Below, piece by piece: positions 1 through 41,531 of a DNA stretch of 41,531 bases. The notes beneath the pieces are model-generated. The model did no database searches and was not told the origin of the DNA. It saw nothing but the letters and a program-made list of their open reading frames with translations. The translations under genes and the position numbers were made by a program. The DNA lies in assembly GCA_964484515.1 (NCBI GenBank), contig CAZAGT010000005.1:1-41531 (forward strand), written 5' to 3'. The DNA is from an uncultured Desulfobacteraceae bacterium. Lineage in GTDB: Bacteria; Desulfobacterota; DSM-4660; Desulfatiglandales; HGW-15. Position 1 is the first letter of the stretch. Every line of letters begins with the position of its first letter.

Positions 1-1183
1 CCTCCCTGCGGACGCTGGCCCATCCGGTCTCAGCCATCTGTTTCTGCGCCTCATAGGATGTGATGTATCTGAGCAACCAGTAGGCGGCTTCCGGGTTCTT
101 GCTGTCCTTGCTGGGGGCGAAATGGAAGGCCCCGGTGTAGGGTCGAACGCCCGGGACGGTCTTGCAGGCGGCCACGGCTCCCGGGATGTCCTTTCCGACG
201 TCGGTGGACCAGGGCCAGAGCGGCGAATACATAATGGGGACGATGATCGTCTTCCCTCCGACGAAAAAGGCGGTGGCCTGATCCCAGAACGCGTTCTCGC
301 TTCCCGGAGGAGCAAAACGCATCAGCTTCTGATAGTAGTCAAAGGCCCACTCCAGCGACTCCTTGTCCTGATCGGTGATCTTAAACCCTTTCAGCTTGCC
401 GCTTCCATCCCGGACGGGCGAGGCCCAATGGGTTCCCTTGCTCCAGATCATGGTCCCGATCTCATCTTGAACATGCGGGTAACGGCCCGCCATCAAGGAG
501 ACCCCGTAGACATCGTCCTTGAGAGTTTCACCCTTCAGTTGCTCCCCCTGCTTGCGAGTGAAGAATTCGGCCTGGTCGGCCAGCTGTTTCCAGGTATCGG
601 GGGGTGTCAGGGCGTAGCCATACTTCTTCTTGAAGTTCGCTTTTTCTACTGGACTGTCGTAGACGTCTTGGCGGTAGATCGTCATCATGGTGTAGTTGTA
701 GTAGGGGAGTCCGAGCAGTTTACCGCCGGCCGTGGAGCACATCCGCAAGAGGCCCGGATCATGACCCTTGATATCGTCCCTCAGCCCTGCCACGCCGCGG
801 GGGTCATACTTTCGGGCCATGTCCTCAACCGGGTACAGGTAGTCTTCCCATTCGTTGGTCCAGGATGTCTCCGTCACGACGAGGTCATAGGCTCCGGTCC
901 TACCCTGCAACTCCACGATCTCCTTCGAATACAGGGAAGCGAAAACGTGGGACTCCTTGGTGACCTTGATCCCGGTTTTCTGCGCAAACTTCTCGAGGAA
1001 GGGGTAGATGAGATCCGAGCCACCGCCCGCCTCCAGGGCGACATGGATGGGCCGCTTGTTCTTGATCTCCGGTACGTCATCGAGGCCGAACTTCTCTGCT
1101 GCCGTGGCGCTGAAAGCAAGCCCGGCGACAAAGGCAATCACCAGCATCAACGAGAAACCTTTACTCACGGTCTTCGTCTTCAT
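1..1183 (-). CDS. ABC transporter extracellular solute-binding protein (family 1, sugar/polyol type); C-terminus runs off the left edge
   Basis: Absent from the ORF track because it has no stop in the window. Reverse-strand ATG at 1183-1181, preceded by AAAAGGAGGG (rc of 1191-1200). The N-terminus MKTKTVSKGFSLMLVIAFVAGLAFSATAAEKFGL is a Sec signal peptide. I translated the frame by hand down to nt 2 and it stays open (...FAPSKDSKNPEAAYWLLRYITSYEAQKQMAETGWASVRRE, typical of the SBP C-terminal region). The 354-aa + ORF 122..1186 is its antisense shadow. Confidence 0.8.
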   Translation of the reverse strand, partial: MKTKTVSKGFSLMLVIAFVAGLAFSATAAEKFGLDDVPEIKNKRPIHVALEAGGGSDLIYPFLEKFAQKTGIKVTKESHVFASLYSKEIVELQGRTGAYDLVVTETSWTNEWEDYLYPVEDMARKYDPRGVAGLRDDIKGHDPGLLRMCSTAGGKLLGLPYYNYTMMTIYRQDVYDSPVEKANFKKKYGYALTPPDTWKQLADQAEFFTRKQGEQLKGETLKDDVYGVSLMAGRYPHVQDEIGTMIWSKGTHWASPVRDGSGKLKGFKITDQDKESLEWAFDYYQKLMRFAPPGSENAFWDQATAFFVGGKTIIVPIMYSPLWPWSTDVGKDIPGAVAACKTVPGVRPYTGAFHFAPSKDSKNPEAAYWLLRYITSYEAQKQMAETGWASVRRE

Positions 1184-1380
1184 TAAGAATCCCTCCTTTT
1201 TCCTGGGTTTCGGAAGATTGTGATTCTGCGCCGTTAACGGTAGAGTTTGAAAATACCCTGATTGGCTTCCATGATTGACTAGGTGACTTGATGAAGAGTG
1301 GCCGTGAAATCTCTCCATCCGTAATCGGATCAACTTCCCCTGATGGCGAAAAGAACATCGTATGCCTGACAGCTCACGGG

Positions 1381-2106
1381 CTACTCATAGCGGTGGACGA
1401 TCTTGCCCAGCGGTAGGTCACAATCACCAATGCCGTAAAAACCGCCGATGATGCGCTGGGGCTCAAGGATGTACGTCGGATCGATTTCCGAACGCTCGTA
1501 AACCACGGATCCCCGTCCCTTGAAGAATTTCCCCTCTTGGATCCTCAAGTTAATCGGTGTGAGGACCAACTGCCTGAGTGGCGGCTCCCCTTCTTCGGCA
1601 GGCGGGATGTATTTAAGGGAGAAGAGGCCGCCCGTGCTCCAGCCCATTTCTTCCAGTTCGGCCGGAAATTCAGGCACCACCAGCGCCTTGATAATCTGGT
1701 GGTTCAGGCGATTTACCTGCCCCCGCACGGCCTCGTATTCGTCGTGGAGCGAAATCTCGGCCATCTTTTTCTGGTAGCCCCAGATCTCCCGACCGCCGGT
1801 CAATGGAAGATGGGAAGCGACATAAAGAAAGGGTTCATAGTCGCCCTCGACACCGTCGAACTTGACCTGAACGTATAGGGCCGCTTCTCCGAAGACCCCT
1901 TGGGTCGTACCCAGCCTAAACTCGGAAACCCAGGTAATCACTCGGTTTGTGCGGGGCTCAAGCGGCTCGGGGATGACGCGCCTTACGTTTTCGATGTCGG
2001 TCTCATAGACGACACATTGAAACCGGACATCTCTCCATGCCAACGGAGGCTTTCCGTAGAGGTGTGAGACAACTGGGTTTGTGTATGGAAAATCTTCTAC
2101 TTTCAC
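1381..2106 (-). CDS. acetoacetate decarboxylase (ADC) family protein
   Basis: The 248-aa ORF has the GREIWGYQKK motif (catalytic-Lys region of the ADC family) and ADC-like length. The track start is TTG at 2127. GTG at 2106 sits 8 nt after AAGGAGG and is the more likely start. Confidence 0.75.
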   Translation of the reverse strand: MKVEDFPYTNPVVSHLYGKPPLAWRDVRFQCVVYETDIENVRRVIPEPLEPRTNRVITWVSEFRLGTTQGVFGEAALYVQVKFDGVEGDYEPFLYVASHLPLTGGREIWGYQKKMAEISLHDEYEAVRGQVNRLNHQIIKALVVPEFPAELEEMGWSTGGLFSLKYIPPAEEGEPPLRQLVLTPINLRIQEGKFFKGRGSVVYERSEIDPTYILEPQRIIGGFYGIGDCDLPLGKIVHRYE

Positions 2107-2475
2107 AATCACTCCCTCCTTTCTCAATAAGTTTGGGTTGAGACATTACCCGAATCATGCGGTGAATCAAAACCGTACGGGAGATAGGCGCGGAACGGGT
2201 GAGTCGGCTCTTCTCTGCCCTGCGTGGGCTGAGATCGGCCGTTGGGGCCCTTCACGCGGCTTTTCGAGCAGATCAAACATCACGACCACGTGTCTGCTAC
2301 CAAGCAGCGGGACTTTTTGGAACCAAAGCTTTACGTAGCGTACTTAATCAAGCCGAAATGTAAAGTCAAGATATCTGCCGAGGGCCTTATCTATTAAAAA
2401 ATGCTTGGTTTTGCTGCTAAATCACTGCTTGCCAAAACACGCGCCATTTTGCAAAACGGATTGCCCAGAGCGAAG

Positions 2476-3261
2476 TCACTTAGGCGTGGTCACCTTGGCT
2501 ACCTCGTACTTTATGTCGTATTTCCGAAACACCTTTATGAATTTGGGTGATATGCCTGAGTCAGTCACAATAGCGCTCACGTCTTTAAGGGGCATCATAT
2601 TCGTCAAAACGATCCGGCCGAATTTTGAGTGATCCGCTACCACGATGACCTCTTTCACAAGCTTGACCATCTCTTTGACATAGGTGGAGCTGAGGAACTG
2701 ATAGTTGGTGAGGCCCTTCTCTTCGGTAATTCCCCCGGCTCCGATGATGATCTTGGAAGGGTTGAATTCATGAAGGGTCTTGGGAACGGTTGGACCTTCT
2801 ATCGTCCTGTTTGAGAAGTCAACAATCCCACCCAAAACGATCACGGTCACATTCGGTTTGTTTGCCAGCTCGAATAGGATATCGATTCCATTTGTGAGCA
2901 GCGTGATGTGTTTGTTTTCGTCGATATGGCGCGCGACCTGAATGCACGTGGTTCCGTAGGAGAGCACCAAGATGTCACCATCTTGGATGAACTGCTGAGC
3001 CGCAATGCCGATGGCTTCTTTCTCACGCCTGAAAAGCATGCCGCGGTGCTCGTATGAAAAATTGCCTCTCTGTTCCGGCCGCCCGACACAGGAGACGCCT
3101 CCTCGCAATTTCTGTAGGACTCCCTTCGTGGAAAGGTGATTGATGTCTCTTCTCAGAGTGGTAAGGGAGCTTCCCGTAAGACGCAGCAGCTCGTTGATCG
3201 AAATCGGCCCCGATTTCCGGCAGGCATCTAAAATGATTTCGTATCTCTCAAAGGGCAGCAT
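2476..3261 (-). CDS. DeoR/GlpR family transcriptional repressor
   Basis: N-terminal winged HTH (ISINELLRLTGSSLTTLRRDINHLSTKGVLQKLRGG) plus a C-terminal DeoR sugar-phosphate-binding domain. Divergent from the catabolic operon. Confidence 0.9.
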   Translation of the reverse strand: MLPFERYEIILDACRKSGPISINELLRLTGSSLTTLRRDINHLSTKGVLQKLRGGVSCVGRPEQRGNFSYEHRGMLFRREKEAIGIAAQQFIQDGDILVLSYGTTCIQVARHIDENKHITLLTNGIDILFELANKPNVTVIVLGGIVDFSNRTIEGPTVPKTLHEFNPSKIIIGAGGITEEKGLTNYQFLSSTYVKEMVKLVKEVIVVADHSKFGRIVLTNMMPLKDVSAIVTDSGISPKFIKVFRKYDIKYEVAKVTTPK

Positions 3262-3907
3262 CGTCGGTCATTGGCGCATTGGAGTTATTAAGAAAGGGCA
3301 ACAATGCCGGGTTCAACAGCACTTCACAAAAAACCATCCAGAGCTACCAAACAACCAATTTATGATCAAAATAGAGTATTACGGAGCATCTAGCAAGTCT
3401 TTTTATGCCTTTAACTGCATTTTGGCGATAAAAATATAAAAGCAAGGTGATTTCAGACGCTTATCTCAGACTTTTTTTCTTGACTTCAAGCTGCAATGGG
3501 GTTAATGAAACCATAAAACTCCAAAAAAAACCAAAAAAATCTTTTTACGTTCAAAATGCCCCTTTGTTGCAAACTTCTCTACAGAGACGCAGTTGACCAC
3601 ATCCTGTCTGCCGGCCTTTAAGGCGGCGCTCGAACGGGAGAGTTCGCTTGGTTTCCTGATGCACGTTTTCGTCTCGGACTCTGAGTGAAAACAGAGGTTC
3701 TCCCTCTCTACGAAAGCTATCGTGGGTCTCGTTACCTTTGGGCTACTCTTCAAAGAACGTGAAGCGTACCCTGACCCTGAAGATTCACCGCGAGGCAAAT
3801 CTGGGCGACGTTTTATAACTCCGCTCTTTGCTGAGCACGTGGTCGCATAGACTCTGATGAAATCAGAGCCGAATAACGGAATCAACGTGATTTCCAGGGA
3901 GGAAAAA

Positions 3908-4951
3908 ATGAGTGCGAAGATGACGGCCGCTGTTCTTCACGGTCCTGACGATCTGCGGCTGGAGGAGGTGGAGGTACCGAGTCCAAAGGCCGACGAAGCA
4001 CTTGTTCGCGTGAAATCGGTCGGCGTCTGTGGTTCGGACGTGCACTACTACCGTCACGGCCGAATCGGTTCTTTTATTGTTAAGGAACCGATGATACTGG
4101 GCCACGAATGCTCCGGCGAGGTCGTTGCTGTCGGCAACGCGGTCAAGAGTCTGGAGGTGGGGGCCAGGGTCGTCTTTGAGCCCGGTATTCCTTGTCAGAA
4201 GTGCTGGTACTGCCGCAATGGACGGTATACCAAATGCCCGACCATAAAGTTTATGGCTACGCCCCCGGACGATGGCGCCATGGCGGAATATGTGGCTTGG
4301 CCGGCAGATTACCTCTTTGAGATGCCCGGCGACATGTCTTTTCAAGAAGGGGCGCTGGTCGAACCCTTTGCCGTGGGGTTGTATGCGGTCAGACGCAGCG
4401 AGCTTTACCCGGCCGCCAGCGTGGTCGTCTTCGGTTCCGGCCCGATCGGATTGGCAACGCTGGAAGCGGCCAAGGCGCGCGGGGCGGGCCCCGTCATTTT
4501 GGTCGATGTGGTGCCCAATAGACTGGAGCTGGCCAGAGCAATGGGTGCGACCCACACGATTCATGCCGGCCGTGAGAACGTCGTGGAGCGGGTCATGGAA
4601 TTGACCAATGGCGAAGGCGCCCACTTTGTATTTGAAGCCGCCGGCACGGCGAAGACTTTTCAGCAAACCGTCGAGGTGGCTAGAGATGGGGGTTTCGTGG
4701 TCCTTCTCGGCTTGGCTCAGGAACTCCAGATACCCATGCCCATGGTGGAGGCGCTCATCAAGGAAGTCAACTTTGTCACAAGTTTCAGATATAACAATAT
4801 CTTCGAAGAAGCCATCACACTCATGGCCAACAAGCGCGTAAACGTGAAACCAATGATCACCCACGAATACCCCTTTGAGAAAACGCTTGAGGCCTTTGAC
4901 GTCGCTGAAAATGCCAAGGACAAGGCCATCAAGGTCATGATCAACATCTAG
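3908..4951 (+). CDS. Zn-dependent polyol dehydrogenase (sorbitol / L-iditol / L-threonine dehydrogenase-like MDR)
   Basis: GHECSGEV zinc motif, a structural-zinc Cys cluster (CQKCWYCRNGRYTKC) and a GSGPIG Rossmann motif. ATG at 3908 follows AGGGAGGAAAAA; the track start at 3857 is probably too early. Confidence 0.9.
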   Translation: MSAKMTAAVLHGPDDLRLEEVEVPSPKADEALVRVKSVGVCGSDVHYYRHGRIGSFIVKEPMILGHECSGEVVAVGNAVKSLEVGARVVFEPGIPCQKCWYCRNGRYTKCPTIKFMATPPDDGAMAEYVAWPADYLFEMPGDMSFQEGALVEPFAVGLYAVRRSELYPAASVVVFGSGPIGLATLEAAKARGAGPVILVDVVPNRLELARAMGATHTIHAGRENVVERVMELTNGEGAHFVFEAAGTAKTFQQTVEVARDGGFVVLLGLAQELQIPMPMVEALIKEVNFVTSFRYNNIFEEAITLMANKRVNVKPMITHEYPFEKTLEAFDVAENAKDKAIKVMINI

Positions 4952-5130
4952 TTTCACCCGCCTTCGCCAGGTTTACCCGGCTTGGGCGGGATGCTTCACT
5001 TCAATAGGGAAGAACTGGCTGTCTCCTTTTAAGATAGCCGTAAGGTCGTTTTACGAAGCAAGAGACTCGGTCTTTATTGACCCCCTCTGCTTCCGAAAAT
5101 AACCCACAATCTGAGAAAAGGAGGGACGTC

Positions 5131-5898
5131 ATGAGTGTGTTCGCACTGTTTGAGCTGAAAGGCGAGACCGCAGTCGTTACGGGTGGCGGCCAGGGGCTTG
5201 GCCGTGAGATTTCGATCGCGTTTGCCGAGGCAGGCGCGGACGTCGTGGTCCTGCAGCGAAATTTGGACGTCGCGGAAAAGACGGCCGAAGACATCCGGAA
5301 ATTGGGAAGAGACGCCATGGCTCTTAAGGTCGACGTGAGCAAGGAGAACGACGTCGAACAAATGGTGAAAACTGTCGTGGACAGATTTGGCAAGATCGAC
5401 ATCTTGGTGAATAATGCCGGGGTTGCGGGGTGGGTAGCTGCCGAGGAGATGTCTCTGGAGGAATGGAACAGGGTCATCGGTATCAATCTAACAGGAGTCT
5501 TTCTAGGTTGTCACCATGTTGGCAAAGAGATGATCAAGCAAAAGAAGGGAAGCATCATCAACATCTCATCGATATCAGGCTTTATCGCCAATCACCCTCA
5601 GAAACAGTGCCACTACAACTCCGCCAAGGGGGGCGTGAACACCCTGACAAAATGTCTGGCCTACGAATGGGCTGAGCACAACGTCCGGGTCAATGCCATC
5701 GCCCCGGGGTTTATCGGGACACCGATGCTGAAAGCGGCGGGTGAGGAGATGCTGAAGACGTGGGCCTCCCTGAACGTCCAAAAACGGATCGGTGACCCGG
5801 CGGAACTCAAGGGTGCCGCGCTGTTCCTGGCCTCCGAGGCGGGCAGCTATCTCACCGGCCAAGTCCTGGTCGCAGACGGGGGGTATATGATCTGGTGA
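5131..5898 (+). CDS. short-chain dehydrogenase/reductase (gluconate-5-DH / KduD-like)
   Basis: TGGGQGLG cofactor motif, NNAG, and the S...YxxxK catalytic set (YNSAK). ATG at 5131 follows AAAGGAGGG. Confidence 0.9.
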   Translation: MSVFALFELKGETAVVTGGGQGLGREISIAFAEAGADVVVLQRNLDVAEKTAEDIRKLGRDAMALKVDVSKENDVEQMVKTVVDRFGKIDILVNNAGVAGWVAAEEMSLEEWNRVIGINLTGVFLGCHHVGKEMIKQKKGSIINISSISGFIANHPQKQCHYNSAKGGVNTLTKCLAYEWAEHNVRVNAIAPGFIGTPMLKAAGEEMLKTWASLNVQKRIGDPAELKGAALFLASEAGSYLTGQVLVADGGYMIW

Positions 5899-5982
5899 CG
5901 TAGGCGTCTCAAGACAATGAGCCATGTCATAATAGCCGGTGCGATAGAACAAGAAAGAGACTTTGTTGGAGGAGGTCCATAG

Positions 5983-6366
5983 ATGAAGTACGTCGTGAAC
6001 ATTGAGGAGATGAAACCGGATGAAGACCAGCGCTCCTTGCGCTATATGGTCAAGGACAGGGCGAGCGAGATCCTCAGGGATACCTATTACCTCATCGACC
6101 CTGAAAGATCTCCTTCCGAGAATCTGACCATGGGGCATACCATCATCTATCCCACGGGGAAAACGACCGGGCATGCCCACGATGACATGGAGGAGGTCTA
6201 CTACATCCTAACCGGCGAGGGCAAAATGGTGGTTGGTGACGATGAGTTTCCCATCAAGGCCGGCGACGCGTTTTACGTGCCCTTCGGTGAGTTCCACGTG
6301 ACCTATAATACGGGTATCCAGCCGATGTCGATTCTGTGGGTCACGGGACGTTCAAAGAAGCGCTGA
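5983..6366 (+). CDS. cupin domain protein (possible sugar isomerase/epimerase)
   Basis: 127 aa with cupin motif 1 (GHAHDDMEEVYYILTGEG) and motif 2 (GDAFYVPFGEFHVTYN). Confidence 0.75.
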   Translation: MKYVVNIEEMKPDEDQRSLRYMVKDRASEILRDTYYLIDPERSPSENLTMGHTIIYPTGKTTGHAHDDMEEVYYILTGEGKMVVGDDEFPIKAGDAFYVPFGEFHVTYNTGIQPMSILWVTGRSKKR

Positions 6367-6377
6367 GGGGGTTTCTA

Positions 6378-7829
6378 ATGGAACACTATTCCATGCTCAT
6401 TGACGGCCAATGGGTCGATGCTGAGAGCGGGGAGACCATGGAGGTCGTCAATCCCGCAGACGAAGAACCCTTTGCCAAGGTACCCAGAGCTTCGGAGGCT
6501 GAAGCCACTAAAGCCCTCGAGGCGGCCCAAAAGGCTTTCCCCTCGTGGGCGGCCCTATCACCGGAGCAACGGGGCGTCCATCTCTGGCGCGCGAGTGATA
6601 TCCTGGAGGAACGGCAAGGGCAGATCGGCCGTCTCATGACGAGGGAACAGGGTAAACCGGTCAAAGAGGCGGTTGGTGAGATCGAAAAGGCGATTGAGAT
6701 GCTTCGCTATTACGCCGAGGAGGGCAAGCGGGCTTACGGGCAGATCATACCGAATGCAAACCCTCAGGACCAGAGCCTAGTAATCAAGCAACCGATCGGT
6801 GTCGTGGCCGCCTTATCGCCGTGGAATTATCCCGTGGAGCTCATCGGGTGGAAGGCGGCGGCGGCCCTCGCGGCTGGTTGTACGATCGTGGCCAAACCAC
6901 CTTCTTTGACGCCTCTCTCCCCCTTGGAGTATTTGCGGTGTCTCCATGACGCCGGGCTCCCTCATGGGGTCATTAACGCCGTCACGGGCCCGGGAGGTTC
7001 CGTGGGCCGTCAACTCGTCAGAAGCCCGATTTCAAGAAAGGTGGCCTTTACGGGCTCCTTGGGAGTCGGCTTGGATATTCAAAGGCAAGTTGAAGACACC
7101 ATTAAGAAAGTCTCGCTGGAACTGGGAGGGCAGTGTCCGCTCATCGTGAGCGCAAACTGCGATCTTGCCAATGCCGTCAAGGGGGCTACCAGGAGATCTT
7201 TTCGAAACATGGGGCAGATCTGTATCGCCATCAACCGGATCTACGTCCAGGAGAAGATCTATGAGGCATTCCTGCAGGACTTCGCACAGGAGACCGGCAA
7301 ACTGGTCGTCGGCAACAGCTTGGAGAAGGAAGATTGCGATCTGGGTCCCATGGCCGGCTCGGATGGGCTCCAAAAAGCCATGTCGCACGTGGATGATGCA
7401 CTTGCCAAAGGGGCCCGCTTGATCTGTGGCGGCAAAAGGCCCGAAGGACCCGAATTCCGCAAGGGTTATTTTCTTGAACCGACCATCCTTGCCGATACGA
7501 ATCACGATATGCTGGTCATGACGGAGGAGACCTTCGGCCCCGTCGTCGGTGTGATGGTGTATCGCGACCTTGACGAGGCGATCGGGCTGGCCAACGCTAC
7601 TCCCTATGGATTGGCGGCCTACGCCTATACGAACGATTTACATGAAATGAACAGGATCTCCAAGGAGCTCGAGGCGGGCAGTGTGGCCGTCAACAACGTG
7701 GACGCGGGGATTATGAACGCGCCTTACGGGGGATGGAAACAGAGCGGGATCGGGCATGAACACGGCCATGAAGGGCTCGAGGAGTACCTCCAGCTCAAAC
7801 ATGTACGTGTTCGTTACAGATCCCCTTGA
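6378..7829 (+). CDS. NAD(P)-dependent aldehyde dehydrogenase
   Basis: ALDH hallmarks: WNYP, KKVSLELGG (catalytic Glu), FRNMGQICIA (catalytic Cys) and EETFGPV. In-frame ATG at 6378 (MEHYSMLIDGQWV) is the likely start. Confidence 0.9.
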   Translation: MEHYSMLIDGQWVDAESGETMEVVNPADEEPFAKVPRASEAEATKALEAAQKAFPSWAALSPEQRGVHLWRASDILEERQGQIGRLMTREQGKPVKEAVGEIEKAIEMLRYYAEEGKRAYGQIIPNANPQDQSLVIKQPIGVVAALSPWNYPVELIGWKAAAALAAGCTIVAKPPSLTPLSPLEYLRCLHDAGLPHGVINAVTGPGGSVGRQLVRSPISRKVAFTGSLGVGLDIQRQVEDTIKKVSLELGGQCPLIVSANCDLANAVKGATRRSFRNMGQICIAINRIYVQEKIYEAFLQDFAQETGKLVVGNSLEKEDCDLGPMAGSDGLQKAMSHVDDALAKGARLICGGKRPEGPEFRKGYFLEPTILADTNHDMLVMTEETFGPVVGVMVYRDLDEAIGLANATPYGLAAYAYTNDLHEMNRISKELEAGSVAVNNVDAGIMNAPYGGWKQSGIGHEHGHEGLEEYLQLKHVRVRYRSP

Positions 7830-7870
7830 TCCATAGCGGTCAGCTAGACATCGTAAGCGGGAGGGCAAAG

Positions 7871-9406
7871 ATGCACCGGCAATGCGTCATGGGTATCGAC
7901 ATCGGGACCTCGGGATGTAAGACCTTGATCATAGACGACCAGGGCGAGGTCCTGACCAAGGCGGTCGCCGAATACCCCCTTTCAACCCCCAAGCCCGGTT
8001 GGTCGGAACAGGACCCCGAACACTGGTGGGAAGCGGTTAAGGATACGATTCGGCAAACCCTCACGGGTTTTGATCATGCCCGAGACATCAAGGCCATCGG
8101 TCTCAGTGGCCAGATGCACGGTCTGGTTGCGCTTGATGCCGATAGGAACGTGCTCAGGCCTTCGATATTGTGGAACGATCAGCGCACCGGTAAGCAATGC
8201 CAGGATGTCTACGACACCGTGGGAGGGATGGGGGCGCTCCTGGAATTGACCAATAATCGGATGCTGCCCGGCTATACGGGGGGAAAGATCCTATGGGTTC
8301 GTGAAAATGAGCCCCAGGTTTATGAACGAATCAGGGCCATCTTGAATCCCAAGGATTATGTCCGTTTGCGATTGACGGGCGAGTATGCCACCGAGGTTTC
8401 CGACGCATCCGGGACCGGGCTTTTTGATGTCCGCGCCAGACAGTGGTGTTATCCCCTGCTGGAGAAGCTCGAGATCCCAAAGGAATGGGTCCCTCCCTGT
8501 TACGAATCACCTGAAATCAGCGGCGCCCTATCCGCAACCGCCGCATCCGACGTGGGACTCCCATCAGGGTTAGCGGTCGCCGGAGGCGGAGGGGATTCGG
8601 TGGTTCAGACCACCGGGACGGGCTTGGTGGAGCCTGGGATCTTGGGGACGACCATCGGAACAGCGGGGATCGTCGCGATGGCGCTCGACCAGTGCTACGA
8701 TAACCCCGAAGGTAAGCTTCAGGTCTTCTGCAACAATATGCCGGACAAATGGCACACCATGGGCGTCACCCTGGCAGCAGGTGGCTCACTGCGGTGGGTC
8801 CGCGATGCGCTGTGCGGGCCGGAGCAAGAGGTCGCTAACTGGACCGGAGAAGATGTCTATCATTTCATGACCATGGAGGCGCTGAAGGCAGAGCCGGGGT
8901 CTGAAGGTCTCCTTTTCCTGCCTTACCTGATCGGCGAGCGGTGCCCTCATCCGGACCCCAGTGCGAGGGGGGCATTTGTCGGGCTCACGTTGCGACACGA
9001 CCGGCGCCACATTATAAGGAGTGTGCTCGAATGTGTCATCTTCAGCCTAAGGGATGTGGCCGAGGTGATCAAGGAGATGGGTATTCCGATCACCCAAATC
9101 CGTACCTCCGGGGGAGGTGCTCTCAGCACGCTGTGGCGACAGATCCACGCGGATGTCTTCGCCAATGAGGTGATCACCGTGAGCGGTAGTTCGGAGGGGG
9201 GCGCCTACGGGGCAGCCCTGGTGGCCGGCGCCGGTGTCGGCGTTTGGGAGAATGTCGAGGCGGCGGTGCAGGTGTTACGAGCGGAAACGACCACCACGCC
9301 CATCGAAGAGCACACAAAGATCTACGATCGGTTATTCCCTATCTACCAGAATCTCTACGCCGCCTTGAAAAAGAGCTCTGAGCGAATCTCCGAAATCTAT
9401 TCCTAA
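7871..9406 (+). CDS. xylB: xylulokinase / FGGY-family pentulose kinase
   Basis: GIDIGTSGCKT N-terminal FGGY motif, GLSGQMHG and the C-terminal GGGA region. ATG at 7871 follows GGGAGGG. Confidence 0.8.
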   Translation: MHRQCVMGIDIGTSGCKTLIIDDQGEVLTKAVAEYPLSTPKPGWSEQDPEHWWEAVKDTIRQTLTGFDHARDIKAIGLSGQMHGLVALDADRNVLRPSILWNDQRTGKQCQDVYDTVGGMGALLELTNNRMLPGYTGGKILWVRENEPQVYERIRAILNPKDYVRLRLTGEYATEVSDASGTGLFDVRARQWCYPLLEKLEIPKEWVPPCYESPEISGALSATAASDVGLPSGLAVAGGGGDSVVQTTGTGLVEPGILGTTIGTAGIVAMALDQCYDNPEGKLQVFCNNMPDKWHTMGVTLAAGGSLRWVRDALCGPEQEVANWTGEDVYHFMTMEALKAEPGSEGLLFLPYLIGERCPHPDPSARGAFVGLTLRHDRRHIIRSVLECVIFSLRDVAEVIKEMGIPITQIRTSGGGALSTLWRQIHADVFANEVITVSGSSEGGAYGAALVAGAGVGVWENVEAAVQVLRAETTTTPIEEHTKIYDRLFPIYQNLYAALKKSSERISEIYS

Positions 9407-9460
9407 CGTAGCCCCCCGACTGCAACTCCGTTCTCTTTTTGCCCCCGGTGGACAGCTGGC

Positions 9461-9490
9461 TTGACAGTGTGGGCGTTCGCCCTCTATATA
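9461..9490 (+). promoter_or_regulatory. sigma-70-type promoter candidate for the MoaD-like/AOR pair
   Basis: TTGACA (9461-9466), an 18-nt spacer, then TATATA (9485-9490). It lies inside the 5' part of track ORF 9439..9813, which argues that the real start is downstream. Confidence 0.45.
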
Positions 9491-9528
9491 TTTCGCTATC
9501 GAGGATGCAAGAAGCCTTCAAGGATCGA

Positions 9529-9813
9529 ATGGCTCTCAAGAGCGGAAATAGCGCCTTTATAAAAATACAGGTGAGCCTGCGCCTGGTCCTTTTCAAGGAC
9601 GACGTGAAAATGGACGTTCCGCTCGGGACCACGGTGAACCAGGCCGTGACCCGGTTTGTGGACCATTGTGAGGAAAAGGCTAGGGACCTTATCATCGATT
9701 CGAAGGGGAAGCTCAAGGTCCTTACCTTGGTCAATAATGAGCGTGCCGTAAATGACAAAATCTTGAAGGAAGGCGACCGGTTGAGCCTAGTGGCCCTGGT
9801 CTCCGGCGGATGA
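9529..9813 (+). CDS. MoaD/ThiS-family ubiquitin-like sulfur-carrier protein
   Basis: Ends in ...LVALVSGG, the diagnostic C-terminal Gly-Gly. About 94 aa from ATG 9529 (alternative ATG at 9505). Sits immediately upstream of AOR. Confidence 0.65.
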   Translation: MALKSGNSAFIKIQVSLRLVLFKDDVKMDVPLGTTVNQAVTRFVDHCEEKARDLIIDSKGKLKVLTLVNNERAVNDKILKEGDRLSLVALVSGG

Positions 9814-9828
9814 AGGGAGGCGAAGAGC

Positions 9829-11718
9829 ATGACGATAGCAGGAATTGTGAACCGGATGGGGTTTATCGACCTGGCAAGTGGTGAGACGACCTATGAGCCG
9901 ATACCCGACGAGTTGGTGCGTGACTACCTCGGTGGCTACGGATTGGGGGCTCACGTACTCATGCAGCGTCAACCGGCGGGCGTCGATCCGCTGGGTGCGG
10001 AGGCCCTGCTTGGCTTCACTACGGGTCCGCTGACGGGAACGGACGCGATCACGGGCAACCGTTTCACGGTGGTGGGCAAGTCGCCCAAGACGGGCGGCTG
10101 GGGCGACGCCAACTGTGGTGGTGATTTCGGACCGGCCATGAAGATGTCCGGCTTCGATCACCTGTTCTTTAAAGGGATCGCCGTTGATCCCGTGGTCATC
10201 GTTTTGGATGGAGGTAAAGCCGAGATCAAACCGGCCGGGGATCTTTGGGGGCTGGGCTGCGTCGAGACCGAAAAACGGCTGAAGGAGACCTACGGCAAAA
10301 AGGCAAACGTGGCCTGCATCGGGCCGGCGGGCGAGCGGGTATCGCTCCTGGCCTGCGTCATCAATGACAAGGGGCGGGCCGCCGGACGCTCCGGCCTGGG
10401 TGCTGTCATGGGTGCCAAGAAGATCAAGGCGATTGTGGCCGTGGCAACGGACAAGGTCCCCGTGGCTGACGCGGAAGGCCTCAAGAACCTGCGCAAGGAC
10501 ATCGTTGCATCCTATAAGAAAGGCAATCCCGGGTACGATCTGTTTAGCAAGTATGGAACGGCGGGTGTGACCGCCAACACCGTCTTGATGGGCGACGGCC
10601 CGATCAAGAACTGGGCCGGCACCGTCGATGAGTTTCCCGGTGTCGAGAAGATCAGCGATGACAGTGTATTCGGCATCCAGGTGCGGCCCTATGGATGCTG
10701 GCGCTGCCCGGTGTCCTGTGGCGGACATGTGAAGGTCCCGGAGGGCCCCCTTGCGGGGATCGAAGGCCATAAGCCCGAATACGAGACCCTGGCTGCGTTT
10801 GGCAGCATGTGCCTGAACGACGATTTGGCGACCATCGTCAAGGCCAATAACCTCTGTAACGACTACGGCATGGACACCATTTCCGCAGGGACCACCGTGG
10901 CCTATGCCTTCGAGCTGTATGACCGTGGGTTGATCAGCAGCGATGATCTGGGCGGCCTCGAACTGACGTGGGGCAATGGTGAGGCCGTGGTGGCCCTGAC
11001 CGAACAGCTGGCTACCGGGGAGGGTCCCGGCGCTAAGCTTTTCGGTGATGGGATGAAGGCCGCGGCGGGGCGGATCGGAAAGGGTTCAGAGGCCTTCGCC
11101 ATGCATGCCGCTGGTGAGGAACTGCCCATGCACGACCCGCGGTGCAAGCCGGGCCTCGGCGCGAGCTACGTGATCGATGCCACACCTGGCCGGCATACCC
11201 AGTGGAGTTCATGGAACGTTGAAGACGGATTTGTGCCGGCGGGCCTGAATCCCCCTCCGATCGAAGACAAGTATGTATACAGCGGCAAGGGAGAATCCCA
11301 CTACATCATGAGCAACTTCGGGCACTGCGTCAACATGGCGGGAGTCTGTTGGTTTGCCACGAGCATCGGGCCGGCCGAGGCATTGCCCAAGGCCCTCTCA
11401 CTCGCCACCGGCGTGAAATTCGAAACGGCGGATATGCAGGTCATTGGTGCCCGCGCGGCCGCTCTGCGGCAGGCGTTCAATTTCCGGGAGGGTTACAAGA
11501 GCCTGGAGGTCAGACTCCCGGACCGGGCACTTGGGAAACCGCCCCTGGCAGGCGGTCCAACCAAGGGCGTCACGGTGGACAACGCGCAGGAGATTCGAGA
11601 CTACATGGAGGTGGCGGGCTGGAACCAGTCCAACGGCTGCCCCAGCGAGGCGACGTTGCGTCGGCTGGGCCTTGACTTCGTTCTGGACGTTATCGGCGAC
11701 GAAGCGCGAGCCGGATAG
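9829..11718 (+). CDS. aor: tungsten-containing aldehyde:ferredoxin oxidoreductase (AOR family)
   Basis: 629 aa. N-terminal AOR_N pattern (GGYGLGAHVL, TGPLTGT, the GDANCGG region), a Cys cluster CWRCPVSC, and C-terminal domains typical of AOR. Confidence 0.9.
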   Translation: MTIAGIVNRMGFIDLASGETTYEPIPDELVRDYLGGYGLGAHVLMQRQPAGVDPLGAEALLGFTTGPLTGTDAITGNRFTVVGKSPKTGGWGDANCGGDFGPAMKMSGFDHLFFKGIAVDPVVIVLDGGKAEIKPAGDLWGLGCVETEKRLKETYGKKANVACIGPAGERVSLLACVINDKGRAAGRSGLGAVMGAKKIKAIVAVATDKVPVADAEGLKNLRKDIVASYKKGNPGYDLFSKYGTAGVTANTVLMGDGPIKNWAGTVDEFPGVEKISDDSVFGIQVRPYGCWRCPVSCGGHVKVPEGPLAGIEGHKPEYETLAAFGSMCLNDDLATIVKANNLCNDYGMDTISAGTTVAYAFELYDRGLISSDDLGGLELTWGNGEAVVALTEQLATGEGPGAKLFGDGMKAAAGRIGKGSEAFAMHAAGEELPMHDPRCKPGLGASYVIDATPGRHTQWSSWNVEDGFVPAGLNPPPIEDKYVYSGKGESHYIMSNFGHCVNMAGVCWFATSIGPAEALPKALSLATGVKFETADMQVIGARAAALRQAFNFREGYKSLEVRLPDRALGKPPLAGGPTKGVTVDNAQEIRDYMEVAGWNQSNGCPSEATLRRLGLDFVLDVIGDEARAG

Positions 11719-11756
11719 GCGTCGCTAAGAATCCGCTTTGGCGACGATTTCGAAAC

Positions 11757-11797
11757 AAGACCCTCGTCCTCTTTTGGGCGGGGGTCTTCTGCTTTTG
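11757..11797 (+). terminator. rho-independent terminator candidate after aor
   Basis: AAGACCC (11757-11763) pairs with GGGTCTT (11782-11788), followed by CTGCTTTTG. Confidence 0.5.
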
Positions 11798-12103
11798 TCG
11801 AACCGGCACATGAATATTTCGCCCTTACGGCTTTTGGTACTCGTAAATAACCGGGCTCAACAAGCAGATAACGTGCACTATCTGGCTCAACTGGGATAAC
11901 GGAGCAAGCTAATACTCTGGCACTGGTTTCCCCCTATAAACCAACCATGTCAAACGAAGGACCTTGTCTAAATTTCCTGTAGCCCCGCCTCTCATTCTTC
12001 GTTATGATCTCTTCTGAGCCATGGTAGTTCAATAGTCTATTTCCTAGCTACTTCGACTACACACCATTTTTATTTACAAGCATGTTTTCAGGGAGGACAA
12101 AAA

Positions 12104-13336
12104 ATGGTTACAGGATGCAAGAGAGTTGTTGGGGCTATCGCTTTGAGTATCCTCTTCGCCCTTTCCGGCTGTGCGCATTTGCCATGTCCGGAAAAGGACA
12201 AGCTGGAAGAGCAGCTCGCTCAAAAAGACCAGGAGATTGAGAAGCTCAGATCCAGCATCGAAAAGAAAGACATGGCCTTAGCAAGTTATAAAGTCAGGCT
12301 TGATGAACGCTCGGCCGACCTCTCGATCGCCGAGCAGCGGGCCGAGAACGCTGAGGAGCGCGCCAAGGAGGCCCAGCAGCGGGCCTATGACGCAGAGATG
12401 CAGGCCCGGCAGGCTATTGCTGCCAAAGAGGCGCTGGAAGCGTCTAGACCCTCGACGGAGCCGGGTTCATCTTTGCTGCCGCCGCAAGCGAAACCCGGCG
12501 AGTGTTATGCCAGGGTATCCGTCCCACCCACCTATCGCACGGTAACCGATAAGGTCCTCAAGCGCGAATCTTCGGAGCGGGTGGAGATCATCCCGGCTAA
12601 GTACGAATGGGTCAGAGAAAGGGTCCTCGTGAAGGAGGCGTCCGAGCGAGTCGAGGTGGTCCCGGCGAAGTATAAGTGGGTTGAGGAAAAAGTCCTGGTC
12701 AAAGAATCGTCCTCAAGGATCGTCGAAGTACCGGCCAAATATGAATGGGTCAAGGATAAGGTCCTCGTCAAGCCGGCCCATACCGTGTGGAAAAAAGGCC
12801 GCGGTCCCATTGAAAAGGTCGATAACGCCACCGGTGAAATCATGTGCCTCGTAGAAGTACCGGCTACGTACAAGACGGTCAAGAAAAGGGTCATAGTGTC
12901 CCCTCCCTCCACCCGCGTCGTGGACGTGCCGGCTAAATATGAGACCGTGAAAAAGCAGATCATGGTGGCGCCTCCGACCACCAAACGGACTGAGATCCCT
13001 GCCGTCTACAAATGGGTCAAGGTCAGAAAGATGGTATCCCCTCCGGAGGAGCGAAAGATCAATGTCCCGGCCCAGTACGAGACCGTCACCCGGAAAGAGA
13101 TCGTCACAGAGGGCCACATGGAGTGGCGCAGGATCCTGTGCGAGACGAATGTGAATAATCAACTCGTTGCCAGGATTCAGAGAGCGTTGCGCAGGGCCGG
13201 TCACGATCCCGTGTACATCGACGGTATGCTGGGAAGGCGTACGAAAGCAGCGATCAGGGCCTACCAAAGAGAAAAAGGGCTCGCCGTGGGCGGCTTGACC
13301 TATGAGACGATCGAAAGCTTGGGGGTGGAGTTGTAA
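12104..13336 (+). CDS. lipoprotein with coiled coil, eight 23-aa tandem repeats and a C-terminal peptidoglycan-binding domain
   Basis: Lipobox LSGC (Cys23); an E/K/Q/A-rich coiled coil (aa 30-110); repeats with core (V/I)PAxY(E/K)(W/T)V; C-terminal PG_binding_1-like IQRALRRAGHDPVYIDGMLGRRTKAAIRAYQREKGL. Confidence 0.8.
   Translation: MVTGCKRVVGAIALSILFALSGCAHLPCPEKDKLEEQLAQKDQEIEKLRSSIEKKDMALASYKVRLDERSADLSIAEQRAENAEERAKEAQQRAYDAEMQARQAIAAKEALEASRPSTEPGSSLLPPQAKPGECYARVSVPPTYRTVTDKVLKRESSERVEIIPAKYEWVRERVLVKEASERVEVVPAKYKWVEEKVLVKESSSRIVEVPAKYEWVKDKVLVKPAHTVWKKGRGPIEKVDNATGEIMCLVEVPATYKTVKKRVIVSPPSTRVVDVPAKYETVKKQIMVAPPTTKRTEIPAVYKWVKVRKMVSPPEERKINVPAQYETVTRKEIVTEGHMEWRRILCETNVNNQLVARIQRALRRAGHDPVYIDGMLGRRTKAAIRAYQREKGLAVGGLTYETIESLGVEL
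12503..13108 (+). repeat. in-frame tandem repeat array (about 69-nt period) inside the lipoprotein gene
   Basis: The conserved Tyr recurs at aa 144, 167, 190, 213, 256, 279, 302 and 325: VPPTYRTV, IPAKYEWV, VPAKYKWV, VPAKYEWV, VPATYKTV, VPAKYETV, IPAVYKWV, VPAQYETV. One degenerate 43-aa unit sits in the middle. Confidence 0.8.
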
Positions 13337-13364
13337 GAGCCCGTCATCCGCTGCCCGCGGATCA

Positions 13365-13399
13365 AAGACCCCATGGAGAAACCCGCGCCATGGGGTCTT
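13365..13399 (+). terminator. strong hairpin after the lipoprotein gene
   Basis: AAGACCCCATGG (13365-13376) and CCATGGGGTCTT (13388-13399) form a 12-bp perfect stem with an 11-nt loop. The U-tail is weak (GTCGTT). Confidence 0.5.
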
Positions 13400-13687
13400 G
13401 TCGTTACGGCCTCGGGAAAGGCCTGGATGGTCCATGCGTTGACTATTCGCAATCCTTCGAGCAAGCCCACTCGGCGCCCCCGCCACCTTGCCCCCGGGGT
13501 CCGTCACGGGTTGTGCGGGGCGGCCATAGATTCCGCCCCCCTAAGCGGCACGTTTCTTGCCAGAGTCTCTCTCATCCGGTTCGCGAAAAAATGGATTGAC
13601 AGAATTGGCGCCTGGATTTGGGTTCAATCTGGTTGCGGCAATTGAGCAAAACCACGGGAATAGCCGTAGGACTATTTCGAGGTTTTT

Positions 13688-13761
13688 GCGATTGAGACGC
13701 GGCCAAAGATGACCTGAAGGCGGGATGCGAAAACGTGAAGATCTTTTTGCGCGGGCCCTTA
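13688..13761. repeat. copy A of a roughly 73-nt interspersed repeat (partner at 18187-18259)
   Basis: Hand alignment of gcgattgagacgcggccaaagatgacctgaagg...gcgcgggccctta against 18187-18259 gives about 11 mismatches plus 1 gap. Same orientation in both copies. Confidence 0.7.
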
Positions 13762-13780
13762 CTAGGAGGAGAGCCAAAGG

Positions 13781-14557
13781 ATGCTTAGAGTCCCCCGTCA
13801 ATTCCACGTCACCCTTCTCCTGACAGCCCTGATTCTCACGCTAAGTCTTCCGGCGGTATCTGCGGAACGGCGGCATGCTCTTCACAAAACAGTCGCGGCG
13901 TCTCAGGAAAAGCCCTCGATGAGGACATCCGTCGCCACGGGTTGGCCGGTCGCCAACGGGTATGTGGTAACGAACAGCCACGTTCTCTCGGAAGACTCGC
14001 ACGTCGTTCTCATCACGACGTCCGGTCAGGAAATAGAAGCTTGTGCGGTGCTTAGAGACGACGTTGATGACATAGCGATCCTGGAGGTCAGCGAGTCGAA
14101 CAAGCTGCTGCCGGCGGCCATACCGATGGCTCACTCACCGGCAAGATTGGGCTCCAGTGTCTTCACCCTTGGATTTCCGCGCATCGACGTCATGGGCATG
14201 ACACCAAAACTATCCGAAGGGGTCATCAGCGGCGTGAATGGACTTTATGGCAATCCCTCCAGTTATCAAACAACCGTGCCGATCCAGCCAGGTAACAGTG
14301 GCGGGCCATTGTTGAACATGCGGGGCGAGGTCATCGGTGTGATGAAATCGATGCTGGGCATTATGGATGACACCCGTGACCGTTTCTACGTGCTGCCAAA
14401 CACCAGCTACGCCGTAAAGATCAGCTCCCTCAAGCAACTGCTTGATCTCTTGCCTCCGAAAGACCCGCCCTTTATTGAATCGCCAACCGGTTTTGAGACC
14501 TTGGAGACACTCGCCGACCGGTTACAGGATTCGGTCCTCATCGTCACAACGAACTGA
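13781..14557 (+). CDS. secreted trypsin-like serine protease (S1C/DegP-like, no PDZ domain)
   Basis: Signal peptide (LLLTALILTLSLPAVSA). Catalytic triad context: VVTNSHV (His), DDIAILEV (Asp), GNSGGPLLN (Ser). AGGAGG lies upstream. Confidence 0.85.
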   Translation: MLRVPRQFHVTLLLTALILTLSLPAVSAERRHALHKTVAASQEKPSMRTSVATGWPVANGYVVTNSHVLSEDSHVVLITTSGQEIEACAVLRDDVDDIAILEVSESNKLLPAAIPMAHSPARLGSSVFTLGFPRIDVMGMTPKLSEGVISGVNGLYGNPSSYQTTVPIQPGNSGGPLLNMRGEVIGVMKSMLGIMDDTRDRFYVLPNTSYAVKISSLKQLLDLLPPKDPPFIESPTGFETLETLADRLQDSVLIVTTN

Positions 14558-14852
14558 TTCACCCACACGCGATCCGCCTAAGCCCTTACTCGAGCACAGC
14601 GCAAACAGGACGCTTTCAGCCTCCGCCATCATTTCTCCTTAAGCCGTCAAACCGGTACCTGAAGTCCTGGTCTATGGTTTGAGATTTTTCAGTCGGAGGA
14701 GACCTCCTCGGATCGCCCGCCAGTCTACCCTCTTTTTCCTATCAAAATACATGCTTCTCCCCATTGCCGTTTCCCCTCCGGTGGCAATTTTGTAAATAGG
14801 GCATTGGTGATGAGCACAAGCGCCCTGTCAGATAAAAAATGGAGGGTTTGTC

Positions 14853-15413
14853 ATGGAGGCTATCAGAAAAGAACATCTAAATGGAATTGATACCGATACG
14901 CTCAAGCAGGTGATGGCGGATGTATCAAAAGATCCTTCCAAAGGGAAAGCCAAGTTTCATGTGACAACGTCTTGGAAGGGAACCACCAGATCAGAAACCC
15001 ACGTGGAGTCCTATGAGCTCGGCGGTCAGAAGATTAAGAGGGATTTTTCTCTCGTAATCGATGAACCTTTAGAACTCCTGGGCGAGAATACGGCTCCTAA
15101 TCCTCAGGAAGTGCTCATGGCCGCCTTCAACGCCTGCGTCATGAACACCTACGTCATCGCAGCTGCGATGAAGGGGATCAAGCTTGACAAGGTCGAAATG
15201 GAAACGGGCGGAGAGCTGGATCTACGAGGATTCCTTGGTCTCGACGAAAACGTCAAGCCAGGTTACGACGAGATCAGCTACACGGTGCGTCTCAAAGGAA
15301 ATGGGACTCAAGAGCAGTTTGAAGAGGTCCACAAGGCCGTGATGGAGACCTCTCCCAATTATTGGAACATCGCTAACAAAATCAAGGTACGTTCCGATCT
15401 CGTCGTTGAATAG
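14853..15413 (+). CDS. OsmC/Ohr family protein
   Basis: TAPNPQEVLMAAFNACV motif with the conserved Cys; size and pattern match OsmC-like peroxiredoxins. Confidence 0.8.
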   Translation: MEAIRKEHLNGIDTDTLKQVMADVSKDPSKGKAKFHVTTSWKGTTRSETHVESYELGGQKIKRDFSLVIDEPLELLGENTAPNPQEVLMAAFNACVMNTYVIAAAMKGIKLDKVEMETGGELDLRGFLGLDENVKPGYDEISYTVRLKGNGTQEQFEEVHKAVMETSPNYWNIANKIKVRSDLVVE

Positions 15414-15797
15414 TCGAATTTGGCTTAGCGAGCTGCTCGAACGGGAAACGTGGGCAGAGAAAATCGCGTGGGGAAAATACGACCCTGATCGAATGAAGTG
15501 ATAATCAGGGAGCAAGTCATCAGAGGTCGGCATCGGGCTTCGCTCGGCCCTGATACCTGCTGTTCGCGTTTAGGTATGAAAGTACCTCTCTTATGTGACT
15601 GAGAAAACTCCCAAATATCCGTCACTCCGGTGGAGCTTGGGCTGGACGTGATCCGGGGCCCGCCGGAATGAGAAGAAGGGCAAATCGCAGTTATCCTGAT
15701 GGAACTTCATGTCACATACATGATCAAGCGGGCCGCCCTCCCGAGGCAAGTAAACTCACGCGGCAGAAGGCGGCGCTGATTCCTGAATCCCGACTTC

Positions 15798-15841
15798 TTG
15801 CTCCTCCATATTGAGCGTTTTCGCTCAATATGGAGGAGCAA
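15798..15841. terminator. perfect 20-bp inverted repeat (bidirectional terminator candidate)
   Basis: TTGCTCCTCCATATTGAGCG-tttt-CGCTCAATATGGAGGAGCAA. It abuts the stop codon (15842-15844) of the PAS-DHp gene, between convergent genes. Confidence 0.7.
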
Positions 15842-17110
15842 TCACTCTTCGGTGTCGGTTCTTATCAGTTGAGAGACCTTTTTCTCGAGGTCGCTGACCT
15901 CATCAACGATGATCTCCAAATATCTCCTTTTGGGGTCGTCTTCAGGTGTCTTATTATATGTCCTCCTAGCAAAGCCGCCGACAACCGTCAGGGGATTTCG
16001 TAGTTCATGCGCCACCCGGTTGGCCATTCGGCCCACAGCGGCTAGCCTCTCGGCCTTGACTAATTGTGCGCTTTTCTCTCTCAGTTCGGCCGTTCGCTCT
16101 TGAACCTTCTTTTCAAGTTCCTGGCTAAGTTCGAACAGTTCGCTGTGGGCCTCACGCAACGCCTCTTCTCGTTGTTTGCGCTCGGTCTCGTCACTGTAAA
16201 CGGCCACGACCTCACCCGATGGCAGCTTGTATACAAAATTATCTCTCCATCCGATGATCCTTTCATCCTTGTACATCGAGACAGGGTGATGCTCCGGTTC
16301 TCCGGTCCTCCACACCCTCTGCATAACCTCGAATAGGCCGAAATCCTTCACTCCGGGAAATACGGCGAGAACGCTTTTGCCGATCACCGCGTCGCGGTCG
16401 ATCTTTTCGATCCGTTCGGCTGATCGATTAAAGTCCACAAAAAGAAAATCGTCTCCGTTGTCTATCGCCCTATATACGGCAACACCATTTATCGTGTGCT
16501 CGACAATCCCTCTATACCGGGCCTCGCTCTCCAGCAAGGCCTTTTCCGTTCGCCTACGCTTCGTGACATCCCTGATGATGGCGCAGACCATTCTACGGCC
16601 TCGGAGGCTGTAAGTTCCCGAGGAGATCTCCACGGCGATGACCGTTCCGTCCCTTCTCTTGTGAAAACGATGAACCGGTCCGCCGGCAGCGACGGCGGAC
16701 GAAGCAGCAGCAACCTCCCGGATATGATCGGCGGACTTGGCGGGCTCGGCCGAAAGATCCGTAGCGCTTAATCTCAGGAATTCCTCTCGGCTGTAACCAT
16801 AAAGCTTCTCCGCCGCTTCATTGGCATCGGTGACACGTTCCGTCTCAGCGTCCGCTATGATAATGGCATCGGTTTCGGCCGAGAAAAGAAGGTGATAATT
16901 GGCCTCGCGCTCCCGCAAATCCTCCAGTGTTTCTTGGTGCTCCAGCTCCAGTTTCTCCAACTGCCTGATTCTTTGCCCCAGGATCGCCAGCTCTTCTCGA
17001 AGTGCCTTTATGGTTTTTTCTTCGCCACCCATCACATCGCTCGAAGACGCATTGAAACCGACAAACGTTTTTGACCTCGAATCGAAGCGACGATTCTCAT
17101 CTCCAAACAT
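15842..17110 (-). CDS. PAS-PAS sensor protein with a HisKA (DHp) domain but no HATPase_c catalytic domain
   Basis: Two PAS/PAC modules, a coiled coil, then the H-box ANRVAHELRNPLTVVGGFARR and a second DHp helix. The protein ends there (..VSQLIRTDTEE) with no N/G1/F/G2 boxes. The start is uncertain: the track gives 17248; ATG 17110 or 17032 are more plausible. Confidence 0.8.
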   Translation of the reverse strand: MFGDENRRFDSRSKTFVGFNASSSDVMGGEEKTIKALREELAILGQRIRQLEKLELEHQETLEDLREREANYHLLFSAETDAIIIADAETERVTDANEAAEKLYGYSREEFLRLSATDLSAEPAKSADHIREVAAASSAVAAGGPVHRFHKRRDGTVIAVEISSGTYSLRGRRMVCAIIRDVTKRRRTEKALLESEARYRGIVEHTINGVAVYRAIDNGDDFLFVDFNRSAERIEKIDRDAVIGKSVLAVFPGVKDFGLFEVMQRVWRTGEPEHHPVSMYKDERIIGWRDNFVYKLPSGEVVAVYSDETERKQREEALREAHSELFELSQELEKKVQERTAELREKSAQLVKAERLAAVGRMANRVAHELRNPLTVVGGFARRTYNKTPEDDPKRRYLEIIVDEVSDLEKKVSQLIRTDTEE

Positions 17111-17409
17111 GCATCCTGCAAGAACAGATAATCCCCTCCAAAACGAAGGTGGCCCAGGAGGGTCGGGCGACACGCCCTTTGATTTTAACAAATTGAATCG
17201 TATTTGGACACCAAAGACTATCTCCCTAGAGTCCATCCATAAATACAAATTAGACGCTAGCGAAGGTTCCAGATCAGAAATGAGGATTTTTTTGCAAGAC
17301 CAAGGAAATCAAGGGATTGAGCGGAGGCGTACACGAAGTACGTCGCACAAGGAATTCCGCAGATTGACGCTGAGATTGCGGAAAAAGCCCGTTTCTGGAT
17401 GGAAACTAC

Positions 17410-17754
17410 CTAGGGTGGTTCCTCTACAATAAGCTCCATGCAACCCTTGACGCGACCGTCTTGCATAATCGGCATCATCAGGGAACGTCGGGCTATGTCA
17501 CCCCTCTCTACTCTGATTTGCCTCGTGCGCAAATCCCCGTCGGCAAAGGCCTCATACATCTCTTGAATCTTGCGTTGAGACTCGGCATTGTGGCAGTCGA
17601 GCAGGCTTTTGCCGATCAGACCGGCCCCACCTCGCTTTTCGTGGTTCTGAATCGCTGCGTCATTCATATAGATGATGTCGATGTTCTCATCTGAAATGAC
17701 TATCTCACCCTTTAAGCCGCGTAATAACTCATCCAGCGTCCCGGTCTTCTTCAC
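17410..17754 (-). CDS. single PAS-domain protein
   Basis: 114 aa. GTG start 6 nt after AAGGAGG. PAS-like core (IIYMNDAAIQNHEKRGG..LIGKSLLDCH...). Lies upstream in the same operon as the PAS-DHp gene. Confidence 0.6.
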   Translation of the reverse strand: MKKTGTLDELLRGLKGEIVISDENIDIIYMNDAAIQNHEKRGGAGLIGKSLLDCHNAESQRKIQEMYEAFADGDLRTRQIRVERGDIARRSLMMPIMQDGRVKGCMELIVEEPP

Positions 17755-17821
17755 CTTTTTCCTCCTTTCATTTCAGCGCTGCCTTGGCCGCTGCCAAAGA
17801 CGTCGAAAAACCAACTTCTCT

Positions 17822-17985
17822 GAGGCTGATGGAAAATGTCCAGATGCAAGGCTTCCGAAATCCCGCGGAATGAGGCGTACATAAGAGTACGCCGCAGTGA
17901 CAAGGGATGAGGGTAACGCAGCCCTTCGGCTTTGCTCAGGGCCGTGAGCCTGTCGAACGGCAGATGGGCGTTTTCCGACAGCCTC
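17822..17985 (+). repeat. copy 1 (short form) of a modular, self-complementary interspersed element
   Basis: Four blocks are shared with 21776-22055. The ends pair with each other: GAGGCTG/CAGCCTC and GGAAAATGTCCA/TGGGCGTTTTCC. There is an internal hairpin GGCGTAC-ataaga-GTACGCC. It carries an embedded REP-like segment at 17921-17960. Confidence 0.7.
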
Positions 17986-18256
17986 ACCAGGAGGATCTCA
18001 GGATCCACCCGCACCCGATAACGGGGATTGATATGCTCAAACGCGATGACACCATCGGTCCCGATGACGAAGGCCGCCGGCCCCGGCAGGATGTAATGGC
18101 TCTCGCCGCAGGCATCCGCCCGATCGATCCCGAATTCCTTGTAACGCGAAAACGTCTTCTTGTCCAGCCGATGGCCGATTCCAAGCGCGATTGAGGCGCG
18201 GCCAAAGATGTCCTGAGGATGGGATGCGAAAATGGGAAGTTGTTCTTGCGCGAGCC
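17980..18256 (-). pseudogene. C-terminal remnant of a peroxiredoxin-like (AhpC/TSA, redoxin) gene
   Basis: Part of track ORF 17751..18311. ...LPIFASHPQDIFG...HYILPGPAAFVIGTDGVIAFEHINPRYRVRVDPEILL resembles the C-terminal third of redoxin-family proteins (recalled from memory of the family). The Cys-containing N-terminal part is absent. The fragment is bounded by the MFS stop codon on one side and repeat copy 1 on the other. Confidence 0.45.
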
Positions 18257-18259
18257 TTA
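18187..18259. repeat. copy B of the roughly 73-nt repeat (partner at 13688-13761)
   Basis: See copy A. Here the repeat lies within the redoxin remnant reading frame, and its last 3 nt are the MFS stop codon. Confidence 0.7.
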
Positions 18260-19444
18260 AAACCCGCCGACATGGCTGGTCCTGGCAAAATGCGGTGGAT
18301 AAGGCATACAAAGGGTAAATAACACCCCAATCAGCGGCATCCAGGTGGTGAGCCTCAGGACCATGACGACCCCCCAGTAATCCGCCAGCCAGCCTAGGAA
18401 GGTGGCTCCGATCCCGCCGGTGCCGATCGCAAAACCGACCATCAACCCCGAGGCCACTCCCAAACGGTCAGGAAGGATCTGTTGTGCCATTACGATCGTG
18501 ACCGAAAAGGTGGAGACCAGGACCGCTCCAACCAGTCCGAGGACGGGGTAGAGCCACAGTCCATCTGCCTGTAAGAAAAGCCAGAGCAAAGGGGTCATCA
18601 GCGCCATGGAAACGACAAAGAATCGTTTGTGGCCGAACCGGTCTGCAATGGGGGCTCCCAGGAGGGTTCCAAAGGCCCCGGCGATCAAAAAAACCGAAAT
18701 GAGCTTTCCCACCTGGATGGGATCCCCTTCCAGGACATTGACGAAGTAGAAGGGAATAAAAGCGACCAGCCCCATCTGGACCCACGATCGCATAGTCACG
18801 GCCAGAATGAGAAGTGTGAGTGAAATCCAGCGATTGCCGAGCGGTCGCGCGGTCGATGCCTCCCTGCTGACCAGATCCGAACTCTCCCGGCGTTGAGGTG
18901 CCAGCAGGGTCGGCGTCATCACGAATAAGATGGACGCCATGAGTATTCCCGGAACGGCAAAGAGCTCGGTCCCCTTCAGCCCCATCCAGTTGTAGGAGTA
19001 CACGGCCAAAAGAGGGCCCAAGGCGAATCCGAGGTTGCCGCCAACAGAAAAGAAAGACATGCCCGTTACTTTTCGGTCGCCGGTGAAATATTGCGCGACC
19101 TTGAAGCCTTCCGGATGATAGCAGGCGACGCCGAGACCGCTGATCAAGACCGCGAGTAAGAGATAGGCATAGTTGGGTGCGTAACCGAGGACGGAAAACC
19201 CCAAACAGGACACCGCCACCCCGGCGGGGAGCATCCAGATACCAGTCCAACGATCGGACAGATACCCCAAAAAGGGCTGTATGATCGAAGAAGTGATATT
19301 GCTCGTCATGAGGATCGCCCCAGAAGCGGCATAGCTCAGATCAAGCGTCTGCTTGATGAAGGGCAGCAGAATGGGGAGCCCGCCTTGGGTGATATCCGTG
19401 ATCAAGTGGCCTAGACTTAGGATTAAAAGGATCTTCAGGTTCAT
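18257..19444 (-). CDS. MFS transporter (Fsr / fosmidomycin-resistance-like)
   Basis: 12-TM-type hydrophobic profile and an N-terminus MNLKILLILSLGHLITDITQGGLPILLPF...LGYLSDR typical of Fsr-like MFS. The first 51 codons of the track ORF (from 19597) are non-membrane, R/P-rich and probably not coding. Confidence 0.8.
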   Translation of the reverse strand: MNLKILLILSLGHLITDITQGGLPILLPFIKQTLDLSYAASGAILMTSNITSSIIQPFLGYLSDRWTGIWMLPAGVAVSCLGFSVLGYAPNYAYLLLAVLISGLGVACYHPEGFKVAQYFTGDRKVTGMSFFSVGGNLGFALGPLLAVYSYNWMGLKGTELFAVPGILMASILFVMTPTLLAPQRRESSDLVSREASTARPLGNRWISLTLLILAVTMRSWVQMGLVAFIPFYFVNVLEGDPIQVGKLISVFLIAGAFGTLLGAPIADRFGHKRFFVVSMALMTPLLWLFLQADGLWLYPVLGLVGAVLVSTFSVTIVMAQQILPDRLGVASGLMVGFAIGTGGIGATFLGWLADYWGVVMVLRLTTWMPLIGVLFTLCMPYPPHFARTSHVGGF

Positions 19445-20114
19445 CGTTTCATATCGGTATAAACGGTTTCGGAAGGGCAATCTGGGTGCTGAGTTTGAAC
19501 CGCAGAATCTCGAAGCCATATGGCAGGGTTCCCGGTTCAGGGTTGATTGTTCGGGGTCAAGCAAAACCGCACAATGAAAACCCCGAGGCCTCTCCAAGAA
19601 GGCTCACTTCCCCATGTAAAGGCCGATGTGGCTTCAAATCGCGGGCTACGTCCGGCGCCTATGCTGACGCTTTTGTCCTGAACAAGCTTCCTACAGGCAG
19701 TTCGGGCACGAGAACTGAACTCTAAACCCCTGTACCTTTGAGCCCGTGAACGCCGAAATAGGTCACCGCCAAAACGGTCCTGCTTGATGCGAAGTCCCCT
19801 GTTCGAGTTTCGATGGATTTTCGCAGGGCTCTCGACGTCGACCCTTCGCTCGCAATGCATGAAGTTCGAACCCTTAACACGTAAGTCTTTGCACATCAAA
19901 CAGATTTCGTTTGGAAACCATCCCCGGAAAAGCGATTCTCGAGACACCTCCTCCTGGATTCCGGCACTGTCCGGGCGAAGGCGTTGTTCCATCTGTTCGG
20001 AAAATGGTTCACATCATTCTTTTTCTTCAACGCTGAAGAGAAAAAATGGCTCTTTATAACATCATGATTTCATTAATTATTATATTGATAAATATATTTT
20101 TTCGAAAAACTCTC

Positions 20115-20143
20115 TTGACAGAGGCAAAAAATCACCCTAAATT
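20115..20143 (+). promoter_or_regulatory. sigma-70 promoter candidate giving a leaderless or near-leaderless marR transcript
   Basis: TTGACA (20115-20120), a 17-nt spacer, then TAAATT (20138-20143). The ATG is at 20153, there is no SD, and the upstream region is AT-rich. Confidence 0.4.
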
Positions 20144-20152
20144 GTTAACTGT

Positions 20153-20632
20153 ATGAACGAAATAGCCATAGGAACCAATCAGGACCTTTTGAATTATCAA
20201 GCCCTCCGACTTCAGGAGCTGATGGCCGAGATGGTCCAGTGTTGCGACGATCGAAAGTTGTACGAATCTGAAAGGTTTCATGTGCCTCAGGCGGAGCTGA
20301 AGTGCCTCATGCTGTTTAACGGCCAACGATACCTGACGGTAAAGGACCTGGCAGGGAAGTTGGATGTGGCCAAGAGCCGCATAACCAAAATCGTCGATGG
20401 TCTCGTGCAAAAGGGCCTGGTCGAACGCATCGAGGATCCTAAAGACGCCCGCGTGAAACTCATCGGTCTGACTCCGGCCGGGAAGAAAGCATCTCAGGAA
20501 TTCGATGCCTTCCACAAGGAAATCCATCGAAGCATCCTTTTGCAGATCTCGCCCAATGAGCGCAAAAGCGTGCTCTCTCATCTTGAGATGCTGCGGTCGG
20601 CTATGGAAGCGGTGAAAGAGCAGCTGAAGTGA
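20153..20632 (+). CDS. MarR family transcriptional regulator
   Basis: Winged-HTH core LTVKDLAGKLDVAKSRITKIVDGLVQKGLVERIEDPKDARVKLIGLTPAG. Confidence 0.9.
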   Translation: MNEIAIGTNQDLLNYQALRLQELMAEMVQCCDDRKLYESERFHVPQAELKCLMLFNGQRYLTVKDLAGKLDVAKSRITKIVDGLVQKGLVERIEDPKDARVKLIGLTPAGKKASQEFDAFHKEIHRSILLQISPNERKSVLSHLEMLRSAMEAVKEQLK

Positions 20633-20705
20633 GGCCTTGAAACGGGCCTGACAGGGGCTATTCTAAGATAGGCGACCAATCCTTTGGGATTGCAAATAAA
20701 AATCT

Positions 20706-20718
20706 TTAACGATGTTAA
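20706..20718. promoter_or_regulatory. palindrome TTAAC-GAT-GTTAA, candidate MarR operator
   Basis: Lies 22 nt upstream of the dsrE-like ATG. The GTTAAC hexamer also occurs at 20144-20149, between the marR -10 element and its ATG. Confidence 0.3.
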
Positions 20719-20740
20719 CGAATAGGGTAGGGAGGATGTT

Positions 20741-21343
20741 ATGAAAGAAAATGTAGCCGCAAAGGCAGAAGTAGAGCATGAAGATTATCTCCAAAGACTG
20801 AAGGGACTGGAAGAGCAGATCTCGGGCATCAAATCGCAGTTCGAATCCCTTTCGAAGGGCACCCCTTCCAACAAACTCTCCATGATCGTATTCAGTGGGG
20901 ATTTGGACAAGGTCCTGGCCTCATTTGTCATTGCGACGGGCGCCGTCGCCATGGGCATGGAAGTGGTTATGTTCTTCACCTTCTGGGGGACTGCGGTGCT
21001 CAGGGACAAGAACAAGCCGGCTGGCGATAAAGATCTTATGGGTAAAATGTTCGGCTCCATGCTGCCCAAGGGGACATCTTCTGTGAAACTCTCCAAGATG
21101 AACATGGGCGGTATGGGAACGGTCATGATGAAATCCCTCATGAAGAAGAAGAACGTCGCCTCTTTGGAACAGATGCTCGAGATGGCCGGCGAACTGGGTG
21201 TCCGAATCTACGTATGTGAAATGTCGATGGACCTGATGGGGTTCAAGCGCGAAGAGTTTATCGACTATCCCTATATGGAATTCTGTGGTGTGGCAAAATT
21301 CCTGGAAGAAGCGAACGACAGCAGAGTACAACTCTTCATTTAA
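20741..21343 (+). CDS. DsrE/DsrF-like (DsrE_2-type) sulfur-carrier family protein with an N-terminal coiled-coil extension
   Basis: KLSMIVFSGDLDKVLASFVIATGAVAMGMEVVMFFTFWG plus Cys in IYVCEMSMDLMG, the pattern I recognise from DsrE_2 / 'peroxiredoxin family' proteins that co-occur with TusA. GGGAGG SD. Confidence 0.7.
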   Translation: MKENVAAKAEVEHEDYLQRLKGLEEQISGIKSQFESLSKGTPSNKLSMIVFSGDLDKVLASFVIATGAVAMGMEVVMFFTFWGTAVLRDKNKPAGDKDLMGKMFGSMLPKGTSSVKLSKMNMGGMGTVMMKSLMKKKNVASLEQMLEMAGELGVRIYVCEMSMDLMGFKREEFIDYPYMEFCGVAKFLEEANDSRVQLFI

Positions 21344-21357
21344 GGAGGCGAATCATC

Positions 21358-21600
21358 ATGGCTGAAGCAATCAAAGCAGACAAGGTAATGGACCTAAAGG
21401 GACTCCCCTGCCCGATGCCGGTTGTCAAGGTGAGCAAGGGAATCAAGGATGTCGAAGTGGGTCAGATCATCGAGGCGATCACCACCGACCCTGGAGCTTT
21501 GGCCGATTTTCCGGCCTGGGCGAGGACGAGCGGAAACGAGATCCTTGATACCGAGCAGGGAGACGGCGTGATCAAATTCTATATCAAACGTATCGCTTAG
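21358..21600 (+). CDS. tusA: TusA/SirA-family sulfurtransferase
   Basis: 80 aa with the LKGLPCPMPVVK active-site CPxP motif. AAGGAGG SD. Confidence 0.85.
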   Translation: MAEAIKADKVMDLKGLPCPMPVVKVSKGIKDVEVGQIIEAITTDPGALADFPAWARTSGNEILDTEQGDGVIKFYIKRIA

Positions 21601-21622
21601 TGCTTTTTGGGCTCCCTCTCAC

Positions 21623-21654
21623 GGGGGCGTTGCGACCTCAGACGCGACGCCCCC
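21623..21654 (+). terminator. GC-rich 12-bp hairpin after tusA (no U-tail)
   Basis: GGGGGCGTTGCG-acctcaga-CGCGACGCCCCC, with one G-U pair. Could act as a terminator, attenuator or RNA-stabilising hairpin. Confidence 0.3.
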
Positions 21655-21775
21655 AATCCCTCCCGAAAAGCAAGGACTTCCAGGATCGAACCAAATCGCG
21701 ACGACAAAAGTTCCCTTTCAACAAAGGGAGAGAGATCACGAATACTCACGAGACTGTCGAGAAATCGGTTTCTGA

Positions 21776-22055
21776 GAGGCTGATGGAAAATGTCCGGATG
21801 CAAGGCTTCTGAAACCGGGGACCCGCCCCGAAGGGGTGGGGACTGAGCCGAGCGAAGCGAAAGTGAAGAAATCCCGAGGAATGAGGCGTACGAGTTTTTC
21901 GGCTTGAGGCCTGAGGCTCAAGGTAAAAGCAAAGAAGGTCTTCAACTTGTCTTTCCTCATGCCCCATGCCTTGCGCCTTTTGTATACGCCGCAGTGACGA
22001 GGGATGAGGGTAATCCCGATGGAATCGGGACAGATGGGCGTTTTCCGACAGCCTT
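21776..22055 (+). repeat. copy 2 (long form) of the modular self-complementary element
   Basis: Same four blocks and the same closing helix as 17822-17985, but with three different inserts between the blocks. It ends 4 nt before the AGGGAGG SD of the dsrM-like gene. Confidence 0.7.
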
Positions 22056-22070
22056 TACAGGGAGGTTTCA

Positions 22071-22781
22071 TTGGAAACGGTATACTACATCATTTTGGTG
22101 CCCATGGTTTACCTTGCGTTTGCGGTATTCTTCGTTGGCATCGCGGTTCGACTCGTAAAACTCTTTAGCGCGCCGAAGAACCCCTCGACGCTCCAGGTCT
22201 TCCCCGAAAAAAGACCGCAACGGCTTTGGGCCTTGCATGACACCTTCCTGTTGCCCACCGTCAGGAGGCACAAACCGGTCCTGTGGGTCTTTCTAATGCT
22301 TTTCCACATCGCCTTTCTGCTGCTTATTATCGGGCATATTGAGCTTTTCGGCAATATCAGGATCTTTCAGGTGATTAAACATGAGGTGTTCCTGGGCAGA
22401 GGATTCGTCGGACTCGTTCTCACCATCGCGATCATCTACTTCCTCTTTAGGCGTTTTGTATCACCGACCAAGGATCTGTCCGTCCCCGAGGATTACTACC
22501 TCCTGATCCTCTTGTTTCTGACGGTGCTTTTTGGGAGCCAGATGGACTGGGCCCGGCGATGGTACGAATACAGCGACCTGTTGCCTGACGATTACCGTGA
22601 GTACCTCATGAGTCTGCTCTTTATGCGACCGAAGCTGTCACCCAACCTGACCCTTGCCGGGCACAGCTTCATGCTGGTGCTACATGTGTTCTTTGCAAAC
22701 CTGTTCCTCATGTTCTTTCCTTTCAGCCAGCTCATGCATTCCTTCATCGCGATGCCCATCAATAGATTGAGACGAGGTTGA
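22071..22781 (+). CDS. NarI/DsrM/HdrE-like integral membrane di-haem cytochrome b
   Basis: 236 aa with 5-6 TM helices. His residues are positioned in the TM helices (FHIAFLLLIIGHIELF; GHSFMLVLHVFFANLF...QLMH). TTG start 5 nt after AGGGAGG. Confidence 0.7.
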   Translation: METVYYIILVPMVYLAFAVFFVGIAVRLVKLFSAPKNPSTLQVFPEKRPQRLWALHDTFLLPTVRRHKPVLWVFLMLFHIAFLLLIIGHIELFGNIRIFQVIKHEVFLGRGFVGLVLTIAIIYFLFRRFVSPTKDLSVPEDYYLLILLFLTVLFGSQMDWARRWYEYSDLLPDDYREYLMSLLFMRPKLSPNLTLAGHSFMLVLHVFFANLFLMFFPFSQLMHSFIAMPINRLRRG

Positions 22782-22788
22782 TACGAGA

Positions 22789-24042
22789 ATGGACCAGAAG
22801 ACACGGGACGAACTCCTCAAGCTCTTTCAGAGCAAGTTGAATCAGGCTATGCGGTTCTACCTCGAGACGTGCACCCGATGCGGCGTCTGTACCGAGGCCT
22901 GCCATGTGTACGCTTCGATGGGGCAAACCAAGTATATTGCAGCGTACCGGGCCGAAATCGTACGCCGAATCTACAAGAAATATTTCAAGGCACGCGGGAA
23001 GATCTGGCCCTCCGTCGGAGAATCCAAAGACCTGAGCGAAATGGCCCTGGAAGAGCTTTACGAGGCCGCCTATTCGTGCACGGGGTGCAGGCGCTGCATG
23101 GTCTATTGCCCCTTCGGCATCGATACCCAAATGCTGATGTCAATCGCCAAGCTGCTCCTGGTCGGTGCCAATGCAGAGCCCGAGATCCTGACCATGTTAG
23201 CGGACACCTCCATCGAGAAGGGCAAATCGCTAGACCTTTTTAAGGAGCATTTCCTGACCGGTATCAAGAACCTCGAAGCTGAGGTAGTCGAAAAGTGGAA
23301 GGGTGAGGCGGGGAAAACACCGATCCCGGTCGATGTGGAGGGAGCGGACTTGCTGTACGTGGCCCTGGCCGGGGCGCACTCGATCGTACCCGCCGCAGCC
23401 GTCTTCAACGCCGCGCGCGAGAACTGGACCCTGAGCTTTTTTGAGGCGGTCAACTTCGGCGCCTTCGTGGGGGACCCGACGCGCACAAAGCTGATTCTGG
23501 ATCGGATCGTAAACGAGGCCAAACGCCTGCGTGTCAAGGAGGTCTGCATTTGCGAATGCGGGACCGCTTACCGGGTCATGAAACAACTAACCGGTAAGCA
23601 ACCGTTCAAGGTTTCGTCCATTACCGAGGTTCACGCCCGTTACATTCGCGAAGGCCGAATCAAGCTCGATAAATCGAAATTCAAGCAAGGGATCACCTAC
23701 CACGATCCCTGTCAGATTGCGAGGAATGGCGGTGTAATCGATGAGCCGCGTTACGTGCTCCGGAATCTCACGGACGATTACCGCGAAATGGCACCGGAGG
23801 TAACGTACAATTGGTGTTGTGGGGGTGGCGGTGGCTTGGTCGCACTAGGGGAAGAAAACTTGGATTTTCGCATGAAGTCGGCCAGAGTCAAAGCCGATCA
23901 GGTCAAGGAAACCGGAGCCAAGATCCTGGCAACGGCCTGTGAAAACTGCCACACCCAACTGAGCAATCTCAATGATCACTACGGCATGGGCGTTGACGTG
24001 CAGTTCCTGAGCTCCATGGTCGCCGACGCCCTGGTAAGCTGA
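22789..24042 (+). CDS. DsrK/HdrD-like CCG-domain iron-sulfur oxidoreductase
   Basis: CTRCGVCTEAC and CTGCRRCMVYCP (two 4Fe-4S ferredoxin motifs), plus C-terminal HDPC...NWCCGGGGG...CENC (CCG domain signature). Confidence 0.85.
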   Translation: MDQKTRDELLKLFQSKLNQAMRFYLETCTRCGVCTEACHVYASMGQTKYIAAYRAEIVRRIYKKYFKARGKIWPSVGESKDLSEMALEELYEAAYSCTGCRRCMVYCPFGIDTQMLMSIAKLLLVGANAEPEILTMLADTSIEKGKSLDLFKEHFLTGIKNLEAEVVEKWKGEAGKTPIPVDVEGADLLYVALAGAHSIVPAAAVFNAARENWTLSFFEAVNFGAFVGDPTRTKLILDRIVNEAKRLRVKEVCICECGTAYRVMKQLTGKQPFKVSSITEVHARYIREGRIKLDKSKFKQGITYHDPCQIARNGGVIDEPRYVLRNLTDDYREMAPEVTYNWCCGGGGGLVALGEENLDFRMKSARVKADQVKETGAKILATACENCHTQLSNLNDHYGMGVDVQFLSSMVADALVS

Positions 24043-24303
24043 GTAAGTGTCCGATCTTTGAGAGCCCGGTATTGGGTTAACTCTTAGGAAGGGGTAGGCT
24101 TGCCTTGCTCCCTACGGGGCAAGAGCTATTAGCTGCCCGTTCCTATGCTCTCTGAACGCACACAGACTTTTTGCTTTGCCGACACCTGCGAGGCAAAAAG
24201 GATCACTCTTCGGCCAAAAACTCATATATTATTGGGGGTTTTTCATTAGACGATAACTCTCTTATTCGAAATTCTATTCTACATCAAGAAAGGAGGAACA
24301 CCC

Positions 24304-24747
24304 GTGGAAGCGAACAAGGAAAAGGCGGCATTCATTTGCGTGAAGGACACCATTGACGGTGCATATCCCTCCCTCGTGCTTGCAATCAATGCGGCCCGCC
24401 AGGGCATGGAGAGTAAGGTCTTCTATTCGTTCATGGGTTTGAACATGGTGCTTCAGGGCGGAGCCGAGAGGGCCAAGTACTTTCCCCCGGGCGTCATGGG
24501 GGCCATTCCGGGTATGACCACTCTCGCCACCGGGATGATGAAGAAGAAGATCGACAAGGCCAACATCCCGAGCCTGGGAGAATTACAAGAAGTGGCTCAG
24601 CTCGAAGGGGTCGAGCTCATCGCCTGCAAGATGACCGTCGACATGATGGACATCGATGAGGAAAAACTGATCGAAGATGTGGTCGTCTGGACGGCTGAAG
24701 ATTTCCTGAAGTATGCCAAGGATTGTAAGATTTGCTTGTTCACGTAG
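24304..24747 (+). CDS. DsrE/DsrF-like (DsrE_2-type) protein, short paralogue
   Basis: 147 aa, collinear with the core of the 200-aa paralogue (YPSLVLAINAARQGMESKVFYSFMGLN; Cys in LIACKMTVDMMD). GTG start 7 nt after AAGGAGG. Confidence 0.7.
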   Translation: MEANKEKAAFICVKDTIDGAYPSLVLAINAARQGMESKVFYSFMGLNMVLQGGAERAKYFPPGVMGAIPGMTTLATGMMKKKIDKANIPSLGELQEVAQLEGVELIACKMTVDMMDIDEEKLIEDVVVWTAEDFLKYAKDCKICLFT

Positions 24748-24767
24748 CAGGGTGATCTCATGGGCTA

Positions 24768-26057
24768 ATGAAACAAATTTGGCAATTATGGATCCAGAGG
24801 CTGGCAAGTACCGGCAGCCTCCCTTCCGACTCAGAAAGGCAACGGCTAAGTAAGGCCATCCTGGTCTTTCTGACGACCCTATACGCAATCCTGGGCATCC
24901 TTTGGGGTGCGGCTTATTGGGCCCTGGACCGGCCGTTTGCCGCCGCGGTCCCGACGAGCTACAGCATCCTGTCGATCGGCAACCTGCTGGTCTTCTTCCG
25001 ACTGAAGCATTACGAGTTCTTTCGCGGCAGCCAGTTGGCGCTCATCCTCATCCTGCCCTTCCTGCTCCAATGGGGCCTGGGCGGCTTTGCCAGCTCCAGC
25101 GCCGTCATCATCTGGTCCATTCTGGCGCCCATCGGCGCCCTTATGTTTGCCGGGGCGCATCAGGCCATCGGATGGTTTCTCGCCTATCTCTTCCTAATGG
25201 CCCTTTCCGGCATCATCGACGTAACCCACGTTCACCTCTGCGAACCCCTTTCGCCTTTGGTTGCTGTCCTCTTTTTTGTGATGAACATTGTCGGCGTATC
25301 CTTCATCGCCTTTGTGTTACTCAGGTTTTTTGTGCGTGAACGCGAATTGGCCATGGAAGCTTTGGGTGAGAAACATCAACGGGTCAGCCTTGAGCGCGAG
25401 CGGCTCGATAAGATCAAGAATGTACTTTCCCGCTTTGTCCCGGAGACTGCCAAAAGCATGATTGAACAGGACCCCGAGAAGGCGTTGCTCGAAAAGTACA
25501 TTCAGGACGCGACCGTGCTTTTTCTGGATATCGAAGGGTTCACGACTCTTGTCCAGAAGTATCCCCACGAAAGGATAAACCGAACGATTGAATCTTATTT
25601 TTCCATGTTCTTCGATCTGATCCAGAAGGCCGGCGGAGACGTCAATGAAACCGCCGGCGACGGTATGATGGTCATTTTTCTACACCCGGACTCCAAGCAA
25701 CACGCCCGGAATGCCGTTCAGGCGGCAGTCGACATCAAACGCACGTGCGAAGCATACACTGAGCGCCGGGATCCGGATTTATTTCCCATACGCGTCAACA
25801 CCGGAATCAGCTCTGGGGAGGTTTACCTGGGATCCACGAAGATGAGGGGCACCGAACGTGATCGCTGGACGTTCACCGCGTCCGGGCCTGTCACCATCCT
25901 GGCGGCAAGGCTCTCACAATACGGCCGCGGCGGCCAAATCCTGGTGGGGGCGGAAACGGCCAAACGGTTAGACGAACGATTTCAGCTCACCTCCGTGGAA
26001 AACGTTTCGCTCAAGAACATCCAGGATCCGGGCAGGGTATTTCAGGTCAATGCCTGA
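24768..26057 (+). CDS. membrane-anchored class III adenylate/guanylate cyclase
   Basis: About 190 aa of N-terminal TM helices, then the cyclase homology domain (ATVLFLDIEGFTTL ... NETAGDGMMVIF ... VNTGISSGEVYLG). Only 20 nt separate it from the preceding gene. Confidence 0.85.
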   Translation: MKQIWQLWIQRLASTGSLPSDSERQRLSKAILVFLTTLYAILGILWGAAYWALDRPFAAAVPTSYSILSIGNLLVFFRLKHYEFFRGSQLALILILPFLLQWGLGGFASSSAVIIWSILAPIGALMFAGAHQAIGWFLAYLFLMALSGIIDVTHVHLCEPLSPLVAVLFFVMNIVGVSFIAFVLLRFFVRERELAMEALGEKHQRVSLERERLDKIKNVLSRFVPETAKSMIEQDPEKALLEKYIQDATVLFLDIEGFTTLVQKYPHERINRTIESYFSMFFDLIQKAGGDVNETAGDGMMVIFLHPDSKQHARNAVQAAVDIKRTCEAYTERRDPDLFPIRVNTGISSGEVYLGSTKMRGTERDRWTFTASGPVTILAARLSQYGRGGQILVGAETAKRLDERFQLTSVENVSLKNIQDPGRVFQVNA

Positions 26058-26201
26058 TAAGAGTGACGGTTGCTTCGGAGGCGTCCCGTCGCCGAACCAT
26101 GGCGCCGATTCTGCACCGACGTGCTCGGAGCTGGATCGAATAGATGAACGCAGAAAAAATCGGAAAGATCCTAGGCAGAACACAAGGCGGCCTGTTGCTG
26201 A

Positions 26202-26546
26202 TCGGCCTCGGGCTGCTTGACAAGGGAGAGTGCACCTGAGGGTCTAGTCGCCGCCATACGAAAGGTGGCGCAAGGCGGCAAATACGTTAGTGACTCCCTC
26301 GCCGAAAAATTGGCCTCCGAGTTGGGCCCAGATGTCGAAAGGCCGATCCACGAAAGGCTCTCCGATCGTGAATATCAAGTCATTTTGATGCTCGCCGCCC
26401 GGAAGACGGTCAAAGAGATTGCCGACGAACTATCCCTGAGCGTGAAAACGATCAGCACCAACTGCACGCGTGCCCTCAGCAAAATGGGATTGAAGAACAA
26501 TGCGGGTATCGCACGTTACGCTGCAAAGCACGGACTCATCGATTAG
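26202..26546 (+). pseudogene. NarL/FixJ-type response regulator remnant (LuxR HTH retained, receiver domain missing)
   Basis: SASGCLTRESAPEGLVAAIRKVAQGGKYVS is the end of a REC domain plus linker, followed by an intact LuxR HTH (LSDREYQVILMLAARKTVKEIADELSLSVKTISTNCTRALSKMGL). An in-frame stop lies at 26199-26201, only 160 nt separate it from the cyclase, there is no SD, and the track start is a TTG. Confidence 0.5.
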
Positions 26547-26682
26547 ACCATGTAGGACAAATCCCGACAGCCGCAAAGCCCCCACTCCATTTCCATCGAT
26601 GCGGCACAAGGATTGCAGTTTTTACTGCAGAGCGGTTGCTTAAAGTGCGCCGAGATTCATTTGATGAGAAAAAGAGGCCAAG

Positions 26683-27291
26683 ATGGAAGATCGTAGTAAA
26701 CGTCGACGGTTCCCGATCGTAAATAAATCACTCCAATATCGGTTCCTGGCGATGATTCTCAGTTACGGATTCATCGTGATCCTTTTCTCTGCCTTGGCCT
26801 TCCTTGCCCCTGAGATCATCAAGATGCAGGACGAATCCCTGACGATGGAGGCTAGAGCGCTCGCTGCCGATCGGATCATCACCCTGCATACGCGGGTTTG
26901 GCTCACTGCCCTGGCGATTGTCTTCATCCTTGGGATTCATTCCTTTTATGCCTTCCATCGGGTCGTCGGTCCGCTCTATCGACTGACCCGAGCTCTTGAC
27001 CGGGTGGGGGGCGGAGACCTAAGTTTCGAAATCAGGCTGAGGAAAAAAGATTACCTTCATCATGAAGCGAGTGTTTTGAACGCGATGATTCAAAGGCTTT
27101 GCGGAAAATTAGGCCAGATTCAGCAGTCAGGCAGGGACGCCCTCTATTCTTTAGAGAATCTGGAAGAGAACCTGGGGAAGGGGGCCAGCGAGGCGCAGGA
27201 TCTGGCAGGCCTCTTAAAGGCGCATCGCGAGCATCTCCAGACCCTTCTTGATTCCGCCGAATATTTTCAGCTCCAAAGGGATAAAAATTAA
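26683..27291 (+). CDS. small membrane protein with two TM helices and a HAMP-like domain, no output domain
   Basis: TM1 FLAMILSYGFIVILFSALAFLAP; TM2 LTALAIVFILGIHSFYAF; then HAMP-like RVVGPLYRLTRALDRVGGGDLSFEIRLRKKDYLHHEASVLNAMIQRL and a coiled-coil tail. Confidence 0.6.
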   Translation: MEDRSKRRRFPIVNKSLQYRFLAMILSYGFIVILFSALAFLAPEIIKMQDESLTMEARALAADRIITLHTRVWLTALAIVFILGIHSFYAFHRVVGPLYRLTRALDRVGGGDLSFEIRLRKKDYLHHEASVLNAMIQRLCGKLGQIQQSGRDALYSLENLEENLGKGASEAQDLAGLLKAHREHLQTLLDSAEYFQLQRDKN

Positions 27292-27311
27292 GGACCTTCC
27301 TGGAGCGTACC

Positions 27312-29507
27312 CTAGGGCATGATCCGCCTGCTCCCGTGCCCGACGAATTCCAACATATCGATGTCGGCAAAGTTGGTTTGGGAATCTGCTTGTTTTGCTT
27401 CGTCCTCATCGATCTCAAGAACCGTTAGAAAGGCATCAACGACATTCCGATCAAAATGTGGTCCGGTCTCTTGTTTGATCAGCTGGATCGCGTCGCCCCT
27501 CCTCATTCCAGGTCTATAGGGCCTATCCGAAATCAGAGCGTCATAAACGTCTGCGACGGCCAAAATGCGAGCCCCCAGGCTGATCTCCTCTCCGGAGAGA
27601 CCATCCGGATATCCATCACCATCTAATCGCTCATGGTGTTGGCGAACGATAGCGACAATATCAGCATAGACCCTGATCGGTTCCAGGATGCGGGCGCCTA
27701 TCGTTGTATGCTCGCGAATGACGTCAAATTCCTCGTCGGTTAGCTTACCCGGCTTATCCAAAATGCTTGCCGGGACTCCGATTTTCCCAATGTCGTGGAG
27801 CAATCCCCCCCGATGCAGTCTCTCCAGCCCCTGCTCCGGCAGCCCCAGGCTGTTCCCGATCTTCAAGGCTATCTCGGTGACCCGTTCGGAGTGACCGGCC
27901 GTCCAGGGTGACTTGGCATCCACGGCCCTCGCAAGGGCCGTCAAGGTTCCCAAGTTAAACTCTTCCAATTCTTCCAAGAGTTGTGCATTTGTCAGTGCAA
28001 CTGCCACCTGATTGGCGATCTGGCGCGCTCGGCTAATGTCGTCCTGAACAAAATGCGAATCGGCCTGGGTTCCAAAGGTGATGATCCCGGCAAGGACCTC
28101 CTTAAGAAAGATCGGTAAAATCAAGAACGATTCGATCCCTCCTACCATCTGTCTTGCAAGATAATCGGGATGACCATGCGCAACGTCAACCATGAACCAC
28201 TCGGGATTCTGCCGAAGCAACTTGAGATCACGCTCTGTCAACCGATGAACCTGGGTCAACTCTACCGCATCGGGTGTTTGACCCTGCACATAAGTCCGAG
28301 CATCCCCTTGTCCACGGGCATCCACCAGGGTGACAGCGCAAAAACCGTAGCTAAAGAAATCTCCTACCTGCTTCAGTAATTCATCCACAATTCTTTCAGT
28401 ATCCAAGGAGGAAAGGATGGCGCGGTCTATTTCGGCCATCGTTTTCAGGGCGTTGAACTGCGCTTTAAGGGTCGTGCCCATGGCGTTAAACGACTTGGCG
28501 AGTTCCTCAAACTCGTCACCCGTGTTGAGAACCACCTTTTGGTCGAAATCCCTTTTCGCGATGGACCTGGTTCCCTCTGTCAGCTTTTCGAGCGGGACAA
28601 GACTCCGTCGGATTTGGATGCTGCTGAGGAGCAATACCGTCAAGATGGCCATCACCAGAACCAAAAGGAATGTCTTTTTGAAATCCGTTACCGGCAAAAA
28701 GACGTCAGATTTTGAGATGCTCAGCACCACGGTCCATTTCGGAGAACAATAAGCGTACCTAAGAAAGGTGGACCAGTAGCTTGCGAAATATTCCTTCTGG
28801 GCACTTCTCCATTCGAGACTGCCTACTGAAGAGTGATTCAGTTCCGCGTCTAACTTCTCAACGAATGATGGAGAAACGGGGATGGAAGTATAGATGACGT
28901 TGTTTGAAGAGTTGAGGACAGAAAGCTCCGTCATATTGGGGAGTGTATCACTTTCAGCAATACCCCACAGATATGGAGTATTTATTTCAGCCCACAAAAC
29001 CCCTCGTTTCAAGTCGTCGGGATCAACGGCCTTGACCATATAGATCCGGGGTCGTGACCGTTGGCCGGTTTTTTCCAGAATGGCCGCCCTGCCGGTTCTA
29101 AGATGCTCCAATTCCCTTTGAGTTAGCTCAAAGGGGCGCAGGGTGTCGCCAAATACGACTTCAGCCACCTTACCTTTGACAAGGGCTAACGCCCTGAACC
29201 GCTTTGCCAAGCGATCACCGCGGCCATTCAATTCCCCGCTGTCTGAGCCCCCAGGGCTCACCCTCTCGCCCGAAACGATCAAGTCCAGTTCGGCTTCCAG
29301 GAACGACAATCTTTCGACAAGGCCCATCCCAAGGGCTTTGCTCGCCTGGTGGAGCCGCCTTTGACTTTGCTGATTGAGCTGTTTGACGACGTGGGTGAAT
29401 GAAAGGATCGCCAAGGCGGCGATAGGCACCATGGCCGTGACGATAAACAGGACGAAGATGCGCCTGCTAACCTTGCTCCTGAAAGACAGTGAGGTGTTAA
29501 TCAACAT
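27312..29507 (-). CDS. TM / periplasmic sensor (Cache-like) / HAMP / GAF / HD-GYP phosphodiesterase
   Basis: N-terminal TM, a periplasmic domain of about 250 aa, a second TM, HAMP (PLEKLTEGTRSIAKRDFD), GAF, then HD-GYP (GLLHDIGKIGV ... HHERLDGDGYPDGL). Confidence 0.9.
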   Translation of the reverse strand: MLINTSLSFRSKVSRRIFVLFIVTAMVPIAALAILSFTHVVKQLNQQSQRRLHQASKALGMGLVERLSFLEAELDLIVSGERVSPGGSDSGELNGRGDRLAKRFRALALVKGKVAEVVFGDTLRPFELTQRELEHLRTGRAAILEKTGQRSRPRIYMVKAVDPDDLKRGVLWAEINTPYLWGIAESDTLPNMTELSVLNSSNNVIYTSIPVSPSFVEKLDAELNHSSVGSLEWRSAQKEYFASYWSTFLRYAYCSPKWTVVLSISKSDVFLPVTDFKKTFLLVLVMAILTVLLLSSIQIRRSLVPLEKLTEGTRSIAKRDFDQKVVLNTGDEFEELAKSFNAMGTTLKAQFNALKTMAEIDRAILSSLDTERIVDELLKQVGDFFSYGFCAVTLVDARGQGDARTYVQGQTPDAVELTQVHRLTERDLKLLRQNPEWFMVDVAHGHPDYLARQMVGGIESFLILPIFLKEVLAGIITFGTQADSHFVQDDISRARQIANQVAVALTNAQLLEELEEFNLGTLTALARAVDAKSPWTAGHSERVTEIALKIGNSLGLPEQGLERLHRGGLLHDIGKIGVPASILDKPGKLTDEEFDVIREHTTIGARILEPIRVYADIVAIVRQHHERLDGDGYPDGLSGEEISLGARILAVADVYDALISDRPYRPGMRRGDAIQLIKQETGPHFDRNVVDAFLTVLEIDEDEAKQADSQTNFADIDMLEFVGHGSRRIMP

Positions 29508-29518
29508 ACGTCGAGTAT

Positions 29519-30022
29519 CTAATATTCGGCAGCCGTGCCGATGTACGCTCCATCGTTGGCCCGGATGATATCATCGTGGCTGTCTTTGGCGGTGAGGGGT
29601 GGTTTGCTTTTCCCGTCTGGGCCCATACTGTATAGATCGAAGTCGGAATTCAACGGCACGAGGGACCTGTCCTTGCGCACCGGACCCAACCCGCTCACGG
29701 TGGCAAAATTCAGGTACTGATAAGGGTTGCCCCAGGGATCCAAGAGGCCCGCCCGGCCAATGTCACCCAAGGTATTGGGAAGGCCGCCGCCGCCGCCATC
29801 AAACGCAAGGATCTCTTTTTCAAGTGTCTCGATTTCAGCGATGGCCTTGATGATTTTGGCCTTGCCGAGATAGCTCGAGAAGGCAGGTATGGCGATACCG
29901 GCAAGGGCACCAATGATGGCAACGGTGACCATCAGCTCGAGGAGGGTGAAACCGTTAGACTTCCTTGGTGGATTTCGGTGGGATTCTTGACCTGGTCTGT
30001 GCGCGCTGGCTAGACGACGCAT
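29519..30022 (-). CDS. GspG-like type II secretion pseudopilin (prepilin-type N-terminal methylation domain), orphan
   Basis: G|FTLLELMVTVAIIGALAGIAIPAF class III signal and the GspG hallmark DPWGNPYQY...DLYSMGPDG. Start is either ATG 30022 (AGGA SD) or ATG 30046. The stop lies 11 nt before the HD-GYP gene start. Confidence 0.8.
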   Translation of the reverse strand: MRRLASAHRPGQESHRNPPRKSNGFTLLELMVTVAIIGALAGIAIPAFSSYLGKAKIIKAIAEIETLEKEILAFDGGGGGLPNTLGDIGRAGLLDPWGNPYQYLNFATVSGLGPVRKDRSLVPLNSDFDLYSMGPDGKSKPPLTAKDSHDDIIRANDGAYIGTAAEY

Positions 30023-30562
30023 TCTTTTCCTGTAGAATAGTCCCATCTAATGCGTTGGCCCTTTTCGCGATCATCAGCTAAATTCAAAAATTTCAGCCAC
30101 ATACCTGAAAATCAATAAAAGAGGAGCGGCGCTTTCACTGGCTATTCGGTGCTCGCCTCGTTCTTCAGATTGGAAGGCAGCTGGGCAGGGAAGCTTGGAA
30201 TTCAAGTTGACGCTGCCCCTCATGTCCAGATTTTACTCATCTGCCAGAAACTACGCAGTTCGCCCTCTTATTGATCGGCACCAAATCACAGAGCTTTAGC
30301 TTTATGGATAGCGACCTCCCGAGCGAGGAGCCGATTCCTCATCGCAGAGGGAAAGAAGGCGTTATAACCGCATGAAATGTCATGGTATTCATTTTGCCAT
30401 GGCCGGGCATGCTTCTTGCTTTATTGATGTATTGGATCGGTATTTTTCTCTCGCTGAGGATACAGGAAATTCGAGGTCAAGAAGGGCTCGAGTCCTGACA
30501 TCAGTTCTCTGGCATCGAATTAATCGGGAGACTCGGAAGACCGCAAACAGGCACCAATTCCA

Positions 30563-33061
30563 TTGAAACTCAGAAAACTGCACCCAGAACTCCTGAAGAG
30601 CAAGGTGGCCAGGCGAATTTTGACTCTTTTCGTCCTCTGCGCCCTTATCCCGATTTCATCTCTTGCGCTCATCACGTTTAGACAGGTCACGGAACAGCTT
30701 GAAACCCAATCCCGGAAGCGCCTGCATGAATCATGCAAGGCGCTTGGAGTCTCCATTTTCGAGCGCTTGACCTTCCTGGAGAATGAATTGAAGATCCTCG
30801 CCACCGTCATCGGCTCCAGTCCTGGAAGTTGTATGCCTCCGGCTGCCGACGGGCACTACCAAAACCTTGGCAAACGATTCAAGGGGCTCGGGGTTTATCG
30901 CGATTCGGCACCCGTGCAGCCCCTTTTGGGGATCCCACCGCAACCGATAGCGCTTTCGGAAGCGCAAGGACGCCATCTCCGAACCGGCAAAGCCCTGGTC
31001 TTGACATGCCCTGATGAAGATGGAGAAAACGGATATAGCATCCTCATGGTCCGAGCCCTTGATGTTTCCGATCTCGGCCGTGGTCTCCTCGTGGCCCAGA
31101 TCCATGCCCCCTATCTTTGGGGCCTTTCGGAATACAACACCCTTCCCAGTATGACCGAGCTTTGCATCTTAGACGAATCTGAAAATGTCATATTCTCAAC
31201 ACTCCCCGCGAAGGCGTCACTCGATCGAGCATTGAGATCTGAAACGAATCAGTCCACCTCGGGCTCATTTGATTTGAAATATGGGGACGATAAATACATC
31301 GCAAGCTTTAGATCGGTTCCACTGAAATTCAATTTTTTCGTTCCAGGCTGGAAGATCATTCTGACGCAAAGAAAGGAGTACATTTTCTCTTCCCTGGTTC
31401 ACTTTAAGACCATATTCCCCGCCATCATTCTCCTCTCTCTTTTTGTCGTATTTCTCCTGAGCCTCATCCAGATTCGAAAGACGATGATCCCGTTGGAGAA
31501 GCTGCGGGACGGAGCAAGACGAATCGGTTCAGGAGAATTCGATGCAGTGGTTCACGTGGAGAGCGATGACGAGTTTGAAGAAGTCGCTGAATCCTTCAAT
31601 ACGATGACGAAACAACTCGGGGACCAGTTTGCAGCCCTAAAAACGATGGCCGAGATCGATAGAGCGATCCTGTCTTCTCTAGACCGAAGGAAGATTGTCG
31701 AGACGGTGCTGTCCAGGGTACGAGCTTTTTTGCCTTGTGATTACGTCACATTCAGCCTGTTTGAGTTTGACTCCATCGCTAGCGGTCAAAACTATATAGG
31801 CAAAAAGACTCCCAACAGGCCGTACCTGGCCGAACCATTCCATCTCACCTCAGAGGAGAGAAAAGAACTCCCTAATGATCCGGACATTCAATTGGTTGAG
31901 ATGGAGTTGGCTCGGGCGCCATATCGTGGCCCTCTCGAAAACCAAGGGGCCAAATGGATCCTCGTCCTGCCCATCATGTTTGAACAAAGACTACTGGGAA
32001 TTATCGCCCTGGGATATCTCCAGAGGCCTCAACAGAGTCAGGAGGATGAACGGCGTGCCCGGCAGTTTGCCGATCAGGTAGCCGTTGCCATGGCCAATGC
32101 CCACCTGATCGAGGCGCGGGAACGCGCCGAGAGGGCCCTCCAACAGGTAAATGCTGAACTGGAACAACGAGTGAAAGACCGGACTTCCGAACTCACGTCG
32201 GCGAACGAGAACCTTCGGCGAGAGGTCAGGACACGAAAACGAACCGAGCTGCAATTGCAGGAGGCCAAGAATGTCGCGGAGATGGCCAATCGCATAAAGT
32301 CTGATTTTCTTGCCAACATGAGCCATGAGCTTCGGACTCCCCTGAACGCGATCATCGGCTTCAACGAGATGCTCGTAGACAAAAAACTCGGGGATTTGAC
32401 TGAGTTACAGTTAGATATGCTCAAGGATATGCTCGAAAGCAGCTACCATCTCCTCTCGCTTATCAATGACATTCTTGATTTGTCGAAAGTCGAGGCGGGC
32501 AAGCTGGAATTGTCCACGACGGAGACCAATCTGGAGGACCTCCTCTCCAGGAGCCTGGTGATCGTCAAAGAAAAGGCCGTAAAAGATAACATCAAACTGA
32601 ACATCGACGCCAAGAACCTGCCAGCCACGATAGAGGCTGACGAGCGGAAGCTCAAGCAGGTCATCTATAACCTCCTTTCGAACGCGTTGAAGTTCACCCC
32701 GGAAGGCGGTTCGGTGAGTTTAAAGGCCCGCAACCTGCTATTGGTCAACGGTCATTTCGAAACGCCGGAAGGAGAACGATTCGATTTGGAGGACATTAAA
32801 GAGGATCTAAAGGAAACTCAAAACACGAAATTCTTGATGATCTCAGTCGAGGATACGGGTATCGGCATCAAGTTGGAGGATCAGGCCCGTGTATTCAACC
32901 CCTTCGAGCAAGTAGAAAGCTCGATGAGCAGAAAATACCAGGGCACGGGATTGGGACTCCCTTTGACAAAAAAACTCATCGAATTGCATGGTGGGCGCAT
33001 CTGGTTGGAAAGTCCGGGTGAGGGCAGAGGGAGCACATTCACATTCGTCATACCGACTTGA
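30563..33061 (+). CDS. TM / periplasmic sensor (Cache-like) / HAMP / GAF / HisKA / HATPase_c histidine kinase
   Basis: The first 520 aa or so are collinear with the HD-GYP protein (for example the identical ALKTMAEIDRAILSSLD). Then the H-box SHELRTPLNAI and complete N/G boxes (NLLSNALKFTP, DTGIGI, GTGLGL). TTG start. Confidence 0.9.
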   Translation: MKLRKLHPELLKSKVARRILTLFVLCALIPISSLALITFRQVTEQLETQSRKRLHESCKALGVSIFERLTFLENELKILATVIGSSPGSCMPPAADGHYQNLGKRFKGLGVYRDSAPVQPLLGIPPQPIALSEAQGRHLRTGKALVLTCPDEDGENGYSILMVRALDVSDLGRGLLVAQIHAPYLWGLSEYNTLPSMTELCILDESENVIFSTLPAKASLDRALRSETNQSTSGSFDLKYGDDKYIASFRSVPLKFNFFVPGWKIILTQRKEYIFSSLVHFKTIFPAIILLSLFVVFLLSLIQIRKTMIPLEKLRDGARRIGSGEFDAVVHVESDDEFEEVAESFNTMTKQLGDQFAALKTMAEIDRAILSSLDRRKIVETVLSRVRAFLPCDYVTFSLFEFDSIASGQNYIGKKTPNRPYLAEPFHLTSEERKELPNDPDIQLVEMELARAPYRGPLENQGAKWILVLPIMFEQRLLGIIALGYLQRPQQSQEDERRARQFADQVAVAMANAHLIEARERAERALQQVNAELEQRVKDRTSELTSANENLRREVRTRKRTELQLQEAKNVAEMANRIKSDFLANMSHELRTPLNAIIGFNEMLVDKKLGDLTELQLDMLKDMLESSYHLLSLINDILDLSKVEAGKLELSTTETNLEDLLSRSLVIVKEKAVKDNIKLNIDAKNLPATIEADERKLKQVIYNLLSNALKFTPEGGSVSLKARNLLLVNGHFETPEGERFDLEDIKEDLKETQNTKFLMISVEDTGIGIKLEDQARVFNPFEQVESSMSRKYQGTGLGLPLTKKLIELHGGRIWLESPGEGRGSTFTFVIPT

Positions 33062-33350
33062 CTGCGAAAAAACAGAGGCCCAGGCCATCCTGAGGGCCCC
33101 TTCACGGCGGATATCTTCCAACACCTCAAAGCGGAGCCAGACCGACACCCTCACAGACATCAAAATCCGTGTGGGCACCTTCGGAAACGAATTGTTATCC
33201 AGGCGTATCCTGGATAAGATCAAGAAGCATTACTCTCAACCGGGCGAAGACGCTCGATCCGAAGGGTATGGTAACAAGAGAATCTGTCTCTGCTTTTCCT
33301 CGAACCTCGTGCCTCAGACCTCGATCCTGAAACTTCATGCTCCCTTTCCT

Positions 33351-34346
33351 TCATTCCGCTTCAAGGAGCCGGTCAAAGGCCTGGGTAATCGTCGCCACCT
33401 CCTCCTTGCCCAACCGCAGATCGCCGGCCGCCACATTGGACTCAGCCTGTTCGGCATTGCGCGCTCCCACAATCGCGGCGGTGATGCCGGGCTGTGCGAG
33501 ACACCAGGCCACAGCGACCTGTCCCAGGGTGGCATCGTGGCTATCCGCGATCGGTGCGACAACCCTCGCAAGCACCTCGTTCACCGACTCCAGCTTCTCG
33601 CCTTTGAACCAGGGATTGCCTTCGCGGATGTCCCCATCACCAAACGTATGACCCGGCTTGATCTTTCCCGTGAGAAGCCCCTGATACATGGGACTGTAAC
33701 AGATCACCCCAATGCCCTGTTCCCTGCAAAAAGGCATGATCTCCTTCTCGATGTCCCTTGAAAGCAGGCTGTAGGGGGGCTGAAGGCTTGTCAGTGGCGC
33801 CACGGCCGTGCAGCGCTCCATCAGCGGTTTGTCGAAGTTACAGACGCCAAAGGCGCGGATCTTACCCCGATCACGTAATTCCAGTAAGGCCTCCATCATC
33901 TCCTCTTCCGGCGCCGTGAAATCAGGCCAGTGGCACTGGTAGAGGTCAATCACATCGACCCCGAGGCGTTTCAGACTTCGATCACACTCCTCGAGGATGG
34001 AGTGCTTGCGCCCATTCTTGAATACCTTGAAACGCCTCCCTTGGAGATCTTCTGTCTCGAAACGCAGCTCCCCTTCCTCAAGGTCCCAGCGGAGGCCGAA
34101 TTTCGTGGCGATGACGACATCGTTGCGCCGCCCCTTGATCGCCTTTCCAACCAGTTCTTCACTGAGACCAAAGCCGTACATAGGCGCCGTGTCGAGGGCG
34201 TTGATCCCGCGATCCAGAGACGCCCGAATAGCCGCCTCCGGCTCGTTTCCCGTCACCCCGCCCCACTTCCATCCACCAAGGGCCCACGTCCCCAGGATAA
34301 CGCGACTGACCTCCAGCTCTGACTTTCCCAGCTGCACGTATTCCAT
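33351..34346 (-). CDS. aldo/keto reductase
   Basis: LGTWALGG, the DTAPMYG region and the rest of the AKR pattern; 331 aa. Confidence 0.9.
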   Translation of the reverse strand: MEYVQLGKSELEVSRVILGTWALGGWKWGGVTGNEPEAAIRASLDRGINALDTAPMYGFGLSEELVGKAIKGRRNDVVIATKFGLRWDLEEGELRFETEDLQGRRFKVFKNGRKHSILEECDRSLKRLGVDVIDLYQCHWPDFTAPEEEMMEALLELRDRGKIRAFGVCNFDKPLMERCTAVAPLTSLQPPYSLLSRDIEKEIMPFCREQGIGVICYSPMYQGLLTGKIKPGHTFGDGDIREGNPWFKGEKLESVNEVLARVVAPIADSHDATLGQVAVAWCLAQPGITAAIVGARNAEQAESNVAAGDLRLGKEEVATITQAFDRLLEAE

Positions 34347-34688
34347 ACTATACCTCCCTCCTTTCCTCCATTCGCTGCCGGCAGACTCAGCGTCGCCTCC
34401 CCTGTCAGACCGCTTGAGGGCTCACACGCCTTTTCACGAACGGCGCTAAGAGTACGCCATATTCCGCGGTCGGGCAACAGAATCATGATCCCCCCACCAG
34501 ACACCTCTTCCTCCGCCTCCTCAGATCCACGAAAACGGCCCTTACGGCTTTTATCACTACAATAATGTAAACTATTATAATTAAAGTTACATAAATGTAT
34601 ATCTAGAAATTTGCAAATTGCGCCCTTTTTCAAAATCAAAAGAAATGATTCCAGGATGTTAGGTGAGATCTCGCGTTCATGCTGATTT

Positions 34689-34704
34689 TGGCACAGCGCT
34701 TGCC
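34689..34704 (+). promoter_or_regulatory. sigma-54 (-24/-12) promoter for glnK-amtB
   Basis: TGGCACagcgcTTGCc matches TGGCAC-N5-TTGC exactly. It lies about 150 nt upstream of glnK, downstream of an AT-rich region. Confidence 0.65.
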
Positions 34705-34723
34705 CTAGTGAACCGCTCATTGA

Positions 34724-35191
<468 letters not shown>

Positions 35192-35209
35192 AAAGGGAGG
35201 TACACGCAG

Positions 35210-36541
35210 ATGAAAGCGACTCTTCTATGCGCGCTCAGCGCGTTGATTGTGGTCAGTCGGGCTTGGGCCGGCGACGAGCCGCCCTCGGTCACCGGCAATA
35301 AGGAGGCCATCGACCTGGTGCAGTCCCATTTGGACTATGTCTGGACTTTGGTGGCGGCGGTTCTCGTGTTTTTCATGCAGGCCGGGTTCGCCATGGTGGA
35401 GGCCGGGTTCACCCGCGCCAAGAACGCCATTAACATCATGATGAAGAACCTGATGGATTTTTCGATGGGCTCGCTTTCTTACTGGGCCCTGGGCTTCGGC
35501 CTCATGTTTGGGGTGTCGAAGTCGGGCTGGATCGGGACGTCCGGCTTTTTTCTGAGCGATTTCCACGCCGGAGGCGACCCTTGGGTCCTGGCCTTTTGGA
35601 TGTTTCAGGTGGTCTTCGCCGCCACGGCCGCGACCATCGTCTCCGGCGCCATGGCCGAGCGGACTAAGTTTTCAGGCTACCTCCTTTACAGCATCTTTAT
35701 CAGCGGACTGATCTATCCCATCTTCGGCAGTTGGGCCTGGGGCGGCCTCTACAAAGGAGGCGGGTGGCTGGAAAACTTGGGCTTCATCGACTTTGCAGGC
35801 TCCACCGTGGTCCATTCGGTCGGCGGCTGGGCCGCCCTGGCCGGGGCCATCGTCCTGGGGCCACGCCTCGGGAAGTACACCAAGGAAGGCGGCATTCGCC
35901 CGATCCTCGGCCACAACCTGCCCTTGGCCGCTTTGGGGGTCTTCATTCTCTGGATGGGGTGGTTCGGGTTCAACCCCGGCTCCACGACCGCGGGAAATAA
36001 AGACATTGCCATGATCTTTGTCAACACCAACCTGGCCGCCGCCGCCGGGGCGGTGCTCGCCATGTTGACCTCCTGGATCAAATTCGGCAAACCTGAAGTG
36101 GGCATGAGCCTCAACGGCGCCCTAGCGGGGCTGGTCGCCATCACAAGTCCTTGTGCCTCAGTCTCGCCCCTCAGTTCCGTCATCATCGGCGCAATCGCCG
36201 GCATCATCGTCGTCCTCTCGGTCCTCTTCTTTGACCGCATCAAGGTCGACGACCCCGTCGGCGCTATCTCGGTCCACGGCGTCAACGGTGCCTGGGGCAC
36301 CCTGGCGGCCGGCATTTTTAACATGGGCGGGACATCGGCCAAGATCATCGGTGTCCAGCTCCTCGGGATCGGGACGGCCTTTGTCTGGACGTTCACCACG
36401 GCCTTTCTCCTGTTCAAGCTCATCGACGTGACAATCGGTCTTCGGGTTACGGCCCAAGAGGAGGCCGAGGGATTGGACTATGGTGAACACGGAGGCAACG
36501 CCTACCCGGATTTTGCTGTCTCAGCCTACGCCCAGCAGTAA
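35210..36541 (+). CDS. amtB: ammonium transporter
   Basis: Signal peptide plus the Amt signature (DFAGSTVVHSVGGWAALAGA, GVHGVNGAWGTLA). Confidence 0.95.
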   Translation: MKATLLCALSALIVVSRAWAGDEPPSVTGNKEAIDLVQSHLDYVWTLVAAVLVFFMQAGFAMVEAGFTRAKNAINIMMKNLMDFSMGSLSYWALGFGLMFGVSKSGWIGTSGFFLSDFHAGGDPWVLAFWMFQVVFAATAATIVSGAMAERTKFSGYLLYSIFISGLIYPIFGSWAWGGLYKGGGWLENLGFIDFAGSTVVHSVGGWAALAGAIVLGPRLGKYTKEGGIRPILGHNLPLAALGVFILWMGWFGFNPGSTTAGNKDIAMIFVNTNLAAAAGAVLAMLTSWIKFGKPEVGMSLNGALAGLVAITSPCASVSPLSSVIIGAIAGIIVVLSVLFFDRIKVDDPVGAISVHGVNGAWGTLAAGIFNMGGTSAKIIGVQLLGIGTAFVWTFTTAFLLFKLIDVTIGLRVTAQEEAEGLDYGEHGGNAYPDFAVSAYAQQ

Positions 36542-36630
36542 ACCGGAGAGCGGCTTGCGGCCCACTCTCACTCTTCGGATATGCAGGTTGATCGGAGGTC
36601 TTTTCGGCCAGCCTTGCCGCCTAGGAGTTC

Positions 36631-37749
36631 TCAAACCTCTGCGATGACGTCACCGGTTTGCGAGGAGTCATAACCGGGAAGGCTTGCGAGTTCCTCTCGT
36701 AGACGATTTGTTTGCAGGGTATCCAGGATGATTCTGATGGCGGGGTGATCCATGAGGTCACAAGGGATGACCAGGTCGCAACGGGCCGCCTCGAGCGGAA
36801 CGAATCCCAGACCGAAGGGAGCGGCCACGGCCCTGAGGCCCAAGGCCGCGTCGGCCGAACGATCGGCCACCATCTGAGCCCCTTCGAGATGGCTCGATAC
36901 GAGATTCGCGTAACCGGCTATGTGCTCAGGTGATACCCCGGCGCGGTCCAGATAATCATCCAAGAGGGTCCGCAGGGCCGCGCCGGGCTCACGATTGACG
37001 AGGCGCACGCCTGCTTGGGCCAGATCGGCTGCGGTTCTGATCGCCAAGGGGTTATCAGGAGCGACCATCAAACCCTCCTCAACCCGGGAAAACCCTACGA
37101 GGAGCGCCTTCGACCCCAGGAGCATCCGCTTTGCCAACCGGACGTTCGATTCCATGGTCCCGGTGTTGTGCAGGTGGGTTCCGGCAAGATGAGCACGGCC
37201 TGCCGCCAGCAGCTCCAAGGCACGGTGACTTGATGCAAACCGCCAGTGGACACTGATCTCCGGGGCGTTGCGTAAGACGTGTTCCCTCAAGATCGAGAAG
37301 GCCGGGTCACAACCCAACAGAAAAACCGACCTTTCAGGGACTTCCTCCGAGCAAAGCAAACGCACCCTGGACCCGTTCGGCTCGAGCAGGCCTTGCGCCG
37401 CCTGGAAACCGTCATTCAGGGCGTGCTTGCCCGCCAGGGAATAGGCGGTAAGGCGTCCCCTCACCTTGGCCACCGCGACGCGGGGGCTGTCCTCGTTCGG
37501 TTTGTCGGAGACCGTGACCGGCTGTGCCTCCTCGGAGGTGTGTTCGGAGAAAAGATCCTCCACCTTGCACCCCAAATGCCTTGCCAACTTCAGCGCTACC
37601 GCCGTATTGGGCAGATACCTCCCCGACTCGATGTCGTAGATGGCCTGCCGCCTTACGCCCACCCATTCCGCCAGTTGGCCTTGCGTCAGCCCCCTTGACT
37701 GCCGCATCGATTTGAGGTGACACACCAAGGGTTCGGACCGTCTCTTCAT
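36631..37749 (-). CDS. XRE-family HTH regulator fused to a periplasmic-binding-protein-like (molybdate/tungstate-type) domain
   Basis: HTH LKSMRQSRGLTQGQLAEWVGVRRQAIYDIESGRYLPNTAVALKLARHLG, then a PBP-like domain of about 260 aa. ATG at 37749 (the track GTG 37764 is also possible). Last gene of the mod operon. Confidence 0.75.
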   Translation of the reverse strand: MKRRSEPLVCHLKSMRQSRGLTQGQLAEWVGVRRQAIYDIESGRYLPNTAVALKLARHLGCKVEDLFSEHTSEEAQPVTVSDKPNEDSPRVAVAKVRGRLTAYSLAGKHALNDGFQAAQGLLEPNGSRVRLLCSEEVPERSVFLLGCDPAFSILREHVLRNAPEISVHWRFASSHRALELLAAGRAHLAGTHLHNTGTMESNVRLAKRMLLGSKALLVGFSRVEEGLMVAPDNPLAIRTAADLAQAGVRLVNREPGAALRTLLDDYLDRAGVSPEHIAGYANLVSSHLEGAQMVADRSADAALGLRAVAAPFGLGFVPLEAARCDLVIPCDLMDHPAIRIILDTLQTNRLREELASLPGYDSSQTGDVIAEV

Positions 37750-38018
37750 GGCATCTCTCTCCACACCGATCCTTCCGCGTAAATAAACTGTCGCAAAGCC
37801 CGCTGCTCGGAGGATGATCCAAAACCGCTCATCTGCTGTTCGACAGGCCGTTCGGCAGGCTCACGGTCCTGAGCTGAGTCGAAGGACTCACGGCCTGAGC
37901 GACGCCGAAGGGATGATCTATCTTCATCGCTCGTCACTGGGGAGTCGTCAAGGCGCAAACGGTGGAAGGCCGTGACGGCGGGCAACAGCACCAGGCTCCA
38001 AAGGGATTTGCGCTGCAT
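37746..38018 (-). CDS. hypothetical 90-aa ORF between modC and the regulator
   Basis: ATG at 38018, 6 nt after AAGGAGG. Its TGA overlaps the regulator ATG as ATGA. The N-terminus MQRKSLWSLVLLPAVTAF is signal-like. The middle third is encoded by a REP-like insertion. Confidence 0.35.
   Translation of the reverse strand: MQRKSLWSLVLLPAVTAFHRLRLDDSPVTSDEDRSSLRRRSGRESFDSAQDREPAERPVEQQMSGFGSSSEQRALRQFIYAEGSVWREMP
37839..37912 (+). repeat. REP-like 'FDRL..LS.AEG' intergenic repeat (about 1.5 units)
   Basis: ttcgacagg..ggcaggctcacggtcctgagc..gaagg..ctcacggcctgagcgacgccgaaggg is related, in inverted orientation, to 17921-17960 (gcccttcggctttgctcagggccgtgagcctgtcgaacgg). It lies within a 99-nt segment flanked by 8-bp direct repeats GGATGATC (37812-37819 and 37911-37918). 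Confidence 0.55.
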
Positions 38019-38137
38019 GCTTCTCCTCCTTTTATGCTCCCAGTCAGGGTATCATATTGGGTCTTTGAAACACCTCCACGGACGAAACACGTTTCGACGA
38101 ATTTCAAAAGACGAAACGGTGCCCCCGGCATGTCGCT

Positions 38138-39226
38138 CTATTCTTCTTCCTGCTCGAAGACGCCGCGTGAGACGGCAACGCTCTTGACCAAGGCATAGAC
38201 CGGCTTTCCGGGCCTGAGGTCGAGATCCCCCTTGGCCCGCACCGTAATCCTGGCCAACAGCGGGACTCCGATGTTCAAACGCACATCCACCAAAGGGCCG
38301 CGATGCGCAAGTATCGTTTCGACTGTTCCCGGAAGGATGTTTTGAATGGTGGTTCGGCATGGCTCGACCAAGGCGATGCCCACATCACCGGCTTCAATGC
38401 GGACGCGCGTTTGCGCCCCTTTGGGGAGATCAAAGTGCGGGACCTTCAGCATGCCGCCGGGAAAGCGAAGATGCGTCAATCCATTGAGATGATTCTCGAC
38501 CACCGTCCTGATCACCGCCCCATAGTTTGAAACGCCGGTCACCCCTTGGAGGTCGATCCGGCTCATGAGGTCTTCGATCCTGCCTGCAGCCACGACCCGA
38601 CCCGATTCCATCACCAGGATGCTGTCGGCCAGGTTGAGGATTTCGTTCAAAGAGTGGCTGACGTAGAAGATTGGAATCGACAGCTCCTTGGACATCCGTG
38701 CAATAAAGGGCAGTACTTCCGACTTGCGCGCCCTGTCGAGGGAGGCAAGCGGCTCGTCCATGAGCAGCAATGAAGGACTGGCCAGCAGTGCCCGGCCGAT
38801 GGCGATCCGTTGTTTCTCTCCGCCGGAAAGCTTGGCCGGCCGGCGGCTGAGCAGTTGCCCGATACCCAGGAGTTCGACGACCTGATCGAATTTCAGATAG
38901 CGTTCCGAAGGCGGGGTAAGCCGCATGCCGTACGTCAGGTTGGAGCGGACCGAGAGGTGAGGAAACAGGCGGCCGTCTTGGAAGATATAGCCGATCCGGC
39001 GCCTTTCGGGTCGGACGTCAATCCCTCTGGCCGAATCGAAGAGCCGCTGCCCGTTCACGAGGATGTGCCCTTTGTCAGGGCGAACAAGCCCGGCGATCAT
39101 GTTGACAAACGACGTCTTCCCGGCGCCGGAGCGCCCGAATAAGGCTGTGATCCCCACCTCTTCCGAACGAAACGCCGTATCGACAAAAAAATCGCCCTGT
39201 CTCTTTTCGACCCGCACATCGAACAT
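38138..39226 (-). CDS. modC: molybdate ABC transporter ATP-binding protein with a C-terminal TOBE/Mop domain
   Basis: Walker A GRSGAGKTS, signature LSGGEKQR, Walker B LLLMDEP, and a C-terminal TOBE-like domain of about 130 aa. Confidence 0.9.
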   Translation of the reverse strand: MFDVRVEKRQGDFFVDTAFRSEEVGITALFGRSGAGKTSFVNMIAGLVRPDKGHILVNGQRLFDSARGIDVRPERRRIGYIFQDGRLFPHLSVRSNLTYGMRLTPPSERYLKFDQVVELLGIGQLLSRRPAKLSGGEKQRIAIGRALLASPSLLLMDEPLASLDRARKSEVLPFIARMSKELSIPIFYVSHSLNEILNLADSILVMESGRVVAAGRIEDLMSRIDLQGVTGVSNYGAVIRTVVENHLNGLTHLRFPGGMLKVPHFDLPKGAQTRVRIEAGDVGIALVEPCRTTIQNILPGTVETILAHRGPLVDVRLNIGVPLLARITVRAKGDLDLRPGKPVYALVKSVAVSRGVFEQEEE

Positions 39227-39229
39227 GGG

Positions 39230-39928
39230 TCAGCCTCTAAGGCGAACAGCAAAGCGCCGTGCCAGCAGTTCGGAGCCAACCAGCGCAACTAAGGAAGTCG
39301 CTACGCAGATAAGACACAACCGCATAGCGCCCAGCTCGCCCCCGGGAACCTGGGTGAGCGTGTAAAGGGCCAAAGGGAGGGTCTGAGTCTCACCCCGGAT
39401 GTTCGATACGAACGTGATCGTCGCGCCGAATTCACCCAGACTGCGGGTAAACGCGAGGATGAGCCCTGCGATAATGCCTGGGGTGACCAAAGGAAGCGTG
39501 ATGGTGAAAAACACACGCAGCGGTCCTGCGCCGAGGGTGCGGGCGGCATACTCCAACTTTTGATCCACCCCTTCGAAGGAAAGCCGAACTGCACGCACCA
39601 AGAGGGGAAAGCCCATGACTGCCGCCGCCAGGGACGCCCCTTTCCAGTTGAAGGCCAAGCTGATCCCCAGGGTTTCGTGGAGCCACTCCCCGATGATGCC
39701 CTTGCGGCCGAAGACGACCAGCAACAGGTAGCCGATGGCGACAGGCGGCAACACGAGCGGTAGATGGACGAGCCCGTCCACGAGGGTCTTGCCCGGGAAT
39801 CTCAGGCGCGCCAGGATCCAGGCAAAGAGGATTCCCACGGGCAGGCTGCCCGCCACTGCCCAACCGGAGACCCAAAGGCTCAACCGAAACGCCTCAACTT
39901 CGATCGGAGTCAGGCCCAGCACATTCAT
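39230..39928 (-). CDS. modB: molybdate ABC transporter permease
   Basis: Six-TM permease with an EAA-type loop (EYAARTLGAGPLRVFFTITLPL). Its start overlaps the modA stop (TGATG). Confidence 0.9.
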   Translation of the reverse strand: MNVLGLTPIEVEAFRLSLWVSGWAVAGSLPVGILFAWILARLRFPGKTLVDGLVHLPLVLPPVAIGYLLLVVFGRKGIIGEWLHETLGISLAFNWKGASLAAAVMGFPLLVRAVRLSFEGVDQKLEYAARTLGAGPLRVFFTITLPLVTPGIIAGLILAFTRSLGEFGATITFVSNIRGETQTLPLALYTLTQVPGGELGAMRLCLICVATSLVALVGSELLARRFAVRLRG

Positions 39929-40707
39929 CAGCGTACCTTGAAGCCGTAGTTCTCGAAGATCGCCTGCGATGTAATCGTTCGGAGGAAATCCAGAAATCCT
40001 TCGGCATTCGGGGACCTTCGGCCGGCAACGATCGCCACGGGATAGACGATGGGAGCGTGGCTGCCTTGCGGAAAAAGGCCCACGACCTTGGCCTTGCCAC
40101 TCATGGCCGCATCGGTGGCATATACGATACCCAGGGGCACCTCGCCACGCTCAACCAGCGCTAATGCCGCCCGAACGTCTTTCGCACGCGCCACTCTGCC
40201 CGCGACTGCTTGCCATACGCCCAACTTTTCCAGGGCCTGCCTGCCGTACATGCCGGCGGGCACGTGGTCGGGGTCGCCCATGGCCAACCATCCGTCTTGC
40301 AGTCGTTTTGCGAGCTCGAAGCTGGGGTGGACATCGATTTGGGTGATCTCGCTGTCGAGAGGGGCGATCAGGACAATGCTGTTGCTCAGGAGGTCCAACC
40401 GCGTAGCCGAATCGATCAGGCCTTCTTCCTCCAGATAGTCCATCCACTCCTTGTTGGCTGAAATGAAGACATCGGCCGGAGCCCCGTTCTCGATCTGCTT
40501 GGCCAGGGTCGAGGAGGATGCAAAGGCAACGACGATTCTTAGATGTCGTTCAGCGGTAAGGAGACGGACGATCTCGGTTACGGCATTGGTCGTCGACGCC
40601 GCGGCAAAGACCGTGATGGAATCTGAGTCCGCCGCCGCGACCACGCCGGGCGATCCGAAAAGCAAGATTGCGCACCATACGGCCCAACAAGGCCAAGCCC
40701 GTTTCAT
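39928..40707 (-). CDS. modA: molybdate/tungstate periplasmic binding protein
   Basis: Signal peptide MKRAWPCWAVWCAILLFGSPGVVAA and the ModA pattern (ITVFAAAS..., FASS..LA.QIENGAPADVFISA, GIVYATDA). ATG at 40707, 8 nt after GAGGAG. Confidence 0.9.
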   Translation of the reverse strand: MKRAWPCWAVWCAILLFGSPGVVAAADSDSITVFAAASTTNAVTEIVRLLTAERHLRIVVAFASSSTLAKQIENGAPADVFISANKEWMDYLEEEGLIDSATRLDLLSNSIVLIAPLDSEITQIDVHPSFELAKRLQDGWLAMGDPDHVPAGMYGRQALEKLGVWQAVAGRVARAKDVRAALALVERGEVPLGIVYATDAAMSGKAKVVGLFPQGSHAPIVYPVAIVAGRRSPNAEGFLDFLRTITSQAIFENYGFKVR

Positions 40708-41057
40708 CGGTCTTGCTCCTCTTCTATCGAGGTCGCCGCCCGACATATCCGACCGTCTTGGCGTTGACGCGATGGGGTTTTTCCTTTGCCTTCCCGCCGG
40801 TATTTTGGTTGACCGATGTCATTTAAAAACGACATATGACGCTTAAATGAATACGATATCGATCTTTCGGATGTCAAGCGTTGTTTTTGATAAACCCATG
40901 TCAAAGATCAGAGCGATGACTTCAACACGCGTTCTTTTCGGGCACAGCGACGTCCCACATGTAATCTCCTGGTCGTCCCGTCATAAGGTGTTTTTCTTAG
41001 TCATTATGCGTCTTTTCTAGCCATTTTTATTTTTTGCCCAATTTATAAAAAATAGTA

Positions 41058-41087
41058 TTGACAAAATACCACTTATAGACATAGAAA
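41058..41087 (+). promoter_or_regulatory. sigma-70 promoter candidate preceding a roughly 390-nt leader
   Basis: TTGACA (41058-41063), an 18-nt spacer, then TAGAAA, behind a long A/T-rich UP-like tract (41020-41057). Confidence 0.35.
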
Positions 41088-41488
41088 ACCTATTGCGTGA
41101 GTTCGATGTCCCTGTGCTATGCGATCCATTTCACGGCTGAGTTACCAAGGTTACGAATCCAGGCTGCCCAGCCCTGGCCCTTGGTATCCATTCATTTTGG
41201 GGTGAACAAAATGACCGGCTCGGGCCCACGGACTCGCGCACCTTACCCCCCACTCTGCCCCAGATGATGCTCCATTTACGGAGACTGTGTATATGATGGC
41301 TTCCCGGATGCTCCTGAGGCCGATTTTCCGGCGGCTTCTAAAGAAGGCCTAAGGCTATCTTGAAAGGAGCTGGAACCCCTGCTCATTTCAGGACATTAGA
41401 ATGTCTCAGTGGTTGCGACGTCCGATCCGACGCCGCAGGTGAGATCTGTTAACCATTAACCGGGAGTGCTTCCCATAAGGAGGAGTCT

Positions 41489-41531
41489 ATGGCCAAGGAG
41501 AAGGACGAGAAGAGATGCCAGGGGCAGCACG
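41489..41531 (+). CDS. 5' end of an unidentified gene (MAKEKDEKRCQGQH...)
   Basis: ATG 5 nt after AAGGAGG. The frame is open to the window edge, and 14 codons are too few to identify the product. Confidence 0.4.
   Translation, partial: MAKEKDEKRCQGQH

Follow-up and report, generated by a model that had tools for sequence, protein, structure and literature searches.

Two self-complementary repeats in an uncultured Desulfobacteraceae contig as probable copies of a new palindromic MITE family with 3-bp target-site duplications

Two self-complementary units in the DNA of an uncultured Desulfobacteraceae bacterium are very probably copies of a non-autonomous MITE family that has IS5-family-like ends and an IS1031-like 3-bp target-site duplication. 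The family is new; the kind of element is ordinary, and its hairpin core is unusually well conserved. The hosts are uncultured Desulfobacteraceae and other sediment Desulfobacterota, and the element is very abundant.

An earlier note on the same stretch of DNA (41,531 nucleotides, hereafter the window) left two options for the units, namely a MITE that has inverted repeats at its ends and carries nested insertions, or a conserved structured RNA. The former is upheld by the many copies, the terminal repeats, and the 3-bp duplications, whereas the latter finds neither an orientation bias nor a wobble bias among the copies, nor a match in Rfam.

The family is a clear case of a MITE that is palindromic, makes a 3-bp duplication, carries modular inserts in its loops, and turns its modules over in situ. 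Together with its relatives, it occupies many intergenic gaps in the MAGs of sediment Desulfobacterota. These repeats break assemblies, mimic riboswitch-like leaders, and give rise to spurious ORFs, such as the 186-aa ORF at 17751-18311 of the window, and their recognition prevents false calls of RNAs and genes.

Copies, boundaries, and modular anatomy

The earlier note described four conserved blocks (a to d) shared by two units of the window. All four blocks were found to be exact in both units (17822-17984 and 21776-22054) and absent elsewhere in the window, and dinucleotide-preserving shuffles of the window gave no block matches. The proposed pairing of block a with block d and of block b with block c was borne out by folding of the + strand, with z = -5.9 and z = -5.0 for the two copies in comparison with shuffles. 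The A/G difference between the copies at 17842/21796 replaces an A-U pair with a G-U pair, and thus keeps the pairing as described.

Further copies, for which the earlier note had recommended a search, proved to be numerous. A 25-nt word from block a, run against one genome per species, recovered 22 loci from four MAGs. Two of these MAGs are Desulfobacteraceae and contain 13 and 7 of the loci; a Desulfatiglandales MAG and a contig binned as Thorarchaeota account for one locus each. A scan of metagenomes with the 20-nt right end detected at least 120 contigs. In sediment runs, the summed depth over the repeat was 100 to more than 1000 times that of the unique flanks; it amounted to hundreds to thousands, as compared with about 3-10 on the flanks.

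From these sources, 84 non-redundant copies with both ends were collected. As retrieval relied on exact words from block a or the right end, the conservation of those parts is inflated. The shortest copies had 55 bp and the longest 328 bp, and 151 bp was the modal size. Two orthologous pairs aside, the flanks of the copies were unrelated to each other, and the genes beside the copies were likewise unrelated to one another. Genes that read toward the right end and stop there were about twice as many as those that read toward the left end (36 versus 17); a cruder count of gene ends gave 25/44 for the right end and 6/40 for the left end.

The boundaries of the element were set by the alignment of 24, and then 84, copies and by the edges of repeat depth in public runs. 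The earlier note had recorded a weak similarity of about 20 nt to the left of block a. The similarity is real, but it does not lie outside the unit; it is the left end of the element itself. This stretch consists of a 16-nt outer left terminal repeat and a 10-nt spacer, which are kept in nearly all copies, and it reads GAGACTGTCGAAAAACCGGcTTCTGA in the alignment of the copies. As the stretch is conserved, and 14 of its first 16 nt agree with the right end in reverse complement (GAGACTGTCGAAAAAC versus GAGGCTGTCGGAAAAC), the true copies are those listed in Table 1, which extend to the left of the formerly noted edge by about 25 nt. In the public runs, the repeat depth rises and the contigs diverge at 17795-17802 and 17985-17992 for copy 1, and at 21748-21753 and 22054 for copy 2 (loose ends).

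The 151-bp backbone consists of the outer left terminal repeat GAGACTGTCGAAAAAC, the 10-nt spacer, and an imperfect palindrome of 125 nt, the 3' arm of which is the right terminal repeat GTTTTCCGACAGCCTC. Block a resembles the terminal repeat (GAGGCTGATGGAAAATG versus GAGGCTGTCGGAAAACG). Blocks a and d pair because the former is an inner, repeat-like left arm and the latter is the right terminal repeat; blocks b and c supply the middle helices and the apex, which together make the hairpin at the center of the palindrome. In the case of the outer arms, 82.6% of the terminal-repeat cells were complementary in 36 copies, and no compensatory changes were found in their pairing. We therefore rejected a helix of the outer arms, and treated this part as a DNA terminal repeat and not as part of the fold.

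Differences in length are due to hairpin or tandem-repeat modules that were gained, lost, or expanded at four loop sites, and to the loss of DNA between short direct repeats, of which GATGG is an example. Every insert of at least 8 nt in the 84 copies falls at one of these sites (Table 1). The earlier claim that length varies only between the paired blocks agrees with the pairwise alignment of the two window copies, and the same holds across the 84 copies. Copy 1 combines the 151-bp backbone, which here lacks 1 nt of its outer left repeat, with one 39-nt module. This module at loop site 4 is missing from the modal 151-bp form and is tandemly expanded in other copies. In the 55-bp forms, the region between GATGG direct repeats was deleted. 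Two loci (L002 and L139) represent the same insertion in two lineages, and have lengths of 202 and 151 bp, respectively; thus, the modules turn over in place. The joints observed in eight DNA runs (for 21400-22500 of the window and for L130, a locus with three repeats) corresponded to internal modules only, and this comparison has little power with contigs that break at the repeat. As contigs and unitigs break there, the absence of empty-site joints is uninformative.

Table 1. Positions of the two copies, their parts, a related repeat, and the loop-site inserts of the family (window coordinates unless consensus positions are indicated)
Feature	Position	Strand	Evidence or remarks
Copy 1 of the MITE, 189 bp	17797..17985	+	Alignments; covariance-model hit of 111.9 bits; repeat-depth edges
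Outer left terminal inverted repeat, copy 1 (AAGAC-GTCGAAAAAC; family consensus GAGACTGTCGAAAAAC)	17797..17811	+	Consensus matches the right-end reverse complement at 14/16
Block a: inner left arm, terminal-repeat-like, pairs with the right end; then junction motif CAGATGCAAGGC	17822..17859	+	Helix 1 98.8% paired, 36 copies
Apex hairpin GAGGCGTAC-ATAAGA-GTACGCCGCA, common to other repeat backbones	17872..17896	+	
Optional 39-nt module, loop site 4	17921..17959	+	Public-run joints skip 39-40 nt; insert here in 27/84 copies
Right terminal inverted repeat, copy 1 (GTTTTCCGACAGCCTC), 3' part of block d	17970..17985	+	
Copy 2 of the MITE, 306 bp	21750..22055	+	Alignment; covariance model; public-run joints and loose ends
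Copy 2 modules	21811-21867 (57 nt), 21892-21984 (93 nt, apex loop), 22014-22030 (hairpin)	+	Joints skip 57 and 93 nt
Related hairpin repeat, other backbone, same apex	17253..17400	+	Covariance-model hit, E = 3.9e-4; alignment with a published sequence
Loop-site insert	After consensus positions 55-65		Hairpins of 48, 51, and 57 nt, and shorter inserts; the 57-nt insert of copy 2
Loop-site insert	Apex loop		30-112 nt; the 93-nt insert of copy 2
Loop-site insert	After consensus positions 103-107		52-nt hairpin
Loop-site insert	After consensus positions 121-125		39-nt unit, in copy 1; tandemly expanded up to 129 nt elsewhere

Target-site duplications and the putative transposase

The earlier note had also advised that the flanks be checked for target-site duplications, and 3-bp duplications were indeed present. 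Among the 84 copies, 40 had a perfect 3-bp duplication, while 2000 permutations of the right flanks gave 4.0 on average and never more than 11. A match at two or more of the three flanking bases was seen in 61 of the 84 copies (permuted mean, 23). In the first set of copies, the corresponding number of perfect duplications was 10/21, with a permuted mean of 1.4. The 84 copies showed no duplication signal at 2, 4, or 5 bp. The duplicated triplets vary and are A/T-rich, with the form WWN (TTA 5, AAC 5, ATA 5, ATT 4, TAA 3, TAC 3, and others), and the target is weakly palindromic, having symmetric preferences for T at -5, Y at -2, R at +2, and A at +5. Variable 3-bp duplications in unrelated flanks are the signature of a cut-and-paste DDE transposon.

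The element itself is non-coding. On the + strand of the consensus, each of the three frames is interrupted by stop codons; the - strand does not have a stop codon in any frame, which was the case for only 73 of 20000 shuffles. We searched 884 kb of loci for a parent element by looking for inverted terminal-repeat pairs 420-2500 bp apart and for IS5-type transposase motifs. Neither an autonomous insertion sequence with these ends nor an IS5-type transposase motif was found in the 884 kb, and no transposase was located near any copy. A non-coding relative of 492 bp (in L025) has perfect terminal repeats of 26 nt, both of the right-end type. A scan of viral contigs and a BLAST search of plasmids gave no matches, and neither did a search of the literature for the terminal repeats and the apex as text strings.

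From the ends and the duplications, the following mode of movement may be proposed. A DDE transposase, most likely an IS1031-like member of the IS5 family, would be supplied in trans and would bind the GAG-terminated ends of the MITE. A 3-bp staggered cut would be made at an A/T-rich trinucleotide in a weakly palindromic target (T..Y-WWN-R..A), and the MITE would then be inserted between genes. The parent insertion sequence would be expected to bear GAGGCTGTCGGAAAACGCCCATCTG on both sides.

Both copies of the window appear to be old insertions, copy 1 being without a duplication and damaged in its left repeat. The trinucleotides next to copy 1 (CCA and ACC) do not form an intact target-site duplication, and those next to copy 2 (CAC and TAC) match at two of three positions. 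The lack of a duplication and the 1-nt deletion in the left repeat of copy 1 fit an old insertion that was followed by rearrangement of the flank. Flank replacement of this kind was seen at another copy (L086 and L137).

Copy 1 is located 42 nt upstream of a PAS-domain gene on the - strand, and an ORF that enters from the right reads through the whole copy. The earlier note took the ORF beside this copy to be the remnant of a redoxin gene. We could not confirm this identity, as the non-repeat part of the ORF had no Pfam hit; the only PDB-sequence matches were weak and unrelated to redoxins, and the assignment was dropped. Copy 2 is located between tusA and a dsrM/narI-like gene, which is followed by a dsrK-like gene, and its end is 15 nt upstream of the TTG start codon of the dsrM-like gene.

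Conserved interior, apex, and transcription

The earlier note had reasoned that copies flanked by target-site duplications and showing no strand-specific transcription would represent a simple MITE. The duplications are present; however, the word simple is not fully settled, because compensatory changes occur in the inner helices. Such changes, for which the earlier note suggested a check, exceeded those in shuffles: double changes affected 8 pairs and 19 cells, against 3.0 on average and at most 10 in shuffles, and in the alignment of 36 copies, they were found in 11 cells at 5 pairs, a number reached in 0 of 500 shuffles. They were confined to the two inner helices (helices 3 and 4).

In addition, conservation is highest in the interior of the element and lowest in its outer left repeat, even among the copies chosen by the right end only. 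This is the reverse of what is typical of a MITE. At the two orthologous insertions, the element was identical at 147/151 and 146/151 positions (97%), versus 87-90% in the flanks, and private variants were shared (binomial P = 1.5e-5 and 1.3e-3). Together with the compensatory changes, this conservation of the interior and slow evolution at orthologous sites suggest a constraint beyond recognition by the transposase.

The apex, GAGGCGTAS-loop-STACGYCGCA, is invariant in the focal family, the L052 type, family B (six copies with CCTGATCACCAGCAAGG arms and the same apex), the type found at 17253-17400 and in L031, and Gmet_R1024 of Geobacter. The L052 type, family B, and the type found at 17253-17400 occur in the same loci as the focal family. 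The core of the apex, GAGGCGTA ... TACG.CGCA, does not vary among six sequences that represent five backbones. The double changes, the conserved interior, the orthologous identity, and the shared apex suggest selection on the fold or on the apex, but they could also reflect template-switch mutation, descent of the backbones from one ancestor, and the limited number of cases. In a quasi-palindrome, template switching can produce compensatory changes without selection.

In a further reading, which we regard as doubtful, the interior of the MITE, and particularly the apex, in which an A.G mismatch is conserved, would be a selected functional module carried on several mobile backbones. The module could be a DNA site or cruciform for an architectural or host protein that aids the synapsis of the ends of such a short element; another candidate is an RNA hairpin that influences how stable the flanking mRNAs are or how they are processed. 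Selection of this kind would agree with the invariance of the apex across the backbones, Gmet_R1024 included, with the compensatory changes in helices 3 and 4, with inserts that fall in the loops only, and with an element whose conservation exceeds that of its flanks about fourfold at two orthologous sites and which shares private variants there. It would also agree with an interior conserved above the outer left repeat and with the occurrence of the repeat in metatranscriptome contigs. On the other hand, there are only two orthologous pairs, retrieval by exact words inflates the conservation of block a and the right end, template switching can give compensatory changes without selection, and shared ancestry of the backbones could account for the shared apex. 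The copies also show no orientation bias and no strand-specific wobble bias, which argues against an RNA function of one strand.

If the apex is selected, the slower evolution of the element relative to the surrounding coding DNA would be accounted for, and at least five mobile backbones in Desulfobacterota would carry the selected module. If confirmed, the apex might reveal how very short transposons achieve synapsis, or it might reveal a host binding factor, and a function would be provided for the 'short RNA elements' of Geobacter noted in 2009. The conserved apex is the only part of the element that might repay further work. Two other readings of this region were rejected: judged from sequence alone, the motifs of the internal loop around the apex do not fit a K-turn or loop E, and the stop codon of a mini-ORF in the apex (ATG-AGG-CGT-ACA-TAG) is not conserved among the copies.

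A strand-specific structured RNA, that is, a riboswitch-like cis-regulatory leader or a small RNA gene of which the copies would be paralogs, is very unlikely; both the duplications and the data on orientation already contradict it. The + strand does fold much better than the - strand (-70.8 versus -53.8 kcal/mol; z of -5 to -6); this difference arises because the pairing of blocks a and d includes three U.G pairs. Single stem changes in 44 pairs of the + strand fold, however, led to G-U in 48 cases and to A-C (G-U on the - strand) in 43 cases, so that no wobble bias exists in favor of either strand. Copy 2 and several others end 15-35 nt before a start codon, as a leader might, and the inner helices covary; against this, the neighboring genes are unrelated, and in 25 of the 44 copies with a right-hand gene on the - strand, the copy is within 12 nt of the stop codon of that gene.

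With gene calls that are crude but consistent, 17 of the 84 copies were located between genes in the (+,+) arrangement, 19 between genes in the (-,-) arrangement, 16 between convergent genes, and 10 between divergent genes. The similar numbers between co-directional genes (17 versus 19) indicate that no transcribed strand is preferred, and the presence of a perfect 3-bp duplication in 40 of the 84 copies is a further argument against paralogous RNA genes. In the Rfam search, no family matched at the gathering score and nothing relevant appeared in the region at E up to 10, and no promoter- or terminator-like site was found within the element. The repeat is present in metatranscriptome contigs, with dozens of contigs per run; as these contigs are undirected and short, they establish no more than that transcription of copies takes place at some location. 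It is thus unlikely that the element is a strand-specific RNA gene or leader, and the MITE is probably co-transcribed passively with the neighboring genes in either orientation.

The least probable reading is a REP/REPIN repeat moved by RAYT (Y1 HUH) through single-stranded DNA, or a palindromic element derived from IS200/IS605, which would share the long imperfect palindrome, the sequence-conserved hairpin, the intergenic location, and the great abundance, but not the flanking 3-bp duplications of varying sequence, the true terminal inverted repeats at the ends, or the single apex in place of two inverted REP units. Elements moved by HUH enzymes produce no target duplication and are inserted next to a fixed short motif.

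Comparison with known systems

The Correia elements of Neisseria and the enterobacterial ERIC and YPAL elements are imperfect palindromes of about 100-170 bp between genes. They are co-transcribed in either orientation, and their size classes differ by internal modules; the Correia elements have a central IHF site. The MITE described here resembles all three in being an imperfect palindrome between genes with size classes based on internal modules. It differs from the Correia elements, which duplicate TA, and their sequences are unrelated.

Within the IS5 family, the IS1031 group is distinguished by direct repeats that are exclusively 3 bp long (PMC12016507, PMC2516522). Members of this group, such as ISLrh, share with the present family the 3-bp direct repeat at A/T-containing trinucleotides, and their terminal repeats begin with GA(G/A) (PMC12016507, PMC2516522). 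Unlike the reported target of the group, TNA, the target here is WWN, with TNA in only 8 of the 40 perfect duplications, and the link to a transposase of this group is a presumed one.

The terminal repeat of ISPg4 and MITE464, GAGACTGTTGCA, matches the left end of our element at 10 of 12 positions (PMC4596501). The ends compared, GAGACTGTTGCA and GAGACTGTCGAA, are both GAG-terminated (PMC4596501). The IS5-family MITEs of Porphyromonas gingivalis (MITEPgRS/MITE464 and BrickBuilt) and the ATR of Neisseria, which is linked to ISNme1, are also short, non-coding, and dispersed between genes (PMC4596501), and the internal minisatellite of BrickBuilt is comparable to the tandemly expanded module at loop site 4 (PMC4596501). 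In contrast to these MITEs, the present family has a duplicated left arm (the outer repeat and the inner, repeat-like block a) and a long, highly conserved palindromic interior; its hosts are sediment Desulfobacterota, and no parent insertion sequence was found in the 884 kb of loci.

The relationship to the Geobacter repeats concerns the apex. Gmet_R1024 is among the '24 predicted short RNA elements' of Geobacter metallireducens (Gmet_R1001-1024; PMC2700814, Additional file 4). In these elements, the central palindrome GRCGTAGC..GCTACGCC with the flanking GGA...GCA matches our apex GAGGCGTAC..GTACGCCGCA, with the closing pair swapped. With these repeats (central palindrome GRCGTAGCGCTGCTACGCC), the focal element shares only the apex GGCGTAC-N6-GTACGCC and the junction motifs, whereas the arms and the ends differ. 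The Geobacter elements were described as putative RNAs only; like the MITE, they are intergenic and multi-copy. In the window, a covariance model built from 36 copies detected the two known copies and a weak third hit at 17253-17393. The element to which this hit belongs (17253-17400) aligns almost collinearly with Gmet_R1024 in reverse complement, and the same type is found in L031.

Genomic positions of the copies

Among the 84 non-redundant full copies of the hairpin MITE (window and loci L001-L142, taken from public MAGs and metagenome contigs), genes reading toward the element with the stop codon at its end numbered 36 at the right end versus 17 at the left end. The stop codon lay within 12 nt in 25/44 cases at the right end and in 6/40 at the left; abutment of a stop codon is about twice as frequent at the right end. 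Despite this excess, the copies between co-directional genes showed no overall orientation bias. A GC-rich 12-bp hairpin was also observed in the window, immediately following tusA and some 95 nt ahead of copy 2 of the MITE; as it lacks a T-run behind it, it was missed by a simple terminator scan.

At the two pairs of orthologous insertions, the element was 97% identical, versus 87-90% for the flanks. A 51-nt module distinguishes the two members of the first pair. For the second pair (L086/L137), replacement of the left flank indicates a rearrangement at the element. One copy lies on a 4.2-kb contig binned in a MAG of Candidatus Thorarchaeota, an archaeal group, for which mis-binning is a more likely explanation than inter-domain transfer.

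Coordinates of the repeats and associated features
Feature	Location	Strand	Remarks
Orthologous insertion pair 1	L002 6042-6243; L139 1605-1755		diverged lineages
Orthologous insertion pair 2	L086 1016-1166; L137 4644-4794		diverged lineages
199-bp copy of bacterial repeat	L011 3955-4153		contig JBHLRC010000209.1
GC-rich 12-bp hairpin	window 21623-21654
186-aa ORF	window 17751-18311	-	final 78 codons are the - strand of the repeat
492-bp non-coding element	L025 364-855		26-nt perfect inverted repeats of right-end type (GAGGCTGTCGGAAAACGCCCATCTGC) at its two ends
55-bp forms	L030, L094, L102		outer left repeat, spacer and right end; minimal derivatives
Family B, separate hairpin repeat	L016 ~2380-2560, L017, L075, L082 ~8760-8940, L130 ~5700-5950, L131 ~1100-1270		arms CCTGATCACCAGCAAGG ... 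CCTTGATGGTGGATCAGG
Third hairpin repeat, different backbone	window 17253-17400	+	sequence GGTTCCAGATCAGAAATGAGGATTTTTTTGCAAG ... GCGGAAAAAGCCCGTTTCTGGATGGAAAC

Consensus sequence and the overlapping ORF

In the 151-bp family consensus, all three frames of the - strand are free of stop codons, a state reached by 0.4% of composition-matched shuffles, while the + strand contains seven. The + strand is 61% purine, and on it the direct repeat CGAGGAATGAGGCGTAC / CGAGGGATGAGGGTAAC flanks the 3' half of the apex, the central hairpin. The repeat-derived end of the 186-aa ORF is an artefact. The earlier note had called this ORF a redoxin remnant; the label is unconfirmed, since the non-repeat part had no Pfam match, and its matches to PDB sequences were weak and unrelated to redoxins.

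Derivatives and possible relatives of the MITE

The 492-bp element may be a larger non-autonomous relative, and its ends hint at those of the parent insertion sequence. Deletion between the GATGG direct repeats of block a (the inner left arm) and block d (the right terminal repeat) appears to have produced the 55-bp forms.

Family B has its apex and its junction motifs in common with the MITE, and carries optional GC-rich hairpin modules of its own at equivalent loop sites. The third repeat, located between a histidine-kinase gene and a PAS gene, also shares the apex with the MITE; taken in reverse complement, Gmet_R1024, a predicted short RNA element of Geobacter metallireducens, is nearly collinear with this third repeat.

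Follow-up and report, generated by a model that had tools for sequence, protein, structure and literature searches.

The locus considered here resembles described DsrMK-type membrane complexes. PMC13293266 cites DsrMKJOP for quinol-dependent reduction of a protein trisulfide, and DsrMK-only paralogues have been recorded in Deltaproteobacteria that also have DsrMKJOP (PMC8477390; PMC10504309). A full-text literature search found no mention of a TusA/DsrE2/MarR linkage of DsrMK paralogues and no published description of the whole cluster reported here, which joins DsrE2, TusA, and a Cys-bearing repressor to a predicted quinone-linked iron-sulfur enzyme of the membrane. An initial sequence-only reading had called the system undescribed; this holds for the linkage, but not for DsrMK-only paralogues as such.

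The cluster lies on the + strand of a window of 41,531 nucleotides (the whole stretch of DNA that was analysed) from an uncultured Desulfobacteraceae bacterium. All six open reading frames previously proposed are present, and profile assignments bear out the domain identities given to them. A marR-family repressor gene (20153..20632; PF01047, E=8e-12) precedes dsrE2-type gene A (20741..21343; 200 aa; PF13686, E=7e-55), tusA (21358..21600; 80 aa; PF01206, E=1e-21), and the genes for a NarI/DsrM-type dihaem cytochrome b (22071..22781; 236 aa; PF02665, E=2e-12), a DsrK/HdrD-type cytoplasmic catalytic subunit with Fer4_8 and CCG domains (22789..24042; 417 aa), and a second DsrE2-type protein, DsrE2 B (24304..24747; 147 aa; PF13686, E=4e-35). 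As had been claimed, DsrAB, DsrC, DsrJOP, HdrA, and LbpA are missing from the main open reading frames of the window, and a DsrC query found no match in its 41.5 kb.

Of 58 related Desulfobacterota loci whose upstream flank extends to 2.8 kb or more, 56 keep the order marR, dsrE2, tusA, dsrM-like gene, dsrK-like gene, so the adjacency of these genes is not due to chance. The close relatives carry the labels Desulfobacterales, Desulfatiglandales, and Desulfacinum; 80 close loci were retrieved with peptide patterns taken from the query and all are 81-88% identical, and they are therefore not independent samples. At 42-57% identity of the DsrK-like protein, the core of dsrE2, tusA, and the two membrane-module genes also occurs on one metagenome contig (L085) and in metagenome-assembled genomes (MAGs) labelled Bacillota, Chloroflexota, Actinobacteria, Coriobacteriia, and Betaproteobacteria, some of which may be mislabelled; for the first four of these labels the identities span 42-53%. 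In L086-88 tusA alone accompanies the dsrM-like and dsrK-like genes. Seven distant contexts from several phyla keep the module order at 42-57% identity, and intergenic gaps in close and distant contexts are mostly a few to ~80 bp. The module is widespread among sulfate-reducing and other anaerobic bacteria. Conservation extends to marR plus four genes, not to the full six-gene set: of 56 loci with downstream flank, just two (L003 and L063) have an orthologue of dsrE2 B (80-82% identity), and in both it comes after genes for a FadL-type porin and a thioredoxin. DsrE2 B, which has Cys108 in an ACKMT motif and its own AAGGAGG ribosome-binding site, is a lineage-specific accessory rather than a conserved part of the module.

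DsrE2 A is a soluble, DsrE2B-like protein with an active-site Cys159 (in VCEMS) and an N-terminal helical extension of ~40 aa, judged by eye to be a coiled coil. It scores 88.7 bits against the NCBIfam DsrE2 model (cut-off 210) and matches the PDB entries 3PNX (E=1.4e-33) and 2QS7 (E=2e-17). Its gene is present in 57 of the 58 relatives, and Cys159 is invariant among 70 orthologues; Cys18 of TusA (in CPMP) is likewise invariant (69 orthologues), and in each of the seven distant contexts with upstream flank tusA stands immediately 5' of the gene for cytochrome b. The cysteines singled out as putative sulfur carriers are thus conserved. Only one DsrE2B-type protein, that of M. cuprina, has been assayed in vitro; it failed to react with any sulfur compound and showed no binding to TusA (PMC4175335), an inertness that counts against the carrier role proposed for DsrE2 A.

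The DsrK-like subunit contains two 4Fe-4S ferredoxin motifs (C28x2Cx2Cx3C and C97x2Cx2Cx3C) and two CCG motifs, of which the first is degenerate and the C-terminal one complete (HDPC308, WCC343/344GGGGG, C384ENC387). All 16 of its cysteines are 99-100% conserved in 81 sequences. The degenerate motif carries the clade-specific sequence VCICECGT, with two extra invariant cysteines (C253/C255) and an adjoining His-to-Thr change (Thr259), none of these three residues being found in 40 outgroup representatives. Among named NCBIfam families, DsrK gives the highest score (274.5 bits, cut-off 400), followed by TmcB (227) and HmcF (212). The protein thus falls outside canonical DsrK, from which it also separates in a neighbour-joining distance tree, and its clade is isolated: a single representative of a 50% cluster reaches 80% identity, and the next full-length relative is at 48%. 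The family profile matches HdrB (5ODC_B, E=6e-6); the AF2 model (pLDDT 91) has as its best PDB match M. smegmatis EtfD (9OJN), followed by LutA and HdrB. EtfD is a quinone-reducing enzyme that acts on menaquinone and unites Fe-S clusters and a CCG domain with a NarI-like membrane domain.

The cytochrome b gene begins with TTG, preceded by a GGGAGG ribosome-binding site. Its product has five hydrophobic/TM segments, with His79 and His89 in segment 2 and His198, His205, and His223 in segment 5; these five residues and H104 are invariant in 73 orthologues. Scores against NCBIfam models are below cut-off (TmcC, 50.9 bits, cut-off 240; DsrM, 40.2 bits, cut-off 300), and the protein is collinear with a short DsrM encoded beside dsrC (25% identity, E=2e-12). 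As a NarI/DsrM-type cytochrome b, it is predicted to be the quinone-interacting membrane subunit.

The marR gene lies upstream of the module in 57 of 58 relatives. C30 and C31 of its product are 100% conserved and C51 97% conserved among 62 orthologues with a mean identity of only 49%, which counts for thiol-based control and makes MarR a candidate thiol/sulfane-sulfur sensor for the cluster. A GTT[AGT]A[CT] box is found ~20-25 nt 5' of the dsrE2 ribosome-binding site in 37 of 69 relatives (shuffles, 9.4 +/- 2.8); the exact palindrome TTAAC-GAT-GTTAAC, read between marR and dsrE2 (20703..20722), occurs in the window only, and this weak evidence would make it a candidate operator or promoter element. 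In the distant contexts of other phyla, ArsR-type regulators accompany the core (L090-L093). The cyclase adjoining the cluster in the window, to which a signalling link had been suggested, is present in none of the 56 relatives' loci with downstream flank, so that link is without comparative support.

The variable neighbours of the module share a sulfane-sulfur theme. A rhodanese-MBL fusion neighbours it in nine loci and thioredoxin in two; a pyridine-nucleotide-disulfide oxidoreductase with a rhodanese domain, resembling persulfide reductases, is encoded directly downstream in L081 and L091, rhodanese genes are neighbours in L090-L093, and some contexts include genes for thioredoxin, AhpC-like proteins, and DsbD_TM. 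The module probably handles protein-bound zero-valent sulfur, and its gene order suggests that TusA and DsrE2 A are its substrates. The favoured interpretation, held with middling confidence, is a DsrC-independent quinone:TusA/DsrE2 (per)sulfide oxidoreductase with a four-protein core under thiol-based control, working most likely in the reductive direction. TusA (Cys18) and the soluble DsrE2 (Cys159) would carry sulfane sulfur in the cytoplasm; the iron-sulfur site in the CCG domain of the DsrK-like subunit would receive it as a persulfide or mixed di/trisulfide, and this subunit would pass two electrons to or from the menaquinone/menaquinol couple by way of two cubane clusters and both haems of the DsrM-like subunit. 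Two single-Cys carriers, together with C253/C255, would replace the two-Cys DsrC of DsrMK(JOP), and MarR (C30, C31, C51) would free the operon once sulfane sulfur or oxidants modify its thiols. In the likeliest direction, zero-valent sulfur inside the cell, derived from polysulfide, S0, or the cleavage of thiosulfate, would be removed as sulfide; the module would thus be a counterpart, working without oxygen, to detoxification by persulfide dioxygenases, and might also be respiratory. The conserved carrier cysteines, haem histidines, cluster cysteines, and clade-specific cysteines count for this proposal, as do the conserved gene order, the separateness from DsrK, the EtfD-like architecture, and the precedent of trisulfide reduction by DsrMKJOP. 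The sequence-only reading is supported in part: the arrangement recurs in other genomes, the DsrK-like protein lies apart from DsrK, and the carrier cysteines are kept.

Most hosts are sulfate reducers with abundant DsrC elsewhere, so DsrC may be the real substrate. The module would then be an alternative DsrMK that forms or reduces DsrC trisulfide, with TusA/DsrE2 only passing sulfane sulfur onto DsrC, much as in the Rhd-TusA-DsrE2/DsrEFH systems of sulfur oxidisers; sulfate reducers might rely on it when, for instance, they oxidise sulfide, disproportionate, or use thiosulfate. This is doubtful, with a modest chance of being right. The top score of DsrK among named families and the labels of the close relatives are consistent with it, as are the DsrMK-only paralogues found besides DsrMKJOP in Deltaproteobacteria, most of which have reductive DsrAB (PMC10504309), and the current model of a relay from TusA through DsrEFH type II and DsrC to DsrMK(J) in cable bacteria and many sulfate reducers (PMC13293266). 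However, no DsrC homologue is encoded in 1.14 Mb around 80 relatives (~10 kb flanks), as the sequence-only reading would predict, whereas in a relative near true DsrK (40% identity, 353 bits) dsrC is directly 5' of dsrM-dsrK, in the slot that dsrE2-tusA occupies in the present module. The MAGs labelled Bacillota, Chloroflexota, Actinobacteria, and Coriobacteriia show stress-type neighbours rather than dsr genes, and the subunit's sub-cut-off DsrK score and active-site-proximal motif of its own also argue against DsrC.

It is unlikely that the same parts run in the opposite direction, reducing quinone while sulfide and carrier thiols, or two carrier thiols, are oxidised, either loading TusA with sulfane sulfur to supply biosynthesis (tRNA thiolation, molybdenum cofactor, Fe-S clusters) or yielding energy by feeding electrons from sulfide into the quinone pool in the manner of SQR. 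EtfD, the closest solved architecture, runs towards quinone reduction; reducing a simple persulfide with menaquinol is thermodynamically borderline, and oxidation of thiols or persulfides by menaquinone is easier, all of which counts against the reductive direction. A quinone-reducing role has also been proposed for the DsrMKJOP of sulfur oxidisers (PMC13293266). Yet the sensor-Cys repressor and the persulfide-reductase-like flavoprotein, thioredoxin, and AhpC-like neighbours better fit sulfane-sulfur removal, and the biosynthetic sulfur acceptors mnmA, moaD/moeB, and thiI are not conserved beside the module.

Quite improbable is general thiol/disulfide repair, in which the membrane module, once oxidative stress has formed disulfides on TusA, DsrE2, or other proteins, would re-reduce them with quinol, sulfane sulfur playing no part. 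Cys-containing MarR proteins often sense oxidants besides sulfane sulfur (PMC11211675), HdrD-type enzymes have a disulfide reductase ancestry, and the thioredoxin, AhpC-like, and DsbD_TM neighbours would suit such a role; but TusA and DsrE2 have dedicated sulfur-transfer folds, and sulfane-sulfur-handling rhodanese domains recur in the neighbourhoods.

That the DsrMK-like pair is a redundant respiratory isoenzyme incidentally adjacent to an unrelated housekeeping dsrE2-tusA pair is very unlikely given the conserved order and short gaps in close and distant loci, notwithstanding stand-alone DsrE2B-type genes such as S. wolfei 3PNX and the long gap between tusA and the dsrM-like gene in the window. 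This spacer (21601..22070) measures 470 bp, versus a median of 74 bp in 65 relatives, and had no Rfam match. It splits tusA from the membrane genes, which counts against the proposed module, and the five genes may not share one transcript in the window. Repeat comparison shows that it carries a mosaic element, with blocks of 24-64 bp that are 84-100% identical to window positions 17798-17984; it interrupts the operon as an insertion and does not belong to the functional parts.

Six co-directional genes on the forward strand, lying where the sequence-only reading had placed them, are present in the window sequence: marR (20153-20632; Pfam MarR, PF01047); a gene for a 200-aa protein of the DrsE_2 family, DsrE2 A (20741-21343; PF13686, E=7e-55); tusA (21358-21600; PF01206, E=1e-21, 76.9 bits against a gathering score of 28.6); a gene for a 236-aa NarI-type cytochrome b (Nitrate_red_gam; 22071-22781; PF02665, 47.6 against 22.9); a gene for a 417-aa DsrK-like protein with 4Fe-4S dicluster and CCG domains in Pfam (22789-24042); and a gene for a second, 147-aa DrsE_2-family protein, DsrE2 B (24304-24747; PF13686, E=4e-35). 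No dsr, hdrA or lbpA genes occur among the window ORFs, and a DsrC query had no match in the window; these absences, together with the domains of the six ORFs, confirm the original observation. The remaining ORFs belong to sugar/aldehyde metabolism, signalling, an ammonium transporter and a molybdate-type ABC transporter. The region from 3857 to 11718, with genes for a DeoR regulator, a zinc alcohol dehydrogenase, an aldehyde dehydrogenase, an FGGY sugar kinase and a tungsten-type aldehyde:ferredoxin oxidoreductase, looks like a sugar-alcohol/aldehyde utilisation island with no relation to the sulfur module.

Measured against the curated NCBI models (NCBIfam), all components score below the equivalog cut-offs. 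The DsrK-like protein reaches 274.5 bits for DsrK (NF045796; cut-off 400), 227 bits for TmcB (cut-off 735) and 212 bits for HmcF (cut-off 750); the cytochrome b reaches 40.2 bits for DsrM (NF038037; cut-off 300), a model of the longer DsrMKJOP-type DsrM, and 50.9 bits for TmcC (cut-off 240); DsrE2 A and DsrE2 B reach 88.7 and 102.2 bits for DsrE2 (NF047629; cut-off 210); and TusA falls under the cut-offs of both the E. coli TusA and the YedF equivalogs.

Homologues of the DsrK-like protein number more than 3,300 in the database. The top 120 of these share at least 85% identity with it and belong to MAGs of Desulfobacterales, Desulfatiglandales and other Thermodesulfobacteriota, mostly under the names "Fe-S oxidoreductase" or "(Fe-S)-binding protein" and in a few cases "DsrK"; one JGI annotation and the annotation of an Olavius symbiont label family members DsrK. 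When one genome per species was searched, at least 223 species-representative genomes had relatives; in the best 80 loci, among them that of the cultured sulfate reducer Desulfacinum infernum DSM 9756, this catalytic subunit is 81-88% identical across Desulfobacterota orders. The genes marR, dsrE2, tusA, dsrM-like (the cytochrome b gene) and dsrK-like follow one another in the window's order in 56 of the 58 loci with at least 2.8 kb of upstream sequence, and the last four do so in 57. The arrangement is genuine and very unlikely to be due to chance. The core of the sequence-only reading, a quinone-linked sulfur relay built on TusA and a DsrE-type protein, outlasted the tests that it had set for itself, and the module proved broader than proposed.

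Two further elements of that reading do not belong to the conserved system. An orthologue of DsrE2 B lies downstream in two related loci only (L003 and L063), after genes for a FadL/TodX-type outer-membrane protein and a thioredoxin, and the second DsrE2 is therefore an accessory rather than a core part. The MASE6-adenylate/guanylate cyclase gene that follows DsrE2 B (24768-26057) has no counterpart beside the module in any of the 80 loci, so the proposed link to the cyclase is dropped. Signalling genes crowd this part of the window (24768-29507), which also holds a LuxR-type HTH fragment, a gene for a 202-aa protein without a Pfam match and, on the opposite strand, a gene for a HAMP-GAF-HD-GYP protein; none of these genes is kept beside the module in relatives.

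Two other neighbours vary among loci. A FadL/TodX/OMPP1-type channel gene lies directly 3' of the dsrK-like gene in 23 of the 56 loci with a downstream flank (for example, L057:11704-12969 and L063:11366-12628, with 21 others) and is lacking in the window. FadL-type channels import hydrophobic molecules, so that elemental sulfur or organic polysulfanes are conceivable candidate substrates for uptake here. A gene for a rhodanese-metallo-beta-lactamase fusion, either divergent from marR or 3' of the dsrK-like gene, occurs in nine relatives (L063:6274-7464 on the minus strand, and L003, L015, L026, L065, L066, L069, L072 and L079).

Residue conservation was scored over 62-81 orthologues per protein. 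Cys18 of TusA, in the CPMP motif, is conserved in 100% of 69 orthologues (mean identity to the window protein 75%), and Cys159 of DsrE2 is likewise at 100% (mean identity 69%). The cytochrome b (mean identity 70%) has five hydrophobic segments and six histidines at 100% (His79, 89, 104, 198, 205 and 223); the invariant pairs H79/H89 and H205/H223, the haem ligands expected of a Nitrate_red_gam fold in two transmembrane helices, align with histidines of a dsrC-adjacent DsrM. All 16 cysteines of the DsrK-like protein are conserved at 99-100% (mean identity 84%); invariant among its motifs are two CX2CX2CX3C sets (C28/31/34/38 and C97/100/103/107) and a C-terminal CCG domain of the form CXnCCGXnCX2C (C308, C343/344 and C384/387). 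MarR is the most divergent in overall sequence (mean identity 49%), with Cys30 and Cys31 at 100% and Cys51 at 97%, a pattern suggesting a functionally constrained candidate thiol sensor. MarR proteins have been reviewed as sulfane-sulfur sensors (PMC11211675), and the window protein combines the winged-helix domain (PF01047) with conserved cysteines, as expected of such a sensor.

DsrE2 A and DsrE2 B have no transmembrane segments outside the Rossmann-like core and, from the DrsE_2 domain, the conserved cysteine and the similarity to solved soluble trimers, are of the soluble DsrE2B type. DsrE2 A matches PDB entries 3PNX (E=1.4e-33) and 2QS7 (E=2e-17), both of the soluble trimeric DsrE2B type (PMC11094781), and the two-helix DsrE2 is reported to be absent from Desulfobacterota (PMC12998232). 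DsrE2B of M. cuprina was unreactive towards every sulfur donor assayed and showed no binding to TusA (PMC4175335); this inertness is the chief biochemical caveat on the proposed mechanism, in which DsrE2 is a candidate persulfide carrier. The 3PNX gene of S. wolfei offered no handle on the module, as it is a stand-alone gene; on S. wolfei-type contigs it (L095:6001-6480) has as neighbours genes for HD-domain and GIY-YIG proteins, a class V aminotransferase and a methionine-type ABC transporter. Relatives of the 3PNX protein in Clostridia are called "sulfide reductase" or "peroxiredoxin family protein" in some database entries.

An AlphaFold2 model of the DsrK-like protein, built from a 70-sequence alignment, is confident, with a pLDDT of 91 and a pTM of 0.89. 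Its best Foldseek match in the PDB is EtfD of M. smegmatis (9OJN; E=8e-12, query-normalised TM-score 0.66, identity 18%), followed by LutA (1e-6) and HdrB (2e-4); the family profile also detects the HdrB CCG domain (5ODC_B, E=5.7e-6), although HdrB is only about 15% identical to the DsrK-like protein. Homology in both sequence and fold thus places the protein in the HdrD/HdrB CCG-domain superfamily. No DsrK structure was found in the PDB copy, by sequence or by profile.

Within a library of 50%-identity cluster representatives, the DsrK-like clade is, by sequence, tight and isolated: the closest full-length representative is 80% identical to the DsrK-like protein, the second 48% and the rest at most 43%. 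Scores for the NCBIfam DsrK model are 259 bits for the clade representative P0121 and 269 bits for its sister P0122, with members and nearest sisters spanning 235-275 bits; a representative above the DsrK cut-off (P0137, 451 bits) is just 37% identical to the DsrK-like protein. A neighbour-joining tree, which carries no support values, places the clade with P0122 and a DsrM-DsrK fusion protein, apart from the DsrK and Hmc/Tmc-like groups. The degenerate first CCG motif reads xxECGH in 40 of 40 outgroup representatives but V-C-[IV]-C-E-C-G-T in the clade, whose VCICECGT contains two extra invariant cysteines and a His-to-Thr exchange. At the locus of P0133, a representative near true DsrK (353 bits), the gene order is dsrC-dsrM-dsrK, and the 238-aa DsrM is collinear with the window cytochrome b; the slot directly upstream of dsrM is thus filled by dsrC at P0133 and by dsrE2-tusA in the window's family. 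No DsrC homologue was found in the 1.14 Mb surrounding 80 relatives, and ORF clustering of the 80 loci gave no dsr gene (dsrC, dsrAB or dsrJOP) as a conserved neighbour. The module is best filed as an enzyme of the DsrMK/HdrDE kind, putatively re-targeted to a TusA/DsrE relay, outside DsrK; in practice, members of the family should not be counted as DsrK/DsrM when sulfate reduction is deduced from metagenomes.

MAGs with the labels of four or five further phyla contain the same four genes. Sister proteins at 42-57% identity were followed to their contigs, with taxa given as MAG labels: dsrE2-tusA lies upstream of the dsrM-like and dsrK-like genes in L085 (57% identity), L089 (Bacillota) and L094 (Betaproteobacteria), is accompanied by an ArsR-type regulator in L091 (Actinobacteria) and L092/L093 (Coriobacteriia), and is preceded by a rhodanese and an ArsR-type regulator in L090 (Chloroflexota). 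In L086-L088 tusA alone, without dsrE2, lies upstream, and the CCG part is a separate gene. Where an upstream flank is available, tusA is present in every context and dsrE2 in six of seven, so that the family delimited by this linkage extends beyond the window's clade; neither gene accompanies a DsrM-DsrK fusion at 39% identity. The variable companions of the family are of the kind seen in operons for reactive sulfur species. Downstream in L091 are genes for a pyridine-nucleotide-disulfide oxidoreductase with a C-terminal rhodanese, an AhpC/thioredoxin-like protein and a DsbD-type membrane protein.

Two distant family members, L081 (1703-3448), the locus of sister P0122, and L091 (6338-8065), have the same flavoprotein-rhodanese fusion immediately 3' of the DsrK-like gene; its architecture is that of CoA-persulfide/NADH-persulfide reductases. 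In the L086-L088 lineage (L086:6001-7262, L087:6001-7262 and L088:4674-5935), separate genes encode the Fe-S part (336 aa) and the CCG part (84-96 aa) of the DsrK-like protein; they overlap by ATGA in L087, and the lineage also has a divergent C_GCAxxG_C_C protein gene. L082:7001-9475 encodes a natural 661-aa fusion of a NarI-like cytochrome b and a DsrK-like protein (39% identity), followed by a gene for a small multihaem cytochrome c, and has no tusA or dsrE2 close by.

DsrMKJOP is the menaquinol:DsrC-trisulfide oxidoreductase of dissimilatory sulfite reduction. The module shares with DsrMK and DsrMKJOP a NarI-type dihaem cytochrome b and a cytoplasmic protein with two 4Fe-4S ferredoxin motifs and a C-terminal CCG domain; DsrK is the best-scoring named family, the window cytochrome b is collinear with a short DsrM, and a gene for a small cysteine carrier is placed beside the membrane module in both. 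It differs in scoring under the DsrK and DsrM cut-offs, in forming a separate clade with VCICECGT instead of GECGH, in lacking linked dsrJOP, dsrC and dsrAB, in having dsrE2 and tusA as carrier genes, and in occurring also in MAGs assigned by label to phyla without known sulfate respiration. HdrDE of methanogens, the methanophenazine:CoM-S-S-CoB oxidoreductase, is likewise built of two subunits with a CCG-bound catalytic cluster, and its heterodisulfide of two thiol partners may be likened to TusA plus DsrE2; the module's hosts, however, are bacteria without CoM/CoB, and its partners are proteins whereas those of HdrDE are cofactors. EtfD/EMO (ETF:menaquinone oxidoreductase) also combines a NarI-like membrane domain, Fe-S clusters, a CCG domain and menaquinone, but EtfD is a single fused polypeptide with ETF as partner, and no etfAB genes lie near the module.

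In the Rhd-TusA-DsrE2 and sHdr-LbpA systems of sulfur oxidisers, as in the module, tusA and a DsrE2-group gene are linked to a CCG-domain Fe-S enzyme (PMC4175335; PMC11094781); the sHdr-LbpA genes (hdrA, hdrB1B2, hdrC1C2 and lbpA) are absent from the window ORFs and from the conserved neighbours of the 80 loci. The module, in contrast, is without DsrEFH, has a soluble DsrE2 rather than the two-helix membrane DsrE2A (PMC12998232), and is proposed to deliver electrons to quinone via the cytochrome b; its plausible chemistry is two-electron S-S chemistry only, not oxidation to sulfite. The YTD/DsrEFH type II clusters (yedE-tusA-dsrE-chp) of Desulfobacterota and Nitrospirota also pair TusA with a DsrE-family protein in sulfate reducers and disproportionators (PMC13293266), but the module has no YeeE/YedE transporter or DsrF/DsrH-like partners, and its dsrE2-tusA pair is flanked by marR and the dsrM-like and dsrK-like genes. 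No YTD-type neighbours (yeeE/yedE, DsrF/H-like) are conserved around it in the 80 loci.

Persulfide-responsive detoxification operons combine rhodanese, TusA/DsrE-like domains, persulfide dioxygenase and CoA-persulfide reductase. Those governed by CstR, BigR/SqrR or MarR-type sensors resemble the module in the thiol-based repressor adjoining sulfurtransferases and in the rhodanese-metallo-beta-lactamase and pyridine-nucleotide-disulfide oxidoreductase-rhodanese genes of its related loci; they differ in using O2-dependent dioxygenases or NAD(P)H-dependent flavoproteins, and none is known to use a quinone-linked HdrD/DsrK-type enzyme.

Related DsrMK types have been described: some organisms carry an "alternative" DsrMK besides DsrMKJOP (DiSCo; PMC8477390), a basal DsrMK-only clade includes Deltaproteobacteria that also have DsrMKJOP, its adjoining non-Dsr genes being unnamed (Neukirchen et al.; PMC10504309), and dsrM2K2 paralogues are positioned upstream of dsrAB (Hausmann et al.; PMC6018796). 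The known tusA/dsrE clusters of sulfate reducers and disproportionators are of the YTD/DsrEFH type II, with another arrangement (PMC13293266; PMC12998232). A full-text literature search, with several key reviews outside its reach and an earlier mention therefore possible, found no paper linking TusA/DsrE2/MarR to a DsrMK-like module.

We infer the function of the module from its context. It would act as a quinone-linked two-electron S-S oxidoreductase with TusA and DsrE2 as cytoplasmic partners; the DsrC gene adjoins those for DsrMK and, by analogy, the adjacent carriers TusA and DsrE2 are likely the substrates. With a single conserved cysteine on each carrier, TusA and DsrE2 could form a mixed TusA-S(n)-DsrE2 species that stands in for the DsrC trisulfide or CoM-S-S-CoB; or else a carrier persulfide might be resolved on the extra cysteines of the enzyme. 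The conserved thiol-bearing MarR, a candidate sensor, is consistent with induction of the operon by sulfane sulfur. The ArsR-type regulators of the other phyla agree with such induction too, and so do the neighbours of rhodanese, thioredoxin and persulfide-reductase-like type; because of these regulators and neighbours, reductive removal of intracellular zero-valent sulfur is the favoured direction. Weighing against taking that direction as settled, EtfD-type enzymes reduce quinone, and menaquinol-driven persulfide reduction is energetically marginal. Tentatively, and with the doubt outweighing the confidence, the module might represent a cross-phylum, DsrC-independent terminal oxidoreductase joining the quinone pool directly to zero-valent sulfur bound to TusA/DsrE2, and with it a new class of membrane-bound enzyme, a protein-persulfide:quinone oxidoreductase.

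Sulfate reducers and other anaerobes are exposed to sulfide that is continually re-oxidised to polysulfide and elemental sulfur, and little is understood of how they handle the intracellular sulfane sulfur that results without the aid of oxygen-dependent persulfide dioxygenases. Given its conservation, the module is a concrete candidate for such O2-independent handling. If the proposal is true, it would provide for oxygen-free removal or respiration of intracellular sulfane sulfur in anaerobes and possibly a missing step in the use of thiosulfate and S0 by sulfate reducers, in disproportionation and in cryptic sulfur cycling; the DsrMK/HdrDE design would be re-targetable from DsrC or CoM-S-S-CoB to a TusA/DsrE sulfur relay, bringing together the two most thoroughly studied themes of microbial sulfur bioenergetics.

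The distance from tusA to the cytochrome b gene is 470 bp in the window, against a median of 74 bp in relatives, a point that escaped the sequence-only reading. This unusually long gap is due to the insertion of a mosaic repeat (21750-22054) that recurs in the intergenic stretch 17798-17984; its blocks, among them GAGGCTGATGGAAAATGTCCnGATGCAAGGCTTC and CAGATGGGCGTTTTCCGACAGCCT, are 84-100% identical between the two. An RNA element or hidden gene in the 470-bp gap and a 261-bp gap was rejected, as Rfam gave no match at E<=1 and the gaps are unconserved in relatives. An exact TTAAC-N3-GTTAA operator was also discarded; it is absent from relatives, in which only a looser GTTAAC-like box is enriched. 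Inserts of 120-361 bp separate the dsrM-like and dsrK-like genes in 16 related loci (L007, L009, L018-L021, L027-L029, L031, L033, L034, L037, L038, L045 and L050); they have common repeat blocks and internal inverted repeats, REP/MITE-like, and the operon seems to be a recurrent target of small repeat insertions.
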